From an uncultured delta proteobacterium (GTDB lineage Bacteria; Desulfobacterota; Syntrophorhabdia; Syntrophorhabdales; WCHB1-27): a DNA stretch of 64,000 nucleotides. The stretch lies in the NCBI GenBank assembly GCA_963810935.1, contig CAWEPK010000012.1, positions 288,001 to 352,000 of the forward strand, given 5' to 3'. The notes under the pieces were generated by a model. The model did not search any database, had not been told where the DNA came from, and saw nothing but the letters and a program-made list of their open reading frames with translations. The position numbers and the translations under genes are program-made. This document shows, in pieces, positions 1 to 64,000 of the stretch. The first letter of the stretch is position 1. Each line of letters starts with the position of its first letter.

Positions 1-99
1 TCTTTCGGGGGGACCAGTTATTTACTTCATTGATTACTCGTGCCCGATTCGAGGAGCAAGACTGACGCGACCGCTGACACTTGCAACGAAGGGGACCGT

Positions 100-1080
100 A
101 TGCAGCAATTTGGAGTTCTGAAGAAGGTCAATATAAGGGATATTTGGAAAAATGAGGCAACAGAATTCACAGTTTGGCTGTGCGACAATTTGCAGGCCCT
201 AGGCACCAGCTTGGAGATGGAATTGGAGTTGGAAAAGAGAGAAGCAGACGTGGGGGATTTTTCCCTTAGAATACTCGCTCGGGACATCAGTCGTAACCGT
301 CTTGTCGTCATTGAGAATCAATTTGGGAGAACTGACCACAGACATTTGGGACAACTTCTGACGTATGCGGCCGGGTTCGACTCCTCTGCCTTATTTGGAT
401 CGCGGAGGGATTCAGGGAGGAGCACCGGCAGACTTTAGATTGGTTGAATCAAAACACGACCGAAAGTATCGACTTTTACGGAGTCGTAATAGAGGCTGCT
501 GCAAATCGACGATTCGAGACCTGTTCCCAACTTCAAATTGGTGGCGTTTCCCAATCAGTGGCGTAAATCCATTGCGCCCACAGCGCAACCGACAAAACGA
601 GGAGAGGCTTATCGCTCTTATTTTCAGAACTTAATCGATGCCTTAAGGGCAAAACGATTCACTTCCGCTCAAAAAGGACAACCCCAGAGCTGGTATTCGT
701 TCTCTTCGGGCATGCCGGGAATTGTATACGGTAACAGCTTTGCCCAAGGTGGACGCGTTCGGGCAGAGATTTATATAGACAGAGGGGACACTGAGCTAAA
801 TAAACGCTTATTCGACAAACTCTTTGAGGATAGACATAATCTGGAAAAGGAGTTTGGAGAACCCCTTGAATGGGAGAGGCTTGACGGCAAACGGGCTTCC
901 AGAATCGTGATCTACAGGCCAGGGAGCATCGAGGATGGCCCAAGGTCACTGGAAGAGATACGCGACTGGTCTATAGAAAAGTTGTTCAAATTAAGAAAAG
1001 TGTTCGCAAAGAAAGTTGAAGCGCTATTGGCCCAGGTGGGAGGCAATGACGGCGGCATAGGGGCGAACTCCGAGCAGTAA
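100..1080 (+). CDS. DUF4268-domain protein with N-terminal NucS/restriction-endonuclease-like domain (two apparent frameshifts near 390 and 495)
   Basis: ORFs 40-438, an intermediate frame and 538-1080 join into one protein. Motifs: '[15 protein letters not shown]', '[24 protein letters not shown]' and C-terminal '[18 protein letters not shown]'. Confidence 0.75.
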
Positions 1081-1371
1081 GCTTGATGGTAAGAAAGCAT
1101 AGAGGGCTCTGGGCCTAAGGAAAGCCCGTTGGACTAAACGCCCAACGATTTGAATGACCCAGATGTTGCCCGTCTCACGTTCCTTTCCTGCATTAAGTGA
1201 TTCAGACCTTTCTGGGACCGTAGCGGCTTTCGGCTGGCAATGTTAACCCCACCTCCCGCACAATGGATAACAAGCCTATCAGTTGAACGTGGTACCCTGC
1301 TGCCTCTTTTGTCAGGAGCTAACCCCACCCGTCACAAGTCACGTCAGAACGTTACGGCCCCGAGGCCCTTC

Positions 1372-3550
1372 TTAATCCTCGCTGACATCGGACTTGCTCA
1401 ACGCCTCACTGGCTTTTTTCTTTTCTTCCACATAATCTAGCTTGATTATGATCGGTCGCTCGCTCTTGATAGCCTTGCCGTAAGCGATAGCTTCGAGAAA
1501 GCGGAGGTTAGGGATGCTTTGCACGTGCCCCGAACTGTACACGTTGCCTAGGTAATTAGGCTCGTCTTGTCGAACAACGAGAAGGTTATGCACGTATTGC
1601 ATTGCGATAGAATCGACTTACTGACAAGAGCGGTACGCTGCGAGACAATTAGAAGGCCAACACCATACTTTCGGCCTTGAAGGGCAATTTGTGATATTCG
1701 ACCTACTATCCATTGCGTGTCGTTGTCAAAACCCGCCCCCATAGTCTCAGGAATTATGGTGTGTGCTTCTTCGAGGACGATTAACACTCTTCGTGCACGC
1801 CTGTTGTTGCGTGCCCACTCCATGATGCTTGAAAGGTATAGTTCGGTCGCCCTCAGGGTTGCCTTTGTGTTTGTGATCTCCGGTAACTCGAAAATTCCCA
1901 AAGATGGCCCAGACTGCAGACAAAAAAACGTTGACCTTTTCTCTGATAGGTTTCCTGATGCTGTCAACAAAAACCTTAAGGTTCTTCTTCTCCTCGGGCG
2001 CTCCGTACGGCGTTGTGTCGACGGCAAAGAGCTTCCGATCGTAGTTCTTCGGCCTGTTTCTGGTCCAATCCTAAAAGCTGGGGGTTGGCGTCTGATAGCC
2101 TTGCCTTGTACTCGCCGGTGAAATCAACACAAAAGACCTTAGTCCCAAGCGATAAACCCTTACGGATTATATCAAACGCAAGCTCCGTCTTCCCGGTGCC
2201 GGTCACGCCTAATATCGCCGTGTGGTATTCCAGCAGGTCGAAGAAGTTAGCCCTGACGGCAATCTCAGAGCTTGGGACTTTGCCTATCACAAACTCATCT
2301 TCCCTTGTGGCTGTATATTTGTATTCGACTGGCGTTGTGGGGACAAAGACGGGGCAGTTCATCGCGGGCAACCAGCCGTATTTCGCGAAGCCCTTTTCAG
2401 CGTGGAGGCACCCTAGCTGAGCGGCCGTAACGATATGCTTCCCCCTCGGGTTTCTGCCGAAGCTCTCTTCCGCTGTTCTTGCGTCCAGTATTTGGTAGAA
2501 CACCGTTTGATCGCCCTGCCGACAAAATGATAGCATGCCTTCTTCTATCTTCATGTCCGAGGAAACCTCGAACTTGATAGCCGAGATATTGGAGTCTTCG
2601 ACGACAAAACCAAGGAGATGTGCCCCGCTGTCGAGCCCGCTCAACTCCTTCAAAATGCCCGTACAGTCCGTGCAGTTTTCCCCTAGATATACCGTTCCAG
2701 GCGTTAGACCGTCTACGGGCGTATTCGCTTCCTTACGGCATAAGGCAGTACCCACAGGTTGGTCTTCCTCAAGATGGCTGAACAGACAGAGAGCCTCAAC
2801 CTGTCTGCCGTCAGGCAGACACACTAAAGACACCGTGTTTGGTTGCCAGTTCTCGGGCGACGTCAACGCCACTCGAATGATATTCGGGTTATCCACGCGT
2901 GTGATAGTCCCGAGCACCGCATGAAGGTTCACAGTACGGGAGGTAAGCCTTAGCTCTCGAACTATGCGGAAGACAAGCTCCACAGGCCTCACCGCCACCA
3001 TCAAAACCCACGCGAAAAGGAGCCACAACTGTTGCATAGGGGCGTGCTGATAATATCCGAGGATGCTTACTAAAGCAGGGGGCGTAAAGACTATCTCTCC
3101 CTTTCCGAGCGTGTCGCTGATCCTGTAGCCTAGGACTGCTGTTTGCTTCTTGATGGGGTGCTGACTGGGGTCTAGATCAACAAGGCCCATTGCTGTGATA
3201 GCGCAGATCGAAGTGACTATGTCTATCCCGATAATAATCCAGCGAAAGATGTTTAGCGGCTCCTGGAGCAGCGCGACACCTGCCAAATCCAAGGTGCTGA
3301 AAAGAAGAGCCGAAGTGACCGCATTCACTAAGGCGTTACGAGGCGGGCGAAACCAAGGGGCAGTTAACTGAGTCAGAAAGAAGAATCCAATGCCACTGAG
3401 GAACCATAGCCGTTTGCCGGAGGTCGAAGGAAACCATTCACCCGTAACGCATATGCTCAACAGAACAAGAATGCCCGCGTACAGGAAGAGGGCAGATAGA
3501 CGTTCCTTTTGTGTCGGATATGCCGTGCCCTTGTAATCGTCATCCGGCAT
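1372..3550 (-). CDS. HerA/FtsK-superfamily (DUF87) ATPase with N-terminal multi-TM domain and HAS-barrel-like region (frameshifts near 2040, 1915, 1555)
   Basis: Walker A GVTGTGKT, Walker B VLIVLEEAH, QGRKYG and VSQR motifs spread over ORFs 1976-3550, 1548-2027 and 1372-1602. The first ~200 aa are strongly hydrophobic. Confidence 0.8.
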
Positions 3551-3850
3551 AGTGATCGCTCACGCAAAGACTGGCGGCTGGAAGTGCAAAAGTAACATCC
3601 GCAGCTCGGTGTCCGAGCAGCCAAAGACTCTATACCGTTATACAACTTTAAGTTCTCATGGTCAAGAACGAATACAATCGTTGAAGGATGGTTTGGCGGG
3701 ATTACATTGCTCATGGTAATGAGCGGTTCAAAGGCATTAGACTCGGCGCCGGATTTGCAGACATTGTCATTACCCTATCCGCCTTGCTCATCCGATGTCC
3801 TCATATCAATAATTTTGCAACCCTGTACAGACTATGTAGCTGCCTTTTTC

Positions 3851-3913
3851 GCGGCCGGAGGGATTTTTGGATTTCCCCGGGACGGGGGAAAGGCGCGAAA
3901 ATAGCCCGGCCGC
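3851..3913 (+). repeat. Intergenic palindromic repeat family, copy 1 (internally deleted)
   Basis: Ends gcggccgg...ccggccgc. The 30-nt ggggaaaggcgcgaaaatagcccggccgca is identical to the 3' end of the copy at 4709-4832. Confidence 0.75.
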
Positions 3914-3996
3914 ATCGCTTCCGCTGATATTGACTTATCACCGAAGATACCTACCTTAGCCCCAGAAGCTTACGGCAAAAGCAAAGGAGGGCAATA

Positions 3997-4696
3997 ATGA
4001 AAATTCTAATGGTTCTGACGTCACATGATCGATTGGGCAACACCGGCCGCAAGACCGGCTTTTGGCTGGAGGAATTCGCGGCGCCCTACTATGTATTCCG
4101 TGATGCCGGTGTGGACATCACACTGGCCTCGCCTAAAGGGTGGGCAGCCGCCGATCGATCCGAAGAGCGACTTGCCCGAGGAGCAGACTCCTGCGATGAC
4201 ACGGTTCAAGCAGGACGCGGAAGCGCAAAAGGCCCTGTCCCGGACACTCAAGCTGTCCCATATGAAGTCGGAGGATTTTGACACCATATTCTACGTGGGC
4301 GGCCACGGTCCGATGTGGGACCTCGTAGACAACCCCGACTCCATCGCCTTGATCGAGTCTTTCTACAACTCAGGGAAGCCCGTCGCCGCGGTCTGCCATT
4401 CACCGGCCGTGTTCCATCGGGTGATGTACAAGGGCGCTCCGCTCATAAAGGGCAAGCGGGTAACCGGCTTCACCAACGGAGAAGAAGAGGCGGTCCACCT
4501 CACCAATGTCGTGCCCTTCCTTGTCGAGGACGAGCTGAAGAAGGTCGGCGGCCTCTATGAGAAGGCGGCCGATTGGGAGAGCTTTGCAATCGTGGACGGC
4601 CGCATCGTCACGGGGCAGAACCCTGCCTCGTCCACGGCCGCAGCTAAGGCCCTCATGAGTGTAGTCGCCGAGAAGAAGAAGGAGAAGGCTGCTTAG
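3997..4696 (+). CDS. Type 1 glutamine amidotransferase-like DJ-1/PfpI family protein (frameshift near 4140)
   Basis: MKILMVLTSHD...TGFWLEE, GGHGPMWDL, AVCHSP, VTGQNPAS motifs; ggagg RBS upstream. Confidence 0.9.
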
Positions 4697-4708
4697 TTAT
4701 AACAGTTC

Positions 4709-4832
4709 CGGCCGGAGAGATTTTCGACGAATTTCCCCGTGATCGAGAGGCCGCCGCCCGGAGCGTACATTTGAGTACGTGAGGACGCGCGGACCCGAGA
4801 GACAGGGGAAAGGCGCGAAAATAGCCCGGCCG
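4709..4832 (+). repeat. Intergenic palindromic repeat family, copy 2
   Basis: cggccggagagatttt ... gcgtac-N-gtacgtgaggacgc ... cccggccg; this core is shared with copies 3-5. Confidence 0.8.
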
Positions 4833-4925
4833 CAGGTTGACAATTCCGATGCCCGGCCCCATATAATTCTCTAGGGGCCGGGCGCGTCTATTTCTGTCCG
4901 TCTATTCAAACAGGGGTCGAATTAA

Positions 4926-6261
4926 ATGAGGCAAATCACGGTGGGCATGGAGCTGCGGTCGTATCTCGCCTTCCTTCCCGGTACGCGCTTCCTCTTCGGG
5001 AAGTTTGCGAGGAGCGTCCTCACCCTCGTAACAGGCACCACGGTCTCCCAGGTCCTGCCGGTGCTTATCGCCCCCTTCCTCACGCGGATGTACGCGCCGG
5101 ACGCTTTCGGCATATTCTCGGTCTACGCGGCCTGGTGCCTGATTATCGGCGCAGGCGCGACCGGGCGCTACGAGTCTGGCGATCATGCTCCCCGAAGAAG
5201 ACGAGGAGGCGATCAATCTTGCCTTCCTTTCGGCCCTCATCGCCTTGATCGTAAGCGCCGCGTGTCTGGCCTGCATCCTCCTGTCGGGGCCGGTGCTGCA
5301 TAAGTTCTTCGGCATGGGGCATATTCCCGTGTGGCTCTACCTCGTACCGATGACTGCGGCCATCGCGTCTTTGCGGACCGCTGCGACGTACTGGCTCAAC
5401 CGGCGGCGCGAATTCCGCGTGATAGCGGCCAACCGCGTCGGCCAGTCCGGGACAAGCGCTTGCGGGCAGCTCGGCTTTGCCTTCCTCCCTTGGGGCGGCG
5501 GCGGGTTGATCGCGGGCAACATCCTCGGCAACGCTGCCTCCACCTTTTCGCTGTGCCGGCGCATCTGGAAGGAAGAGAAAGGAAAGAAGTACTCGGTCTG
5601 CCGGGCAAGCCTCCTGAAAGCGGCGGGCCGGTACAGGAAGTTCCCGCAGTTCTCGGTGGCCGGCGGACTGCTCAACACGATCTCTTTGCAGATGCCCGCA
5701 ATCCTGCTGGCCTGGCTCTACAGCCCTGTCGTCCTGGGGTATTACGCCATTGTCGACAGGATCCTCTGCCTGCCGACCACTCTCATCTCCACCGCGATAG
5801 CGGACGTCTTCAGGCAACGGGCCAGCGACGAATACCGGCGCAACAACGGCTGCCGCGGGCTGCTCTTACGCTCTACCCTTTCACTCCTTTTGTTCGGCCT
5901 GCCGCCCTTCTGCCTTGTCGCCGCTTTCGGCCCGTCAGCGTTTGCCTTCGTCTTCGGCGAAACCTGGCGCGACGCCGGCGTTTATGCGCGCCTCCTGGCC
6001 GTCATGTTCCTCTTCCGCTTTGCCTTCGCGCCGATGTCGGGGACGGTGATCCAGATAACAGAGCGCCTCGAGATAGATACCATCTGGCAATCGGTGCTGC
6101 TCGTCCTTTCATTCCTGTCGATCTTCGTGGGCTACTATTATTTCCACAGCGTCTACGCAAGCCTTACCCTGTATGCGGCCGTCTATGCGGTCATGTACAT
6201 CGCGGGTTTCGTGCCTGCGCTGGTCCTCTCCGGCCGCCCGGCCGGCCGCCAGAACGGTTGA
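4926..6261 (+). CDS. Wzx-type oligosaccharide flippase (frameshift near 5180)
   Basis: 'VLTLVTGTTVSQVLPVLIAPFLTRMYAPDAFGIF', 'RYRKFPQFS', many TM segments. Confidence 0.85.
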
Positions 6262-6395
6262 CAATTATGCCTGCCATACCTACCTTTTGCCTTAGGGCGT
6301 TAACCGTGGGTCGGGGCATGGGTACATACTGCACAAGCTCAAAAGCTCTCTTTCCCTTCTATTGAAAGGGTATCCCTGCCTCTTTCCTATGCGAG

Positions 6396-7121
6396 ATGAA
6401 AAGGCAGATATGGTCGGACGTCGAGAGCTACGCACTGCGCAGGGACTTGAGCGTGCCTCATCCCGCGCCTCCCGCGTCGATACCGATCGCAGTCAGGCCC
6501 TTTGCGGCGGACGATGCGAAATACTTTGCAGGGCCTACGGGGTTCCTGCGCAGGCTGACGATAACGCGGACGGACCGGGCGTCGCGGAGCACGTTCATTG
6601 AAGCGGGCATCCCTTCGGCTTACGTGGCGGTGACGGAAGACGGGACGCCCTGTTTCATACAGTGGCTTATCGCGCCGTCGGCAGGCGTTAAGGCGGAGAC
6701 ATATAGGAACGAGTATCCTCCCCCTCTATCGGACGACGAGGCCATAATGGAGAACGCCTTCGTCCCGAAGGGCCACCGGGGCAAGAAAATCATGGCGTGC
6801 GCCATGGCGCAGGTGGCAGAAAAAGGGAGGGAGACGGGCTGCCGATGGGCCACCACCAACGTCGAGGCGTGGAACATAGCCTCCCTTCGCGGGTGCCTGG
6901 CTGCCGGCTTCCATCCTTACGCCTTCAGGAGAATCACGTGGCGGGCATTCAGGCGTGAATACAGTTTTGCCTGGCTGAAGGAATGGCAGTGCAGGAAACT
7001 GGAATCCTTATGGCGGCGGGGACTCCTGTCGGAAAAGGGACCGAACGTAGGTAAAAACACCGCATGGCGGGCGGGAGCCGAAAGCGGGGTGCGCGAGTCT
7101 GCCGCCGGGGGCGGGAGATGA
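6396..7121 (+). CDS. GNAT-family N-acetyltransferase-like protein
   Basis: Acetyl-CoA-binding-like 'FVPKGHRGKKIM' and 'NIASLRGCLAAGF'. Confidence 0.65.
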   Translation: MKRQIWSDVESYALRRDLSVPHPAPPASIPIAVRPFAADDAKYFAGPTGFLRRLTITRTDRASRSTFIEAGIPSAYVAVTEDGTPCFIQWLIAPSAGVKAETYRNEYPPPLSDDEAIMENAFVPKGHRGKKIMACAMAQVAEKGRETGCRWATTNVEAWNIASLRGCLAAGFHPYAFRRITWRAFRREYSFAWLKEWQCRKLESLWRRGLLSEKGPNVGKNTAWRAGAESGVRESAAGGGR

Positions 7122-7750
7122 GGGCGGAACATCTCCTTCAGCGGCTCGTGGGAAAACTGACCGGCCCGGGGTTCGAGGACGGGGCAAAGAGGAAACGGCT
7201 CGCATCTTCCTATGCCAAAGGCAAAATTCTCGACATCGGGATGTCCGAGAACCCCAATGAATACCTGACCGGGGCGCAGGTGACGGGCCTCGACGTGACG
7301 CGCCCTGCCGCGATGCCCGCGAATTACTCAAGGTTCGTCCAGGGGGATTGCACGCAACTTAGCGCAACCCTCGGCGGCGAGACGTTCGATACGATAATCG
7401 CCCTTGAAGTGATCGAGCACCTGCCCGACTGGGTGGAGTTCTTCAGGCAGGCCCACCGGTCCCTCCGCAGCGACGGCAGGCTGATCGTCTCCACCCCCTG
7501 CCCGGTGCTTTGGCGGACGGTCCTCGGGAACGCCCTATTCCCGAAAGGCGTATCGATGGAAGGCGGCGGCACCGGCGGAAAGATCGCATGCAAGCCGTAT
7601 TACGGCCACGTCGTATTGCACCAGCCCCGTATCCTCAACGCCGTAGCCGCAGAGCTTGGCTTCAGGCTCCTCGAAATACGCAACTCCTCCCGATCCTCTT
7701 CCCTTCCGTTCTTTCAAAAAAATATGCTGTACGTGTACGCGCGAAATTAA
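7118..7750 (+). CDS. Class I SAM-dependent methyltransferase
   Basis: 'ILDIG', 'VTGLD', 'FDTIIALEVIEHL', 'GRLIVSTP'; start overlaps the upstream stop (ATGA). Confidence 0.8.
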   Translation: MRAEHLLQRLVGKLTGPGFEDGAKRKRLASSYAKGKILDIGMSENPNEYLTGAQVTGLDVTRPAAMPANYSRFVQGDCTQLSATLGGETFDTIIALEVIEHLPDWVEFFRQAHRSLRSDGRLIVSTPCPVLWRTVLGNALFPKGVSMEGGGTGGKIACKPYYGHVVLHQPRILNAVAAELGFRLLEIRNSSRSSSLPFFQKNMLYVYARN

Positions 7751-7839
7751 AGCCGTTAGGCGCGGTCCCTCTTTCCCCCTTGGTTTTACGGCCGATTTCT
7801 GCTAACTTACAGTGGTCAAGATTTATTCAAGGAGGCGCC

Positions 7840-9006
7840 ATGAGCGGCTACCATAAGAGGGACCTCGATAACTTTCCCATGCACTCCATAAAGAGGGTTG
7901 ACCGCCCCACGACCGGCATCATCGATAACGCGGTAAAGAGGGTCGATGAGCGGGACAGCGGCTTCAACAAAGCCGCCCTCGGCGTCTACGGCCCCGTACT
8001 TGCGAGGGAAAGGAACCGCTTCGTGATGAAGCATCCCCTTTCCGGCGCGCTGGGGAACATGCAGGTGTTCCTGCGCAAAATCGTCGACGGAGTGGCGGCC
8101 GCCCAGCAGGCGCCCTTGCCCGAGGACCCGGAAGTCATCGCAAAGCATATCAAGGAGACGGCCTATTTTCTGAGGGCCGACGCAGTCGGCATTTGCAAGC
8201 TGCCGCCTTATGCAGTTTACTCGAAAAGCTTCCCGCACGGCGAGCCCGTCGAATTAACGCACAAGTACGCCATAGCGATACTGATCGACCAGGACTGGCG
8301 GACCTCAATGGCGACGAACGGCCACAACTGGATCAGCAACTCCATGAGTTTCATGGCCTATTCGGCCTCCGGGTTCATCGCCTGCATCCTTGCCGATTAT
8401 ATCCGCAGGCTCGGATACCCGGCCAGGGCGCACCACGCCCGCAACTACCAGGTGGTCGTCCCGCCTATCCTGCTCTGGGCTGGGCTCGGCGAGATGAGCC
8501 GCATCGGGGACTGCGTGCTCCATCCATTCATGGGGCCGAGGTTCAAAGCGGCAGTCGTTACTACGGACCTGCCGATGGCGGTGGACAAGCCCATCGAGTT
8601 CGGCGTCCAGGACTTTTGCTCGAAGTGCAAGAAATGCGCGCGGGCATGCCCTTCGGGCGCGTTGAGCGACGGCGGCAAGGAGATGTACAACGGCTACGAG
8701 CGCTGGCCGAGCGACATACGCAAATGCACCACGATGCGGGTAGGCAACCAGCGCGGCTCCGGCTGCGGCACCTGCATCAAGGCCTGCCCCTGGAACAAGC
8801 CTTACACACCCCTCCACAGGGCGGTAGGCTGGGCGGTGAGACATTCCGATATCGCGAGGAGCATGGCCATCCTCGGCGACGGCCTGATGGGCTACGGCAA
8901 GCCCCACCCGGACGAGCAATGGTGGCTCGACCTCGAAGAGGTGGACGGCGTAGTGCAGTCGCCCCGTAAGCACAAGGGGAAGCACCTCTGGTCCGCCGAC
9001 GACTAG
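7840..9006 (+). CDS. rdhA: Reductive dehalogenase (cobalamin, two Fe-S clusters), no Tat signal
   Basis: 'PMHSIKRVDRPTT', 'ARAHHARNY', 'AGLGEMSRIGD', 'GPRFK', 'TTDLP', 'FCSKCKKCARACP' and 'C...CGTCIKACPW'; ggagg RBS before the ATG at 7840. Confidence 0.85.
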   Translation: MSGYHKRDLDNFPMHSIKRVDRPTTGIIDNAVKRVDERDSGFNKAALGVYGPVLARERNRFVMKHPLSGALGNMQVFLRKIVDGVAAAQQAPLPEDPEVIAKHIKETAYFLRADAVGICKLPPYAVYSKSFPHGEPVELTHKYAIAILIDQDWRTSMATNGHNWISNSMSFMAYSASGFIACILADYIRRLGYPARAHHARNYQVVVPPILLWAGLGEMSRIGDCVLHPFMGPRFKAAVVTTDLPMAVDKPIEFGVQDFCSKCKKCARACPSGALSDGGKEMYNGYERWPSDIRKCTTMRVGNQRGSGCGTCIKACPWNKPYTPLHRAVGWAVRHSDIARSMAILGDGLMGYGKPHPDEQWWLDLEEVDGVVQSPRKHKGKHLWSADD

Positions 9007-9111
9007 TGCGGGCAACTGCAAGCGTCGCCTTGAAAGCTAAATAGCGAAATGGTAGATTATGCCTATGCACCTGCAAGGAAATAGGCGGGTCAGGCCGGAC
9101 CGGAGGTTGCC

Positions 9112-9756
9112 ATGAATGATCTCGGCAAGCTGGTCGGGGCGCTTCTCGACGGCGATACGGCCGTTTCCCTGGCCGAAGCAGGAGCCCTCAGGCGCGCAGG
9201 CGTGAGCGTCGAGCGCATCGTGACCGAAGGCGTCGAGTCCGCAATGCAATCCCTGGACGGCAAGTGCACCCTTGAACAGTTCAACCTCCTTGAGATCATG
9301 CTCGTCGGACGGGCGGTAACGGGGGTGATGAAATCCCTCTTTCCCGAGGGCATTCCGTCGACCGGCGCAGGCACCGTTGTCATCGCCGCCCTCGAAGGAG
9401 ACATCCACGACCTGGGCAAGAACATCCTGAAGATGGTCCTCACCGGCAACGGATATCGTGTCGCCGACTGCGGCAAAGACTGTCCCCTCGAAAGACTCCT
9501 CGACGCCGCCGAAAAAGAGATGCCCCTCGCCGTGGGGGTGAGCGGCCTTATCACGCCCGTCGTCCCTCTCGTCCGCCGCCTGCGTCCCCTCCTGAAGGAG
9601 CGCGGACTCGGACACATCAAGGTGATGGCCGGAGGGGCCGCCCTCAAGCAGTCCTCGGCGGAAGGATTGAATGTTGACTACGTCGCGGAATCCGCCTTCG
9701 ATGGGGCCCGATACATCGCGGGTATTGCGGGGAGGCCCGGCAATGAACAGCCTTGA
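9112..9756 (+). CDS. Cobalamin-binding corrinoid protein (methyltransferase cognate)
   Basis: DxHxxG motif 'EGDIHDLGKNI', 'VSGL', 'VMAGGAA'. Confidence 0.9.
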   Translation: MNDLGKLVGALLDGDTAVSLAEAGALRRAGVSVERIVTEGVESAMQSLDGKCTLEQFNLLEIMLVGRAVTGVMKSLFPEGIPSTGAGTVVIAALEGDIHDLGKNILKMVLTGNGYRVADCGKDCPLERLLDAAEKEMPLAVGVSGLITPVVPLVRRLRPLLKERGLGHIKVMAGGAALKQSSAEGLNVDYVAESAFDGARYIAGIAGRPGNEQP

Positions 9757-10756
9757 GCGCGTTCGCGCGTGCGTCGGCTTCGGGGAGACCGACCGCGTCC
9801 CGGTTATCCCCCAGGTTTTCGGACACGCCGCGATGATGCAGGGCGTCCCCCTGGACGCGTACGTTCAGGACGGCGACCTTATCGCCAGGTGCCAGGCCTA
9901 CGCGCTGGATAGATACCGCTATGACGCGGTTTTCACGGTGATGGACGTGAGCGTCGAGGCGGAAGCCATGGGCGCGTCCCTCAGGTACTTCACCAATGCA
10001 TATCCCGTGATCGAGACCCGGCCGCTCGCCGCAGCGGACGACTGGAGCACGTTCCCCATGCCCGATCCCGGCCGGGCCGGCCGGATGCCGGAGATGCTCA
10101 AGGCCTTGAAAATCCTGCGGCACGACCTCGGCGATAGGTTTCCGGTCGTCGGCTGCGTGATGGGACCACTGACGCTCGCGGCCCAGCTCCTCGGCGCGGA
10201 GGAAGTCCTCTACCTGGCCATCGACGAGCCCGAACGGTTCGCCGGCCTGCTCGATTTTTCTGCGGAAGTGGCGCTCAGGTTCGGCGTCGCGCAAATAGAG
10301 GCAGGCGCCCATATCCCGCTCGTCTTCGATCCCTTTGCGTCCCCCGCCGTCATTCCGGCACAGCTCTTCCGCGAGTTCGAGCTTCCACACCTTAAAAGGG
10401 TTTTTGAAGGTTTCGCGCGGCATGGCGCCCTCGCGAGCTGGCTCCATATAGCTGGACCCGCGCAGCCTATACTTCACCTCTACCCCTCCGCCGGCGTCGA
10501 TATCGCCAATTTCGACTATTGCGTTTCTCCCGCCGAGGCCCGGTACCGGCTTCCCGCCTCCTGTCTCGACGGGAACGTAAGACCTATGTCTTTCATCGAT
10601 GGAAGTCCCGAGGATATCCGCGCGGAGGCGTCATCGCTCCTCGGGTCGTTCCGGGACCGGCGCGGGTTCATTCTTTCGTCCGGATGCGAGATCCCGCCGG
10701 AGTCGAAGCCTGAAAACGTCGCAGCCCTCGTTGAAGCGGCCAAAAGCAAGAGTTAG
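9743..10756 (+). CDS. UroD-superfamily MtaA/CmuA-type methylcobamide methyltransferase
   Basis: 'DRVPVIP', 'VEAEAMGA', 'GRMPEMLKA', 'GPLTLA', 'LHIAG', 'FILSSGCEIP'; overlaps the corrinoid gene. Confidence 0.85.
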   Translation: MNSLERVRACVGFGETDRVPVIPQVFGHAAMMQGVPLDAYVQDGDLIARCQAYALDRYRYDAVFTVMDVSVEAEAMGASLRYFTNAYPVIETRPLAAADDWSTFPMPDPGRAGRMPEMLKALKILRHDLGDRFPVVGCVMGPLTLAAQLLGAEEVLYLAIDEPERFAGLLDFSAEVALRFGVAQIEAGAHIPLVFDPFASPAVIPAQLFREFELPHLKRVFEGFARHGALASWLHIAGPAQPILHLYPSAGVDIANFDYCVSPAEARYRLPASCLDGNVRPMSFIDGSPEDIRAEASSLLGSFRDRRGFILSSGCEIPPESKPENVAALVEAAKSKS

Positions 10757-10762
10757 CGCCGG

Positions 10763-12424
10763 ATGCCTTTCCTTTTCATCTCATCCGCAGAAGAAAGGAA
10801 AACCGTCGAGTTTACGGCAGGCCCCTCGCTCCGCGACCTGCTCGACTTGACGGACCTCCGGGTCCGCTCCGGCTGCCGTGGATCGGGCGCCTGCGGCCTT
10901 TGCCGCGTCCGTGTCGAGGAAGGGGAAATCGATGGCCCCACACAAAACGAGACTTTCCTCCTTTCGCAAGAAGACCTCCGCCGCGGAATCCGCCTCGCCT
11001 GTCAGGTCACGCCTAAACAGGACCTTAGCCTGACCATTGTCAACCCCGCGCCAAAATCGAGCTGGAGGAGCCTCAGGCCCGAGGAAGTTCCGGCCGGCCC
11101 CGGCTCTTTTCCGGCGCCTATCAGGAAAATCAAGGATGACAAACGCTACGGGGTCGCCGTGGACCTCGGGACCACCCACGTAAGCCTCTCCCTTTGGGAC
11201 ATGGCCGGGAATCGCCGGTTATCGGGGCGATTCGGCCGGAACCTGCAGGCAGGCTGCGGGTCCGACGTCATGACGAGGCTCGTATATGCCGACGCGTCCG
11301 CGGAGAACGCGGAAACGGCCGGGCGGGCGGCAAGGGATTCCATCAGCGACGGATTGCGCGACATCTGCTCCAGAGAGGGGTACGACCCGAAAAAGATCGG
11401 GCGGATAACGGTAGTAGCCAACACGGCCATGCTTTGCCTTCTCGCGCGACGCAACTTCGAGCTGCTCCTCCAGCCGGAATACTGGGCAAGGGAAATCGAC
11501 TGCGCACCCGCCTTCGTAAACGGCTGGTTCGAGGGCGCCGGCCTCGACGAAGGCGTTCCCATCGAGATTGTGCAGCCTCTCGCGGGCTTCGTCGGCTCGG
11601 ACCTCCTCGCGGGGGTCATAGCCACACGCATAACTGAAGGCGATAGTCCGGCCCTGCTCGTTGACTTCGGGACCAACTCCGAGATCGCCTTATGGGACGG
11701 GCGGCTGCTATGGGTAACCTCGGCAGCCGGGGGACCGGCCTTCGAAGGCAGCGGCATAAGCTGCGGTATGCCGGCAGGCGACGGGGCCGTTTACCGGATC
11801 GACGGACCGGACGGAGGACCGGGGCCTGTCGCCCGGGTAATCGGAAACGGCAGGGCCGAAGGTCTCTGCGGCTCGGGCATGGTTGACCTGGTGGCCTATA
11901 TGGTAAGGACGGGAAGGCTCGACAGGATCGGGAACTTCGGCGCCGGGTTCGATCACGGCCTCCCGGAAGAGATCCGCCGCATCATGCCGCAGAAGAAGGA
12001 CATCGATACGTTTCAGCGGGCGAAGGCAGCCATCGGCGCCGGCATAGAGCTCCTGTCGGCTCGCGCCGGGGCGCCGGCGGAGGACATCCGGCGGGTATCG
12101 ATCTGCGGCGTCTTCGGGCAGTATTTGAATGTGATCGACGCGATAGCCATCGGCCTGCTGCCTCCCGTGCCGCCCGAGCGCGTAGAGCTATGCGGCAACG
12201 CGGCGCTCGCCGGGTGCGAGAGCCTTCTTTTGTCGCACGAGAGAAGGAAATATTTGAACTTTCTGAGAAAGAAATGTAAGCTTGTCAATCTCTCACAAGC
12301 GCCCGAGTTCGAAGATCTGTTCCTCAGGAATCTCTATCTCCAACCCGGATATCGAGCGAAGCGGGCTGAGCGGAAGACGGAGGCGGGCTTACCGATGGAA
12401 GTAAGCGCCAAGCCGGATATTTGA
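10763..12424 (+). CDS. RACo/ASKHA ATP-dependent reductive activator of corrinoid proteins with N-terminal 2Fe-2S domain
   Basis: 'CRGSGACGLC...RLAC', 'AVDLGTT', 'GFVGSD', 'DFGTNSE', 'AAGGPAFEG', 'GLCGSG', 'GNAALAG'. Confidence 0.9.
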   Translation: MPFLFISSAEERKTVEFTAGPSLRDLLDLTDLRVRSGCRGSGACGLCRVRVEEGEIDGPTQNETFLLSQEDLRRGIRLACQVTPKQDLSLTIVNPAPKSSWRSLRPEEVPAGPGSFPAPIRKIKDDKRYGVAVDLGTTHVSLSLWDMAGNRRLSGRFGRNLQAGCGSDVMTRLVYADASAENAETAGRAARDSISDGLRDICSREGYDPKKIGRITVVANTAMLCLLARRNFELLLQPEYWAREIDCAPAFVNGWFEGAGLDEGVPIEIVQPLAGFVGSDLLAGVIATRITEGDSPALLVDFGTNSEIALWDGRLLWVTSAAGGPAFEGSGISCGMPAGDGAVYRIDGPDGGPGPVARVIGNGRAEGLCGSGMVDLVAYMVRTGRLDRIGNFGAGFDHGLPEEIRRIMPQKKDIDTFQRAKAAIGAGIELLSARAGAPAEDIRRVSICGVFGQYLNVIDAIAIGLLPPVPPERVELCGNAALAGCESLLLSHERRKYLNFLRKKCKLVNLSQAPEFEDLFLRNLYLQPGYRAKRAERKTEAGLPMEVSAKPDI

Positions 12425-12434
12425 GGGCCGGCTC

Positions 12435-15400
12435 ATGAAGGAAATGAATCCCCAGCGTCATACCGAGGCTTTCATAAAGGCGGCGCAATACATAGCGCGC
12501 CTCACCGCCCGGCAGGACCTTCTCGAAGAGCTGTCAAACATCATCGTCAAATATTTCGGAGCGGACTGGGTTGCCTTCGCCGGAGATAACGCGGGCGGAG
12601 AGATCGACCTTCGTCGATGCACGGTGGCTGACGAGAGCTTCCGCAGGGCGCTCCTCGAAAAAACAACGGAAACTATTCGGGACGTTTTCGATACGGGTTT
12701 CCTTGCTTCCATGGAGATCGAGCATCCCCCGGCTCGCAACGTTACCTTCCTGCCGCTCGGGGAAGGAAAGGAGAACCGGGTTGCAGCGATCATCGGCCAT
12801 TCGGAGCCTCCTTCCCAGGAGCTGCTCAACCTCTACCTGGCCCTTTCGGGACTCGCGGGCTCAACCATGGGCAGGATCGCGACCGAGAGGGAGCTGAGGC
12901 TGCACCAGGAACATCTCGAAGAGCTCGTGAGAGAAAGAACGGCCGCGCTGCAAACATCGAAGGACGTCATACAAGAGCAGCGTGAATGGCTGAGGGTTAC
13001 GCTGGCGAGCATCGGCGACGCGGTCATGGCCACGGACAAGAGCGGACGGGTTACCTTCCTGAACGCGGTCGCCGAAGGCCTGACCGGCTGGACCCTTGGT
13101 GGCGCAGCCGGGAGACCGGTCACCGAGGTGTTCCACATCATCAACGAGCAGAGCCGCAAGACGGTAGAAGACCCCGTCGGCAGGGTGCTACGTGAGGGGA
13201 TCATAGTTGGCCTGGCCAACCATACCGTGCTCGTAAGGAAAGATGGGACGGAGGTCGCCATCGACGACAGCGGCGCCCCCATAAAGGACGGGGACGGCAA
13301 CATCATGGGCGCAGTCCTCGTCTTCCGCGACATCACCGGGCGCAAAATGGATGAGGCGATGCTGCGCGAAAGCAAGACCCGTCTCGACCTTGCCCTCCGG
13401 TCCGCCGACATGGGCGCCTGGCACTGGGACATTCCGGCGGACAAGCGGTACTTCGACGACCAGGTCTGCCGCCTTTTGGGCATAGACCCGCAAACGTTCA
13501 CCGGAAACGCAGCGGAGTTCTTCGACGTGGTGCATCCCGACGACCGAGAGAACCTCCACGCGGCGCTTGCCCGGACCGTCTCGGAAAACGCCCCTTACGA
13601 GCCTGAATACCGCGCGGTCCTGCAGGACGGGACCGTCCATTACATTGCCGCGAGGGGAAGGCTTGTCCGTGACGGCGCAGGCAGACCTGCGCGGCTCAAC
13701 GGCATCATCTGGGACATCACGGAACGCAAGCACCGCGAGGCGCGCATCACAAGGCTCACGCACCTCTACGCCACGCTCAGCCGGGTGAATGAAGCCCTCG
13801 TGCGCATCCGCGACGGGGGCGCGCTGTACGAAGAGGTCTGCCGCATCATCGCGAAAGAAGGGGCATTCCCTCTCGTGTGGATCGGCGAGGTGAAAGACCG
13901 GCAGGTGGTGCCGGCTGCATACTGCGGGCCCGCCGCCGACTACCTCAGGGATATAAGAATAGAGGTGGACGGCGTGTTGGGTGACGGCCCCAGCGGGACC
14001 TGCATCCGCGAGGACCGACCCGTCGTCAACGACGACTTCGATATCAACCCTACCACCCTGCCGTGGCGCAAAGCAGCCCTAAGCCACGGCTTCAGGGCCA
14101 GCGCGTGTTTCCCCCTGCACCGTCAGGGCAAGGCCATAGGCGCCCTTACGATCTACGGCAGCCAGCCCCACGACTTCGACGCGGAGCAGGTGGAGCTGCT
14201 TCAGGCCCTCGCCGCCGATATCTCCTACGCCCTCGACACGCTGGAGCATGAAAAGGTGCGGAGCCGAGCCGAAACCGACCTCCAGAAGAGCCTCAAGCGG
14301 TTCGAACTCCTCGCCTACACTGCGAGCGAGCTGCTCCGTGCCCCGGACCCGCAGAAACTGGTCGACTCCCTGTGCCGGCAAGTGATGGACCAACTCGGCT
14401 GCCAGGCCTTCTTCAATTTCCTTGCGGTCGAAGAGATGGGAAGGCTCATGCTCAACGCCTATGCGGGTATCCCCGAAGAGGAGGCCCGGAAGATCGAATG
14501 GCTCGACTACGGGGTAGCCGTTTGCGGCTGTGCCGCCAGGGACGCCTGCCGGATAGTGGCCGAGCACATCCCTACTACGCCCGATCAGCGCACGGAGCTG
14601 GTAAAATCTTACGGCATCAAGGCGTACGCGTGCCATCCGCTCCTCGGGCCCGAAGGGTCGGTCATCGGCACTCTCTCCTTCGGCACCCGCGACAGGGAAA
14701 CCTTCAGCGACGAGGACCTCTCCCTGATGAAGGCAGTGGCCGACCAGGTGGCCGTGGCCATTATCCGCATGAGGGACGAGGACGCCGTGAAGCAGGTCCG
14801 CGACGGGCTTGAAGAGCGTGTGAAGGAAAGGACGGCGGAGCTTCAGGAGGCGTACGACAAGCTCATGCGCGAGTCCGAGGAACGGGAGAAGGTCGAGAGG
14901 CCAGCTCCGCCAGGCGCAGAAGCTGGAGGCCCTCGGGACGCTATCCGGCGGCATCGCCCACGACTTCAACAACATGCTCGCCTCCATCATCGGCTTTACC
15001 GAGATGATCAAGGACCATACCCCTGATGGGAGCCGGGAGCATCGGCATGCACTGAGGGTTCTGGAAGCAGGCATCAGGGGGCGCGACCTCGTCAGGCAGA
15101 TGCTGATGTTCTCGCGGCAGACCGAGCAGGAAAAGAAACCGCTTCGCCTGTCGAGTATCGTCAAGGAGAGCGCCAAGCTCCTCCGGGCATCGATACCGTC
15201 CACAGTCAGCATCAGGGTCGTCATAAAAAGCGAGTCGGGCGTCATCCTCGGCGATCCTACCCAGGTCTCGCAGGTCCTCATGAACCTTGCCACGAACGCG
15301 GCCTACGCGATGCGGGACAAGGGAGGCACCCTCGACATAGAGCTTTCCGATTTCAGCGTCTCGCCCACCAACGGGGACCCGCACGGCATAGAGCCGGGGC

Positions 15401-16068
15401 TATACATGCGGCTGACGGTCCGCGACACGGGCGCCGGCATACCCGCGGAGATCGCGGACAGGATATTTGACCCATTCTTCACGACAAAGAAAATCGGCGA
15501 GGGGACCGGCCTCGGCCTCTCGGTAGTGCTGGGCATCGTCAAGCAGGTCAGCGGGTATGTCACGGTGGACTCCGCACCGGGCGAAGGCTCGACCTTCAGC
15601 GTCTATTTTCCGAAGATCGTTGAAGAGCCGGTTGTGCAAGGGGCGGCCGGGGACGAGACTGCGCCCGCCGGCAAAGAGAGCATCCTCTTCGTGGACGATG
15701 AAGAGGCGCTCGTGGAGATGGGCGAGGAGCTTCTCGCGGAGCTTGGATACGAGGTCACTTCCCGCGCGGGGAGCAGGGAGGCCCTGGCCCTTTTCAGGCT
15801 CGACCCCTCCCGCTTCGACCTCGTGATAACCGACCAGACCATGCCAGATATGACCGGGGTCCAGCTCGCATCGGAGCTTCTCTCCATCCGGCCCGATATA
15901 CCCGTCATCCTTTGCACCGGCTTCAGCCACACGGCCAGCGAGGAGTCGGTGAGGGCGGCAGGCATAAAAGGGTTCGTCATGAAGCCCCTGACAAAACGGG
16001 AGCTTGCAAAGACGCTCAGAAAGGTCCTCGACGCGCGAGACGCAGACGAGCCCCCCGGCCGGCGATGA
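12435..16068 (+). CDS. Hybrid sensor histidine kinase: N-terminal GAF-like, PAS, PAS, GAF, GAF, HisKA, HATPase, REC (frameshift near 14900)
   Basis: PAS motifs (SIGDAV...VFRDIT; HPDDRE), H-box GGIAHDFNN recovered in the shifted frame, DTGAG/GTGLGL, REC 'ITDQTMPDMTG'. No TM segment. Confidence 0.9.
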
Positions 16069-16134
16069 TTGTCGTCTTGACAAAATGTTTCCCTCCTGCG
16101 AAGCTATAAAAGTTCTGGGGGGAAACACCTGCCC

Positions 16135-16926
16135 GTGAAACCGACAAGCACCGAAATCAGGAAAGGCTTCTACAACAGGTCGCTGGAAAGGGCGCTCCAG
16201 ATACTCGATGTATTCAGTCTGGAGCGTCAGGCGCTCAGCAAAAGCGAGCTTTCCAAGCTGCTCGGCCTTTCAAGGGCCACTATCCTCAGGCTCTGCTCTA
16301 CCCTGGCCCAGTATGGCTATCTCAGGCAAGACCAGGAGACCAAGAAATATTCCCTCGGCATGCGGCTGTTCGAGCAGGGGAGCGTCGTTTTCAATTCCCT
16401 TTCGGTCCGGAAAGCCTCGGCCATGCCCCTCACCCGGCTCCAGCAGCGGATAGGCAAAACTATCTTTCTGTGCATCCTCGACAATGACGAGCTGCTTTAC
16501 ATCGACAAGAGGGATGACGGCAACAGCATCATTACGTTCACCTCCAAGATAGGCACCCGCCGGCCCCCTTACTGGGGGATGTGCGGCCCCATGCTCATGT
16601 CCCACCTCCCCGACGATGAGACAGAAAGGCTGCTGGCCAAACACCCGTTAAAGGCGCTGACAAGGCGATCGGTCACCGACAGGAAAGAATTCAAAGCCTG
16701 GCTGTGCAGGGTAAAGGACCAGGGATACGCAATCGACCCGGAGGCGACCCTCGAAGGGATCACGGGGGTAGCCGCCCCTGTCAGGGATTTTTCGGGAAAG
16801 GTCATAGCCTCCGTAGGAGCGGCGATCTTCTCCTCGTCCCTGACCGACGACATCCTGCCGACAATAATAAGCGCGGTTTCGGATACGGCCCTGACGGTCT
16901 CGATCAACCTGGGGTATAAACCGTGA
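16135..16926 (+). CDS. IclR family transcriptional regulator
   Basis: 'SLERALQILDVF' HTH and C-terminal 'GITGVAAPVRD'. Confidence 0.9.
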   Translation: MKPTSTEIRKGFYNRSLERALQILDVFSLERQALSKSELSKLLGLSRATILRLCSTLAQYGYLRQDQETKKYSLGMRLFEQGSVVFNSLSVRKASAMPLTRLQQRIGKTIFLCILDNDELLYIDKRDDGNSIITFTSKIGTRRPPYWGMCGPMLMSHLPDDETERLLAKHPLKALTRRSVTDRKEFKAWLCRVKDQGYAIDPEATLEGITGVAAPVRDFSGKVIASVGAAIFSSSLTDDILPTIISAVSDTALTVSINLGYKP

Positions 16927-17000
16927 GTTGCGCGCTTACGGCGTCGCGTCGCGCTCCAGCCCTTTTCAGAACAGCCGGACGCGCCGGCCGCTGTTTTTTC

Positions 17001-17066
17001 TTGACAAAGAACGAGGTTCCCACGTATTGTTTACTAAATGCACAGGGTATGTTCACTAGATGAACA
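17001..17066 (+). promoter_or_regulatory. Sigma70-like promoter with two tandem palindromic operator-like sites upstream of paaK
   Basis: TTGACA (17001) then TATTGT (17025); palindromes tgtttactaaatgcaca (17028-17044) and tgttcactagatgaaca (17050-17066). Confidence 0.55.
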
Positions 17067-17126
17067 CTTGAACAAAGCGTAAAGCTCTAGCCGCACCGGG
17101 AACTAAACCTAGATAAGGAGAGGCAT

Positions 17127-18459
17127 ATGGCTATCGATCCAAGTATCTATTGGAACCCCATTACCGAGACGCTGCCCAGGGAGAAGCTGCAGGAGCTTCA
17201 AGTCAGGAAGTTCAGGCGCATCTTCACGTGGGCGTATGAGAAATCGCCCTTTTACGGCAAGCTTTACAGGGACGCAGGCATAGAGCCCGGCGACATCAAG
17301 ACGCTTGCCGATATAAGGAAGGTGCCCAAGATAGATAAGGGTATGCTCCGGGACGTGCAGACCAGACCGCCCTTCCCTTACGGAGACATGCTCGCGGTGC
17401 CCCTGAAAGACGTAACCTGTTTCCGCCAGACGAGCGGCACTACCGGCACCCCCGTCTATCAGGCGGACACGTGGCAGGATTGGGAATGGTGGGCCGAGTC
17501 ATGGGCCTATATCCTTTATGCCCAGGGTTACAGGGACACGGACCGCATGTTCATCCCCTTCGGCTACAACATCTTCGTCGCCTTCTGGGCGTGCCATTAC
17601 GCAGCGGAAAAGCTGGGCTGCGAAGTCGTCCCCGGCGGCGTCCTCGACACAGAGGCGAGGGTCATGAAGATGAAGGAGCTTAAATGCACCGCCTTCGGCG
17701 CCACCCCTACCTACGTGCTCGGCCTTGCCGATACGGCGAAGAAGATAGGGATAGACCCGAGGAGCATAGGCATCAAGCGCATCACCTGCGCAGGCGAGCC
17801 CGGCGCGGCCATTCCGACGACCAAGCAGCGCATCGAGGACGCATGGGGCGCGAAGGTCTACGACCACATAGGCGCGACCGAGATAGGCGCCTGGAGCTAC
17901 ATGTGTACCCACCAGTCCAGGGGCCTGCACGTGAACGAGGCGTTCTTCCTGGTCGAGATCGAGGACGTGGAGACCGGCGAGATCATAGAAGAGCCGGGCA
18001 AGAACGGCAAGATGATCATCACCGCCTTCGACAGGATGGCAAAGCCGTGCATCCGCTTCGACTCGAAAGACGTCATCCGCTGGGCCGACTACTCGTGCGA
18101 CTGCGGCAGGACGTTCCGCATCATCGACGGCGGCGTGGTAGGCAGGGCGGACGACATAACGAAGGTAAAGGGCGTGCTCCTGGCCCCCACCGCGATAGAA
18201 GAGGTCGTGCGCAGCTTCACCGAGTCTGTCGGATGAGTACGAAGTGGTCGTTTCCAAGAAGGGCGATATCGACGACATCTCCCTGAAGGTAGAGATCAAG
18301 CCGGGCCTTGAGGGAGATAAGGAATCGATCCTCGCCAGGCTCAAGGACGAGCTGCGCGTAAAGACGAACCTCGGGTATAAGATCGAGGTCCATCCCCACG
18401 GCAGCCTTCCCAGGTATGAGGTGAAGGCGAAGAGATTCAAGGACCTGAGAAAACACTAG
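17127..18459 (+). CDS. paaK: Phenylacetate-CoA ligase family protein (frameshift near 18225)
   Basis: 'QTSGTTGTP', 'CAGEPG', 'YDHIGATE', 'GRADDITKVKGV', C-terminal 'LPRYEVKAKR'. Confidence 0.85.
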
Positions 18460-18471
18460 GAGGGGCAAGCC

Positions 18472-18651
18472 GTGATAGACAAAAAGAAACTGGAAGAAAT
18501 GGATGCGCGTATAAAACTGATCAGAAAGACCGCCGAGGAGTTGACGGCCACGTGCGAGGGGATCGAGGCGGTTAAGAAGAACGTAGTCCGCCTCCTTGCC
18601 AGCACCCGGATGCTCGAGCTCAATATAAGCGATGTGAAGGACCTGCTTTAG
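18472..18651 (+). CDS. Small hypothetical coiled-coil protein (59 aa), missing from the supplied ORF track
   Basis: ggagggg RBS, GTG start, MIDKKKLEEMDARIKLIRKTAEEL...MLELNISDVKDLL*. Confidence 0.7.
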   Translation: MIDKKKLEEMDARIKLIRKTAEELTATCEGIEAVKKNVVRLLASTRMLELNISDVKDLL

Positions 18652-18759
18652 AGCGAGCCGGCCGTTAACTGTGAGTCGTTGCCTCGTCCCTGCACCAGGC
18701 AAGGCGTTCAAAGTCAAAGCATCCCGGGGGGGACGCAGCACTTTAACAGGGGGGATTCA

Positions 18760-19245
18760 ATGGAAAACGCTCTCGACCTTTTCCTGAGGGTTTGCAAGGC
18801 GGTGCTTAACGTCGTTGCCAGCGCCGCCCTTACCTTCATGATGTTTCTTACCGTCGCCGACATTGTCTGCCGTGCCCTCGGCCACCCGCTCGTCGGCACC
18901 TACGAAGTAGTCAGCCTTGCACTCGCCCTCGTCATAGGGTTCGGCATCCCCAGGGTCTCTTTGGATAAGAGCCACGTCTACATGGAGATAGTCCTGGAGA
19001 AGGTCGGCATGAAGGCCAAGGCCGTCCTAAACACGTTCACGAGATTGATCTGCCTCTGCCTTTTCATCCTTATCTCCTACAACCTGTTCAGCATAGGCGC
19101 AGAGTTCCATACGTCAGGCGAGGTCTCTCCTACGATCAGGCTCCCCTTCTACCCGATAGCCTACGCGGTGGGGGTCTGCTGCTTCATAGAATGTGTGGTC
19201 TTCATCTCGCAGCTCGTGAAGATCTGGAGGGGCCATTATGAATGA
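18760..19245 (+). CDS. dctQ: TRAP transporter small permease
   Basis: Four TM segments, 'GTYEVV', 'HVYME'; overlaps dctM. Confidence 0.85.
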   Translation: MENALDLFLRVCKAVLNVVASAALTFMMFLTVADIVCRALGHPLVGTYEVVSLALALVIGFGIPRVSLDKSHVYMEIVLEKVGMKAKAVLNTFTRLICLCLFILISYNLFSIGAEFHTSGEVSPTIRLPFYPIAYAVGVCCFIECVVFISQLVKIWRGHYE

Positions 19246-20542
19246 GATAACTATAGGCATCGTCGCGCTCGTCATCCTTCTGGCCCTTTTCTCTACGGGC
19301 ATAGAGCTGGGGTTCGCCATGGCCGCGGTCGGCTTCTGCGGCTTCGCTTACTTCAACGGCTTATCAGCCGCAATGAACTTACTTGGAAGGGACGTCTACG
19401 ACGTCATCACGAACTACGGCTACACGGTCTTCCCCCTGTTCATCCTCATGGGCCAGATAGGCTTCAACGCCGGCATTGCGGTCAGACTCTATTCGGCCGC
19501 CAATAAGTTCGTTGGCCACATCCCGGGCGGCCTCGCCATGGCGACCGTCATAGGCGCCACGGGGTTCAAGGCGATCTGCGGCTCGTCGGCCGCGACCTCG
19601 GCCACCTTCGCTGCCGTCGCAGTCCCCGAGATGGACCGCTTCGGCTACGACAGGAGGCTCTCGACCGGCATCGTCGCAACGGTCGGAAGCTTGGGCTGCA
19701 TAATCCCTCCCTCCGTCGTCCTCATCATATTCGGCATATTGACCGAGCAGTCGATAGGCCAGCTCTTTCTGGCAGGCATGATCCCGGGCTTCCTGATCGC
19801 CTTCCTCTTCCTTTTCATCATCTACGGGTGGGCCAAGATATACCCGAAGGCCGCACCATTGTCCGCGAGGTCAAGCTGGGCAGATAGGGCAAGGAGCCTG
19901 CCGGAGGTCGTCTGGATCGTCCTCGTCTTCTTCCTCGTCGTGGGCGGCATGATGGCCGGCTACTTCACGCCTACGGAAGCGGGCGCGGTAGGCACCTTCG
20001 CCATCTTCATCCTATCGATAGTCACCCGTAACATGAACTTCAAGAAGTACGTCCTCTCGCTTGCCGAGGCCACCCGCACGGCAGGCATGATCCTGATGCT
20101 GATCGCAGGCTCGACCATACTCGGCCACTTCATCGCAGTGACCAACATACCCCAGGCCGTGGCCGACTGGATAGTCTCCCTGCCCCTGAACCGGTACGTA
20201 ATCATGATACTCATCTGCTTTGTCTACGAGCTGGGGGGCTCCTTTATCGACGATCTGGCCTTTATGATCCTTGCGACCCCTATCTTCTATCCGGCCGTCT
20301 TAAAGCTCGGCTTCAGCCCGTTATGGTTCGGCATAGTGATCGGCGTAGTCGTCATGATCGGGGTTGTCATCCCGCCTGTCGCAGTCTGCGTCTTCGTCGT
20401 AAAGAACATCACGAAGGAGCCGATGGGCCGCATATACAGAGGCGTGGCCCCGTTCCTGCTCTCTTTAGTCTTTGTCTGGGGCCTTATGTTCGTCTTTCCC
20501 CAGCTTGCCCTCTGGCTGCCCTCGGTCTTCTATGGCAAGTAA
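19238..20542 (+). CDS. dctM: TRAP transporter large permease
   Basis: 'PLFILMG', 'GSSAATSAT', 'IIPPS', 'TPTEAGAVG'. Confidence 0.92.
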   Translation: MNEITIGIVALVILLALFSTGIELGFAMAAVGFCGFAYFNGLSAAMNLLGRDVYDVITNYGYTVFPLFILMGQIGFNAGIAVRLYSAANKFVGHIPGGLAMATVIGATGFKAICGSSAATSATFAAVAVPEMDRFGYDRRLSTGIVATVGSLGCIIPPSVVLIIFGILTEQSIGQLFLAGMIPGFLIAFLFLFIIYGWAKIYPKAAPLSARSSWADRARSLPEVVWIVLVFFLVVGGMMAGYFTPTEAGAVGTFAIFILSIVTRNMNFKKYVLSLAEATRTAGMILMLIAGSTILGHFIAVTNIPQAVADWIVSLPLNRYVIMILICFVYELGGSFIDDLAFMILATPIFYPAVLKLGFSPLWFGIVIGVVVMIGVVIPPVAVCVFVVKNITKEPMGRIYRGVAPFLLSLVFVWGLMFVFPQLALWLPSVFYGK

Positions 20543-20595
20543 GAGGGGTAAATGGGGTATAAAGATACGCAAAAACCTTCAAAGGGGGTAACAAG

Positions 20596-21660
20596 ATGCT
20601 AAGAAAACTGACGGTCTTCCTATGTGTCCTCGCGCTTTGTCTCTCGTTCTCTTCGATTGCCGGCGCGGATGTGATCAAGCTGAAGCTGGCCAATTACTTC
20701 CCGCCCGTCCACATGAACTCGGTCATGCTCGGCAAGTGGGCCGACGGGCTTAACAAGAAGCTCGCAGGCAAGGTGGAGATCACCCAGTATACGGGCGGCA
20801 CGCTTCTTACCGCCCCCAAGATCGCCCCGGGCGTGCTGACGGGCATTGCCGACATCGGCTTCTCCCACTGCTCGTACACCCGCGGCCGCTTCCCCGTAAT
20901 GGAGATCATGGAGCTGCCTATAGGCTTCCCGAGCCCCTGGATCGCGGGCCACGTCTCCAACGACTTCTATGACAAGTTCAAGCCGAAGGAATGGGACGCC
21001 TTCCATCCCATCATGTTCTCGACGAGCCCCGTCAACGTCCTCCAGTCGCTCTCAAAGCCCGTAAAGACCTTGGAAGACATAAAGGGCATGAAGCTACGGG
21101 GCCCCGGCAGGATAGGCGACATAGCCCGCGCCCTGGGCGCAGTCCCGATGCCTATCGAGATCGTCGATACCTATGAGGCCCTGCGCCGCGGCGTAGTGGA
21201 GGGCAACTTCGGTCCGTTAGAGCAGCTCAAAGGGTTCAAGATCGGCGAGGTAGAGAAGTACGTCACCGCCTCCTGGAAGATAGGCAGCGTCTTCTCCTTC
21301 TACGTAATCATGAACAAGAACAAGTGGAACAGCCTGCCCGCAGACGTCCAGAAGATCATAACCGACTACTCCAAGGGCGAGTTCTTAGACCAGTGGCTTG
21401 TCGAGTGGAACCGCATTGACATCGAGGGCGGCGACTGGTTCAAAAAGCAGGGCGGCCAGATAATCAACATCTCCGACGCCGAGAGCGCCAGGTGGGTAAA
21501 AGCAGCACAGCCCGTCATCGCAGACTTCAAAAAAGACATGATCGCCAAGGGCTACAAGGCCGCCGAGGTCGATGCCTGGATAGCCTTCATCAAAGAGCGC
21601 ATCGAATACTGGAAGGCCCAGGAAAAGGCAAAGAAGATACCTACGGCGTATCAGTACTAG
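20596..21660 (+). CDS. dctP: TRAP transporter substrate-binding protein
   Basis: Signal peptide; 'YTGGTL', 'GRFP', 'KGMKLR', 'YEALRRGVVEG', 'MNKNKWNSLP'. Confidence 0.9.
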   Translation: MLRKLTVFLCVLALCLSFSSIAGADVIKLKLANYFPPVHMNSVMLGKWADGLNKKLAGKVEITQYTGGTLLTAPKIAPGVLTGIADIGFSHCSYTRGRFPVMEIMELPIGFPSPWIAGHVSNDFYDKFKPKEWDAFHPIMFSTSPVNVLQSLSKPVKTLEDIKGMKLRGPGRIGDIARALGAVPMPIEIVDTYEALRRGVVEGNFGPLEQLKGFKIGEVEKYVTASWKIGSVFSFYVIMNKNKWNSLPADVQKIITDYSKGEFLDQWLVEWNRIDIEGGDWFKKQGGQIINISDAESARWVKAAQPVIADFKKDMIAKGYKAAEVDAWIAFIKERIEYWKAQEKAKKIPTAYQY

Positions 21661-21670
21661 CATGGTTTAG

Positions 21671-21812
21671 GGGCCGGAGTCGGTCGGGATCTTTCCGCGG
21701 CCTTCACGTCGTTTTCTCGGCGAGCGTCCTCACGTACAGTAGTACGCTGCGGTGCGCGCCTTCGAAAAGCAACGTGAATTCCATCGGAAATCTCTCCGAC
21801 CTACCCCGGCCC
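21671..21812 (-). repeat. Intergenic palindromic repeat family, copy 3 (inverted)
   Basis: The reverse complement shares cgttgcttttcgaaggcg.gcaccgcagcgtactactgtacgtgaggacgc.cgccgagaaaacgacg with the copy at 52151-52325. Confidence 0.85.
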
Positions 21813-21941
21813 GTGTCCATTATTTAAGGATGGGCGGCGTTAGGCCGCCCATACACACTTGCCCGCATCAAGGCCCCAAACGAAGTTGTTGCGACTCGCT
21901 GTAATCTGATATAATTTAAGCATTCAGGAGGTAGAGCAGAT

Positions 21942-22133
21942 ATGGAGGGTATACGCTACGTCACCGACGAAAATGGAGAAAAAGTAGCGGTCCAGATCAG
22001 CCTTAAAAAATTCGGTCAGGTCTGGGAAGATTTCTACGATAGCCTCCTTGCCGCAAGAAGGTCAAAGGAACCGCGGGAATCGTTAGAATCAGTCAGGAGC
22101 CGCCTTAAAAAGCACGGCAAGCTGAATGGCTGA
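21942..22133 (+). CDS. Putative antitoxin of a RelE-type TA pair
   Basis: 'IRYVTDENGEKVAVQI'; overlaps the downstream relE-like gene. Confidence 0.75.
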   Translation: MEGIRYVTDENGEKVAVQISLKKFGQVWEDFYDSLLAARRSKEPRESLESVRSRLKKHGKLNG

Positions 22134-22383
22134 TTATGCCGTCACCTTCGCCCGCAGCGCTCGCAAAGAGCTTGAATCGCTTGAGGGAGAGCTGGTCGAG
22201 CGAGTCTTCCGACGCATTGAAAGTTTAGGCAGGGAACCAAGGCCATCCGGCTGTAAGAAGCTCGTGGGAAACAAGTCGCTGTGGAGGATAAGAATCGGTA
22301 ACTACCGCATAGTTTACGCAATCTACGACAAGCGGCAAACCGTAGACATCGTGGCAATCAGGCATAGGAAGGACGTATATTGA
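22126..22383 (+). CDS. relE: RelE/ParE family toxin
   Basis: 'PRPSGCKKL...WRIRIGNYRIVY...IRHRKDVY'. Confidence 0.9.
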   Translation: MADYAVTFARSARKELESLEGELVERVFRRIESLGREPRPSGCKKLVGNKSLWRIRIGNYRIVYAIYDKRQTVDIVAIRHRKDVY

Positions 22384-22516
22384 GCGAATGGACCCCCTTT
22401 GGGCGCGATTCTTCTTGCAGTCAACGGATACGCACAGCAATGATTGACAGATACAGCAACACCTAAGAAAAGTAGCCTGTCCCCTTTTTCATTCCCTTTT
22501 CATTCCGGCAGGGTTC

Positions 22517-23158
22517 TTAGAAAACTTTTCTAAGGTCTTCGGTCGGTCTAATGTCGGTAATTTGAGTCAGATGGTTCTTGTTGAGATTGTCATTGAATGC
22601 AGCATAGTACTTGATACTGTCGGAGTCTTGCTTCAGTAACGATGCCATGCCTTCGTCTATTGAGACTTGATATGTGAGTTCGTGCCTCTGTCTGTCACCT
22701 CCTGCGAGAAATATAGTGCCTCCTAAATCCTCTGGTTCTAAGGAAAACGCCTGAAGAGGGGAAAGTGGACCCATAACATGGGGATATTCCTTTATCTTCG
22801 GTGGCGTAATGACCTTTTGGCCATTTGCAAATAGCAGCACGAGGGATGGCTTGTCGATGCTTCCATTACCCGCGCCTTTGTTTGTCAAATGAACTATGAC
22901 TTTGAACGTGTGCGGGTATTTAGTGGCATTGTCATCTTTAAGGCCCCTTTTAAAGCGGTCTTCCAAGAATGGAGTCCCGACAATAATCTTTGCCACTTCA
23001 ATTTTAGACATCGTTTGCTGAGACATTAGCTTGGCCATTCGATATGTGAAAAAGGCATAGATGGCAGTGATAACTGCCAAGAGTAGATTTGCATATTCGT
23101 TCAGCAGATCGGCAACCTGTTTTAGCATTTCAATCAATGCTATTTTAAAGACAATCAA
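22517..23158 (-). CDS. Hypothetical protein with N-terminal membrane anchor (AT-rich)
   Basis: 213-aa ORF with TM 'LLLAVITAIYAFFTY'; start uncertain. Confidence 0.6.
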   Translation of the reverse strand: MIVFKIALIEMLKQVADLLNEYANLLLAVITAIYAFFTYRMAKLMSQQTMSKIEVAKIIVGTPFLEDRFKRGLKDDNATKYPHTFKVIVHLTNKGAGNGSIDKPSLVLLFANGQKVITPPKIKEYPHVMGPLSPLQAFSLEPEDLGGTIFLAGGDRQRHELTYQVSIDEGMASLLKQDSDSIKYYAAFNDNLNKNHLTQITDIRPTEDLRKVF

Positions 23159-23424
23159 AGTGTTTGGGAAGAACTTTTTTTTGCAGTGTTCAGTCCTTCC
23201 GCTGGCTTATAGCCGGTAGGCCCCTGGTCGGAGACCTCTGAAAGAGAGGGACGTGATCGCCCACCATGTCTTTTCTCCCCCGGAGGGGTTTGAGGAGACT
23301 ACGGAGACGTTCTTAATTTCTTTCACTTGCTCAGCCACAGAAGATGCCCCTATCAAGTTATAGTGATAATGCTGGAAGGCAAAAGCTCAATTGATGCAAG
23401 CATTTGTAGGTGTGGTCCCTGAAT

Positions 23425-23547
23425 CGGCCGGAGGGATTTTGGATGATAGACGCCGTGACCGAGGAGCCGCCGCGCGGAGCGTACTTCCTTTGTACGTGAG
23501 CACGTGCGGCTTTGAGGGACAGGCGTATAGCGCCAAAAGACCCCGGC
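23425..23547 (+). repeat. Intergenic palindromic repeat family, copy 4
   Basis: cggccggagggatttt ... gccgccgcgcggagcgtac-ttccttt-gtacgtgag ... ccccggcc; closest to copy 2. Confidence 0.75.
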
Positions 23548-23567
23548 CCGGCCACATATAATATATA

Positions 23568-23602
23568 AGTGTTACCGGGCGCCGTGCGCGCCCGGTAACA
23601 CT
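23568..23602 (-). terminator. Hairpin, probable terminator after larA
   Basis: Perfect 15-bp stem agtgttaccgggcgc/gcgcccggtaacact, 5 nt past the larA stop. Confidence 0.6.
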
Positions 23603-23607
23603 CTAAC

Positions 23608-24891
23608 TTATAATATCCTGGGAATTACATTGCCGCCTGATGGGAATATCGCCACATCCGCCTTCGGCATCTTTGCCGCCAGTTTGTCCACCGTCTTTTG
23701 CAGGTTGTTCGAGTATTCCATCCCCATCATCGCCACCTGCTCGGCCGTCAGGCCTTCCGTGACGTGGACGATGCGGCACTTCTCGACGAAGTCCTTGAAG
23801 TGCACGATCTGCATGATGTAGGAGATGCCGAACGGCTTCAGGCTGTCGGCTATGTGCCCGTCCACGAAATCGCGGTGCACCTCGGTGGCGCTCCGGTTGG
23901 CCCCCATCTCCTTAATCAGCGGCAGTATGGGGCCCGCCTCTTTCTGCGCCGCCACCCAGACGACGGTGCCGCCCGACCGCGTAGCTCCGCAGCCCATGTG
24001 CAGCGCCTTCGTGGCCTGCACCCCTATCTCCAGGGGCGCGGCCGAGGTGATCGTGATGTCCGCCTGGTGCGGGAGGTTCATCACGTACAGGGACTCTGCA
24101 AAGCTCGCGCCCGCACGCTGCTCGGCCTCGGGGTTGCCCGCAAAGGCTTTGAGCACCTGCTTCTTCTCGTTCATCACGAAATCGAGCTTGAAAGCCAGCC
24201 TCGACAAGCGCCCTGCGTCCACTATCTCTTCCCAGAACGGGTTGCCGTCGAGCAGGTTGACCTTGCTGTTCCTGTTGCGCATCAGAGCGAAATGGTGCTC
24301 CGCAACCGACCGGTACGAGGCGACGCCCGGCATGATGATTTTATAGCCGCCGCCGTAGCCGGCGGTCGGATGCGGCATGCACTCGCCGACAGCAACGACG
24401 ATGTCGGCCAGCGCCACCTGCCGGTTCAGCTCTACAAGCATGCCCCTGTGGGTCCTGCCTATGGTTATGTTTTCAGGCGACTTCGCGTCATGGCAGAGGA
24501 GCCTGCCCGCAAGGCGGCGCGCGGCCTCCGGCCCTACCTTCCCGGCCAACTGCTCAGCGGAGAGCACGGGGTGCGTGCCGGTCGCGCATACAGCCGTGAT
24601 CCGCCCGTCGGGCACGCCCGCTTTGTTAATCCGGTCCAGCATCTGCGGTATCGCGAGATTTGCCGGGGTCGGTCTCTGGAGGTCGTCGAAGAGCAGCACC
24701 ACGTCCATGCCGGGCTTAACGAGCTCTTCGAGCTTAGGTGAGCCGATGGGGTTGTCCAGCGCCCGCGCCACTTCCGCGGCAGGGTCGGCCGCCACAGGCG
24801 GCGGCGCCTTGTCGGCCTCGCTTATGACGTTCCAGCCGGACGGTATCGTAAAGTCCAGCCGCCTGCCCGAGTAATTTATATAGCATTCCAC
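23608..24891 (-). CDS. larA: Nickel-pincer lactate racemase (LarA) family 2-hydroxyacid racemase/epimerase
   Basis: 'ALDNPIGS', 'DDLQRPTP', 'ATGTHP', 'PHPTAGYGGGYKIIMPG'. Confidence 0.85.
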   Translation of the reverse strand: MECYINYSGRRLDFTIPSGWNVISEADKAPPPVAADPAAEVARALDNPIGSPKLEELVKPGMDVVLLFDDLQRPTPANLAIPQMLDRINKAGVPDGRITAVCATGTHPVLSAEQLAGKVGPEAARRLAGRLLCHDAKSPENITIGRTHRGMLVELNRQVALADIVVAVGECMPHPTAGYGGGYKIIMPGVASYRSVAEHHFALMRNRNSKVNLLDGNPFWEEIVDAGRLSRLAFKLDFVMNEKKQVLKAFAGNPEAEQRAGASFAESLYVMNLPHQADITITSAAPLEIGVQATKALHMGCGATRSGGTVVWVAAQKEAGPILPLIKEMGANRSATEVHRDFVDGHIADSLKPFGISYIMQIVHFKDFVEKCRIVHVTEGLTAEQVAMMGMEYSNNLQKTVDKLAAKMPKADVAIFPSGGNVIPRIL

Positions 24892-24935
24892 CTGAGCGCC
24901 CCCTTATATTTTCTTACACCGAAGCTGTCGGCCGT

Positions 24936-25943
24936 TTATTTCGACTTCGACAGCAGCTTCTTCAGCTCGGCGCCGTTCTTCGGGTTCTTACTGATGATGT
25001 CCTTCCAGCCCTCATCGTAGGCGATTTTCAGGAACTTGTCCCTCTCCGCGGGCGGCAGGGTGATCGTCTCTATCCCTTCTTTCGTCAACAGCGAGTGTTC
25101 CGTCCTGGCCAACGCCTTGTAATACGCGACTACCTCTTTCTCGGCTTCCGCGGTCGCTTCCGTCAGGACATCCTGGAGGTTCTTCGGCAGCTTTTCGAAT
25201 GTCTTGAGGTTCATCACGAGGGGATTCGGACCCGTATAGAACGTGGGCTCCACCATGTACTTCGTCTGCTTCTGCCATCCCCAATCGCGGATGCCGACCT
25301 CGGGCCAGCAATAACCGTCCACTACGTTCCTCTCCAGGGCGATATAGACGTCTGTCGGCGGTATCACCACCGGGTTCCCGCCGAGGCCCTTAATGGCCTG
25401 AAGGTACATGGGCGATACCCGGATGTTGAGCCCCTTCAGGTCCGCCGTCTTTATGGGCTTCTTGAGGAAAAGTTGGAACGGTATCTGTATGCCGAGCCGC
25501 CCTAAATAATAGAGCCCCTGTTTCTTGTGCAGCTCGTTCATGTACGCCCAGGCGCCGTTCGCCCGCTCTTCCGAAGGCGTGTAGTCGGACAGCTTGAGGG
25601 CGTCCACTTCGGGGATGATCGATACGTAGTAGGCGTTCGTTGTGAAGACGAGGTCTACCATGCCCCTCTGCGCGGCCTGCACCTGGTCGGGCGTTTTTAC
25701 CGCCTCCGGCCCGCCGACGAACCGTATCTTGAGCTGGCCGGGCGCCTTTTTCGCTACGACCTTGTCAACCGTATCCGTAAAAATCGTAAACGCCTTGAAC
25801 TCGGTAGCCGTCTTCGGCCACGCGGTCACGGCCTTCAGGACGGTTTCGGCCCGCGCCGGTCCGGCGCCCGTTGTGAGGATGAAGCACGCAAACGCCAGAG
25901 CGATGCCCGCAAGAACCATCTTTCTCATCATCGTTACCTCCAC
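24936..25943 (-). CDS. dctP: TRAP transporter substrate-binding protein
   Basis: Signal peptide; 'GGPEAV', 'DLKGLNIR', 'YIALERNVVDG'. Confidence 0.9.
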   Translation of the reverse strand: MEVTMMRKMVLAGIALAFACFILTTGAGPARAETVLKAVTAWPKTATEFKAFTIFTDTVDKVVAKKAPGQLKIRFVGGPEAVKTPDQVQAAQRGMVDLVFTTNAYYVSIIPEVDALKLSDYTPSEERANGAWAYMNELHKKQGLYYLGRLGIQIPFQLFLKKPIKTADLKGLNIRVSPMYLQAIKGLGGNPVVIPPTDVYIALERNVVDGYCWPEVGIRDWGWQKQTKYMVEPTFYTGPNPLVMNLKTFEKLPKNLQDVLTEATAEAEKEVVAYYKALARTEHSLLTKEGIETITLPPAERDKFLKIAYDEGWKDIISKNPKNGAELKKLLSKSK

Positions 25944-25985
25944 TCTTTTTTTAATCCCTTCATATCGTCCTTAGTAAATCTCCCG

Positions 25986-27308
25986 CTACCTCATCATGCC
26001 CATCAGACTCGGCACGATAGTAGACATCGCCGGAATGCCCAGCACGAGGGCGATGCACACCAGGTCCACCACGGCGAAAGGCAAGGCCGCTTTCCAGATG
26101 TCCGCCATCGTTACCTCAGGCGGCGCTACGCCCTTCATCACGAAGAGGGTAACCCCGAAAGGAGGACAGATCAAGCCCGTCTCCAGAGTGCAGAGCATGA
26201 CTACGCCAAACCAGAGCGGGTCGAATTTGAAGGCATTGATCACCGGCATGAATATGGGTATCGTTATCATCATGATGGCGACCGTCTCCATGAAACAGTC
26301 GAGCAAAAGAATGACGAGGACCATAGCTACCACTATCAGCATCGGCGCTACGTTCAGGTTGATGATGAAATTGGTCAGCCCCGCGGCAGCCCCGGTGAAG
26401 GCGAGTATCTCGCCGTAGGTGCTCGCGGCTATGATGATCATCATTATCATGCCGGTGACCTTCAACGTGGAGACCACCGATTTTCTGAAGGCCTCCCAGG
26501 TAAGCCGCCTGTAGATGATTGCAAGAATGAACGAGCCGAGCGTGCCCGCCGCAGCCGATTCGGTAGGCGTCGCGACGCCCAGGAATATAAGTCCGATGAC
26601 CATGAAGATGATGAAGCCCAGCGGCAGCAGGTAGATCACCGTCACCCTGAGTTTTTCCTTCAAGGGGATGTGGGGCACGTCGTATTCCGGCGCTTCTTCC
26701 GGCTTGAAGTGGACCCGCACCACAACATAGATGAAGTAGAGGGCCGAGAGGACGAGGCCCGGAAGGATGCCCGCTATCAGGAGCTGGCCCACGTCGATGT
26801 TGGCGATGCTCGCGAGAACGACGGTCAGCGCGTTCGGCGGGATCAGCGCATCGACTGTGCCTACGCCCATCAGCGGCCCCAGGCTCATGCTCTTGCTATA
26901 TCCTTTCTTGAGCATGTCCGGGAGGAGAATGGTGCCCAGGAGAGCGCACGTGGCTATCGTGGAGCCGCTGAGGGCTCCGATAATCACTCCCATGATGATG
27001 GCGAGGATGGAAAGCCTCCCTCTGATCTTGCCGAGCCATTTATCGAGCACGTTGACTGCGTCGAGGCCCAGGCCCGAATGGAAGATAATCTCGCCCATGA
27101 AGATGAAGAAAGGCACGGGGAGCAGGGTAAAGGTGCTCGCTGAACTGAACGCCCCCGTCACGACCCCGACGATGCCCGGTATCCCTCCGAGGAAGAACCA
27201 GGCCGCGATCATGTTGACGACGAGGAGAGAAAAGGCGATGGGCAGGCCCGTGAGCAATACGAAGACCATGCCGCCGAAGAGTACGAGAATGATCGTATAC
27301 CATTCCAT
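25986..27308 (-). CDS. dctM: TRAP transporter large permease
   Basis: 'PFFIFMGE', 'LIPPN', 'ATPTESAAAG', 'PPFG'. Confidence 0.92.
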   Translation of the reverse strand: MEWYTIILVLFGGMVFVLLTGLPIAFSLLVVNMIAAWFFLGGIPGIVGVVTGAFSSASTFTLLPVPFFIFMGEIIFHSGLGLDAVNVLDKWLGKIRGRLSILAIIMGVIIGALSGSTIATCALLGTILLPDMLKKGYSKSMSLGPLMGVGTVDALIPPNALTVVLASIANIDVGQLLIAGILPGLVLSALYFIYVVVRVHFKPEEAPEYDVPHIPLKEKLRVTVIYLLPLGFIIFMVIGLIFLGVATPTESAAAGTLGSFILAIIYRRLTWEAFRKSVVSTLKVTGMIMMIIIAASTYGEILAFTGAAAGLTNFIINLNVAPMLIVVAMVLVILLLDCFMETVAIMMITIPIFMPVINAFKFDPLWFGVVMLCTLETGLICPPFGVTLFVMKGVAPPEVTMADIWKAALPFAVVDLVCIALVLGIPAMSTIVPSLMGMMR

Positions 27309-27311
27309 GAC

Positions 27312-27806
27312 TTACCTCGCCGCCCTTAGTTCCGCGAACCTGTTGCACGCCATCCTGAAGAACTGGACGGTAAGCAAGAAGCTGCCCAGCGGTATGATGA
27401 AGAAGATAAGCGCCTTCGGAACAGTGACGGCCCTGACGTCAGTCACGTGATGCTGGATGCATTCGATCGTGTAGAGGGTCCCGAACCAGGTCATTACCGC
27501 GGACGTGAGCCCGCCGACGGTGAACGTGATGGAGTCGAGGGCTTCTTTCTTCTTATCGCTCAAGCGCGAATATATGATGTCGTTGCTTATATGGCCGCCT
27601 TCCCTCAGCAGCCAGGCAGTTACGAGAAAGACTATCCATAACAGGCCGTACTCCGTCGTCTGCATGATCCATATGGTCGTTTGTGTGAAAAGAAAGCGCA
27701 TGAAGATGCTATAGCAAACGGCGGCTACTATCAACACGAGCACTACGCCGGCAACGGCCATCAGCGCGTCCAGAAGCCGATCGAAAACTCTCCAGATGGG
27801 ATTCAT
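27312..27806 (-). CDS. dctQ: TRAP transporter small permease
   Basis: Four TM segments, 'LREGGHI'; ggagg RBS before the ATG at 27806. Confidence 0.85.
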   Translation of the reverse strand: MNPIWRVFDRLLDALMAVAGVVLVLIVAAVCYSIFMRFLFTQTTIWIMQTTEYGLLWIVFLVTAWLLREGGHISNDIIYSRLSDKKKEALDSITFTVGGLTSAVMTWFGTLYTIECIQHHVTDVRAVTVPKALIFFIIPLGSFLLTVQFFRMACNRFAELRAAR

Positions 27807-27915
27807 GACGATGATGCCTCCTTTACTATTCCGGGTGGATTGACGCCGCAGGGGAGGACGGCGCGTGAATGCAACCGACGCCGACATTCCATCTTATAAA
27901 GATAGACCCGGCAAG

Positions 27916-28599
27916 TCAACGCTTCTTTTCCTTCCGCTTCTGCTCGATATCACGGTACGCGTCTTCCTTGAACTGGGCGAGGTGGACCACCACGGCCGCC
28001 CTTATCTCTTCTTCCGCTCCTGCCTCGATGGCCGCGAGTATCCGCCGGTGGCCGTTCAGGGCGCGCTCGGCGCTGCCCGGCCCGTATAACCCTTGCAGCC
28101 TGTACCGCAAGGCGTGCCTTGCAAGCGTTTGTGCAAGCTCCAGAAGGCGCCTGCCGCCGGAGAGGCGTGCTATCGTCTCGTGGAACTGGGCGTCGAGGTC
28201 AACCAGTGCCCCGAGGTCGCCTGCAGAAAGCCGCTCCTGCGCAAGGTCGATATTGGCGTTCAACTCCGCAACGAGGGTCGCTTTCTCCTTTTCAATGGCC
28301 CACTGGATGGCCAGCACCTCGATCAGGCAGCGTATCTCGTATATCTCGGCCGCCTCCTCGCCGCTCACGGTCCTTACCTTATAGCCGACCCGTGGTATGG
28401 ACTCGATGAGGCCTTCCATCTCCAGGTTGTGCAGGGCCTCCCGCACGGGTGTCCGCGACGTGCCGATATCGTGGGCGATGCGCGTCTCGATAAGCCGCTC
28501 GTTCGGGCTGATCTGCCCGTTGAGTATCTGCTCCCGCAGGTGATGGTGCACCTTCCTGCGGATGGTCGGAGTCGCCTCTATGACCAGCTTGCTTTTCAA
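27916..28599 (-). CDS. GntR (FCD) family regulator
   Basis: 'GTSRTPVREALHNLEMEGL', 'DAQFH'. Confidence 0.9.
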   Translation of the reverse strand: MKSKLVIEATPTIRRKVHHHLREQILNGQISPNERLIETRIAHDIGTSRTPVREALHNLEMEGLIESIPRVGYKVRTVSGEEAAEIYEIRCLIEVLAIQWAIEKEKATLVAELNANIDLAQERLSAGDLGALVDLDAQFHETIARLSGGRRLLELAQTLARHALRYRLQGLYGPGSAERALNGHRRILAAIEAGAEEEIRAAVVVHLAQFKEDAYRDIEQKRKEKKR

Positions 28600-28696
28600 G
28601 CAATTACCGGGGCTATCGTCGCCCCCTCCGCGAGCGAAGCTCGCAGAGCCTCCCCCTCATAAAAAGGAAGAAACATTTTGGGCTCGGGGTTTACGT

Positions 28697-29596
28697 TCAT
28701 GCCTTGCAGCCCTTGACCAGGCCCTTCAACAACGCCCATTCTTCATCCACTTCCTTTTGCAGACGGGTGACGTCGGCGGGAGTGAAGTGGCGGAAGCGGC
28801 CCTGGATGCGGGTGTATTCTTCGACCGGGAGCCCCTTCGGCTCGTGCGTGATCCTGTACTCGCTTCCGTCGATCACTTCGTAAAGCGGGAAGATGCGCGT
28901 CTCTACCGCAAGCTGGGCGGCACGCGCGGACATGTGCTCGGGCATGCGCCAGCCTGTAGAGCAGGGGGTGAGCACGTGGAGGAACTTCATGCCCTTCGTC
29001 GCCTTCGCTTTCCTCACCTTCTCTATCAGGTCCTCAGGGTGGCCTATGGAGGCGGTAGCCGCGTACGGCATCCTGTGGGCCGCGATGATCTGCATGAACT
29101 TCTTCTTCCTGCCGCGCCTGCCTCCGGGGGTGGTCATAGTCCAGGTGTTCTGCGGCGTTGAGGAGCTCGACTGGATGCCCGTATTCATATACGCCTCGTT
29201 GTCGAGGCAGACGTAAATAAAATTATCGTTGCGGTCCGCCGCGCCGGAGAGCGATTGCAGGCCGATGTCGAACGTGCCGCCGTCGCCCGCGAAAGTGACC
29301 GTGGTAACATCCTCGCGCCCCTGGAGGTGCAGGGCGGCCGAGATGCCTGATGCCGTAGGCGCTGCGATCTCGAAGGCAGAGTGGAAGCAGGGCACCGCGA
29401 ACGTGCTGTTCGGGTAGGTGGCGCTTATGACGCCCACGCACGAAGGCAGGATCACCATGACCGTTTCCTTGCCAAGCACCTTCAGGACAAGGCGCAGCGT
29501 AGTCGCCTCTCCGCAGCCCGGGCAGGCCATGTGGCCGCACCGCATGTACTCCTGTTCTTCGCTTCGATCCATCTCAGCCACAGCTTCCACAAACAT
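28697..29596 (-). CDS. porB: 2-oxoacid:acceptor oxidoreductase beta subunit (TPP)
   Basis: 'GHMACPGCG', 'GDGGTFDIG', 'DNEAYMNTG'. Confidence 0.9.
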   Translation of the reverse strand: MFVEAVAEMDRSEEQEYMRCGHMACPGCGEATTLRLVLKVLGKETVMVILPSCVGVISATYPNSTFAVPCFHSAFEIAAPTASGISAALHLQGREDVTTVTFAGDGGTFDIGLQSLSGAADRNDNFIYVCLDNEAYMNTGIQSSSSTPQNTWTMTTPGGRRGRKKKFMQIIAAHRMPYAATASIGHPEDLIEKVRKAKATKGMKFLHVLTPCSTGWRMPEHMSARAAQLAVETRIFPLYEVIDGSEYRITHEPKGLPVEEYTRIQGRFRHFTPADVTRLQKEVDEEWALLKGLVKGCKA

Positions 29597-29606
29597 GCTT
29601 ACCCCC

Positions 29607-30755
29607 TTACTTCCTCACAAACGTCGGTCTATCCAGGCGCGATTTGCCGCTCAGGGCGTCCAACGCCATCTGCTCGATCATGTCGGGCGAGACGTCTGCG
29701 CCGCAGATGCCCGCGATGTAGCCCGTGACGACGGGCGGCCGGTCCATACCGTAGAGCGCGCTCTTTAGCTCCTGGCACCAGATGCCGCCGTTGCCCAGCG
29801 AGATATTCCTGTCGATCACGGCCACTTTCGGCACGTTCGCGAGTGCTTCCCTGACCTCTTCGCGCGGGAACGGCCGCAGGGCCTTCAGCTTCAGCAAGCC
29901 GGCGGCTACGCCGTTGGCGCGCATTGCGGCCACGGCCACCCGCGCAGTACTGGTCATGGCGCCGCTGGTGGCGATGACGATCTCGGCGCCGTGCGTATCG
30001 ACCGCCTCGATCGGGCCGTATCCCCTGCCTATGATCTTCTCGTAATCCTCGTTCGCCTCCCGGATGATCGGCCGCGTTGCGTCCATGTCCTCGAAGCTCC
30101 GCTGCCGGTAGCCCATGTACTGCTCCGGGCTGACCACGTTCGATATATACGCCGGCGCATCCGTATCGAAGCGCGTCGGCACGCGGAAAGGCGGCAGGTA
30201 AGCGTCGATTGCCTCCTGGTCGGGTATCTCGACAGGCTCGATGAAGTGCGACGTGAAGAATCCGTCGATGGCGACGAGCACCGGCAGGAGCGCGTTCTCC
30301 GCGATCCTGTAAGCCTGTATCACCGTGTCGAAGGCCTCCTGGGCGTCCTCGCAGTAGAACTGGAGCCAGCCCGTGTCGCGCTGGGAGAGGCTGTCCGATT
30401 GGTCGCTCCCGAAGGCCCAGGGCACAGCCAGCACGCGGTTGACGTTGCACATCACGATGGGCACCCTGTTGCCGGATGCGAAGTGGAGCATCTCGTGCAT
30501 CAGGGCAAGGCCCTGCGACGCAGTGGCGGTGAACGTCCGTACGCCCGTCAGGGAGGCGCTGATGCAGGCGGCCATGGCGGAGTGCTCCGACTCGGTACGC
30601 ATCATCACGCCGGCCAGCTTGCCTTCGTTCTCCATATCGGAGAGCTTCTCGTATATGGGCGTCTGCGGAGTTATGGGGTAGGCGGCAACGAACTGCACCT
30701 TCGCCAACCGCACCGCCTCGGCAACCGCGTAGTTACCTGATATAAGCTGTCTCAT
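29607..30755 (-). CDS. porA: 2-oxoacid:acceptor oxidoreductase alpha subunit
   Basis: 'AYPITPQT', 'ESEHSA', 'TATASQGL'. Confidence 0.9.
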   Translation of the reverse strand: MRQLISGNYAVAEAVRLAKVQFVAAYPITPQTPIYEKLSDMENEGKLAGVMMRTESEHSAMAACISASLTGVRTFTATASQGLALMHEMLHFASGNRVPIVMCNVNRVLAVPWAFGSDQSDSLSQRDTGWLQFYCEDAQEAFDTVIQAYRIAENALLPVLVAIDGFFTSHFIEPVEIPDQEAIDAYLPPFRVPTRFDTDAPAYISNVVSPEQYMGYRQRSFEDMDATRPIIREANEDYEKIIGRGYGPIEAVDTHGAEIVIATSGAMTSTARVAVAAMRANGVAAGLLKLKALRPFPREEVREALANVPKVAVIDRNISLGNGGIWCQELKSALYGMDRPPVVTGYIAGICGADVSPDMIEQMALDALSGKSRLDRPTFVRK

Positions 30756-32515
30756 CGGCCACCTTCCATGCCAATAACGTGTCTAGGGCAGGCGGAGGCG
30801 CACACCCCGCAGCCCTTGCAGTAGTCGCCCCTGACGTCGTACCCGCCCTCCCTGGCTTTGAGAATAGAGACGTCCGGGCAGAGCAGGAAGCAGAGGTCGC
30901 ACGCGGTGCAGGTGCCGCATTTGAAGCAGCGCGAGATTTCCGCCTCGGCCTTTTTGCGGGTCAGCCCGCCCGCGACCTCGGCAAAGGCGTCATCGCCCCG
31001 CGCCCCGTTCGTCATCTTCGGGTTGTCGTTCCGTTTCGCAAAGGGCACGCAGATCGTGTTGAGCTTGTCGTATGTGACGACGTCGGTAAGGTCCACCTTC
31101 GGCCTGTCGGGATATACCAGCGGCTCGAAGGCGAACGCCGGACCTGTGCCTATGCGCAGGGCTTCGTACTCGCGGGCCGCGTCTTTGCCCTCTATATAAC
31201 AATAGATAGCGAGCGCCCCCAGTTTCCCGGAGGCGATGGCGTCCGCTACGAAGGCGCGTGTGCCTGCCGCGTCGCCGCCGGCGAAGACACCCGGAGCGCC
31301 GGTCGCGCCCATTGCGTCTATCCCTATCATACCTCTCGCGCTTGCCGCTACGCCCGACCCGGTGATGAAATCGAGCTCGGGCGCCTGGCCGACCGCCGCA
31401 ATGACGGTATCGACGGGCACCATGAATTCGGAACCGGGGATGGGGACGGGTGTTGCCCTGCCGCCGGCATCCGGCGCACCGAGGGCCATGCGGACGCACT
31501 CAATGGCCTTCACGCGGCCGCCTTCCGCGACTATGCGCTTCGGGGCCGCAAGCAATTCTATCTTTATTCCGTCGCCCTCCATTCCTTCCACATCTTCGGC
31601 AAGGGCGGGCATCTCCGCCTTCGAGCGGCGGTAAAGAACGGTCACATCTTGCGCTCCCAGGCGCTTCGCGGTCCGGCTGCAATCGACAGCCGTATTGCCT
31701 CCGCCTATGACCGCAACGCGCTTGCCGAGGCCGGGCACTTGTTTCATAGCGGCTGCGCGCAGGAAGGCGATCCCCTCCATCACGCCTTTCGCGGCTTCAT
31801 TTTCCACGCCGAGGCCTGCCCCCTTGTGGCTGCCCACGGCCAGGAAGACGGCGTCGTAATCGCGCTTCACGGCGGAGAACGCAAGCAGGGGGCCTTTTCC
31901 TTCCGCCGCAACGTGCGCGTCCGTCTCGATGCTGACCCCGAGCCGCACCAGGCGGCCGATCTCTCTGCGCAGTACCGCCTTGGGAAGCCTGTATTCGGGT
32001 ATCCCGTACATGAGCATCCCGCCGGCTTCCGGCAGGGCCTCGAATATCGTCGCATGGAAGCCGAGGCGCGCGAGGTGGTAGGCGGCTGATAAGCCCGCGG
32101 GCCCGCTGCCGATAATTGCCACCCTTTCCTTCCTGATTGCAGCGGGGCGCGGCAAAGCCACGTGGCCCTGGTCCGCAAGGAACCGCTCGAAACCACGGAT
32201 ATTGATTGCGCTGTCCATTTCCTTCCGGTTGCAGGCGGGCTCGCACGGGTGGTAGCAAACCCTCCCGCAGACGCCCGGCAGCGGGTTCTCTTCCCGGAAG
32301 ACAGCCAGGGCCTCGTCGATGCGCCCCTTCGAGGCCAGGGCGAAGGCCCGGGCGATATCGTTCCCTATCGGGCAGCCCTGCCTGCACGGCGACGTCTTTT
32401 CAACCCAGGCGGGCTTGCCCGCGCTCCATTGGCCGGTCAGGAATATCTCCGTCGATCCCCTCGAAAACGGGATGATCGGCTCGATGTCCTTTATTGTGAT
32501 GTCCCGGTAAGCCAT
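30752..32515 (-). CDS. GltD/NfnB-like FAD/NAD(P) oxidoreductase with C-terminal 2x[4Fe-4S] (PorD-like) domain
   Basis: 'PCRQGCP', 'CGRVCYHPCE', 'GSGPAG', 'GGGNTA', 'CFKCGTCTACDLCFLLCP', 'DYCKGCGVCASACP'. Confidence 0.85.
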   Translation of the reverse strand: MAYRDITIKDIEPIIPFSRGSTEIFLTGQWSAGKPAWVEKTSPCRQGCPIGNDIARAFALASKGRIDEALAVFREENPLPGVCGRVCYHPCEPACNRKEMDSAINIRGFERFLADQGHVALPRPAAIRKERVAIIGSGPAGLSAAYHLARLGFHATIFEALPEAGGMLMYGIPEYRLPKAVLRREIGRLVRLGVSIETDAHVAAEGKGPLLAFSAVKRDYDAVFLAVGSHKGAGLGVENEAAKGVMEGIAFLRAAAMKQVPGLGKRVAVIGGGNTAVDCSRTAKRLGAQDVTVLYRRSKAEMPALAEDVEGMEGDGIKIELLAAPKRIVAEGGRVKAIECVRMALGAPDAGGRATPVPIPGSEFMVPVDTVIAAVGQAPELDFITGSGVAASARGMIGIDAMGATGAPGVFAGGDAAGTRAFVADAIASGKLGALAIYCYIEGKDAAREYEALRIGTGPAFAFEPLVYPDRPKVDLTDVVTYDKLNTICVPFAKRNDNPKMTNGARGDDAFAEVAGGLTRKKAEAEISRCFKCGTCTACDLCFLLCPDVSILKAREGGYDVRGDYCKGCGVCASACPRHVIGMEGGR

Positions 32516-32520
32516 CTCGT

Positions 32521-33069
32521 CTAGCTCCTTTTCACCATGCGGGTCAGCTCATAGGCGCGCTTTGCTGCGGCGATATTCTCCGCCACCTTGGCGGGCACGG
32601 TCTCGCTTATCGCCTTTTCCAGGTGCTCCAAAGATACTGCGCCCGTTGCTTTCGCGTATGCGCCGAGGATGGCCGTGTTGATCGTGGTCCCCAGGCCCGC
32701 CTCTTCCGACACGGCCAGCGCGTCGACAACTGCCACGCGGGACGCGGCGAGGCCCGTGAAATCGGTATCGGTAAGTGCGTTATTAATAAGGATGAGGCCG
32801 CCCGCCTTGATCGTGGACGCCACTTCATTGGCCTCGACGAGGTCGGGGGCCAGATAAATCAGCTCGTCCGCCTGCCTGATCTCGCACTTCAGGTAGATCT
32901 TCTTGTCGTCAACGCGCAGGAAGCTCGCCACAGGCGCGCCCCGCCTCTCCCCTCCGAACACGGAGAAGCACTGGGGGTACTTCCCCATCAGGAAGTATAC
33001 CTTTGCGAGGATCTGGGACGCGATTACCGCGCCCTGCCCTCCTCTTCCGATGAATTTTATCTCCGTCAT
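32521..33069 (-). CDS. porC: 2-oxoacid:acceptor oxidoreductase gamma subunit
   Basis: 'GRGGQGAV', 'FGGERRGAPV'. Confidence 0.9.
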   Translation of the reverse strand: MTEIKFIGRGGQGAVIASQILAKVYFLMGKYPQCFSVFGGERRGAPVASFLRVDDKKIYLKCEIRQADELIYLAPDLVEANEVASTIKAGGLILINNALTDTDFTGLAASRVAVVDALAVSEEAGLGTTINTAILGAYAKATGAVSLEHLEKAISETVPAKVAENIAAAKRAYELTRMVKRS

Positions 33070-33148
33070 TGGTCTGATCCGACCTCCTGTCGTTCGATTA
33101 ACTGCCTGTCCGTCGCGCCTTAATTCTTAATACATTGCATCCGTGCAT

Positions 33149-33177
33149 ACTGTACCCCAGGCCAAAAAGGTTGTCAA
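33149..33177 (-). promoter_or_regulatory. Sigma70-like promoter of the por-TRAP-larA operon
   Basis: Minus strand TTGACA-17-TACAGT, followed by TGCA-containing pseudo-palindromes (possible GntR site). Confidence 0.55.
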
Positions 33178-33376
33178 TCGCTTTTCCGGGCATCCAGGGA
33201 TGGTGTATTACACGCCTACAAAGCGGTGTAATACATTTTTGTCGGCCCCTGCCGCCCGGCTGTTATCCTCCTGTGCCTTAGACAGTAACCTGTTATTACA
33301 CATACTTAGACAGGCAGAGGGCTGTCTTTCGGACGGTGCCTCCCTTCCCCCACAAAACAATACTTATGCTTTTGCC

Positions 33377-33405
33377 TTGACAGTCCGATAACAGAGTTAT
33401 ATATT
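33377..33405 (+). promoter_or_regulatory. Sigma70-like promoter of the VPLPA-CTERM gene
   Basis: TTGACA-17-TATATT. Confidence 0.5.
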
Positions 33406-33452
33406 GTAATACAGTACGGGCGCCCAGAGGGGAGCCCCAAGGAGGAAAGGAC

Positions 33453-34400
33453 ATGAAGGCTCTTCCAACCAGCAGGATTTTAATCGGCATAGCGTTGCTT
33501 CTGGGCATCTTCACCCTAACGGGCACTGCGTCAGCCGCCCTTTTCACGGACGTCAACCTGGGGACCGCCGGTTCTTCCGGACTCAACCTGGGCGTCTTCG
33601 TTACGGGTGGTACGACGGTCAGCGGCACCAACTACTCGACGATCAACACCAACCTCGGTTTGTCGAGCGGATCGAATACGAACCTCTCGGGCATGGGCAC
33701 CCTGAGCGGCACGATATATAAGGACCCGGGCGCCAGCGTCCAGAACAACCTCAGCACGTCGTTCAACGTGACTGGCGGAGTAACCTCGCAGAGCCTGTCG
33801 GCTGCATTGACCAGCGCCCAAAGCGCAGCGTCGAATGCCCTCTCGCTGAGCGCCAACCAGACCTATAGCACAGGCATCGACTCCTCGACCACCATCACGA
33901 ACTCCGGCGGCACGCTCAACACCCTGGGCGGCTACGATAAGGTGGTCAACATTACCGGCAATATCGCATTGAGCGGCTCGTCTGCTGCACTTACGATCTC
34001 CGGCGGGGCGAACGACTACTTCATAGTCAACATAACAGGGCTCGTATCCGTCACCAGCGGCGCCGACATCATCACTACCGGGGGCATCACGGCCGGCCAC
34101 ATCCTCTTTAACATAGAGGGGACCGGCAGCAGCCTTACCGTTAGCGGCACCGGGTCCGTCATAGACGGCACCTTCCTGGCCGTAAACTCCGGCCAGACCA
34201 TGACCGTCTCTTCCGGTACGGTCAACGGCGGCATGATGGGCTACCAGATCCAGACGGGCGCATCGGGCACGACGACCATAAACGGCCAGCTCTACCAAGG
34301 CCCGCCCTCGGCAGTCCCGCTGCCTCCGTCGCTCCTGATGCTGGCTCCCGGACTCTTCGGACTCGCCGTTTTGCGCAAGCGCTTCACCGTTAAAGATTAG
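33453..34400 (+). CDS. Secreted VPLPA-CTERM (PEP-CTERM-like) protein with Thr/Ser/Gly-rich beta-helix-like body
   Basis: Signal peptide ending ASA; C-terminus 'VPLPPSLLMLAPGLFGLAVLRKR'. Confidence 0.8.
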   Translation: MKALPTSRILIGIALLLGIFTLTGTASAALFTDVNLGTAGSSGLNLGVFVTGGTTVSGTNYSTINTNLGLSSGSNTNLSGMGTLSGTIYKDPGASVQNNLSTSFNVTGGVTSQSLSAALTSAQSAASNALSLSANQTYSTGIDSSTTITNSGGTLNTLGGYDKVVNITGNIALSGSSAALTISGGANDYFIVNITGLVSVTSGADIITTGGITAGHILFNIEGTGSSLTVSGTGSVIDGTFLAVNSGQTMTVSSGTVNGGMMGYQIQTGASGTTTINGQLYQGPPSAVPLPPSLLMLAPGLFGLAVLRKRFTVKD

Positions 34401-34518
34401 CCGTCAACTGTCCCGCCTGCCGGGCACCCGCGCAACGCGGGTCTCCCGGCAAGGCCAGGGGCTTTCCCTTGGAGGGGCGAACTTTTTCGCTTGGGGAAAC
34501 GGGGCGTTTTTTTTCAAC

Positions 34519-34554
34519 ACGGGGCCTTCTGCGGGTGCGGAAGGCCCCGTTTTT
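34519..34554 (+). terminator. Intrinsic terminator
   Basis: acggggccttc/gaaggccccgt stem followed by a T run, between convergent genes. Confidence 0.6.
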
Positions 34555-34635
34555 GTATTGTTAATGGGGGGCGGGACGTCCGTTGCTCTTACCCGCCCTC
34601 TTATAGTCAACCGCAGCATCTTTACGCCATGCTGC

Positions 34636-37600
34636 TCACTTTCCGCAACACTTCTTGTATTTTTTTCCACTCCCGCACGGACAAGGGTCATTTCGTCCGA
34701 CTTTCCCGGTTTGGCGTATTAGCGTTCGGTCCTCGGTGAACTCTTCCAATTTAATGTGCGGTTTCAAATCCTCCGGCAGGCCGTCATAAATGTTTTGGCA
34801 CGTCTTTCTGAATTTATTCAGTCCGAGAATCGCGCGGACTCGGCTGATAGATCCGGCAGCGTCGCTCTTGTCCACACCCATACTCTCTCGAATACCATAA
34901 GATTTAAGGAAACACTCTAAAGCCGCAGGAAAATGTTTTCGTGAGTGCCAGACGTGGCCCATATTATAAAGCGATATGGCTATGCCCTCCTTGTCACCTA
35001 TTTCCTCTTTAATCTTCAAACTCTCTCTGTGCTGCTCCATTGCACCGGGTAGATTGCCCTGGTCCTGAAGAACTAAGCCTATATTGTTAAGGGAAGCGGC
35101 GATGCCCTCCTTGTCGCCTATTTCCTCTTGGATCTTCAGGCTCCCTCTGTACTGCGTCAATGCACCGGACAGGTCGCCCTGTTTCCCAAGAACCAGGCCC
35201 ATATTGTTAAGGCAAACGGCTATGCCTGCCTTGTCGCCTATTTCCTCTCTAATTCTTAGACTCTCTCCGCACTGCTTCAGCGCACCGGACAGGTCGCCCT
35301 GTTTCCCAAGAACCAGGCCCATATTGTTAAGGCAAACGGCTATGCCTGCCTTGTCGCCTATTTCCTCATGGATCTTCAGGCTCCCTCTGTACTGCGTCAA
35401 TGCACCGGACAGGTCGCCCTGTTTCCCAAGAATCAAGCCTATATTGTTAAGGGAAGTCGCAATGCCTGCATTGTCGCCAATGGCTTTGCGAATATCCAAA
35501 CTTTGGCTCAGCCACTGTTCGGCGCTCTGAAAATTACCAAAGAACTGAAATGCCAAGCCTATGTCGTTTGCACTTCGCCCTTGTTCTTTCTTATAGTTAT
35601 ATTGTTTGCAACGCTCGTAAGCATCTTCAAAATACTTGAGCGCTTCCCGTACTTCCCCTTTTCGATATAGCATCTCGCCGAATCTTATGTATGCCTCAGC
35701 GGTTACTCTGTCATCGGCCGCTTCAAAGGAAAATGCCTCCTCGAAATGCCTCGATGCCTCGCCCCATTCACCCCTCAACTGGGCTACGTCCCCCAGGAAT
35801 ATCCGGTATTCAGGTCTGTCCAAACCCCGTGCCCGCGCTTTGGCGATCATTTCAAGAAGAGAATTTGTGTGTCCGGAAAGGACGAACTTTTCTCCAGTGT
35901 TGCTTATGAAATTTGCTAATCTGGCTGGGTCATTGCCTCCTGCGATATGATAAAAGATCTCTTCTTCAAGGAAAGGGTCAAATCGAGTTGATCTCCTTGC
36001 CTCATAGTATGAAGCGGCTTTCCCATGCGCTGCCTGCTTGCTCGAAAGCCTTTGATAACAGAACTCCCGAATCAGCGGGTGCGTCCTATACAAACCACTC
36101 GTCACTGAAAGCATCTTTTTATCGATAAGTTTGTACAAGGTGGCGCTTACGTCCTTCATATCAAAAAGAAAAGAAATACCGCTTTTATCGATTTCGGACC
36201 TAAACACTGAGAAGTTGAGCAAGAAATCTTTTTCCTCATCCGTGCTCCTCGGATGGTTGAACACTTCATCGAGAAGCCGCGCACTCAAATCCCTGCTTTT
36301 GTCCCCTGCCCTAACTATTTTTTCAATGATATCCTTTGGAGGTTCTCCGTAACTGAGAAGCTGTAATGCTAATTCTATGGCAAGCGGATGCCCGCCGAGC
36401 TTTTCACTGATATTAGACAGGTCCGCGTCACTCACTTCTAAACTTGCGTAATACTCCTGCCTGAGCTTCTGCGCATAACGCAGCGCTGCATCACCTAGGC
36501 CGTGTAGCTCGATCGGCGCAAACCTTACCCCGAAAGTCGGATGTTCACGTGAGACGAGTACGATCCTTGCTTTATGGAGTCTTCTTTCCGCAAACTTCAG
36601 CAACCTCTCGAATGAATTGCTTGAAAGGACATGGAAATTATCGAGAAATATGCTCTTCTCGTCTCTTTCGATCAGATCGATGAACCCGCTATACTTAGCA
36701 AGCTCGGTCTTGCTTTCCCCTTTCAACACCTCCGGGTATCCGGATAAACCTATAAGGGCATCGATCTCTGAATCAGGCAGACACTCGAACCAGACAGTCT
36801 TTTCCTTCGGCAGAAACTCCTCAATGCATTTCAAGGCAAATTCTGTCTTCCCAACCCCGCCGAGGCCCTCGACAGAGATCAGGTTCGATTTTGCGAGAAG
36901 TTCCCTAAACTCAGCTTTCTTTTGTTCCATGCCCGTAAAGAGTCTCGTCGGTTCAGGCACGGAGACAGAAGGCACTGTGACGCTTAATGCAACAGGAGCG
37001 GAAGGCGCCATCTTCCCCAACAATCTTTTTAGCTCTGCAAAAACATCCGAGGGCAAAGACCTTTTCCCGCAGGATTCGTCTATCAACACGGTAAAGTCAA
37101 TCTGATCATTGAGATGCAAAATACCTTCCGACCCGGCCCGCAAATATGGGTTTATTCTTCTTATTTGCTCAACGAGCTTCGTTTCAAGCAATTCTTTAAC
37201 GAGGGGGACATATTCGTCACAATTTGCGGGATATCTGAGTGTTATTTTGACGCTATTTTTGGATATTTCAATGTAATCTACATAATGATGCTTATACCAG
37301 TGGACCTGCGAATGTACGGAAAGATTGAATTTCGAAGTTTCGGAAAAATCGATCCTCTTGCACTGAAGATCAAGCTCGTCTGCGATTAAAAGAAGGGCGG
37401 CAAGTAATTGACCTCTGAAGGGCCGGCCCTTGGGCGTATAAGCGCCGCCGGCGAGTTTCACTATAACCTCTGGAAAATAATCGGTCGAATGCCCTTTGCA
37501 AACAAAGGCAATAGGCGCTATATATTCCTCGTCTATTGAAGCGGGCAGATGAAAATCATCCCTTCCTACGCTCTCAGCCACACGTTTAAGGATTATCTCG

Positions 37601-37967
37601 CTGCTTAACTCGGCATGTCTTGTTCGTATCTCGTCGTACTCCTTCTCAGTTAGTTTCTCTATTGGGAAATCCGGCCATTTCAAAAACTGCATACCCACGT
37701 CATGCAGGTAAGCCGACGCAAGGAGCACAAACAGTTCGTGTTTGTTGGGAAATAGCTTGGTGCTACCTTCTAAAGGGCTGAGGAGTGGCCTAGTATATAG
37801 ATAATTTCTTTCGAATGAGCAGGGCCGTGGTCTGTAAACCATGGCAGGAGGTTGCTTATCCACACACCATCGCAGAACTTCTCTATGTCCTGCAAAGTGC
37901 TGAAAAGCTGCCCGTCCATCGACTTCAGTTTTTCGACTAGCGCCAACTCCCCTTCATCGCCAATCAT
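34636..37967 (-). CDS. HD-phosphohydrolase + STAND (NB-ARC-like) NTPase + TPR + SEC-C protein (frameshift near 37790)
   Basis: 'FTDHGPAHS', 'AYLHDVGM', 'ADELD'; Walker A 'GLGGVGKT', Walker B 'IFLDNFH', 'GGHPLA'; TPRs; '[19 protein letters not shown]'. Confidence 0.85.
35041..35480 (-). repeat. Tandem 120-bp TPR-coding repeats
   Basis: Units start at 35041, 35161, 35281 and 35401; 35162-35247 and 35282-35367 read as identical. Confidence 0.9.
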
Positions 37968-38353
37968 TTATCAACCCCCTCCACACATCCAAAGCCGTAT
38001 GATCCGCTCTGTAGGACGATACCACTGAAATCTTCCTTCATGCACATCATGCCATTACAGAGGCCGATTGTGCAACAACAAAACCAATGACGCCATAAAG
38101 GCAATAATTGCGGCAGAATTAAGATGAGGGGTCCTCAGTTACGGAGAGGAAACGGAAGTCGAGCACCGTATGTTTTACGGCGGCTAAAAGCACCGGGGCC
38201 GGTATCCCGTATAAATATTTATTCTTCTTGACAGCGTTCGGGATTTTTAGAGACGTTGTTTCCTAATGTTTATTACTGTCGCCTTCTTTTTTCCTCCGGC
38301 TACCTTCTACAAAACAAATCACATTAGGCAACAACGTCCCCGATGTTGGTAAA

Positions 38354-38701
38354 TTATGCCCCGGCTTCCTTATTACCCGGCGCTTTTTCGTCGGCAATGG
38401 ATGAGAAGTTAGTAATCTTCACGGCCCCGTCGGGGAAACAGGCAACGATATCCAAGGTGCCGCCCATGGCCTCGATAGCAGCCCGCAATGTCGAAACATA
38501 GATATCTGTGCGTTTTTCCAGTTTGGCTACGTTAGGCTGTTTGATGTGCAGCTCTTTAGCAAGCGTTTCCTGGGACATACCGCGAGCCCTTCTCAGCTCA
38601 TGCAGTGGCATTTTCGTAAGCATTTTCCGATAGCGCTTGTCCGAGCGGGCAATCGCCTCGGGCGACATTTTGGCTTCCAGCTCAACAAACTTACGAGCCA
38701 T
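38354..38701 (-). CDS. higA: XRE-family HTH antitoxin (HigA-like)
   Basis: 'LHELRRARGMSQETLA...QPNVAKLEKRTD...IEAMGG'. Confidence 0.85.
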   Translation of the reverse strand: MARKFVELEAKMSPEAIARSDKRYRKMLTKMPLHELRRARGMSQETLAKELHIKQPNVAKLEKRTDIYVSTLRAAIEAMGGTLDIVACFPDGAVKITNFSSIADEKAPGNKEAGA

Positions 38702-39059
38702 CTTTTAAGCCCTCCTTTCGCAATGTCTTCAAATGTTCGTCATAAAGTCGGTCCGCTTTGGGCGCGTATTCCTCGTACCAGCGATCATTTCCGGTCTTCT
38801 CTCCGCCGATCAGCAGGATGGCGCATCGACGAGGATCGAACGCATAGAGCACACGATAGGGTCGGCCGGCATGTTAAATCCTGAGTTCGCGCATGTTGCC
38901 GTGCTTTGATATCCCCACACCGCTGGAATGAGGGAACGGGAGATTGGGTCCAAAGTCGCCCAGGAGCTTAACGCTTGCACGCACCGATTCCTGCTCTGTT
39001 TCCTTCAGGCCCGCCCACCAATCGCCGAACTCATCGGTATATTCGATGTCCCATTCCAC
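38691..39059 (-). pseudogene. higB: HigB/Gp49-like RelE-superfamily toxin with an in-frame TAA at 38874-38876
   Basis: 'MRELRI*HAGRPYRVLYAFDPRRCAILLIGGEKTGNDRWY' continues in the same frame to TAA at 38691. Confidence 0.75.
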
Positions 39060-39066
39060 GTTTAAT

Positions 39067-39095
39067 AATATACCCCGCAGGATATATACTGTCAA
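39067..39095 (-). promoter_or_regulatory. higBA promoter with operator-like palindrome; probably gives a leaderless mRNA
   Basis: TTGACA-17-TATATT; spacer palindrome atatatcc-tgc-ggggtatat; the GTG start lies 7 nt after the -10 and has no RBS. Confidence 0.6.
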
Positions 39096-39185
39096 GGGTA
39101 TAATGTCTCATGGTGATAGGGAATTTATTGGTGATTATTTACTTGACAAAGATTGGGTATAATGATAGACTGAAAGAATGATAGA

Positions 39186-39323
39186 TTACTTTTCGGTTTT
39201 CTTCTTTTCTTCCGACAACTTATCAACGAGTTTGCGCATGTGCTTAGCCACCTTGGGGTGGAAGACGTGCGCGATAACCTCATCGGCTGTCATCTCTTTC
39301 GCTGGCTTCTTCTTCTCTTTCAT
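39186..39323 (-). CDS. 45-aa basic micro-ORF, head-to-head with the transposase
   Basis: MKEKKKPAKEMTADEVIAHVFHPKVAKHMRKLVDKLSEEKKKTEK*, with an AAGGAG RBS on the minus strand. Confidence 0.6.
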   Translation of the reverse strand: MKEKKKPAKEMTADEVIAHVFHPKVAKHMRKLVDKLSEEKKKTEK

Positions 39324-39334
39324 GGAGGCTCCTT

Positions 39335-40234
39335 ATGGATACTAATTTAATTGATCTCGTGGCAGAGTTCAACGGCAACGAAGATAAATGTAAAAGCCAC
39401 CTTGAGGAGCTAAGATGGCCGGACGGCCTAAAATGCCCGCGCTGTGAATCTGCCAAAGTATCTCCTGTCAAAGAAGGCAGTCATATCTTCGATTGCCTTA
39501 CCTGCGGGTATCAGTTCACAGTTACCGCCAATACAATCTTCCATGATACTCACTTGCCTCTTTGGAAGTGGTTTTTGGCGGTCTATCTCATGACAGAAAG
39601 CAAAAAGGGTATATCGGCCAACCAACTCAAAAGAACGCTGAAAATCAGCTATAAGACAGCTTGGTATCTCTGCCACAGAATTAGGAAGGCGATGGAAGAA
39701 GCTGCGCCTGGCCCGAAGCTCAACGGAACAGTTGAAGTCGATGAGACATACGTGGGCGGGAGATACGACAAGAGGCGGAAACGGCACGCATACGAGAAAC
39801 AAGCGGTCCTGGGGATGATTGAGCGGAAAGGCAAGCTCGAAGTCAAGGCGGTTCGGGGAACGGGCAACAAGATTATCATCCCGATTATCGAAGATCGGGT
39901 AAACAAAGACGCAAGGGTTATGACAGACGACTATGTGGGCTATACGAGACTCGACAAGGACGGCTACCACCGTGATGTCATCGACCACAAGCACGATGAA
40001 TGGGTAAAGGGCGACGTCTACACCAACACTATTGAAAACGCCTGGAGCCTGTTTAAGCGGTCGATAGTTGGTTCTTTCCATCACATCAGCACCAAGCACG
40101 TTGAAGCATATCTTGACGAATTCGAATGGAGATTCAACGAGCGCAAGAACCCGCACCTATACCGGGATACCATGATAAGGCTCTTGAACGCGCCTAAGAT
40201 GGAGTTTAAGGAATTGATAGAGAAAGAAGCATAA
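39335..40234 (+). CDS. IS1595 family (ISXO2-like) transposase
   Basis: Zn ribbon CPRC...CLTC; 'KKGISA', 'VEVDETYVGG', 'VMTDD', 'TNTIENAWS', 'YLDEFEWRFN'. Confidence 0.95.
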   Translation: MDTNLIDLVAEFNGNEDKCKSHLEELRWPDGLKCPRCESAKVSPVKEGSHIFDCLTCGYQFTVTANTIFHDTHLPLWKWFLAVYLMTESKKGISANQLKRTLKISYKTAWYLCHRIRKAMEEAAPGPKLNGTVEVDETYVGGRYDKRRKRHAYEKQAVLGMIERKGKLEVKAVRGTGNKIIIPIIEDRVNKDARVMTDDYVGYTRLDKDGYHRDVIDHKHDEWVKGDVYTNTIENAWSLFKRSIVGSFHHISTKHVEAYLDEFEWRFNERKNPHLYRDTMIRLLNAPKMEFKELIEKEA

Positions 40235-40328
40235 ATCAGCAATACTCTTCCCATAAGACTCCAATTACGCATATAATAACTACTAAACAGAAGAGAACTA
40301 TAAAAACCCTTGCGGCGGTGATATCGTC

Positions 40329-40919
40329 TTGGGTTATTTTGTCTACGCTCTCAAATTTGTTGACTCGCATAACGGAGGAGTCGCTGCTCTTGCCACTATA
40401 GTAATCGCCGTCTTCACGGTTCTTTTGTGGCGGTCCACTCATAAGATGTGGAGAGCCACCAGTGATACTGCTAAGGCCGCAAGAGACAGCGCCGATGCTC
40501 TCCGCGCAACAGAGAGAGCCTATGTTCACGCGGGGGCTGCGTTTGGTGGCGTCAAAACGGAAGGAAGCGCGTATGTCATTCAAACAAATTTTGCAATAGC
40601 GAAGTATGGCAAAACACCGGCGGTTATTAACGGAATTAAGATATTGTGGAACCTTGAGCCTAAAATACCGGACGGTCAAGAAATGGATGTTTTTCCCCGG
40701 CAACACACTGCCACCATACTTGATAAAGACCCGATTACCGATGGCGTCGGTGTTCCGGTTAAAGGGGAAGACTGGAAGGACATTCTGGCATTGAAAAAAC
40801 AACTTTTTTTCTTGGTAAGAGTTGAGTACCAAGATGTTTTTGATGAGTCCTATATTAAAGACTTCTGGTGGGTGTTCAAACCCACTGACCGTGTTTGGAG
40901 CATATATAAGAACACATAA
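40329..40919 (+). CDS. IS passenger hypothetical protein with N-terminal TM helix
   Basis: 'ALATIVIAVFTVLLW...AKAARDSADAL...ERAYV'; start uncertain. Confidence 0.6.
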   Translation: MGYFVYALKFVDSHNGGVAALATIVIAVFTVLLWRSTHKMWRATSDTAKAARDSADALRATERAYVHAGAAFGGVKTEGSAYVIQTNFAIAKYGKTPAVINGIKILWNLEPKIPDGQEMDVFPRQHTATILDKDPITDGVGVPVKGEDWKDILALKKQLFFLVRVEYQDVFDESYIKDFWWVFKPTDRVWSIYKNT

Positions 40920-41145
40920 GCCGCTCAATAACGGTGTGATTAGTATTAATTTGTAGAATTTTACTAACGAACCTTGACGCAAGCAAACCCTCCGTGATAG
41001 AATAGACTTGCCTATTCCGGCGGGCTTCTTAGGGCTTGATAGCCAAGGTAGGGCCAAAGCTGTCAGGACCAACTAAGTCGATCTATAAAAACCCACTACA
41101 ACAAAAAAATATTACTCCCCTGTCACGGGGATGTCAAGAAAGGGG

Positions 41146-41556
41146 TCACTTATGGTTGGCTGGTTTTACGATCTCGCCCCCGTCCAACGGGTTCTGCTTC
41201 CCCTCATTGTGGCCGGTTGGTTGATTGTGGTCTTGATGTGGCTGAATATCCGACGCAGGCAAAAAAGGCTTGAAGAACTTCTCGATGTTGGGAATCGCGG
41301 CCGCGAGAAGGGTAAAAGCGGTAATGATTAAAACCGCTATCGTCATGTTTCTAATCTGTCTTTGGATTCTCAGGTTCTCCTTTTCTGCTATCCTTCGCTG
41401 TGTATTAAGGGAGTTTTCCCTTTCTAGTTCCTTGAGCCTTAGCCATTCCTGAACGTGGTCAACGGTCAAAGTTCCTGGATAGCCAAAGTCCCCATTAGCA
41501 AGACGTTTTCTGACTTCAACTTCTCCCCATTTTTCAAGCTCATCCAATAAAGCCAT
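41146..41556 (-). CDS. IS passenger hypothetical membrane protein
   Basis: Coiled-coil then TM 'IAVLIITAFTLLAAAI'; preceded by TTCACA-17-TATGAT with the -35 inside the right TIR. Confidence 0.6.
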   Translation of the reverse strand: MALLDELEKWGEVEVRKRLANGDFGYPGTLTVDHVQEWLRLKELERENSLNTQRRIAEKENLRIQRQIRNMTIAVLIITAFTLLAAAIPNIEKFFKPFLPASDIQPHQDHNQPTGHNEGKQNPLDGGEIVKPANHK

Positions 41557-41725
41557 TCTTCATCATACCATGCACCCTTATCTTTGTGAAGTGAATAATC
41601 ACCAATTTATTCTCTTGACAAGCCCCCAGAACGTATTGTACCCATTATACGGTACCCATGAAGCAGTATTAACGTGACGCACTGTGTCCGCAAAAAGGTT
41701 TTAGGCAAAATTAGGATAGATATTC

Positions 41726-42385
41726 ATGCTGATGCGTAAAATTGAGAAGCAGCCGCCTTTGCGGAAGATTGTTTATGAACAGTTGAAGACCAGCATTCTC
41801 GATGGCGCGATCCCTAAGGGAGCTAAGCTTTACGAGACAAAGATCTCGGAGGAAATGGGGATCAGCCGGACGCCTGTTAGAGAGGCGCTTCATGCGCTTG
41901 AGAGAGAGTACCTTATCAAGGGCATCGATAAAGTCGGATACAGGATAGTCGATATGGAATCGGACGACCTCGAAGAGATTTCGGAGATCAGGAAGTCGGT
42001 CGAGGCGCTGGCCGTGAAACGTGGAATAGAACGGATCGGGGTGAAGGAGATAAAAGAGCTCGATGACAACCTCGGTAAGTCGGCAAGCTTGATAGCCCAG
42101 GGCAAGCATGAGCGGTTTGTCCAATTAGACGCCGAGTTTCATCGTCTGCTTTGCTCCCTGAGTCAGAGCGAGAGGCTGATAAGAATGGCCGATGGTCTGC
42201 GCAAGGAGATGACTGGATTCAGAAACAGTCTGAAAAACAATCGGGCCTTGGCCGAGGTTTCCCTTGAATATCACCGGAAAATAGTCGCCTGCATCAAGAA
42301 GAAGGATGCCTCGGGCGCTAGTAGCGCCCTCAATGAGCATATAGACGATATCAGGAAAGAACGTGAAAAACTCATCCCGAAATAA
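41726..42385 (+). CDS. GntR (FCD) family regulator
   Basis: 'GISRTPVREALHALERE', 'DAEFH'. Confidence 0.9.
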   Translation: MLMRKIEKQPPLRKIVYEQLKTSILDGAIPKGAKLYETKISEEMGISRTPVREALHALEREYLIKGIDKVGYRIVDMESDDLEEISEIRKSVEALAVKRGIERIGVKEIKELDDNLGKSASLIAQGKHERFVQLDAEFHRLLCSLSQSERLIRMADGLRKEMTGFRNSLKNNRALAEVSLEYHRKIVACIKKKDASGASSALNEHIDDIRKEREKLIPK

Positions 42386-42502
42386 CATTTTTTTGCGCGG
42401 ACAGCTTGGGTACGGTGCCCAACCGCTATGCTATCCATACTTTCGGCCGGCATGCGGCGATCGGGGTTCCGTGCCTGATCATGCTGATTTGAGGGAGGAC
42501 CA

Positions 42503-43054
42503 ATGAAGGAAATTCGGTTTCATGGAAGGGGAGGACAGGGTGTCGTTATGGGGGCGGAGATGCTTGCCTATGCCTTTGTCCTCGAAGGCAAGTTTGCCTC
42601 GTCGTTCCCCACGTTCGGGGCTGAGAGGAGGGGTGCGCCCGTGGCGGCGTTCTTGAGGTTCGACGACAAGCCGGTCAGGGAGACGCACCAGATCTACGAG
42701 CCGGATTGCGTAATGTGCCTGGACCCCTTCATAGGGCGTCAGGAGACGATCTTCACCGGCCTTAAGGGAGACGGCATAACGATCATAAATACTCCTAAAG
42801 AAAGCCTCGCTGCCTGGCCGCGGGCATTGAAGAAACTCGGGCTGATCGACGCCACGGCGCTGGCACTGGAAGAGATCGGAAGGGCGATAGTCAACACCTG
42901 TATGCTGGGAGTGATCGCAAAGGTCACCGGCTGGGTCAGGCTGGAATCCGTGCTGGCAAGCCTCGACATGAATTTCGAGGGGAAGCTGCTCGATAAGAAT
43001 GCTGAGCTCGTGCGGCGCGGCTACGAGGGCGTCAGGATGCACGAGAAGGAGTGA
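42503..43054 (+). CDS. padE: 2-oxoacid oxidoreductase gamma subunit (PadE-like)
   Basis: 'RFHGRGGQG', 'FGAERRGAPV'; operon order gamma-delta-alpha-epsilon-beta. Confidence 0.8.
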   Translation: MKEIRFHGRGGQGVVMGAEMLAYAFVLEGKFASSFPTFGAERRGAPVAAFLRFDDKPVRETHQIYEPDCVMCLDPFIGRQETIFTGLKGDGITIINTPKESLAAWPRALKKLGLIDATALALEEIGRAIVNTCMLGVIAKVTGWVRLESVLASLDMNFEGKLLDKNAELVRRGYEGVRMHEKE

Positions 43055-43060
43055 TAGATA

Positions 43061-43327
43061 ATGAAATTCATCAGCGAATTTGAAGGACCGTGGTCAACGC
43101 CCAGGCTGCCGCTCGATGTGAAGACAGGCGAGTGGCGTTCGCAGCGGCCGGTTACGAAGAAAGAAAAATGCCGCCAGTGCGGCTGGTGCTTCATCTACTG
43201 TCCGGCAGGATGCGTGCAGGAAAAGGTGAACCATTTTTCCGCAGACCTCGACTACTGCAAGGGCTGCGGGGTCTGCGCCAGGGTCTGCCCGGCCAAGGCT
43301 ATCATGCTGGTAAGGGAGGATATCTGA
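43061..43327 (+). CDS. padF: 2-oxoacid oxidoreductase delta subunit, 2x[4Fe-4S] (PadF-like)
   Basis: 'TGEWRSQRP', 'CRQCGWCFIYCP', 'YCKGCGVCARVCP'. Confidence 0.8.
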   Translation: MKFISEFEGPWSTPRLPLDVKTGEWRSQRPVTKKEKCRQCGWCFIYCPAGCVQEKVNHFSADLDYCKGCGVCARVCPAKAIMLVREDI

Positions 43328-44532
43328 TGTCAAGTCTCGATTTGAGAGGTCAAACCAGGGTGCTCGACGGAAACAGGGCGGGCGCCTTCGGAATACTGCT
43401 TTCCAGGCCGGACGTGATCTCCTCCTACCCCATCACTCCCCAGACGCCTATGCTGGAAACGCTCTACAAGTTCGAAGCGGAGGGTCTGTTCGACCCGGAG
43501 ATGATCGAGCCGGAGGGAGAGAACTCGGCCATGGGAGTGCTGCTGGGCGCGTGCGCGGCAGGCGGCCGCACGTTCACGGCAACTTCTTCCCAGGGGCTTT
43601 CCTTCATGGGAGATGCCTACCTGCTTGCCTCGGGAAATCGGTTCCCAATCGTCATGGCCTTAGGCATGCGGGAACAGGTCAGCCCTCACGGCGTGTTTGC
43701 GGGGCAGCAGGACGCCATCCTCGTGAAGGACCACGGCTGGATACAGATCTTCACCGAGTCCTGCCAGGAGATACTCGACTCGCTCATCATGGCCTACAGG
43801 CTCGCCGAGGATTCGGACGTGCTCCTGCCCGTAAACGTCTGCTACGAAGGGTTCTACCTTTCCCATAATTCACAGAAAGTCGTCATACCCACGCAGGAGC
43901 AGGCTGACGAGTTCCTCGCACCGCTCACACAGATGAAGAGGCCGAAGTGGACGCTGGAAGACCCGATGGTCTTTTCGAGCTACACGGTGCCCGCCGAGCT
44001 TTTTACCGAATACCGGTACAAGATGTGCGCAGCGCACCAGCGTGCAAAGGGGAAGCTCGACGAGATCGATAAAGAGTTCGGGAAGCAGCTCGGCCGGAGC
44101 TACGGGGGCCAGATTGAAGAATACAGGACGGAAGACGCCGAGTTTGTCATAGTCACGATGGGCTGCTCCACGGGGACGGCAAAGGTGGTAGTCGACAGGA
44201 AGCGCGACGAAGGGATGAAGGTGGGCCTCGTGAAGATACGGATGTTCCGGCCGAGCCCCACAGAGCGCCTGATTAAGGCCCTGAACGGGAAGAAGGCCAT
44301 CGGCGTCGTGGACAGGAACGTCAACTACGCCTGGAACTGCGGACATAATTTCGTGGAATTGAAGACCCTCCTGAGCGACCTCGACACACCCGCGCCGAAG
44401 CTGCTCGATTTCATAGTTGGACTCGGCGGAGGCGATATCACGGACCATCACATAGAAAGGGTAATCGACGGCACCTGTGCGGCATCCAAAGGAAAAGAGC
44501 AGCCGGCCGTGACATGGCTGACTCTGGAATAG
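43327..44532 (+). CDS. padG: 2-oxoacid oxidoreductase alpha subunit (PadG-like)
   Basis: 'SYPITPQT', 'TATSSQGL'; the ATG overlaps the delta stop. Confidence 0.8.
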   Translation: MSSLDLRGQTRVLDGNRAGAFGILLSRPDVISSYPITPQTPMLETLYKFEAEGLFDPEMIEPEGENSAMGVLLGACAAGGRTFTATSSQGLSFMGDAYLLASGNRFPIVMALGMREQVSPHGVFAGQQDAILVKDHGWIQIFTESCQEILDSLIMAYRLAEDSDVLLPVNVCYEGFYLSHNSQKVVIPTQEQADEFLAPLTQMKRPKWTLEDPMVFSSYTVPAELFTEYRYKMCAAHQRAKGKLDEIDKEFGKQLGRSYGGQIEEYRTEDAEFVIVTMGCSTGTAKVVVDRKRDEGMKVGLVKIRMFRPSPTERLIKALNGKKAIGVVDRNVNYAWNCGHNFVELKTLLSDLDTPAPKLLDFIVGLGGGDITDHHIERVIDGTCAASKGKEQPAVTWLTLE

Positions 44533-44549
44533 GGTAACAGGAGGGGGAT

Positions 44550-45809
44550 TTGAATAAGAGAAAACAGATAATCATCGGGTCCGGCACAGCGGCGATATGC
44601 GCACTCAAGCAGATCAGGAAAGCGGGCTGCGACGACAGGGTCACCGTCCTGACGATGGAAAACTACCTACCCTATTCGCCCATGTCGCTCCCCTACGTTA
44701 TTTCCGGGCGGGCAACCCTGCCCGCAATTCAGATGGCGCCCGACAACTTCTTCGACCTTATGGACGCCGCTTTATTGAAGGAAGCAAAAGTTACGGGCAT
44801 CGACCCTTCCGGAAAAAAGGTCTTTCTCGGCGGCGGCAAAAGCATCGACTATGACCGGCTCCTGATTGCCGCCGGGTCCGACCCGATTGTCCCCGATGCA
44901 GTTAAAAAAGTCGGGGGCATGGGTTTCCATGTGATGGACGATTGCCTGGCCCTGCTGGCGCAATTGGATGGAAGGAAGAAGGTCGCCGTTCTCGGCGCGG
45001 GCCTCGTCGCCATGGAAACGGCGGCGGCCTTGAGGGAGAAGGACCATGAGGTCGTCGTAATTGCGCCGAGGGAGAGGATCTTGAGAAACTACTTCGACAT
45101 CGAGGCAAGCGGCCGCATAATCGGCCTCTTTGAAAGCCAGGGTGTTGCCGTTAACCTCAACTGCGGCGAGCTTGCGGACGCAGAACGCGCAGGCGGCAGC
45201 ATACGCATGCGCTTCGCCGGCGGCCGGACAGTCGAGGCCGATATCCTTCTCGCCTGCATGGGAGTGAAGGCACGGACGTCCTTTCTGGCCGGCAGCGGTA
45301 TAGCAATCGGCCAGGGCGTGAAAGTCGACAGGCAGATGAAGACGAACGTCCCCGATATCTTTGCGGCGGGGGACGTGGCCGAGGCAGCCGACTTTTTCTC
45401 CGGCCGCCAGGGCGTCAACCCCATATTGCCCAGTGCCGTGGGCCAGGGCAAAACAGCAGGCATCAACATGGCAGACGAAGAATCGGTGTACGAGGGATGG
45501 CTGCCGATGAATACGTTCAATTTTTTCGGCCATCTCGCTGTCTCCGTCGGGAAGGCAATGCCCGATGAAAGCGATGACGTGCTGGCGGCGAAGGACGGGA
45601 GCTACCGGAAGATCATTTCCAGGGAAGGAAAGCTGCTCGGCGCGGCGTTCCTAGACACGGATATCGACGCCGGAGTGATCCAATACCTGATCAGGCGGCG
45701 GATCGATTTGGGCAGGTATAAAGATGCGCTCCTCGAAGCGCCGCGCGAGGTCGCTTTCCATCTCATGCAGGAAGCGGAAAAGGCAGACACGGTCACGAAA
45801 GAAGAATAG
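44550..45809 (+). CDS. padH: NAD(P)/FAD-dependent oxidoreductase (PadH-like epsilon subunit)
   Basis: 'IIGSGTAA', 'YSPMSLPY', 'GAGLVAME', 'TNVPDIFAAGD'. Confidence 0.75.
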   Translation: MNKRKQIIIGSGTAAICALKQIRKAGCDDRVTVLTMENYLPYSPMSLPYVISGRATLPAIQMAPDNFFDLMDAALLKEAKVTGIDPSGKKVFLGGGKSIDYDRLLIAAGSDPIVPDAVKKVGGMGFHVMDDCLALLAQLDGRKKVAVLGAGLVAMETAAALREKDHEVVVIAPRERILRNYFDIEASGRIIGLFESQGVAVNLNCGELADAERAGGSIRMRFAGGRTVEADILLACMGVKARTSFLAGSGIAIGQGVKVDRQMKTNVPDIFAAGDVAEAADFFSGRQGVNPILPSAVGQGKTAGINMADEESVYEGWLPMNTFNFFGHLAVSVGKAMPDESDDVLAAKDGSYRKIISREGKLLGAAFLDTDIDAGVIQYLIRRRIDLGRYKDALLEAPREVAFHLMQEAEKADTVTKEE

Positions 45810-45815
45810 GACAGG

Positions 45816-47147
45816 GTGAGGATGGAGATGAAGACCTTTTACCAAACGTTAAAGATAGACGATGACATGTGTCCTCCAGGCTGCGACATATGCAGCGTGA
45901 AGTGCAGGGAAGTGAAGAGCGGCAAGGGTTACGGCGGGTCGGGCATCAGGACGGCCCACATCCCGGAGTTGAACGCGCACGCGGCCTACGCGTGCAACCA
46001 GTGCTCGGAGCCTGCCTGCCTGGACGGCTGTCCCACCGGAGCGATTACCAGGAGTCCGGGGGACGGAGTGGTCAGGATAGATGAGGGCAAATGCCTAGGA
46101 TGCGGACTCTGCGACCTCGCCTGCCCGTACGGCGGAATCGACTATCACGCAGGCTCTAAAAAATCGTCGAAATGCGATCTCTGCGACGGCGACCCCGAGT
46201 GCGCGAAAGTTTGCCCGGTCCAGGCTATTTCCTCGATGAAGGCACGGCCCATTGTGGAAAGCTTTCACGAGGACCCGCTTTTGTGCGGCTCTTCATTGTG
46301 CGTCGGCTGTCCTGCGGAAACTACGCTCAGGTTCGTCCTGCGGGTTATGGGCAAGGATACCTACCTGTTCGGAGCGCCCGGCTGCGGCACAAACATGTTC
46401 AACGGAATGGGCGTCAGGACGATGATCAACATCCCCGCCCACATGTCCAATATGACGAGCGTCCCCTCGACGATGACCGGCGTGAAAAGGTACTGGAAAA
46501 AGATGGGAAAAGACGTAAGGTGCGTCGCCTTCGTGGGCGACGGCTGCGCCACCGACGTAGGTTTTCAGCCGCTCTCCGGGGCCGCGGAGAGGAACGAGAA
46601 TATCATCTTCATGTGCTACGACAACGAAGGCTACATGAACACAGGCGTCCAGAGGAGCAGCACGACGCCCTTCGGCGGATGGACCACGACGACCCCTGCG
46701 ATGGGGCGGAGAAAGGGCAAGACAATGTCCTCCAAAAACGTGCCCCTGATCATGGCCGCCCACGACATTGCCTACGTGGCTACGGCAGCCGTCGCTTATC
46801 CCGAGGATTTCCTGATGAAGTTGCAGAAGGCCAAGGCAGTGCGCGACGGCATGGTCTACATACATATCCTTTGCCCCTGCATCCTCGGATGGGGATACGC
46901 CATCCCTGCCTCGTTAGACGTGATGCAGGCTGCCGTCGAGACGAACTATTTCCCGCTCTGGGAATTCGAAGGGGGGAAGTACCGGATAACGCGCCCGGTG
47001 GGCAATCCGAAGCCGATCACCGAGTATACGAAGCTTTTGAAGAAATTCGCGCACCTGGAGAAGGACGATTTGGCAGAGCTACAGGCTATCGTGGAGAAGC
47101 GGTTTCACCACATCGAAGCCCTGACAAGGATGGAGGAGACGGTGTAA
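45816..47147 (+). CDS. padI: Ferredoxin-fused 2-oxoacid oxidoreductase beta subunit (PadI-like)
   Basis: N-terminal multi-[4Fe-4S] Cys motifs, then 'CVGCP', 'GDGCATDVGFQ', 'YDNEGYMNTG'. Confidence 0.8.
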   Translation: MRMEMKTFYQTLKIDDDMCPPGCDICSVKCREVKSGKGYGGSGIRTAHIPELNAHAAYACNQCSEPACLDGCPTGAITRSPGDGVVRIDEGKCLGCGLCDLACPYGGIDYHAGSKKSSKCDLCDGDPECAKVCPVQAISSMKARPIVESFHEDPLLCGSSLCVGCPAETTLRFVLRVMGKDTYLFGAPGCGTNMFNGMGVRTMINIPAHMSNMTSVPSTMTGVKRYWKKMGKDVRCVAFVGDGCATDVGFQPLSGAAERNENIIFMCYDNEGYMNTGVQRSSTTPFGGWTTTTPAMGRRKGKTMSSKNVPLIMAAHDIAYVATAAVAYPEDFLMKLQKAKAVRDGMVYIHILCPCILGWGYAIPASLDVMQAAVETNYFPLWEFEGGKYRITRPVGNPKPITEYTKLLKKFAHLEKDDLAELQAIVEKRFHHIEALTRMEETV

Positions 47148-47179
47148 AGGGATACGCCCGCGGGGCGAGATTACTCTGC

Positions 47180-47530
47180 TCATTCCTCCCGGGCCTTCGG
47201 CCTGAGGTCGAGACCGACCAGGATTTTCTCCGTGTCGGCCAGATCGCCGATGAATTTTCTCAGGGGAGGCGGAAGCTCTTTAACCAGAGTGGGAGCGGCA
47301 ATGATCTGCTCCCCTTCTGCCAGAGTCGGCTGCTGGTAGATGTCGATGACCTCCAGTTTATAGCGGCCCTTGAGGTGCTCTTCGCATATCTTCTTGAGGT
47401 TGTCGATGGCGCGGGTAGATTTGGCCGAGGTGCCGGCAATATAAAGGCGGAGAAGATACTGCTTACTGCGTGAGTCTTTGATCGCTTTCTCGAAGATTTC
47501 AACGCTGTCTTTAGGTGCTTCTTTCACCAT
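47180..47530 (-). CDS. kaiB: KaiB family protein
   Basis: 'LRLYIAG...[22 protein letters not shown]'. Confidence 0.92.
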
Positions 47531-47873
47531 TGCTCACTTCCAGCTTTAGGTTTCCGGGCTTAATATCAAGCCCGACGAGCACGCGCTCCGTGTTAGACAG
47601 GTCCCCTATGACTTTTCTTATTGGAGGTGGCAGCTTCCGGACCAGAGTTGGGACAGCGACGATCTGGTCGCCCTGGGCGAGTTGAGGGTTCTTCGATAAG
47701 TCGATGATTTCTATACGATAACGACCGGAAAGATGCTCCTCACAGAGGTTTGTGAGGTTTTGAAATGCCGCGATCGCCTTGGGGGTTTGTCCCGCCACGT
47801 ACAGCCGCAGCTCCCAAATCTCGCCGTCCGCCTCCAACGTTTTGCCCGCCTGCTCTCCTTTTTTTGCGGTCAT
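47511..47873 (-). CDS. kaiB: KaiB family protein
   Basis: '[10 protein letters not shown]...[23 protein letters not shown]'. Confidence 0.92.
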
Positions 47874-49585
47874 AGGGACACCTTCGCGTCTGCCTTGCGA
47901 AGATGCGCCATCTGCTTGCGCTGCTCGTCTTCAGCCTTCTTTCGCTTCTCTCCCTGCCGGGCGATCTTCTTCATTTCCGCCTTGTCGGCGTCGATGCCCG
48001 CCCGTATGGCGGCGATCTGCGCCTCCGCGAGGGTCCGCCTGTGCTCAAGCTCCCGCCGTTTCCGGTCGAGGTCATCCTTCATCTCCGCATCGGCCATGCG
48101 TTCTTTCGCCTCCTGCGCAGCGCGCGCCGAGCCAGTCAGGACCCCGTATGGCCCGAGGTAGACATCCTGGAGCTCGATACCGTGGTCCGTGAGAAGGAAC
48201 TCGCGTATCTGGTTCGAGTGGGCCATGCCGCGCGACTTGGGGATCATCAGGCCGCGGTTCCTCTCGCCGTTGCTTTCCAGGTCGCGGAGGACCATCCAGG
48301 TGTCCATCAGCGAGGATATGCCTGCTTCCGTCTTTTCGAGACTCCTGCCGCCTTGTGTGAGGCTGGTGAACAGGGCCGTGACACGCTCCGTCTTGAGATA
48401 GTCGATGAGGCGCGTGAGCATCGATTTCACCTCTTGCTCGCCGCCCGCAGTTATCAGATTGGTAATGGGATCGATCACGGCCACGCTCGGCTTGAAGGTA
48501 TCGACAGCCTTATGCATGGTCGCAAGATGCGTTTCGAGACCGAAGACCGTCGGGCGTGACGCCTTGAACAGTAACAAGCCCTTGTCTATGAACGGCTGGA
48601 GGTCGATGCCTATAGATTTCATGTTGCGCACGATCTGGCTCTCCGACTCCTCGAAGGCGAAGTATAGGACCCTCTCCTTCCGCTGGCAGGCAGACCTTGC
48701 AAAGACAGCGGCTACGCTCGACTTTCCGGTGCCTGCCGTCCCTGACAGGAGAATGGTGCTTCCCCGGAAATAGCCTTTGCCCGAAAGCATGGCGTCGAGG
48801 CGGGGAATGCCCGTCGGGATGCGCTCCTTCGAGGCAGCGTGCCTGAGGCCGAGAGAGGTGACGGGCAGGACGCTTATGCCGTTGGCGCCGATGAGGAAGG
48901 GGTATTCGTTCGTGCCGTGAGAGGAGCCGCGGTACTTGACGACTCGCAAGCGCCTGGTCGAGAGCTGCTCGGTCACGCGGTGGTCGAGGACGATCACGCA
49001 GTCTGCGACGTACTCTTCAAGCCCATGGCGGGTCAGCGTACCTGCCCCTCTCTCGCCGGTAATGACCGCCGTCACCCCCTTCTCTTTCAGCCACCGGAAA
49101 AGGCGCCTTAGCTCTGCCCTGAGTATGGCCTCATTGGGGAGGCTTGCGAAAAGCACCTCTATCGTGTCGAGGACTACACGCTTCGCCTTTATCGAATCGA
49201 TGGCCGAGCCGAGTCTAATGAAGAGGCCGGACAGGTCGTACTCCCCCGTCTCCTCGATCTCGCTTCGCTCGATATAGACATAGTCGAGCGCGATTTTCTT
49301 CTCGTGGGCGAGCTTTTTCAGATCGAAGCCTAAAGACTTGACGTTGCTGGTCATCTCCTCCGAGGTTTCCTCGAATGCCATGAACACGCCCGGCTCGTTG
49401 TACTCCAGTGCGCCGTGGACGAGAAACTCCATGGCGAGTAAGGTCTTGCCGGAACCAGCAGCGCCGGCTATCAGCGTTGGCCTGCCCTTCGGCAAACCGC
49501 CATTCGTGACCTCGTCGAGCCCTTTGATTCCTGTCGGCGCTTTCTCAAGAACGCCTTCAGGTTGACCTTTGCGAGATTTATTCAT
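47870..49585 (-). CDS. kaiC: Circadian clock protein KaiC (double domain, C-terminal coiled-coil tail)
   Basis: Walker A motifs GAAGSGKT and [11 protein letters not shown] motifs, 'KYRGS', 'KSRG', phosphosite region 'ISSLMDTW'. Confidence 0.95.
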
Positions 49586-49712
49586 TTTACCCCCCCACCC
49601 CCGAATTTACGGCAGGGGCGATAGGCCGGTTATTTTAAAAGCGTTATAGGAGTGCAAAATCGGTGGAGCTATTAAGTCAATACTGCACGGAACAGGCGAA
49701 GTCAAGGTGTAT

Positions 49713-52016
49713 CTATGCCGCACCCGTATTATTCCGGCCGCTCTTTTCTGCGTCCAGCACACGGCGAACGGTTTTCGCCATTTCCCGCCTTGTAATGGGC
49801 TTCATGACGAATGCGCGGATGCCCGCTGCTTTTGCGTCTGCGGGCAACACCGTTTCGCTGTAGCCGGTGAAGAGGATAATCGGAAGCTCTTTTCTTGCCT
49901 CCAGCATCCTTTCGGCAAGGTCGATACCCGTAATGCCGGGCATGGTCTGGTCGGTAATTACGAGGTCGAAGCCGGAGGGCTGGGCGAGGAATATCTCCAG
50001 CGCCTCGGACCCGCTCGCAGCCTTGGTTACTTCATAGCCCAGGTTCACGAGCATCTGAGAGGTCATTTCTACGATGGACTCCTCATCATCGACCAGGAGT
50101 ATCCGCTCCCTGCCGTGCGGCATGCGGCCTTTCACACTTGTCTTCTCTTCTTCAGCCTGCTCCTCCGCATGGGGAAAAAAGACGCTGAAGACGGACCCTT
50201 TGTCCGGCTCGCTCTCGACGGTGATTGCACCCCCGCTGTTTTTTACGATGCCGTAAACTACGGCAAGACCCATACCGGTCCCCTGACCCGCAGGCTTCGT
50301 GGTAAAGAAAGGCTCGAATATTCTTCCTTTGACATTCTCGCTCATACCTTCTCCCGTATCGCTCACCGTCAGCTTCACGTAGACCCCGGGAGGCGTTTCA
50401 GGGTCAGGCAACGGCCCGCCCTGCCTCAAAACGACGTGCGAAAGGTTGATTACCAGAACGCCCTTGTCGCCCATCGCGTGGGCCGCATTTGTGGCAAGGT
50501 TCATAAGGATCTGCTGGATTTGCGTCGGGTCGGCCGTTACCGTGTCCGATTCGGTCTCTATGTTGAGCTTGATCGTTATGGTAGAAGGCAATGACCCGCG
50601 CAGGAGATTATGCGTCTCCTTGATCAAAGGCGCCAGTCTCAAGGGGTTATTTCCGGCATCGGTTTTTCTGCTGAAGGTGAGGATCTGCTTGACGAGTTCT
50701 GCTGCGCGCCTGGACGCCTTGACTACCTGTTCGATACTCCGCTTTGCCCCCTGGTTGCCGTCGAGGTCATCGAGAACGAGCTCGGCGTTACCCATGATGA
50801 CGGCAAGCATGTTGTTGAAGTCGTGGGCAATCCCACCGGCGAGCGTGCCGATGGCTTCCATTTTTTGGGACTGCCTGAGCTGCTCTTCAAGACGCGCCTT
50901 ATCTTCCGTTGCCCGCCTCTCGGCGGTAATGTCCTGCACGACCGTAATGACCCCCTCCACCCGTTTCTCGCTGTCGAATATGGGGTTCGCTGAAATCCGC
51001 CGGTAGAAGACCTCGCCGGTCTTTCTGTTGCGGACGGCCATTTCCAGCCCGCGAAACGGTTTCCCCTGAAATACCTGCAAAAACGGCTTCATTTCAAGGG
51101 GTGCTCCGCCCGGGACGGACATGTCTACTTGTGGGAGGAACGCGGACCACGGGGACTTAAGGAGGGCATCGGGGTCTATCCCCACTTCCGCAGCCTGTAA
51201 CCTTGCGACGGAGTTGGCAAGCGCAATACGGCCATCAGCGTGAGCAAGCCATACTCCCTCATTCATGCTGTCGATAAGCGTCATGAGACGGTCGCGCTCG
51301 CGCTTGGCCAGCATTGCCTCCATCCGCGAGGACTCCTCCGCTGATTTCAGATCGGAGATGTCGGTGATAACGATGCACGTCCTATCTATGCCGTAGGCCG
51401 CCTGGCTGTTTCCCGCCAGTCTGACAAAGAGCTTGTCCTCGCGGCGCCTTATGGCGATCTCCTGGGTGGTATTCTCCACCTCGCCGGCTTTCCGCACAAA
51501 ATCGTGGAACAAAGGCAGGTCTTCAGGGACGACCAGGTCTGTGAAGGAAGAGCCGAGCAGGTTCTGAAGGGGAATGCCGGTCATCTTTGAGAACGCGCCG
51601 TTGGAATAAAAAATGATGCCCTGTTCATTGATGGTGACGGCGCCGGCGTTCATCGTCTCGACGATGTTGCGGTACGGGTGGTCCGGACCTTCGAGGGTAT
51701 ATATGCTGCTCCCCTCCCCACCCGATGCGACGACTACCGCGTCAACGTCGCCCCTGCGGATCGCCTCTATGGTCTCTTCCGCCTCCTCAAGGCGTTTTTG
51801 CAGGTCTTCCATGCGGGCGGCATGCTCCGCGACCTCCCTCTCCAGCTCGCGGCAATGCGCCTCGAGCCCGACGTGGTGGACAAAAAGCTTGCGATGAAGT
51901 TCTTCCACGTCCTGCCTGTGAGAGATGCGGGAGACCCTTCCCCCGTCCTCTGCAGGCAGTTTTTCGGCTGCTTTCCTAAGCTCGCTGAATTTGTCGCCGG
52001 GTCCCTGCTTGGCCAT
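49713..52016 (-). CDS. Hybrid PAS-PAS histidine kinase with REC domain, kai-associated type
   Basis: 'EAEETIEAIRRGDVDAVVV...YTLEGPDHPYR', 'GGIAHDFNN', 'GTGMGL', 'ITDQTMP'; gagagg RBS before the ATG at 52016. Confidence 0.9.
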   Translation of the reverse strand: MAKQGPGDKFSELRKAAEKLPAEDGGRVSRISHRQDVEELHRKLFVHHVGLEAHCRELEREVAEHAARMEDLQKRLEEAEETIEAIRRGDVDAVVVASGGEGSSIYTLEGPDHPYRNIVETMNAGAVTINEQGIIFYSNGAFSKMTGIPLQNLLGSSFTDLVVPEDLPLFHDFVRKAGEVENTTQEIAIRRREDKLFVRLAGNSQAAYGIDRTCIVITDISDLKSAEESSRMEAMLAKRERDRLMTLIDSMNEGVWLAHADGRIALANSVARLQAAEVGIDPDALLKSPWSAFLPQVDMSVPGGAPLEMKPFLQVFQGKPFRGLEMAVRNRKTGEVFYRRISANPIFDSEKRVEGVITVVQDITAERRATEDKARLEEQLRQSQKMEAIGTLAGGIAHDFNNMLAVIMGNAELVLDDLDGNQGAKRSIEQVVKASRRAAELVKQILTFSRKTDAGNNPLRLAPLIKETHNLLRGSLPSTITIKLNIETESDTVTADPTQIQQILMNLATNAAHAMGDKGVLVINLSHVVLRQGGPLPDPETPPGVYVKLTVSDTGEGMSENVKGRIFEPFFTTKPAGQGTGMGLAVVYGIVKNSGGAITVESEPDKGSVFSVFFPHAEEQAEEEKTSVKGRMPHGRERILLVDDEESIVEMTSQMLVNLGYEVTKAASGSEALEIFLAQPSGFDLVITDQTMPGITGIDLAERMLEARKELPIILFTGYSETVLPADAKAAGIRAFVMKPITRREMAKTVRRVLDAEKSGRNNTGAA

Positions 52017-52150
52017 GCGTCCTCTCTTACCGATCGGCTTTGACCGATACTGATGCATGAATGAGTGTATACATACCATTATAACAGACCGCTTTTTCGG
52101 CTTAAAGGGGGTAAACGATGTGTTTCGGGCTTGCCGGGTACAGTAAGGAA

Positions 52151-52325
52151 CGGGGCCGGAGCCGGCCGGAGAGATTTTTGACGGGGCACCCACCCGACGT
52201 GAGGAGGGGAGGGTCGTTCGCGTTGCTTTTCGAAGGCGGGCACCGCAGCGTACTACTGTACGTGAGGACGCACGCCGAGAAAACGACGCGAAAAGCGCAA
52301 AAAGAACCCGGCCGCCCCGGCCCCG
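52151..52325 (+). repeat. Intergenic palindromic repeat family, copy 5 (longest)
   Basis: Ends cggggccgg...ccggccccg; core gcagcgtactactgtacgtgaggacgc. Confidence 0.85.
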
Positions 52326-52338
52326 CATGCCGTCCCGG

Positions 52339-53235
52339 CTATAAGTCCAGGCGGCGGAACTCCTCTTCGAATCTATCGTTAAACTTTTTGAGCACCCGGT
52401 TTTCGAGCTGGCGCACGCGCTCCCGCGATATCTTGAACGTCTCGCCGATGCCTTGCAGGGTCAGAGGCTCGTCGATCATGATGCGGTTCTCGAAGATGAA
52501 TAGCTCCTTCTCGTTCAGCATGCATTTGAACTCGCGTATCTTGCTCTCCAGTATCTCCTTCTTTTCCTTGGCGGCAACGGCCTCTTCTATGTTGTCGTCC
52601 GCCCTGATTACGTCGAGGAAGGTTTCTTCGCCGTCATCGTAGACGGGGTGCTCGAGCGATATATCCGCACAGGAGAGCCGCTTTTCCATCTCCTCCACCT
52701 CGTGCACCTTGACGTCGAGCGTGTGCGCGAGCAGGTGGGGCGCGGGATAGACGCCGACGTCCTCCAGCTTCTTCTTCTCCCTTTTCAGCCGGTAAAAGAT
52801 CCGCCTCTGGCTCTGCGTGGTCCCCACCTTGACGATGCTCCACGAGTCCATTATGTATTTGAGGATATAGGCCCTGATCCAAAACGACGAGTAGGTGGAG
52901 AAGCGCGTGCCCTTGTACGGGTTGTATTTCTTGACCGCGTGCACCAGGCCGACGTTCCCTTCCTGGATGAGGTCCAGTATGTTAAGGTACGTGTTGTAGT
53001 ATTCGAGTGCTATCTTCACGACAAGCCTCAGGTTCGAGGTGACAAGCCTCTGGCACGCCTCGCTGTCCTTGAAGCGATGCGCCCGCTCTGCGATCTCCGT
53101 CTCTTCTTCCCTTGAGAGTACTGAATGGCGCGATATTTCCGACAGGTACTTCTTGAGCGGATCGAACGGTACCGCTAACGTCTCTTCGTATGGCCTGGCC
53201 TGCTCTTTCCTTTCGTGAATCGTGTTTTGCAGCAA
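52339..53235 (-). CDS. rpoH: RpoH/sigma32-like sigma factor
   Basis: 'NLRLVVKIA', 'DLIQEGNVGL', 'VKVGTTQSQRRIFYRL', 'SRERVRQLE'. Confidence 0.85.
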   Translation of the reverse strand: MLQNTIHERKEQARPYEETLAVPFDPLKKYLSEISRHSVLSREEETEIAERAHRFKDSEACQRLVTSNLRLVVKIALEYYNTYLNILDLIQEGNVGLVHAVKKYNPYKGTRFSTYSSFWIRAYILKYIMDSWSIVKVGTTQSQRRIFYRLKREKKKLEDVGVYPAPHLLAHTLDVKVHEVEEMEKRLSCADISLEHPVYDDGEETFLDVIRADDNIEEAVAAKEKKEILESKIREFKCMLNEKELFIFENRIMIDEPLTLQGIGETFKISRERVRQLENRVLKKFNDRFEEEFRRLDL

Positions 53236-53409
53236 CTTATGCCTCCCAATGCTGTGATTCCCGTTGCTTCGCGCAATCGGTGCGTCCTTTCGCGGTAGTC
53301 GGAAAAGCCCCTTCGGCTGAAATCCGGTCCCTTCCGAGCTGCCTTTCTCGGCGCGCCTATGCGTCCTTGTTGCGCGTTGTCCGGTTGCTTTTGTATAAGG
53401 GATAAGAGT

Positions 53410-53424
53410 ACAAGAACTATGCCA
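53410..53424 (-). promoter_or_regulatory. Sigma54-like -24/-12 element upstream of the first rpoH-like gene
   Basis: Minus strand TGGCATAGTTCTTGT versus consensus TGGCACGNNNNTTGC. Confidence 0.5.
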
Positions 53425-53785
53425 CCACGGAAGGCGGCACGAAACGACGCATTTAGCCAGTTATTACAGGGAGTTGCAGCGGCTCTCCTGCCGCTTCGTG
53501 TCTCGCCCGATGAGAAACTGTCTTACATGGGGATATATGTCTCACTGACCGAGACATGCGTACTTTGCAGCACCGGCGCGGCAAAACGGTCCTATGGACA
53601 GGAAATGGGCTGTAAATAAAGGCTTGTTCGTCTTCCTTACACAGCGGGGGGAAAGCTTACACCGGGCGAGGCTGCCTGGCGCTCTAGCCGGCCGGCGGGG
53701 CGCGAGGGGGAGGTCTTGCGCCCCGCCGGCTGATGGCTAGAACTTGCTGCGGGGAGGGGAGGTCATCTATATGTCCCTGCGCTGC

Positions 53786-54652
53786 TTACGACCAGGCCAT
53801 GCTCGCGCGCAGGTTCCGTGTCAGGTTCTTTGATATCTTCGTCTGGAGCTGCCTTATGCTTTCCCTGGATGTACTGAAGCGCTCGCCTATCTCGCGCAGG
53901 GTGATCGGGTCTTCCGCCATGATGCGGTGCTCCAGGATGTAGCGCTCCTTCTCGTCGAGCAGCTTCTTGAACTCGGCCATCTTTTCGCGGAGCATCTCCG
54001 TCCTCTGCTTTTCGGAGACCGTCTCCTCGACGTCCTCGCCGGAGGCTATCGTGTCAACCAGCTCGTCGCCGCCTTCATAGAGCGTCTCGTCGAGCGAGAC
54101 GTCGCCGTTGGTAAGCCTGATCTGCATGTCGTCGATGTCCGCCGCTGAGACATCGAGGTTCTCCGCCAGGACTTGCGAAGAGATGGCTACGCCATCCCGC
54201 TCCAGCTTATCCTTCGCCTTGTTGAGGGAGAAGAACAGCTTCCTCTGGCTGTCCTTGGTGCCGACCTTGACGATGCTCCACGAATCCATAAGGTACTTAA
54301 GGATGTAAGCGCGTATCCAGAAAGAGGCGTAGGTGGAGAAGCGCGTGCCCCTGTCGGGGTCGAACTTGCGGACTGCCCGCAAGAGGCCGACGTTGCCTTC
54401 CTGGATGAGGTCCATGACGTTGAGGTGATACCTGTGGTAGTCCATCGCTATCTTGACTACGAGCCTGAGGTTGCCCGTGACGAGCTTCTGCTCCGCCTGC
54501 TTGTCGCCGTGGCGCTTTATAGCCTGCGCAGTCTCTATCTCCTCGTCCTTGGTGAGGACGCGGCTCTTCGATATGTCGTAAAGGTACATTCTGAACGCGT
54601 CGTGGGATTGTAAATCATTCGAGCCGTTTACTGCCGCTGTCTGAGAAGTCAT
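53786..54652 (-). CDS. rpoH: RpoH/sigma32-like sigma factor (paralog)
   Basis: 'DLIQEGNVGL', RpoH-box-like 'SQRKLFFSL', 'SRESIRQLQ'. Confidence 0.85.
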   Translation of the reverse strand: MTSQTAAVNGSNDLQSHDAFRMYLYDISKSRVLTKDEEIETAQAIKRHGDKQAEQKLVTGNLRLVVKIAMDYHRYHLNVMDLIQEGNVGLLRAVRKFDPDRGTRFSTYASFWIRAYILKYLMDSWSIVKVGTKDSQRKLFFSLNKAKDKLERDGVAISSQVLAENLDVSAADIDDMQIRLTNGDVSLDETLYEGGDELVDTIASGEDVEETVSEKQRTEMLREKMAEFKKLLDEKERYILEHRIMAEDPITLREIGERFSTSRESIRQLQTKISKNLTRNLRASMAWS

Positions 54653-54696
54653 CTTCTCCTCCTTCGCTGATTTCCTTCACCCTGGAGGACTATATA

Positions 54697-54711
54697 TCAA
54701 GAAGCGTGCCG
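54697..54711 (-). promoter_or_regulatory. Sigma54-like -24/-12 element upstream of the second rpoH-like gene
   Basis: Minus strand CGGCACGCTTCTTGA, about 45 nt before the ATG. Confidence 0.55.
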
Positions 54712-54861
54712 CGCAACAAACGGCCATTCAGCACGAGGCGAGAGAGGGACGCAGCGGCCGGATTCGGCCTGTTTATAGGGGAATTAGAAAGATTGGAGGC
54801 ACGGATGGGTTGCTGCTGTAGTATACAAAAAGAGTCCTGGAAACTGGATTAATCCTGGAAA

Positions 54862-54902
54862 CAGGACCGGCGGGGCCACCCGAAAAGGCCCCGCCGGTCC
54901 TG
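54862..54902 (-). terminator. Intrinsic terminator of the exoprotein gene
   Basis: Perfect 16-bp stem caggaccggcggggcc/ggccccgccggtcctg just past the stop. Confidence 0.7.
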
Positions 54903-54924
54903 AAATACGCATATGGTGCAAGGG

Positions 54925-57900
54925 TTATTTATTCGGCCCGCTTCCTCCACCCGCCGCACCCCCACCGCCCTGGCTGCCGCCTTCCAGGTCGAACTGCATG
55001 CCGTCTGCATTGATCGACTTTATGGTTGCCGAGTAGCCGGCCGAATCGGAGAAAACGATATGGTTATCCATCGTCCCGTTAACCGTCCCCGTGTTGGAGG
55101 GCGTAAAGCTGCCTATCTGGTTATTCAACCCCTGGCCGGTAGAATTGCTCCCCTGGCCGCTGAAGGAGGCCTGGCCGCCGGTCTGCTGGCCGTTGGACTC
55201 GAAATTGGCTTGCTGCTGCTGCGCCGCAAGCGCCGCCTGCTCCGCCGCAAGTGCGCGGCCTGCGATCACCTGGCCGATGGTGCCGTTGAGGTAATAATTA
55301 ATGTCACCAGTTTGAAAGTCCTTCGTGGTCAAGCCTTCGCTTCCCGATACCACGCCGTTGACCTTGCCGGCAGTGTACCCGCTGACATCATACAGCCCGG
55401 GATTGAGCTGGGAGTTGTAGTAGCTGTTGGTAATCGAGCCGCTCAGGACCACCGGTATTCATGCTTACGATGCCGCCCGTTAGCCCGGCGACCCCGGTGA
55501 TAAGGCCGTCGGAATAGCTGTTGGAAATGATGCCACTATTAGCTCCAGCAATCCCTCCGGTGTAGGACGTGGTCGCAAGGCCACTGACATTGCCGGTCGT
55601 GTAGGAACCGCTGATGGAGCCAATATTATTTCCCACCAAGCCGCCGGCCGTTGCCGCCGCGTTCGGTGATGCCGGATTTCCCAGTCCAGTCACGTTGCCC
55701 GTGGAGTAGGAGTTGATGATCTGGCCTTGATTGCTTCCGGCCAATCCCCCCATAGAGCCGGCCCCCGCAGTCACATTACCGGTAGCATAGGAGTTGGAGA
55801 TGACGCTTGACGAACTGCCGCCACCGCCAAGCAATCCACCAGTGCCCTGGCTATTGCCGGTCACATTGCCGGTAGCATGCGAACTGTTAATCGAGTAATT
55901 GCCGACGACATCCCCGACCAGCCCGCCGACATAGGCAATGGTGGTATTGACAGGCGTAGTGAAAACCACATCCCCTGTCGCATAGGAGTTGGTAACGGCG
56001 ACTGTTTGGGTTCCGGTGTTGTAGGCGTATCCGATCAGTCCGCCAATACCGGGATACGACGACATATCGGTGTTCTCGTAATTAGTCACCTTGCCGGTCG
56101 AATAGGAGTTGTTCACGATCCAGTTACCGGACAGATACCCGACAAGTCCTCCAAGGTCAGCTCCGCCACTCACATTGCCCTTGGCGAAGGAGTTTTGAAT
56201 GGTACAGCTACCAAGGACGCATCCTGCCTCCTGACCAATTAGGCCGCCGACGTAGGAGGCATATGTGATATTCGCCAAGGTGGCGTAAGCGCCGGTGGTG
56301 ACATTATCGACACCGGATAGAACCGTGCCGGTAGCGTAGGAGTTGTAAACGTTTGCGCTGTTGGCATACCCGATCAATCCGCCGACACTACCGCCGATCG
56401 TCGTAACATTGCCGCTGGAATCCGAGTTGTACAGGTTGATATACATCCCTCTACCGAACAGACCGGATCCTCCGATTACGGCAGCACTGGAGTAAACATT
56501 CGAGACGTTGAGGAACACCGTCGACGAACCGGTCAGGTAGCCAACCAACCCTCCGGCCGTCAGCGAGGATGAAGTCAGGGTGCCGGTGCTGTACGCGTTG
56601 CTGATATTGCCGTAGTCCATGCCGATCAGAATGCCGGCCGCGTACATCCCCTGCCCAGGGGAAAAGGTGCTCGTGACGTTGGCGTTGACGATCCCGATGT
56701 CGCGAATCGACGAGGCGCCGATCGTGGTGCTGGTGCCCAAGGTGCCGATCAGGCCGACGGTATTGTAAGGAGAGTTGAGCGTCAGGTTGCTGATCGTGTG
56801 ACCCAGGCCGGCGAAAGTCCCCGAAAAGTTCTGGACGAGCGAAGTGACGTAAGTCGAGCCAGAGGCATCCAGGTTGGACGCGAGGGCATAGTTGCCCGTG
56901 ACCACATAGGGAGAAGAAGTGTCGAACAATCCGGTGCTGGGATCGTAATAAATAGTGCTGTACGCGTATTGCGAGCTCAGGTGGTACGTTCCGGTTGTGG
57001 GGTCATAGTAGGATTTCGTGCTGCCGGCCGTCGTGTAATAGGGCATATCATACAGCTTCGTCGCATTATCGTAACAGACAGTGCTCCAAACGCCCGAATA
57101 TGACGAGCTCAGGTCGTATGTGATACCCGGCTTTGCCGGGTCGTAATACAGCGTCGAGCCTCCCGTTGAGTCCCTGCGTAACCATTATGTCGTATTTTTG
57201 AGTGGCAACATTCCACCAGAACGAGGTGCCAATGTTCGAGCCGTAGTAACCGCCGGTATAAGGAGTCATTATATCATACGACGAATCAGAATAATCCCAG
57301 TAGCACGTCGAGGCCCCGCAGTCGCTCTTGGCGGTGGTCCCCGTAACCGTCAGCGCTATGTCGTATGAATTCTTCTGGAAGTCGTAAGTGTATGTCGTGC
57401 CGTTGATCACCTGGGTTAAGGGTATGTCGTACGCCTTATTGAGGAAGTCGTAGACGTACGTCGTACCGTTGATCACTTTCGTTTGCGGTATGTCGTACGC
57501 CTGAGTGGCGACATCCCAATAATAGTACACGCCGTTGACGGTGCCGTAAATCGATTTCGAACCACTGATGTAGGAAAGTTGCGAATAAACAGGGATATCG
57601 TATGCCTGGGTTATGGGGTCCCAGAAGTACCCCGTGGGGCCGTTGCCGTAGTCGAGGCCGGCCAACTGGCCCAGGCTGTAAATGAGCGTATAGGTCGTGC
57701 CGTTTATCTTTAGGCCGCTGGTGTTGGCGCTGTTGGTAAAGGTGATGCTGCCGTAGACGCCTCCGCTAGTGTCCGTCTCTGCTACGGGGACGCCTTGAGC
57801 GTTCAGAACGGCCCCGGCATAAGAAGCAGGGGTCAGGATGTAGTAGCCCGTGCCTGCCGCCGGAGTTGTCACGTTAATGCCGTTGTAGCCTCCGTAGTTC

Positions 57901-60900
57901 AGGACGATGCCTGCGCTTGCCCCGTTGATAGTGATGGCGTTATTGATGTAGATGTTATTTAGTGCAGCGAGTGTCAGGGTGTTGTTGGAAGACCAGGCGA
58001 CCGAGTCGCTGACCGTAAGGTTCCCGCCGAGAGCGTTTAGGGCGAGGTTGCGCAGCGCCAGGTTGTTATCGACGAACGAGGCGGCCACGTTCCCGCTTGC
58101 GCCTATGGTGATGTTGGGCAGACTGTAAGACCACGTGCCGCTGTTGCCCGTGCCTAACTGGTAGCCGCTGCCCAGGGTAATGGCCGCACCGGCTGTCTCG
58201 ATGAGTCCGCCGTTAGTGGTTGTTCCCGCCACGTTAATGACGCCATTCAGAGTGGTAGTACCATCCAGTGAGGTGATTACGTAATTAGTCAGGCCGTTGG
58301 CCGCATTGGGATTGAGCGTCAGATTGTCCGCCGACACCAGAAGGACCTGGCCGTCAGGGGCGGTTAAGGTGCCCGAATTGGTGACGCCCTGGTTGCTTAC
58401 CAAGGCTATAAACCCGCCGTCGCTTGCAGTGATGCTGCCGTTGTTGACCACCGAACCGCTGCCGCCGGTGCTGTTGAACACGTAGCTGCCGGCGTTGAAG
58501 TTGGTGTCCGTGATGTTGAGGGTGCCGGCGAGGAAGGCGCTTGCGTTGACGCTGGAGCCCGCCCCGAACAAAATGCCGTTGGAGTTGATAAGGAAGATCC
58601 TGCCGTTAGACGTCAGGACGCCGTTGATCACGCTCTGCTCGTTGCCGATTACCCGGTTGAGGGCAATGGCCGTGGTGGAAGGCTGCGAGAAGTTGACCGT
58701 CTCGCCGGAGGCGATGCTGAAGCGCAGCCAGTCGATGATGGCGCTGGGTGTTGTCTGGTTAACCGTCAGGGTGCTCCCCGAGGAGGAGAAAGTAACCGTT
58801 CCGCTGGCTACCTGGCTGACTACCTGGTCGGCGCTCGTGACTGCAACGGTGCCCGTAGCGCCGGTCAGCGTGTAGTTGGGGTTATTGACCTTGAGGCCGC
58901 TCACGCTGGTAATCGCCTCGTTCCCTGTCGCTGCCGAGGCGATGGTGGCAGAGCCGCTGAACGTGACCGTATCGCCGGCGACGGCATTGCTTGCGATTAT
59001 ATTCGAGCCGGAGACCGTCGTGCTTCCGCCTGGTGCCTGGACCCCGCTCAGTTGCAGGACAAGGGGTGTAATCGAGGCCGTGGTGGTCGTAGTGGTGGCT
59101 ATCGTGTAGTTGCCTGCGCTGGAGCCCGTAAGAGAAAGCCCGGAAATTGTGACCGTCTTGCCCGTTCCCGCGTTGGCGTCGGAGAAGGCGCCCGTGGTTG
59201 GGGTGGTGCTCAGGGAGACGATGTCAGTGCCGATCACGCCGTTCAGGCTGACATAGGAGACGGCATCGGTGGTGGTGCCGTTATAGGTCTCGTTGGTGCC
59301 TGTGAAGCTGGCGGTTAGGGTCTTGGGCGTGATGTTCGCAGTCGTCGTGGCCGTACCCGACGTGGCCGGCGAGCCGTTAGTCAGCAGACCGCCGATGGTG
59401 TAATTGCTGGCCTTGCCTCCGTTGGCTCCATTAGACAGACCGGAGAAGGTGAGGCTGACCGATTTCCCGGTTCCCGCGCTCGAGCTCGAAAACACCGGAG
59501 AAGAGTACGTGATGTTGAGCGTCTGATTGCCGACAAGGCCAACCAGGCCGTTGTTGGTAACTCCTGTATTTAATGTTCCCGTAGTAGTGCCGTCATACGT
59601 TTTATTAGCGACCTCGCCTGAGATAGTCAACGATTTGGGAGTAACCGTGACGGTTCCCACAATGTTCTCGTACACGCTGGACGAGATAACGGTCTTGGCT
59701 GTCTGCACGCCGGCATCGACGTAGCCATTCGGGGCCACTACTGTGAATTCGCTCACGGTGGTATTGGTGGCAGGATTGTAAATACTGCTGTACGTATCGA
59801 GATTGGCGGTAAGGCCAGGTCCGCCCTGCAGGCCTCTGCTGGAGAGAGCCAGGGTACCGATGTCATTCGTCGCCAAGCCATAAACGGGCGACGAGCTTGT
59901 GGAAGTGTACACAATCAGGTTGCCCAGGATCGGGTTGCCCCACGTCGAGGCCGTCCAGATGCTCGGGTTGAAACCGTTGTAGCTGGAATACGTTGCTGCC
60001 TGGGCAGCGGTTAGATTCATCGCCGTCGTGGTGTCAGTCGGGACCGTCATGCCGCTTGCGGTATTTGCATACCAGTAAGCGTTCGTGAGCGTACCGGTAT
60101 TGGTGCAGGCAAAACCCCATAGCGAACCGGTCGTAACCGTGCCGGAATAATCCGTGGCGTAGGCGCTGCTGATTGTGCCGGCGTTGTTGTAAACGAACCC
60201 GGCAGTCCACGGATAAGAAGTCGATTTTGCGGCCGTGGCGCCTGTACTATATGCATAGGTCGAATACGCATTGGTTATCACGCCAGTCGCGGTGTTTTGC
60301 CAGACAAAACCCGCCAGATTTGGATTCGTACCGGCGCTGTAACCGTTTGTGTAACCGGTGGCCGCGTACGATTGATCGATTGTCCCGCTGTTCTGGCCGA
60401 CAAAGGCACCTGTGGTCGAGTACGCGTCATTCATCGTGATCACGCCGCTCGCATAGGACCGAGAAACTGACCCGTTATTGATACCCACCAGGCCGCCGGC
60501 ATAAGTCAAGGTCGTGGGATAGGTTGGAGTACTGCTCAACTGGGCTGCGTATAGCGAGTCCAGCGTCGAGCTGTCCAGGATTCTTCCGGTCGATTCATTG
60601 ACACCGACCAGTCCGCCCATAACGTTGGTTCCGTAAGCACTGCCGTTGAAGACGCTCTGGTCTATATAACCGTAGTTGTGGCCGACGAGGCCGCCCATGA
60701 TGGAAGCGGATGAGGTCGGGTAGCTGCTGTTCGCACCGTACAGTGTGCGGCTGCTGATGCTGTTAACAATGGTGCCGTAGTTAACGTTCGCCAGCCCACC
60801 AACCGCGCTTACGGGAGTCGCCGACGTGGACGGGTTCACCGTACCGTAAACTTTCAGATTGCTGATCAGTGCGTTGCTGCCGAGGGTATCGAAATAGCCG

Positions 60901-62432
60901 GTGGCGGTCGTGGTCCCGTTAAGATAGTGCCCTAGGCCATTAAACGTTCCCTGGAACGCGCCGTTGCTCGGCGTTGTGATGGGCGATGTGATGCTGCTGA
61001 TATTGGCGCCAAGCGCGTAGTACCCAGAAAGGTTACCGACAATGCTGGAGAGTCCCGCCGCGGTGGTAATAACCGTGTACGTATTGCCATTCATCGTCAA
61101 GGCGCCGGTGCCGCTAAAATTGACAATCCCGAGATACCCGACCGATGAGCCCTGCACGGTGTAAAGCCCCATGGGCGAGCCGTCGGAGTTAGTCCCGGTT
61201 CCGTAGTTAGCCGTCAGGCCGGCCGTGCCGCTGGCGGTCATCGTGTTATTGACGTAGATGTTATTGGTAGCATTAAGGGTAAGGGCATTGGCAGACCAGG
61301 TGACGGCGTCATTGACCCAGATGTTGCCGTCAGTGCTGCTGCCGCTGGTCGAGGCAATGGTGACGTTACCGTTCTTCAGCGCATTCGTCAGGGCGCCGCC
61401 TGTCATGTCCCCATTGCCACTGATAGTAAACCCGTCCGGGTCGATCAGCCATGTGCCGTTAGTACCGTACACCGATTTGGTGGTTACAATGGCGCTATCC
61501 GCTATGCTCACCTTGTTCCCGCTCGTCTCTATCAGCCCCCCATCCCCGCCGTTAGGGGCCGAGGCATCGAGCGTGCCGCGGCAGGTTGACCGTACCCCCA
61601 TCCGCATAGAGCTTTATGTTGCCTTTAAGGTCGTCTATGGTGCGCGCCTGGATCAGCCCTGAGTTATTCACCTGGGCGGATAGGAGGTCGTCTGCTGCTT
61701 TGGCGGTAAGGATTACCGTACCCCCGTCTGCATAGATGGCCTGCTTGTTCTCTACCAGGGCATTTAAGGCGCCCTGGTCTATCGTTACGTTAAGGAGGGA
61801 GTTGCCGTTGAAGTTTAAGGTTATCTGGTCGCCTGAGGCTAAGGCTACCGTCCCCTTGGTAGCTGCTATTACCCCCTGGTTGGATACCGTATTGCCTAGA
61901 AGGGCTACATACCCTCCGTTGTTGGCTGTTATAGTCCCCTGGTTTACTACGGAGCCTAAAGAGCCGTTGGCGTTGAATACGTAGTTGCCTGCGTTGAAGT
62001 CCGCATCCGTTATGTTCAGGGTACTGGCTAAGAAGCCCGAGGTATTTACACTAGACCCCTTGGTGAAGAGGATGCCGTTGGAGTTGATCAGGAAGACCCT
62101 GCCTGTGGCGTTAAGGGCCCCCTGGATGATACTGCTCTCATTGCCGACTACCCTGTTCAAGGTGATGGCGTAGATGCCAGGCTGGTTGAAGTTGACCGTC
62201 TCTGCCGGTGCGATGCTGAAGGTCTGCCAGTTTATGGAGGCCTTGTTCGTGGACTGGTTGATGTTCGTTGTATTGCCCGACTGGACTATGGCGGCGGTGC
62301 CGCTTGTGACTACGCCGCCCGTGGGGGCGGCCAGAAGAGGGCCTGCAAGGAGGCCATACAACCAAAGGCCGCCATAGTCAGGGATAACGTTTTTTTCATG
62401 AAGAACTTGCCCTGCCTGCATCTTGTGCGCAT
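54925..62432 (-). CDS. Large filamentous-haemagglutinin-like (TpsA) exoprotein with two TPS domains, YDG-like and GLUG-like repeats (about 4 frameshifts)
   Basis: ORFs 62310-62564, 61552-62556, 57066-61607, 55388-57046 and 54925-55452 join. Signal peptide; 'INWQTFSI...LNRV...FLINSNGILF'; 'WLIDP'; 'NKTYDGTT'; 'GGLVG' repeats. Confidence 0.85.
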
Positions 62433-62614
62433 CAGTTGTTCCCCCTTTGTCGTTGCCGGTTGCAGTCTTATGTAAAACGCCGCTTGATGATGGCCTATCG
62501 CTATTACTTGACATAATATAACGGTTATCGTTATATACCATTGAGCATAATGCCACGTCAACAAATTTGGCGAAAGTTTCTTCGGATTCCGGTGAGCGGG
62601 GGGCGTCCGGGCTC

Positions 62615-64000
62615 TTAAGGCACGGACGGGATGTTGTATTCCTTGAGGAGGGCGTAGAGGCGGGAGCGGGAGAGACCGGAGATGCGGCAGGCTTCCTTTA
62701 TCTCTCCCTTCGTCCTGAAAATCAGTGCCTGGAGGTACCGGCGCTCGGCAACCGCCCTGTACTCGGGCAGTGTGCCGAAGGGCGCCAGTGCTGGCTCGCT
62801 GCCTGCCGGAGCGCCTTCGGCTGGGTCGCCGCCTGCCGGCTCCTTGCGCACGGATGAGCGGGCGATCTTCACGCGTATGTCTATGGGCAGGTGCTTAGGG
62901 TAGAGGGTCGGCTCGTTGTAAGCGTCCGATACTGCGCGCTCGACTGCGCTGACCAGCTCGCGCACGTTGCCCGGCCAGTCATAGAGCATCAGGGCGTCGA
63001 AGAATTCCGGCGAGAAGCCTTTCGTCCCTATGCCGTAACGCTCGCAGACACGCGCCATGTGGTGCATGGCAAGCTCCTTGATATCTTCCGTGCGGGCGGA
63101 AAGCGGCGGCAGCTCGATGGTGATCGTGCGGAGGCGGAAAAGGAGGTCCGACCGGAATGCGTCTTCCCGCACCATCTTTTCCAGGTCCTTGTTCGTGGCG
63201 GCCAACAGCCGGAAATCGCTCTCTACCTCGTTCTTTGCGCCGACGGGCCTGAAGCGGTGCTCCTGGAGCACGCGCAGAAAGGCTTTCTGCAGCACAGGAG
63301 GAAGCTCGCCTATCTCATCGAGGAAGAGTGTGCCCCTGTGGGCCTGCTTTATGAGGCCGTCGGACGCCCTGTCCGCCCCGGTGAACGCGCCCTTCTCGTG
63401 GCCGAAGAGGACGCTCTCCACGAGCGTCTCCGGCAGGGCCGTGCAGTCGACGACTACGAAGTTGTTATCCTTCCGCCTGCTGTTCTCGTGAATGGCCCGC
63501 GCGAAGACTTCTTTGCCCGTGCCGGTCGGCCCGGTGACCAGCACGTTCGCCTCGCTGTGCGCAGCCTGCGCCAGGATATCGAAGCATGCCTTCATTTTCG
63601 GGCTGTTGCCTATGATGCCCGTCGTCTTCAGGGCAGCCATCGGCTTGCGCGCATTCTTCTCCTGCCTGTACTGGAGCGCCCGTGCCAGCGTGAGGGACAT
63701 CTCCTTCGTCGTCGAGGACTTCTGTATGTAGTCCCACGCGCCGTTCTTGATGGCAAGCTCCGCGCCGTCCGGGTCTCCGAGGCCCGTTATAATGATTACC
63801 TCCGGCGGGGCGGGCAGCTCGCGTATCCTGGGCAGGAGGTCGAGGCCGCTGCCGTCGGGCATCCTTATGTCGAGGAAGATTACGTCGAAGTCTTCGGAGG
63901 CGGCCCTTGCGAAGCCGTTCGCCAGGGTGCGGGCCGAAACTGCCGAATGGCCGATGTCCTCGACCATGAGGCAGAGCATCTCGCAGACAAGCTCGTCATC
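62615..64000 (-). CDS. Sigma54-dependent NtrC-family response regulator (5' end outside the window)
   Basis: REC 'FLDIRMPDGSG', 'GPTGTGKE', GAFTGA, 'LFLDEIGE', 'WPGNVREL', Fis-type HTH. Confidence 0.92.
   Translation of the reverse strand, partial: DDELVCEMLCLMVEDIGHSAVSARTLANGFARAASEDFDVIFLDIRMPDGSGLDLLPRIRELPAPPEVIIITGLGDPDGAELAIKNGAWDYIQKSSTTKEMSLTLARALQYRQEKNARKPMAALKTTGIIGNSPKMKACFDILAQAAHSEANVLVTGPTGTGKEVFARAIHENSRRKDNNFVVVDCTALPETLVESVLFGHEKGAFTGADRASDGLIKQAHRGTLFLDEIGELPPVLQKAFLRVLQEHRFRPVGAKNEVESDFRLLAATNKDLEKMVREDAFRSDLLFRLRTITIELPPLSARTEDIKELAMHHMARVCERYGIGTKGFSPEFFDALMLYDWPGNVRELVSAVERAVSDAYNEPTLYPKHLPIDIRVKIARSSVRKEPAGGDPAEGAPAGSEPALAPFGTLPEYRAVAERRYLQALIFRTKGEIKEACRISGLSRSRLYALLKEYNIPSVP

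Follow-up and report, generated by a model that had tools for sequence, protein, structure and literature searches.

H-NOX and NosP, with NahK-type hybrid kinases, are stand-alone cofactor proteins encoded in an operon with a cytoplasmic kinase or another output protein, a constant sensor being combined with varied outputs. The locus described here resembles them in pairing a separate cofactor protein with an adjacent cytoplasmic, often hybrid, output protein. It also encodes the same three kinds of protein as the soluble CoM methyltransferase systems of methanogens with RamA (MtaABC, MtsA/MtsB and MtpA/MtpC), among which systems with one methyltransferase exist, as here; MtsA/MtsB is another metabolic system made up of a single methyltransferase and a corrinoid protein. 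Type 1 mlp clusters, according to the available text of Kountz & Balskus (PMC10418091), likewise encode one or more SCMT/MtaA-like URO-D methyltransferases together with a corrinoid protein that is monomeric and an activase of the bacterial Ram/RACE type, with no H4folate methyltransferase in the cluster; they occur widely among anaerobes and are believed to be transferred as a block. In the accessible part of its description (10.1101/2021.08.30.458270), the mec cassette of anaerobic dichloromethane degraders combines a sensor histidine kinase with RACo, a corrinoid protein and a methyltransferase of the MtaA/CmuA family, and in Dehalobacter mecABC homologues adjoin a reductive dehalogenase. 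Further likenesses are to MsmS/RdmS of Methanosarcina, GAF/PAS kinases beside corrinoid methyltransferase genes that the available sections of PMC11784639 link to methyl-sulfide metabolism, and to CarH/LitR and AerR, in which, in the partial descriptions at hand, a B12-binding Rossmann domain serves sensing and not catalysis.

The locus lies on the forward strand of the window, the whole stretch of 64,000 nucleotides analysed, and is, with somewhat better than even probability, one representative of a self-contained module for signalling that is widespread. The gene positions and spacings of the initial annotation were borne out. An MtaC-like corrinoid protein (CP) of 214 aa (9112–9756) is followed by an MtaA/SCMT-like methyltransferase (MT) of URO-D fold and 337 aa (9743–10756), whose ATG at 9743 produces a 14-nt overlap; after a 6-nt gap comes a RACo-type reductive activase of 553 aa (10763–12424), and after a further 10 nt a hybrid sensor histidine kinase (12435–16068). 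Related loci are similarly packed, with RACo and kinase ORFs overlapping by 4 nt in L021, L046, L050 and L052. CP is preceded, across a 105-nt spacer, by an rdhA-like ORF ending at 9006. A possible promoter in this spacer (TTGAAA-17-TAGATT with a TG, forward strand, 9030–9058) is one of four promoter-like sites there, a number not above chance when set against the 2.1 ± 1.6 found in shuffles.

The corrinoid protein matches the B12-binding family PF02310 with 66.1 bits and TIGR02370 with 96.5 bits, the latter under that model's cut-off. It carries the motifs DxHxxG (as GDIHDLG), SxL and GG, and Cys52, Cys120 and Cys124 are kept across the family in an alignment of 39 sequences. RACo comprises a 2Fe-2S ferredoxin domain (Fer2), the RACo middle region (Raco_middle) and an ASKHA ATPase domain (RACo_C_ter), with matches to PF00111, PF17651 and PF14574. 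In one set of 45 modules, 34 have a complete RACo, 4 have only its Fer2 domain and 7 have none; in another set of 26, the figures are 22, 3 and 1. As 11 modules of the first set and 4 of the second thus lack part or all of it, the earlier proposal that RACo resets the corrinoid cannot be universal.

The methyltransferase reaches 243.9 bits against URO-D and 156.3 bits against TIGR01463 (mtaA_cmuA), under the cut-off of 235.4. The LHIAG motif noted at the outset was confirmed, and aligns with LHICG of Methanosarcina mazei MtaA (4ay7), the closest solved relative (E 5e-26). The family signature is WLH(I/T)AG(P), in which Ala replaces the first zinc cysteine of MtaA; H-x-A was found in all 76 metagenome copies covering the site, where MtaA has H-x-C. 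The second zinc cysteine is retained (SSGCE against PGCGI in the alignment to 4ay7), Cys315 never varies, and two further cysteines, Cys138 and Cys274, are family-specific. A paralogue of MT in the same genome (L020) has LHICG.

In the window, the kinase is split into two ORFs in different frames (12435–15026 and 14974–16068), the shift falling just before the H-box. Short-read contigs of run X1 omit one base at 14901, with one other differing letter over 675 nt, and a strain variant in X3 short-read contigs omits one base at 14898. Because the short-read contigs do not have that base, the frameshift is an assembly error, a one-base insertion at 14896–14903. With one base removed the kinase is continuous at ~1210 aa, and its orthologues are each encoded by one ORF, of 615–1454 aa. 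The initial annotation, which gave a kinase of ~1200 aa, missed the frameshift that leaves two ORFs in the window. The order of domains is a module-specific N-terminal domain (N-domain) of predicted GAF fold, S-helix, PAS, PAS, GAF, GAF, HisKA, HATPase_c and REC. The phospho-accepting His of the H-box (GGIAHDFNN) is encoded at 14959–14961, and HATPase_c (PF02518, 80.2 bits) and the receiver (PF00072, 74.7 bits) occupy 15250–15615 and 15682–16017, respectively.

The N-domain (12435–12929; ~150 aa and the start of the signalling helix) is predicted to be a divergent GAF fold. Residues 1–170 of the kinase matched no Pfam or NCBIfam family, whilst the AF2 model (pLDDT 88.9, pTM 0.83) has GAF domains as its top Foldseek matches and its nearest ESM Atlas clusters are GAF. 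Motifs of the family are FIKAAQYIxRLT, SGFLAS and LNLYLAL.G.AG, and the family alignment contains no conserved Cys or His that would hint at a cofactor. The family comprises 374 representative clusters at E ≤ 1e-3, and the genome of the window has exactly one N-domain, that of the kinase described here. In 72 representatives, the outputs attached to it were HATPase_c (60), HisKA (49), REC (21), HisKA_3 (3), HisKA_2 (1), SpoIIE (3), GGDEF (2) and HD_5 (1). Outputs seen in genomic context include HWE (L037), SpoIIE/PP2C (L042) and a minimal N-domain-HK-REC protein (L026); GGDEF and HD are known from cluster representatives and not from loci viewed in context. The N-domain also occurs in fusions, as RACo-N-domain-HisKA_3-HATPase (P0011, P0012), as an archaeal RACo-N-domain-HATPase (L056) and as Fer2-N-domain-HK (P0017, P0018, P0035, L045, L048).

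Across loci, the cassette has the order CP, MtaA-like MT, usually RACo, and signalling protein. Genomic context was viewed for 29 genome loci, found by a search with the N-domain alignment, and for metagenome loci that were the best 80 of 367 MT relatives, against totals of 374 N-domain and 1341 MT clusters. Among the genome loci that reach far enough, MT is directly upstream in 26 of 26 and CP in 23 of 23; the 3 of 29 without MT are on contigs that end inside RACo. Among the best 80 metagenome loci, CP is upstream of MT in all 67 with at least 650 nt upstream. Of the 36 that extend 2200 nt or more downstream, 35 have the N-domain after MT, as do 10 others with a shorter downstream stretch. 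In one locus, L112, the genes after CP and MT are hemD, hemC and hemA in convergent orientation, and there is no N-domain. In every context viewed (29 + 80 loci), the N-domain was found only alongside the CP/MT/RACo trio. Carriers are Syntrophorhabdales and other Desulfobacterota, Acidobacteriota and Nitrospirota, together with an Actinomycetes contig (3.56 Mb), a Thermoguttaceae contig (1.34 Mb; Planctomycetota) and a Methanomassiliicoccaceae archaeon. Mean identity to the window is highest for CP (63%) and MT (62%), followed by RACo (50%) and the sensor segment (40%).

Two checks proposed with the initial annotation can be answered from these data. The trio does stand beside varied signalling outputs that share the N-domain (HisKA, HisKA_3, HisKA_2/HWE with or without REC/Hpt, SpoIIE, GGDEF and HD), and no conserved second corrinoid methyltransferase was found beside the module, the homologous trios being linked to signalling genes. 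The CP-MT-N-domain linkage is obligate and the outputs variable; fusions exist, and there is no conserved catabolic partner or context. That the window holds an incomplete catabolic O-demethylase or halomethane system lying by chance beside a pseudogene kinase is extremely improbable: the frameshift, and the O-demethylase-like sets present elsewhere in the genome, would fit such an arrangement, but it is contradicted by the short-read contigs and by an adjacency that 35 of 36 informative loci in one set, and 26 of 26 in the other, retain.

The flanks differ from locus to locus and are mutually unrelated, and in those of 6 + 15 loci there is no gene of the Pterin_bind, MtrH, MttB or MtaB families, nor any recurring transporter or downstream catabolic gene. 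In the window, the neighbour outside the module is an RdhA-family protein (forward strand, 7840–9006; ~388 aa from the first plausible Met) that scores 197.8 bits against TIGR02486, over the cut-off of 160.35; its only Pfam domains are Fer4, it has no twin-arginine (Tat) signal, and no rdhB was seen beside its gene. This gene, ending 105 nt upstream, and the IclR, PaaK-like ligase and TRAP transporter genes that follow the kinase could be taken to mean that trio and RdhA form a two-route locus for organohalides, for example halomethanes or halogenated methoxy-aromatics, as had been offered as an alternative. Such a pairing is very unlikely, as none of these neighbours has a homologue at E ≤ 1e-6 in the 29 + 80 loci, nor are they present in six orthologous loci of the same family, and the RdhA-like protein is without a Tat signal. 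With an RdhA homologue in 0 of 109 related loci, a conserved link is contradicted and the rdhA adjacency is incidental.

The initial annotation also stressed a lone methyltransferase with neither a pterin-binding methyltransferase nor Wood-Ljungdahl genes. This holds for the locus and the window but not for the genome, which has 10 URO-D, 7 Pterin_bind and 3 RACo matches and one CdhC/ACS. At least three further MtaC-like matches were found in four of five carrier genomes tested, and one carrier (G063) has only the module's CP and a MetH-like match. Given these MtaC-like proteins, and the ACS and pterin-binding methyltransferases of the window's genome, a methyl sink is available elsewhere. Corrinoid systems with "one or two cognate methyltransferases" are mentioned in the accessible text of 10.1101/548461, and the available mlp text (PMC10418091) indicates that sets of SCMT-like methyltransferase, CP and activase can be metabolic with no folate methyltransferase. 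A single MtaA-type MT with a CP can thus be a complete metabolic system, so the lone MT is no argument for sensing, and the case from catabolic incompleteness is weak.

The main rival is accordingly a small metabolic methyl-transfer unit that has a regulator of its own: a methylated sulfur or selenium compound, or another methyl donor, would be turned over by CP, MT and RACo much as in MtsA/MtsB, MtpA/MtpC or mlp, and the GAF protein would independently sense substrate or redox and control expression only. This is possible, if rather doubtful. It fits MtaA, a CoM methyltransferase, as closest solved relative of MT, the single-methyltransferase and folate-free precedents, the other corrinoid systems of most carrier genomes, and the regulator kinases that mec (10.1101/2021.08.30.458270) and the Methanosarcina mts loci (PMC11784639), as partially available, place beside corrinoid methyltransferase genes. 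However, the module has no conserved DNA-binding response regulator, the outputs include hybrid kinases, HWE kinases, PP2C, GGDEF and HD, and the flanks have no recurring transporter or downstream catabolic gene. A sensor domain fused directly to RACo or Fer2 is also unusual for a mere regulator, and the N-domain was restricted to the trio in every context viewed.

On balance, the module is probably a corrinoid-state sensor feeding phosphorelays. The dedicated MtaA-like MT would add a methyl group to an MtaC-type CP or take one from it, and RACo, at the expense of ATP and low-potential electrons, would hold CP in a reactive Co(I) cycle. The GAF-fold N-domain of the adjacent signalling protein, in the window a PAS/GAF-rich hybrid histidine kinase leading to a phosphorelay, would then read the state of CP, be it Co(I), Co(II), methyl-Co(III) or a complex with RACo or MT. 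We infer both the flow of information from CP/MT to the GAF domain and the identity of the signal, which may be a methyl donor, such as a methylated thiol or selenide, or alternatively the redox or energy state via the Co(II)/Co(I) couple. Following the pattern of RsbQ/RsbP, MT and CP might instead (de)methylate a small molecule whose product, and not CP, binds the GAF pocket. This is unlikely: GAF domains often bind small molecules, the Foldseek matches include cGMP-, heme- and bilin-binding GAFs, and the high conservation of CP and MT across phyla would fit one universal substrate, but the best-conserved N-domain residues are in the first and last helices (AQY, LNLYLAL) and not clearly in a pocket, the RACo/Fer2 fusions are left unexplained, and no candidate ligand is known. 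The literature searched has no description of a CP-MT-RACo-signalling module, and over a hundred loci in anaerobes of several phyla suggest an undescribed B12-based cellular sensor.

Set against the systems named at the outset, the module differs from each. Unlike it, type 1 mlp clusters encode at least Mlp2 and Mlp3 and often three Mlps, are 73% from Firmicutes and are associated with S/Se metabolism genes, and the terms "two-component" and "sensor" are absent from the available text (PMC10418091); the module, compared with Mlp1-3 by description only, has one MT with H-x-A and an obligate GAF-domain signalling protein, and its hosts are mostly Desulfobacterota, Nitrospirota and Acidobacteriota. 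Methanogen CoM methyltransferases have an H-x-C...C zinc site and feed methanogenesis, whereas in the module Ala always takes the place of the first Cys, the score against TIGR01463 falls short (156 vs 235 bits), most hosts are not methanogens and the signalling protein is obligate. The mec cassette, in the accessible description (10.1101/2021.08.30.458270), has ten genes, among them four methyltransferases including an MtrH-type, the PocR-domain kinase MecA, the DNA-binding regulator MecD and a transporter; the module is made up of four genes with a single MT, its sensor domain is of another kind, and neither a regulator nor RdhA is conserved with it. MsmS/RdmS, in the available sections of PMC11784639, sense via heme or thiols in their own GAF, lack an H-box, act with Msr regulators on mts genes, and have neither the N-domain nor a CP-MT-RACo operon with a kinase. 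CarH/LitR and AerR, as partially described, sense light or B12 via AdoCbl or OH-Cbl and control transcription directly, with no methyltransferase or activase. Finally, H-NOX and NosP use heme and sense NO, whereas the module uses a corrinoid methyl carrier with its own loading and repair enzymes.

The four genes of the module lie on the plus strand of the window, with the corrinoid protein (CP) encoded at 9112–9756, the MtaA-like URO-D methyltransferase (MT) at 9743–10756, the reductive activase (RACo) at 10763–12424 and the kinase from 12435 onward. These ORF positions confirm the gene coordinates of the initial annotation, together with the 14-nt overlap of CP and MT and the gaps of 6 nt before RACo and 10 nt before the kinase gene. 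An ORF of the RdhA family on the same strand ends at 9006, 105 nt upstream of CP. A promoter scan returned four sites against 2.1 ± 1.6 expected, and terminators numbered nine against 8.9 expected, neither being above chance; a promoter-like site at 9030–9058, upstream of CP, is a hint only.

The kinase has the domain order N-domain, PAS, PAS, GAF, GAF, HisKA, HATPase_c, REC, in which all but the first were assigned through Pfam and NCBIfam, and the N-domain (residues 1–170) matched no model in either. In the window, the kinase is split between two ORFs in different frames, 12435–15026 and 14974–16068, with the switch just before the H-box. Short-read contigs from public runs were compared with the window at 14300–15500. 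The near-identical contig X1 (one other letter different) lacks one base at 14901, and contig X3, a strain variant with 12 other letters different, lacks one base at 14898; X1 is possibly from the assembly's own sample, and is then independent in method, not in origin. Without the extra base, the kinase forms a single continuous frame of ~1210 aa. As the short-read contigs omit the base, and orthologous kinases at same-family loci are single ORFs, the frameshift was treated as an assembly error, with the possibility of a pseudogene being ruled out by the short-read contigs. The H-box histidine in HisKA, the HATPase_c domain and the receiver of a hybrid histidine kinase are all present, and they fall in one frame only after removal of the extra base that the reads refute.

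The CP matches the B12-binding family PF02310 (66.1 bits), and the DxHxxG, SxL and GG motifs are invariant in the CP alignment (G96-D97-x-H99-D100-L101-G102, S144-G-L146 and G174-G175). It scores below the curated cut-off of TIGR02370 (96.5 vs 215.3 bits), and the N-terminal cap B12-binding_2 (PF02607) is absent from its matches at E ≤ 1e-3. Three cysteines are conserved in the module CPs, C52 in KCTLEQFNLLEIML being invariant and C120 and C124 in VDCGKDCP nearly so; they may form a disulfide or bind a metal. RACo is complete, with the 2Fe-2S ferredoxin domain (PF00111, 41.8 bits), the middle domain (PF17651, 95.0 bits) and the ASKHA domain (PF14574, 203.2 bits).

The MT is a full-length TIM-barrel protein of the URO-D family (PF01208, 243.9 bits, profile positions 12–344 of 346) that scores below the cut-offs of the MtaA/CmuA model TIGR01463 (156.3 vs 235.4 bits) and the MtaA model NF040654 (120 vs 400), its closest solved relative in the PDB being Methanosarcina mazei MtaA (4ay7, E 5e-26). 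The zinc-binding motif of MtaA and CmuA methyltransferases is H-x-C...C, and the alignment with 4ay7, from which its position was read, places LHICG of MtaA opposite LHIAG of the MT, and PGCGI opposite SSGCEI. The replacement of HxC by LHIAG that had been pointed out in the initial annotation is therefore present, the MT having H235-I-A237, while C315 is retained. WLHIAGP is invariant in 13 module MTs from several phyla, and among the 76 of 80 metagenome MTs that cover the site it is found in 68, with WLHTAGP in seven and WLHIAGH in one, so that alanine takes the place of MtaA's first zinc cysteine in 13/13 and 76/76 family members. A paralogue in the window's own genome (L020, beside a CP and a second MT) instead reads LHICGK. 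Cys315 is invariant in the MT family, and Cys138 and Cys274, which MtaA lacks at the aligned positions, are invariant in the 13-row alignment; judging from barrel topology, these two could be parts of a rearranged metal site. The family holds 1341 clusters at E ≤ 1e-20 among 8000 candidates scored, of which the best 120 are 333–343 aa long, have at least 61% identity and are named, if at all, "uroporphyrinogen decarboxylase (family protein)".

Among 61 related genomes, that of the window included, ortholog-level MTs (59–78% identity) were found in seven genomes of the same family (G019, G008, G017 with two copies, G014, G004, G010, and G021 as fragments), the remaining matches having at most 35% identity. 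No ortholog-level MT was found in the three same-genus genomes, which are 66–92% complete. Six same-family loci keep the order CP-MT-RACo-kinase, with intact kinases of 615–1454 aa, each of which has the N-domain and HisKA-HATPase-REC. PAS and GAF domains differ in number from kinase to kinase, and that of L026, a locus of G010, has none. The flanks of these loci are wholly different from one another (pilins, TPP enzymes, a P-type ATPase, CheB/CheR, a molybdopterin oxidoreductase), and no RdhA, IclR, PaaK-like or TRAP gene was found in them. The second copy in G017 (L027/L032, G017:C3, ~1451500–1471400) is decayed, with CP in pieces, an in-frame TGA in MT and the kinase reduced to its N-domain; this contig also carries the intact copy, at a distance of 250 kb. 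In G010, a PocR-PAS-HisKA-HATPase-REC hybrid kinase (L026:14346–17024, equivalent to L028:10179–12323, minus strand) is convergent to the module kinase; MecA, the kinase of the mec cassette, likewise has PocR as its sensor domain.

Linkage was assessed in both search directions. A single pattern scan over 185,579 species genomes, seeded by the N-domain, gave 29 loci, which were examined by tblastn with the window proteins and an HMM of the N-domain. MT lies upstream in 26 of 26, the other three contigs ending inside RACo, and CP lies upstream in 23 of the 23 with enough DNA. RACo is full in 22 loci, represented by Fer2 only in three (L044, L045 and L048, all Nitrospirota) and missing from one, L042, which is on a 3.56-Mb contig of Actinomycetes and has a SpoIIE output. 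By their record titles, the carriers belong to Syntrophorhabdales, Syntrophaceae, Syntrophobacteraceae, Desulfobacteraceae and "delta proteobacterium" MAGs, and to Acidobacteriota, Nitrospirota, Thermodesulfovibrionales, Thermoguttaceae, Actinomycetes and a Methanomassiliicoccaceae archaeon. In this last MAG, CP and MT are immediately followed by a single 935-aa ORF (L056:6411–9218) that combines RACo, the N-domain and HATPase_c, and for which no HisKA family match was reported. In the other direction, the best 80 of 367 MT relatives on metagenome contigs (57–78% identity) have CP upstream in 67 of the 67 loci with at least 650 nt of upstream DNA, and the N-domain within 2.5 kb downstream in 35 of the 36 with at least 2200 nt. 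A further 10 loci with less downstream DNA also have the N-domain, and in the 45 loci that have it RACo is full in 34, Fer2 only in four and absent from seven. The sole miss, L112, has no N-domain on its 4976 nt; there, at 849–4972, the genes after CP-MT are those of tetrapyrrole synthesis, hemD, hemC and hemA, in convergent orientation. Mean identity to the window over 59 loci is 63% for CP, 62% for MT, 50% for RACo and 40% for the N-terminal kinase segment, and the RACo and signalling ORFs overlap by 4 nt in four loci (L021, L046, L050 and L052). The invariant core of the module is CP, MT and the N-domain, with RACo usual but dispensable.

The genes around this core in the window are not shared. 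Homologues of its RdhA, IclR, PaaK-like and TRAP genes were found in 0/109 loci (29 + 80), ruling them out as conserved partners; the alternative in the initial annotation, a pairing of the module with RdhA, is rejected on this count, and the conserved trio with variable signalling outputs is the part of its sensory reading that holds. The RdhA-like protein itself is above the TIGR02486 cut-off (197.8 vs 160.35 bits) and has Fer4 dicluster matches, but it differs from the respiratory type, which has a Tat motif and an adjacent rdhB: no RR motif was found near any start in its translation, and it is flanked by a class I SAM methyltransferase on the upstream side and by CP on the downstream side. 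Pfam analysis of the flanks of 15 phylogenetically spread loci returned unrelated genes, with no Pterin_bind, MtrH, MttB or MtaB family, and the module is often followed by additional genes of the REC, Hpt and kinase kinds.

A word-indexed search with residues 1–170 among longer proteins gave 45 matches, of which 41 cover the N-domain, the coiled-coil stretch alone having been matched in proteins P0042–P0045. All 41 are signalling proteins, with outputs that include HisKA kinases with or without REC and Hpt, HisKA_3 (P0010, P0041), HWE (P0015) and SpoIIE (P0022). A full RACo is fused to N-domain-HisKA_3-HATPase in P0011 and P0012, and P0017, P0018 and P0035 are Fer2-N-domain-kinase fusions; the N-domain is otherwise at the N-terminus, except in P0022, where it begins ~50 residues in. 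When 1.84 billion representatives were searched with a profile, 374 clusters matched at E ≤ 1e-3, of which 330 did so at E ≤ 1e-10 and 208 at E ≤ 1e-30, with the N-domain nearly always at residues 1–165. In a Pfam census of 72 listed representatives of at least 380 aa, taken in rank order up to a total of 50,000 residues, HATPase_c was found in 60, HisKA in 49, REC in 21, HisKA_3 and SpoIIE in three each, GGDEF in two, and HisKA_2, HD_5, Hpt, PocR and Fer2 in one each. The check proposed with the initial annotation, whether the trio stands beside variable outputs that share the N-domain, has a positive answer.

The N-domain is predicted to have a GAF fold. An AlphaFold2 model from 26 sequences (pLDDT 88.9, pTM 0.83) had 74 Foldseek matches in the PDB at E ≤ 1e-3, and those listed are mostly GAF domains (PtsP, CodY, DosS, PDE, phytochrome), along with LuxR-type autoinducer-binding domains, at E from 3.8e-5, TM 0.49–0.69 and 8–16% identity. 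Its ESM Atlas neighbors are GAF clusters, and the Pfam GAF models (PF01590, PF13185, PF13492) match only residues 464–776 of the kinase, with none in 1–170. The invariant residues are A17, Q18, Y19, G88, F89, L90, P107, L131, L135 and L154. As the domain has no conserved Cys or His, the idea that MT methylates a cysteine of the N-domain was set aside. Complex prediction of CP with the N-domain, run without control pairs, gave scores of 0.29 and 0.21, the mark being 0.32; this speaks neither for nor against binding.

Corrinoid methyltransferase systems are regarded as catabolic machinery. The main rival explanation, less probable but realistic, is that the module is a small metabolic unit to which a regulator is dedicated. 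One-methyltransferase corrinoid systems do exist, and mlp clusters are considered metabolic (PMC10418091). Carriers lacking other corrinoid systems would exclude a metabolic role, and most carrier genomes do have such systems, with at least three further MtaC-like matches in four of five. Four features suit an accessory-protein sensor better than they do a regulated catabolic operon: linkage is obligate in both search directions, the surroundings vary and hold no conserved catabolic partner or DNA-binding regulator, the outputs vary and include PP2C and c-di-GMP enzymes, and natural fusions couple RACo or Fer2 to the sensor domain. Because of this linkage, these variable surroundings and outputs and these fusions, we lean towards the GAF-fold domain being a reader of the state of the corrinoid cycle.

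A wider proposal, to which we would give slightly less than an even chance, is that the oxidation and methylation state of a dedicated CP serves anaerobes as an intracellular signal, which would be a new sensory principle. The private MtaA-like MT would set the state of CP, RACo would repair CP at the cost of ATP and low-potential electrons, and the dedicated GAF-fold domain would read that state on kinases, phosphatases and c-di-GMP enzymes. The input may be methyl-sulfur or methyl-selenium compounds, other methyl donors, or the cell's own redox or energy state. In the RACo/CoFeSP system, RACo works on its corrinoid-protein substrate when the cobalt is in the Co(II) state, which may offer a route for transmission of redox or energy state and agrees with the RACo and Fer2 fusions. 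MT is kin to the SCMTs, which methylate thiols, and ClMlp2 is active with selenide (PMC10418091, Fig. 6 legend); methyl-sulfur and methyl-selenium compounds are therefore plausible signals. There is no specific support for halomethanes.

The single methyltransferase and the lack of a THF methyltransferase or Wood-Ljungdahl genes, as initially described, hold at the locus but not genome-wide, as the genome has seven Pterin_bind matches and one to CdhC/ACS, alongside 10 URO-D and three RACo matches. The Pterin_bind set includes four ~272-aa paralogues, one of which, on the window's own contig, lies ~44 kb upstream. Further corrinoid methyl-transfer sets of this genome are at G000:C8:16775–19480 (L020), G000:C12:240097–247775, G000:C17:72540–85140 and G000:C9:112504–114023. 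One consists of a CP and two full-length URO-D MTs that keep H-x-C, and the others have half-length O-demethylase-like URO-D proteins, CPs and ~272-aa pterin-binding MTs; one set is ~41–48 kb upstream of the window.

Elsewhere in the window, a set for aromatic-acid uptake and activation directly follows the kinase (16135–21660); it consists of a regulator of the IclR/PcaR type, a PaaK-like aryl-CoA ligase and the TRAP transporter DctQMP, and does not accompany the module elsewhere. Genes of the 2-oxoacid:ferredoxin oxidoreductase type (POR_N/PFOR_II, TPP_enzyme_C, pyridine-nucleotide-disulfide oxidoreductase) form two separate clusters, at 28697–33069 (minus) and 43090–47147 (plus), each adjoined by a GntR/FCD regulator. 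The region 34636–42385 is probably an inserted island, with a low GC content (0.46–0.49 vs ~0.58), a 1075-aa HD-CE/TPR/SEC-C protein and an IS1595-family transposase (39335–40234). At 47870–53235 (minus), a KaiC-like double-domain ATPase has as neighbors a sigma-70 paralogue and another hybrid kinase (PAS-PAS-HisKA-HATPase-REC); one more sigma-70 paralogue is at 53786–54652. Large exoprotein genes at 55388–62556 (minus; 1513, 552 and 334 aa) carry TPS secretion, YDG and GLUG motifs and look like those of a two-partner-secretion or filamentous-haemagglutinin-like system.

To our knowledge, B12-based sensing is known only for light and for B12 itself. This analysis adds a conserved module that is widely spread in anaerobes of peat, soil and sediment. 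If two-component, partner-switching and c-di-GMP outputs do take their input from the corrinoid methyl cycle, signalling in bacteria and archaea would gain a new class of input, used for sensing by anaerobes of at least six phyla, an archaeon included. Such coupling would also give functions to a large set of mis-annotated URO-D proteins, to an unannotated GAF-like family (374 representative clusters) and to orphan RACo genes, and offer a handle on how anaerobes sense methylated sulfur and selenium compounds or their redox and energy state. The small size and solubility of the four proteins put the idea within direct reach of in vitro tests.

The module combines known parts in a new form, and is not described in the full-text literature searched, a scope outside which most subscription-journal papers fall. 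The nearest published entity is the type 1 mlp gene cluster (PMC10418091), which shares with the module an SCMT-like MT, a CP, an activase and the lack of a folate methyltransferase. The two are set apart by gene count, with at least Mlp2 and Mlp3 in type 1 mlp and one URO-D gene in each module, and its description mentions no two-component system or sensor. The mec cassette, with a PocR kinase, a response regulator and four methyltransferases (10.1101/2021.08.30.458270), is a different system from the module, but in Dehalobacter it adjoins a dehalogenase, which is an instructive parallel to the local rdhA adjacency.
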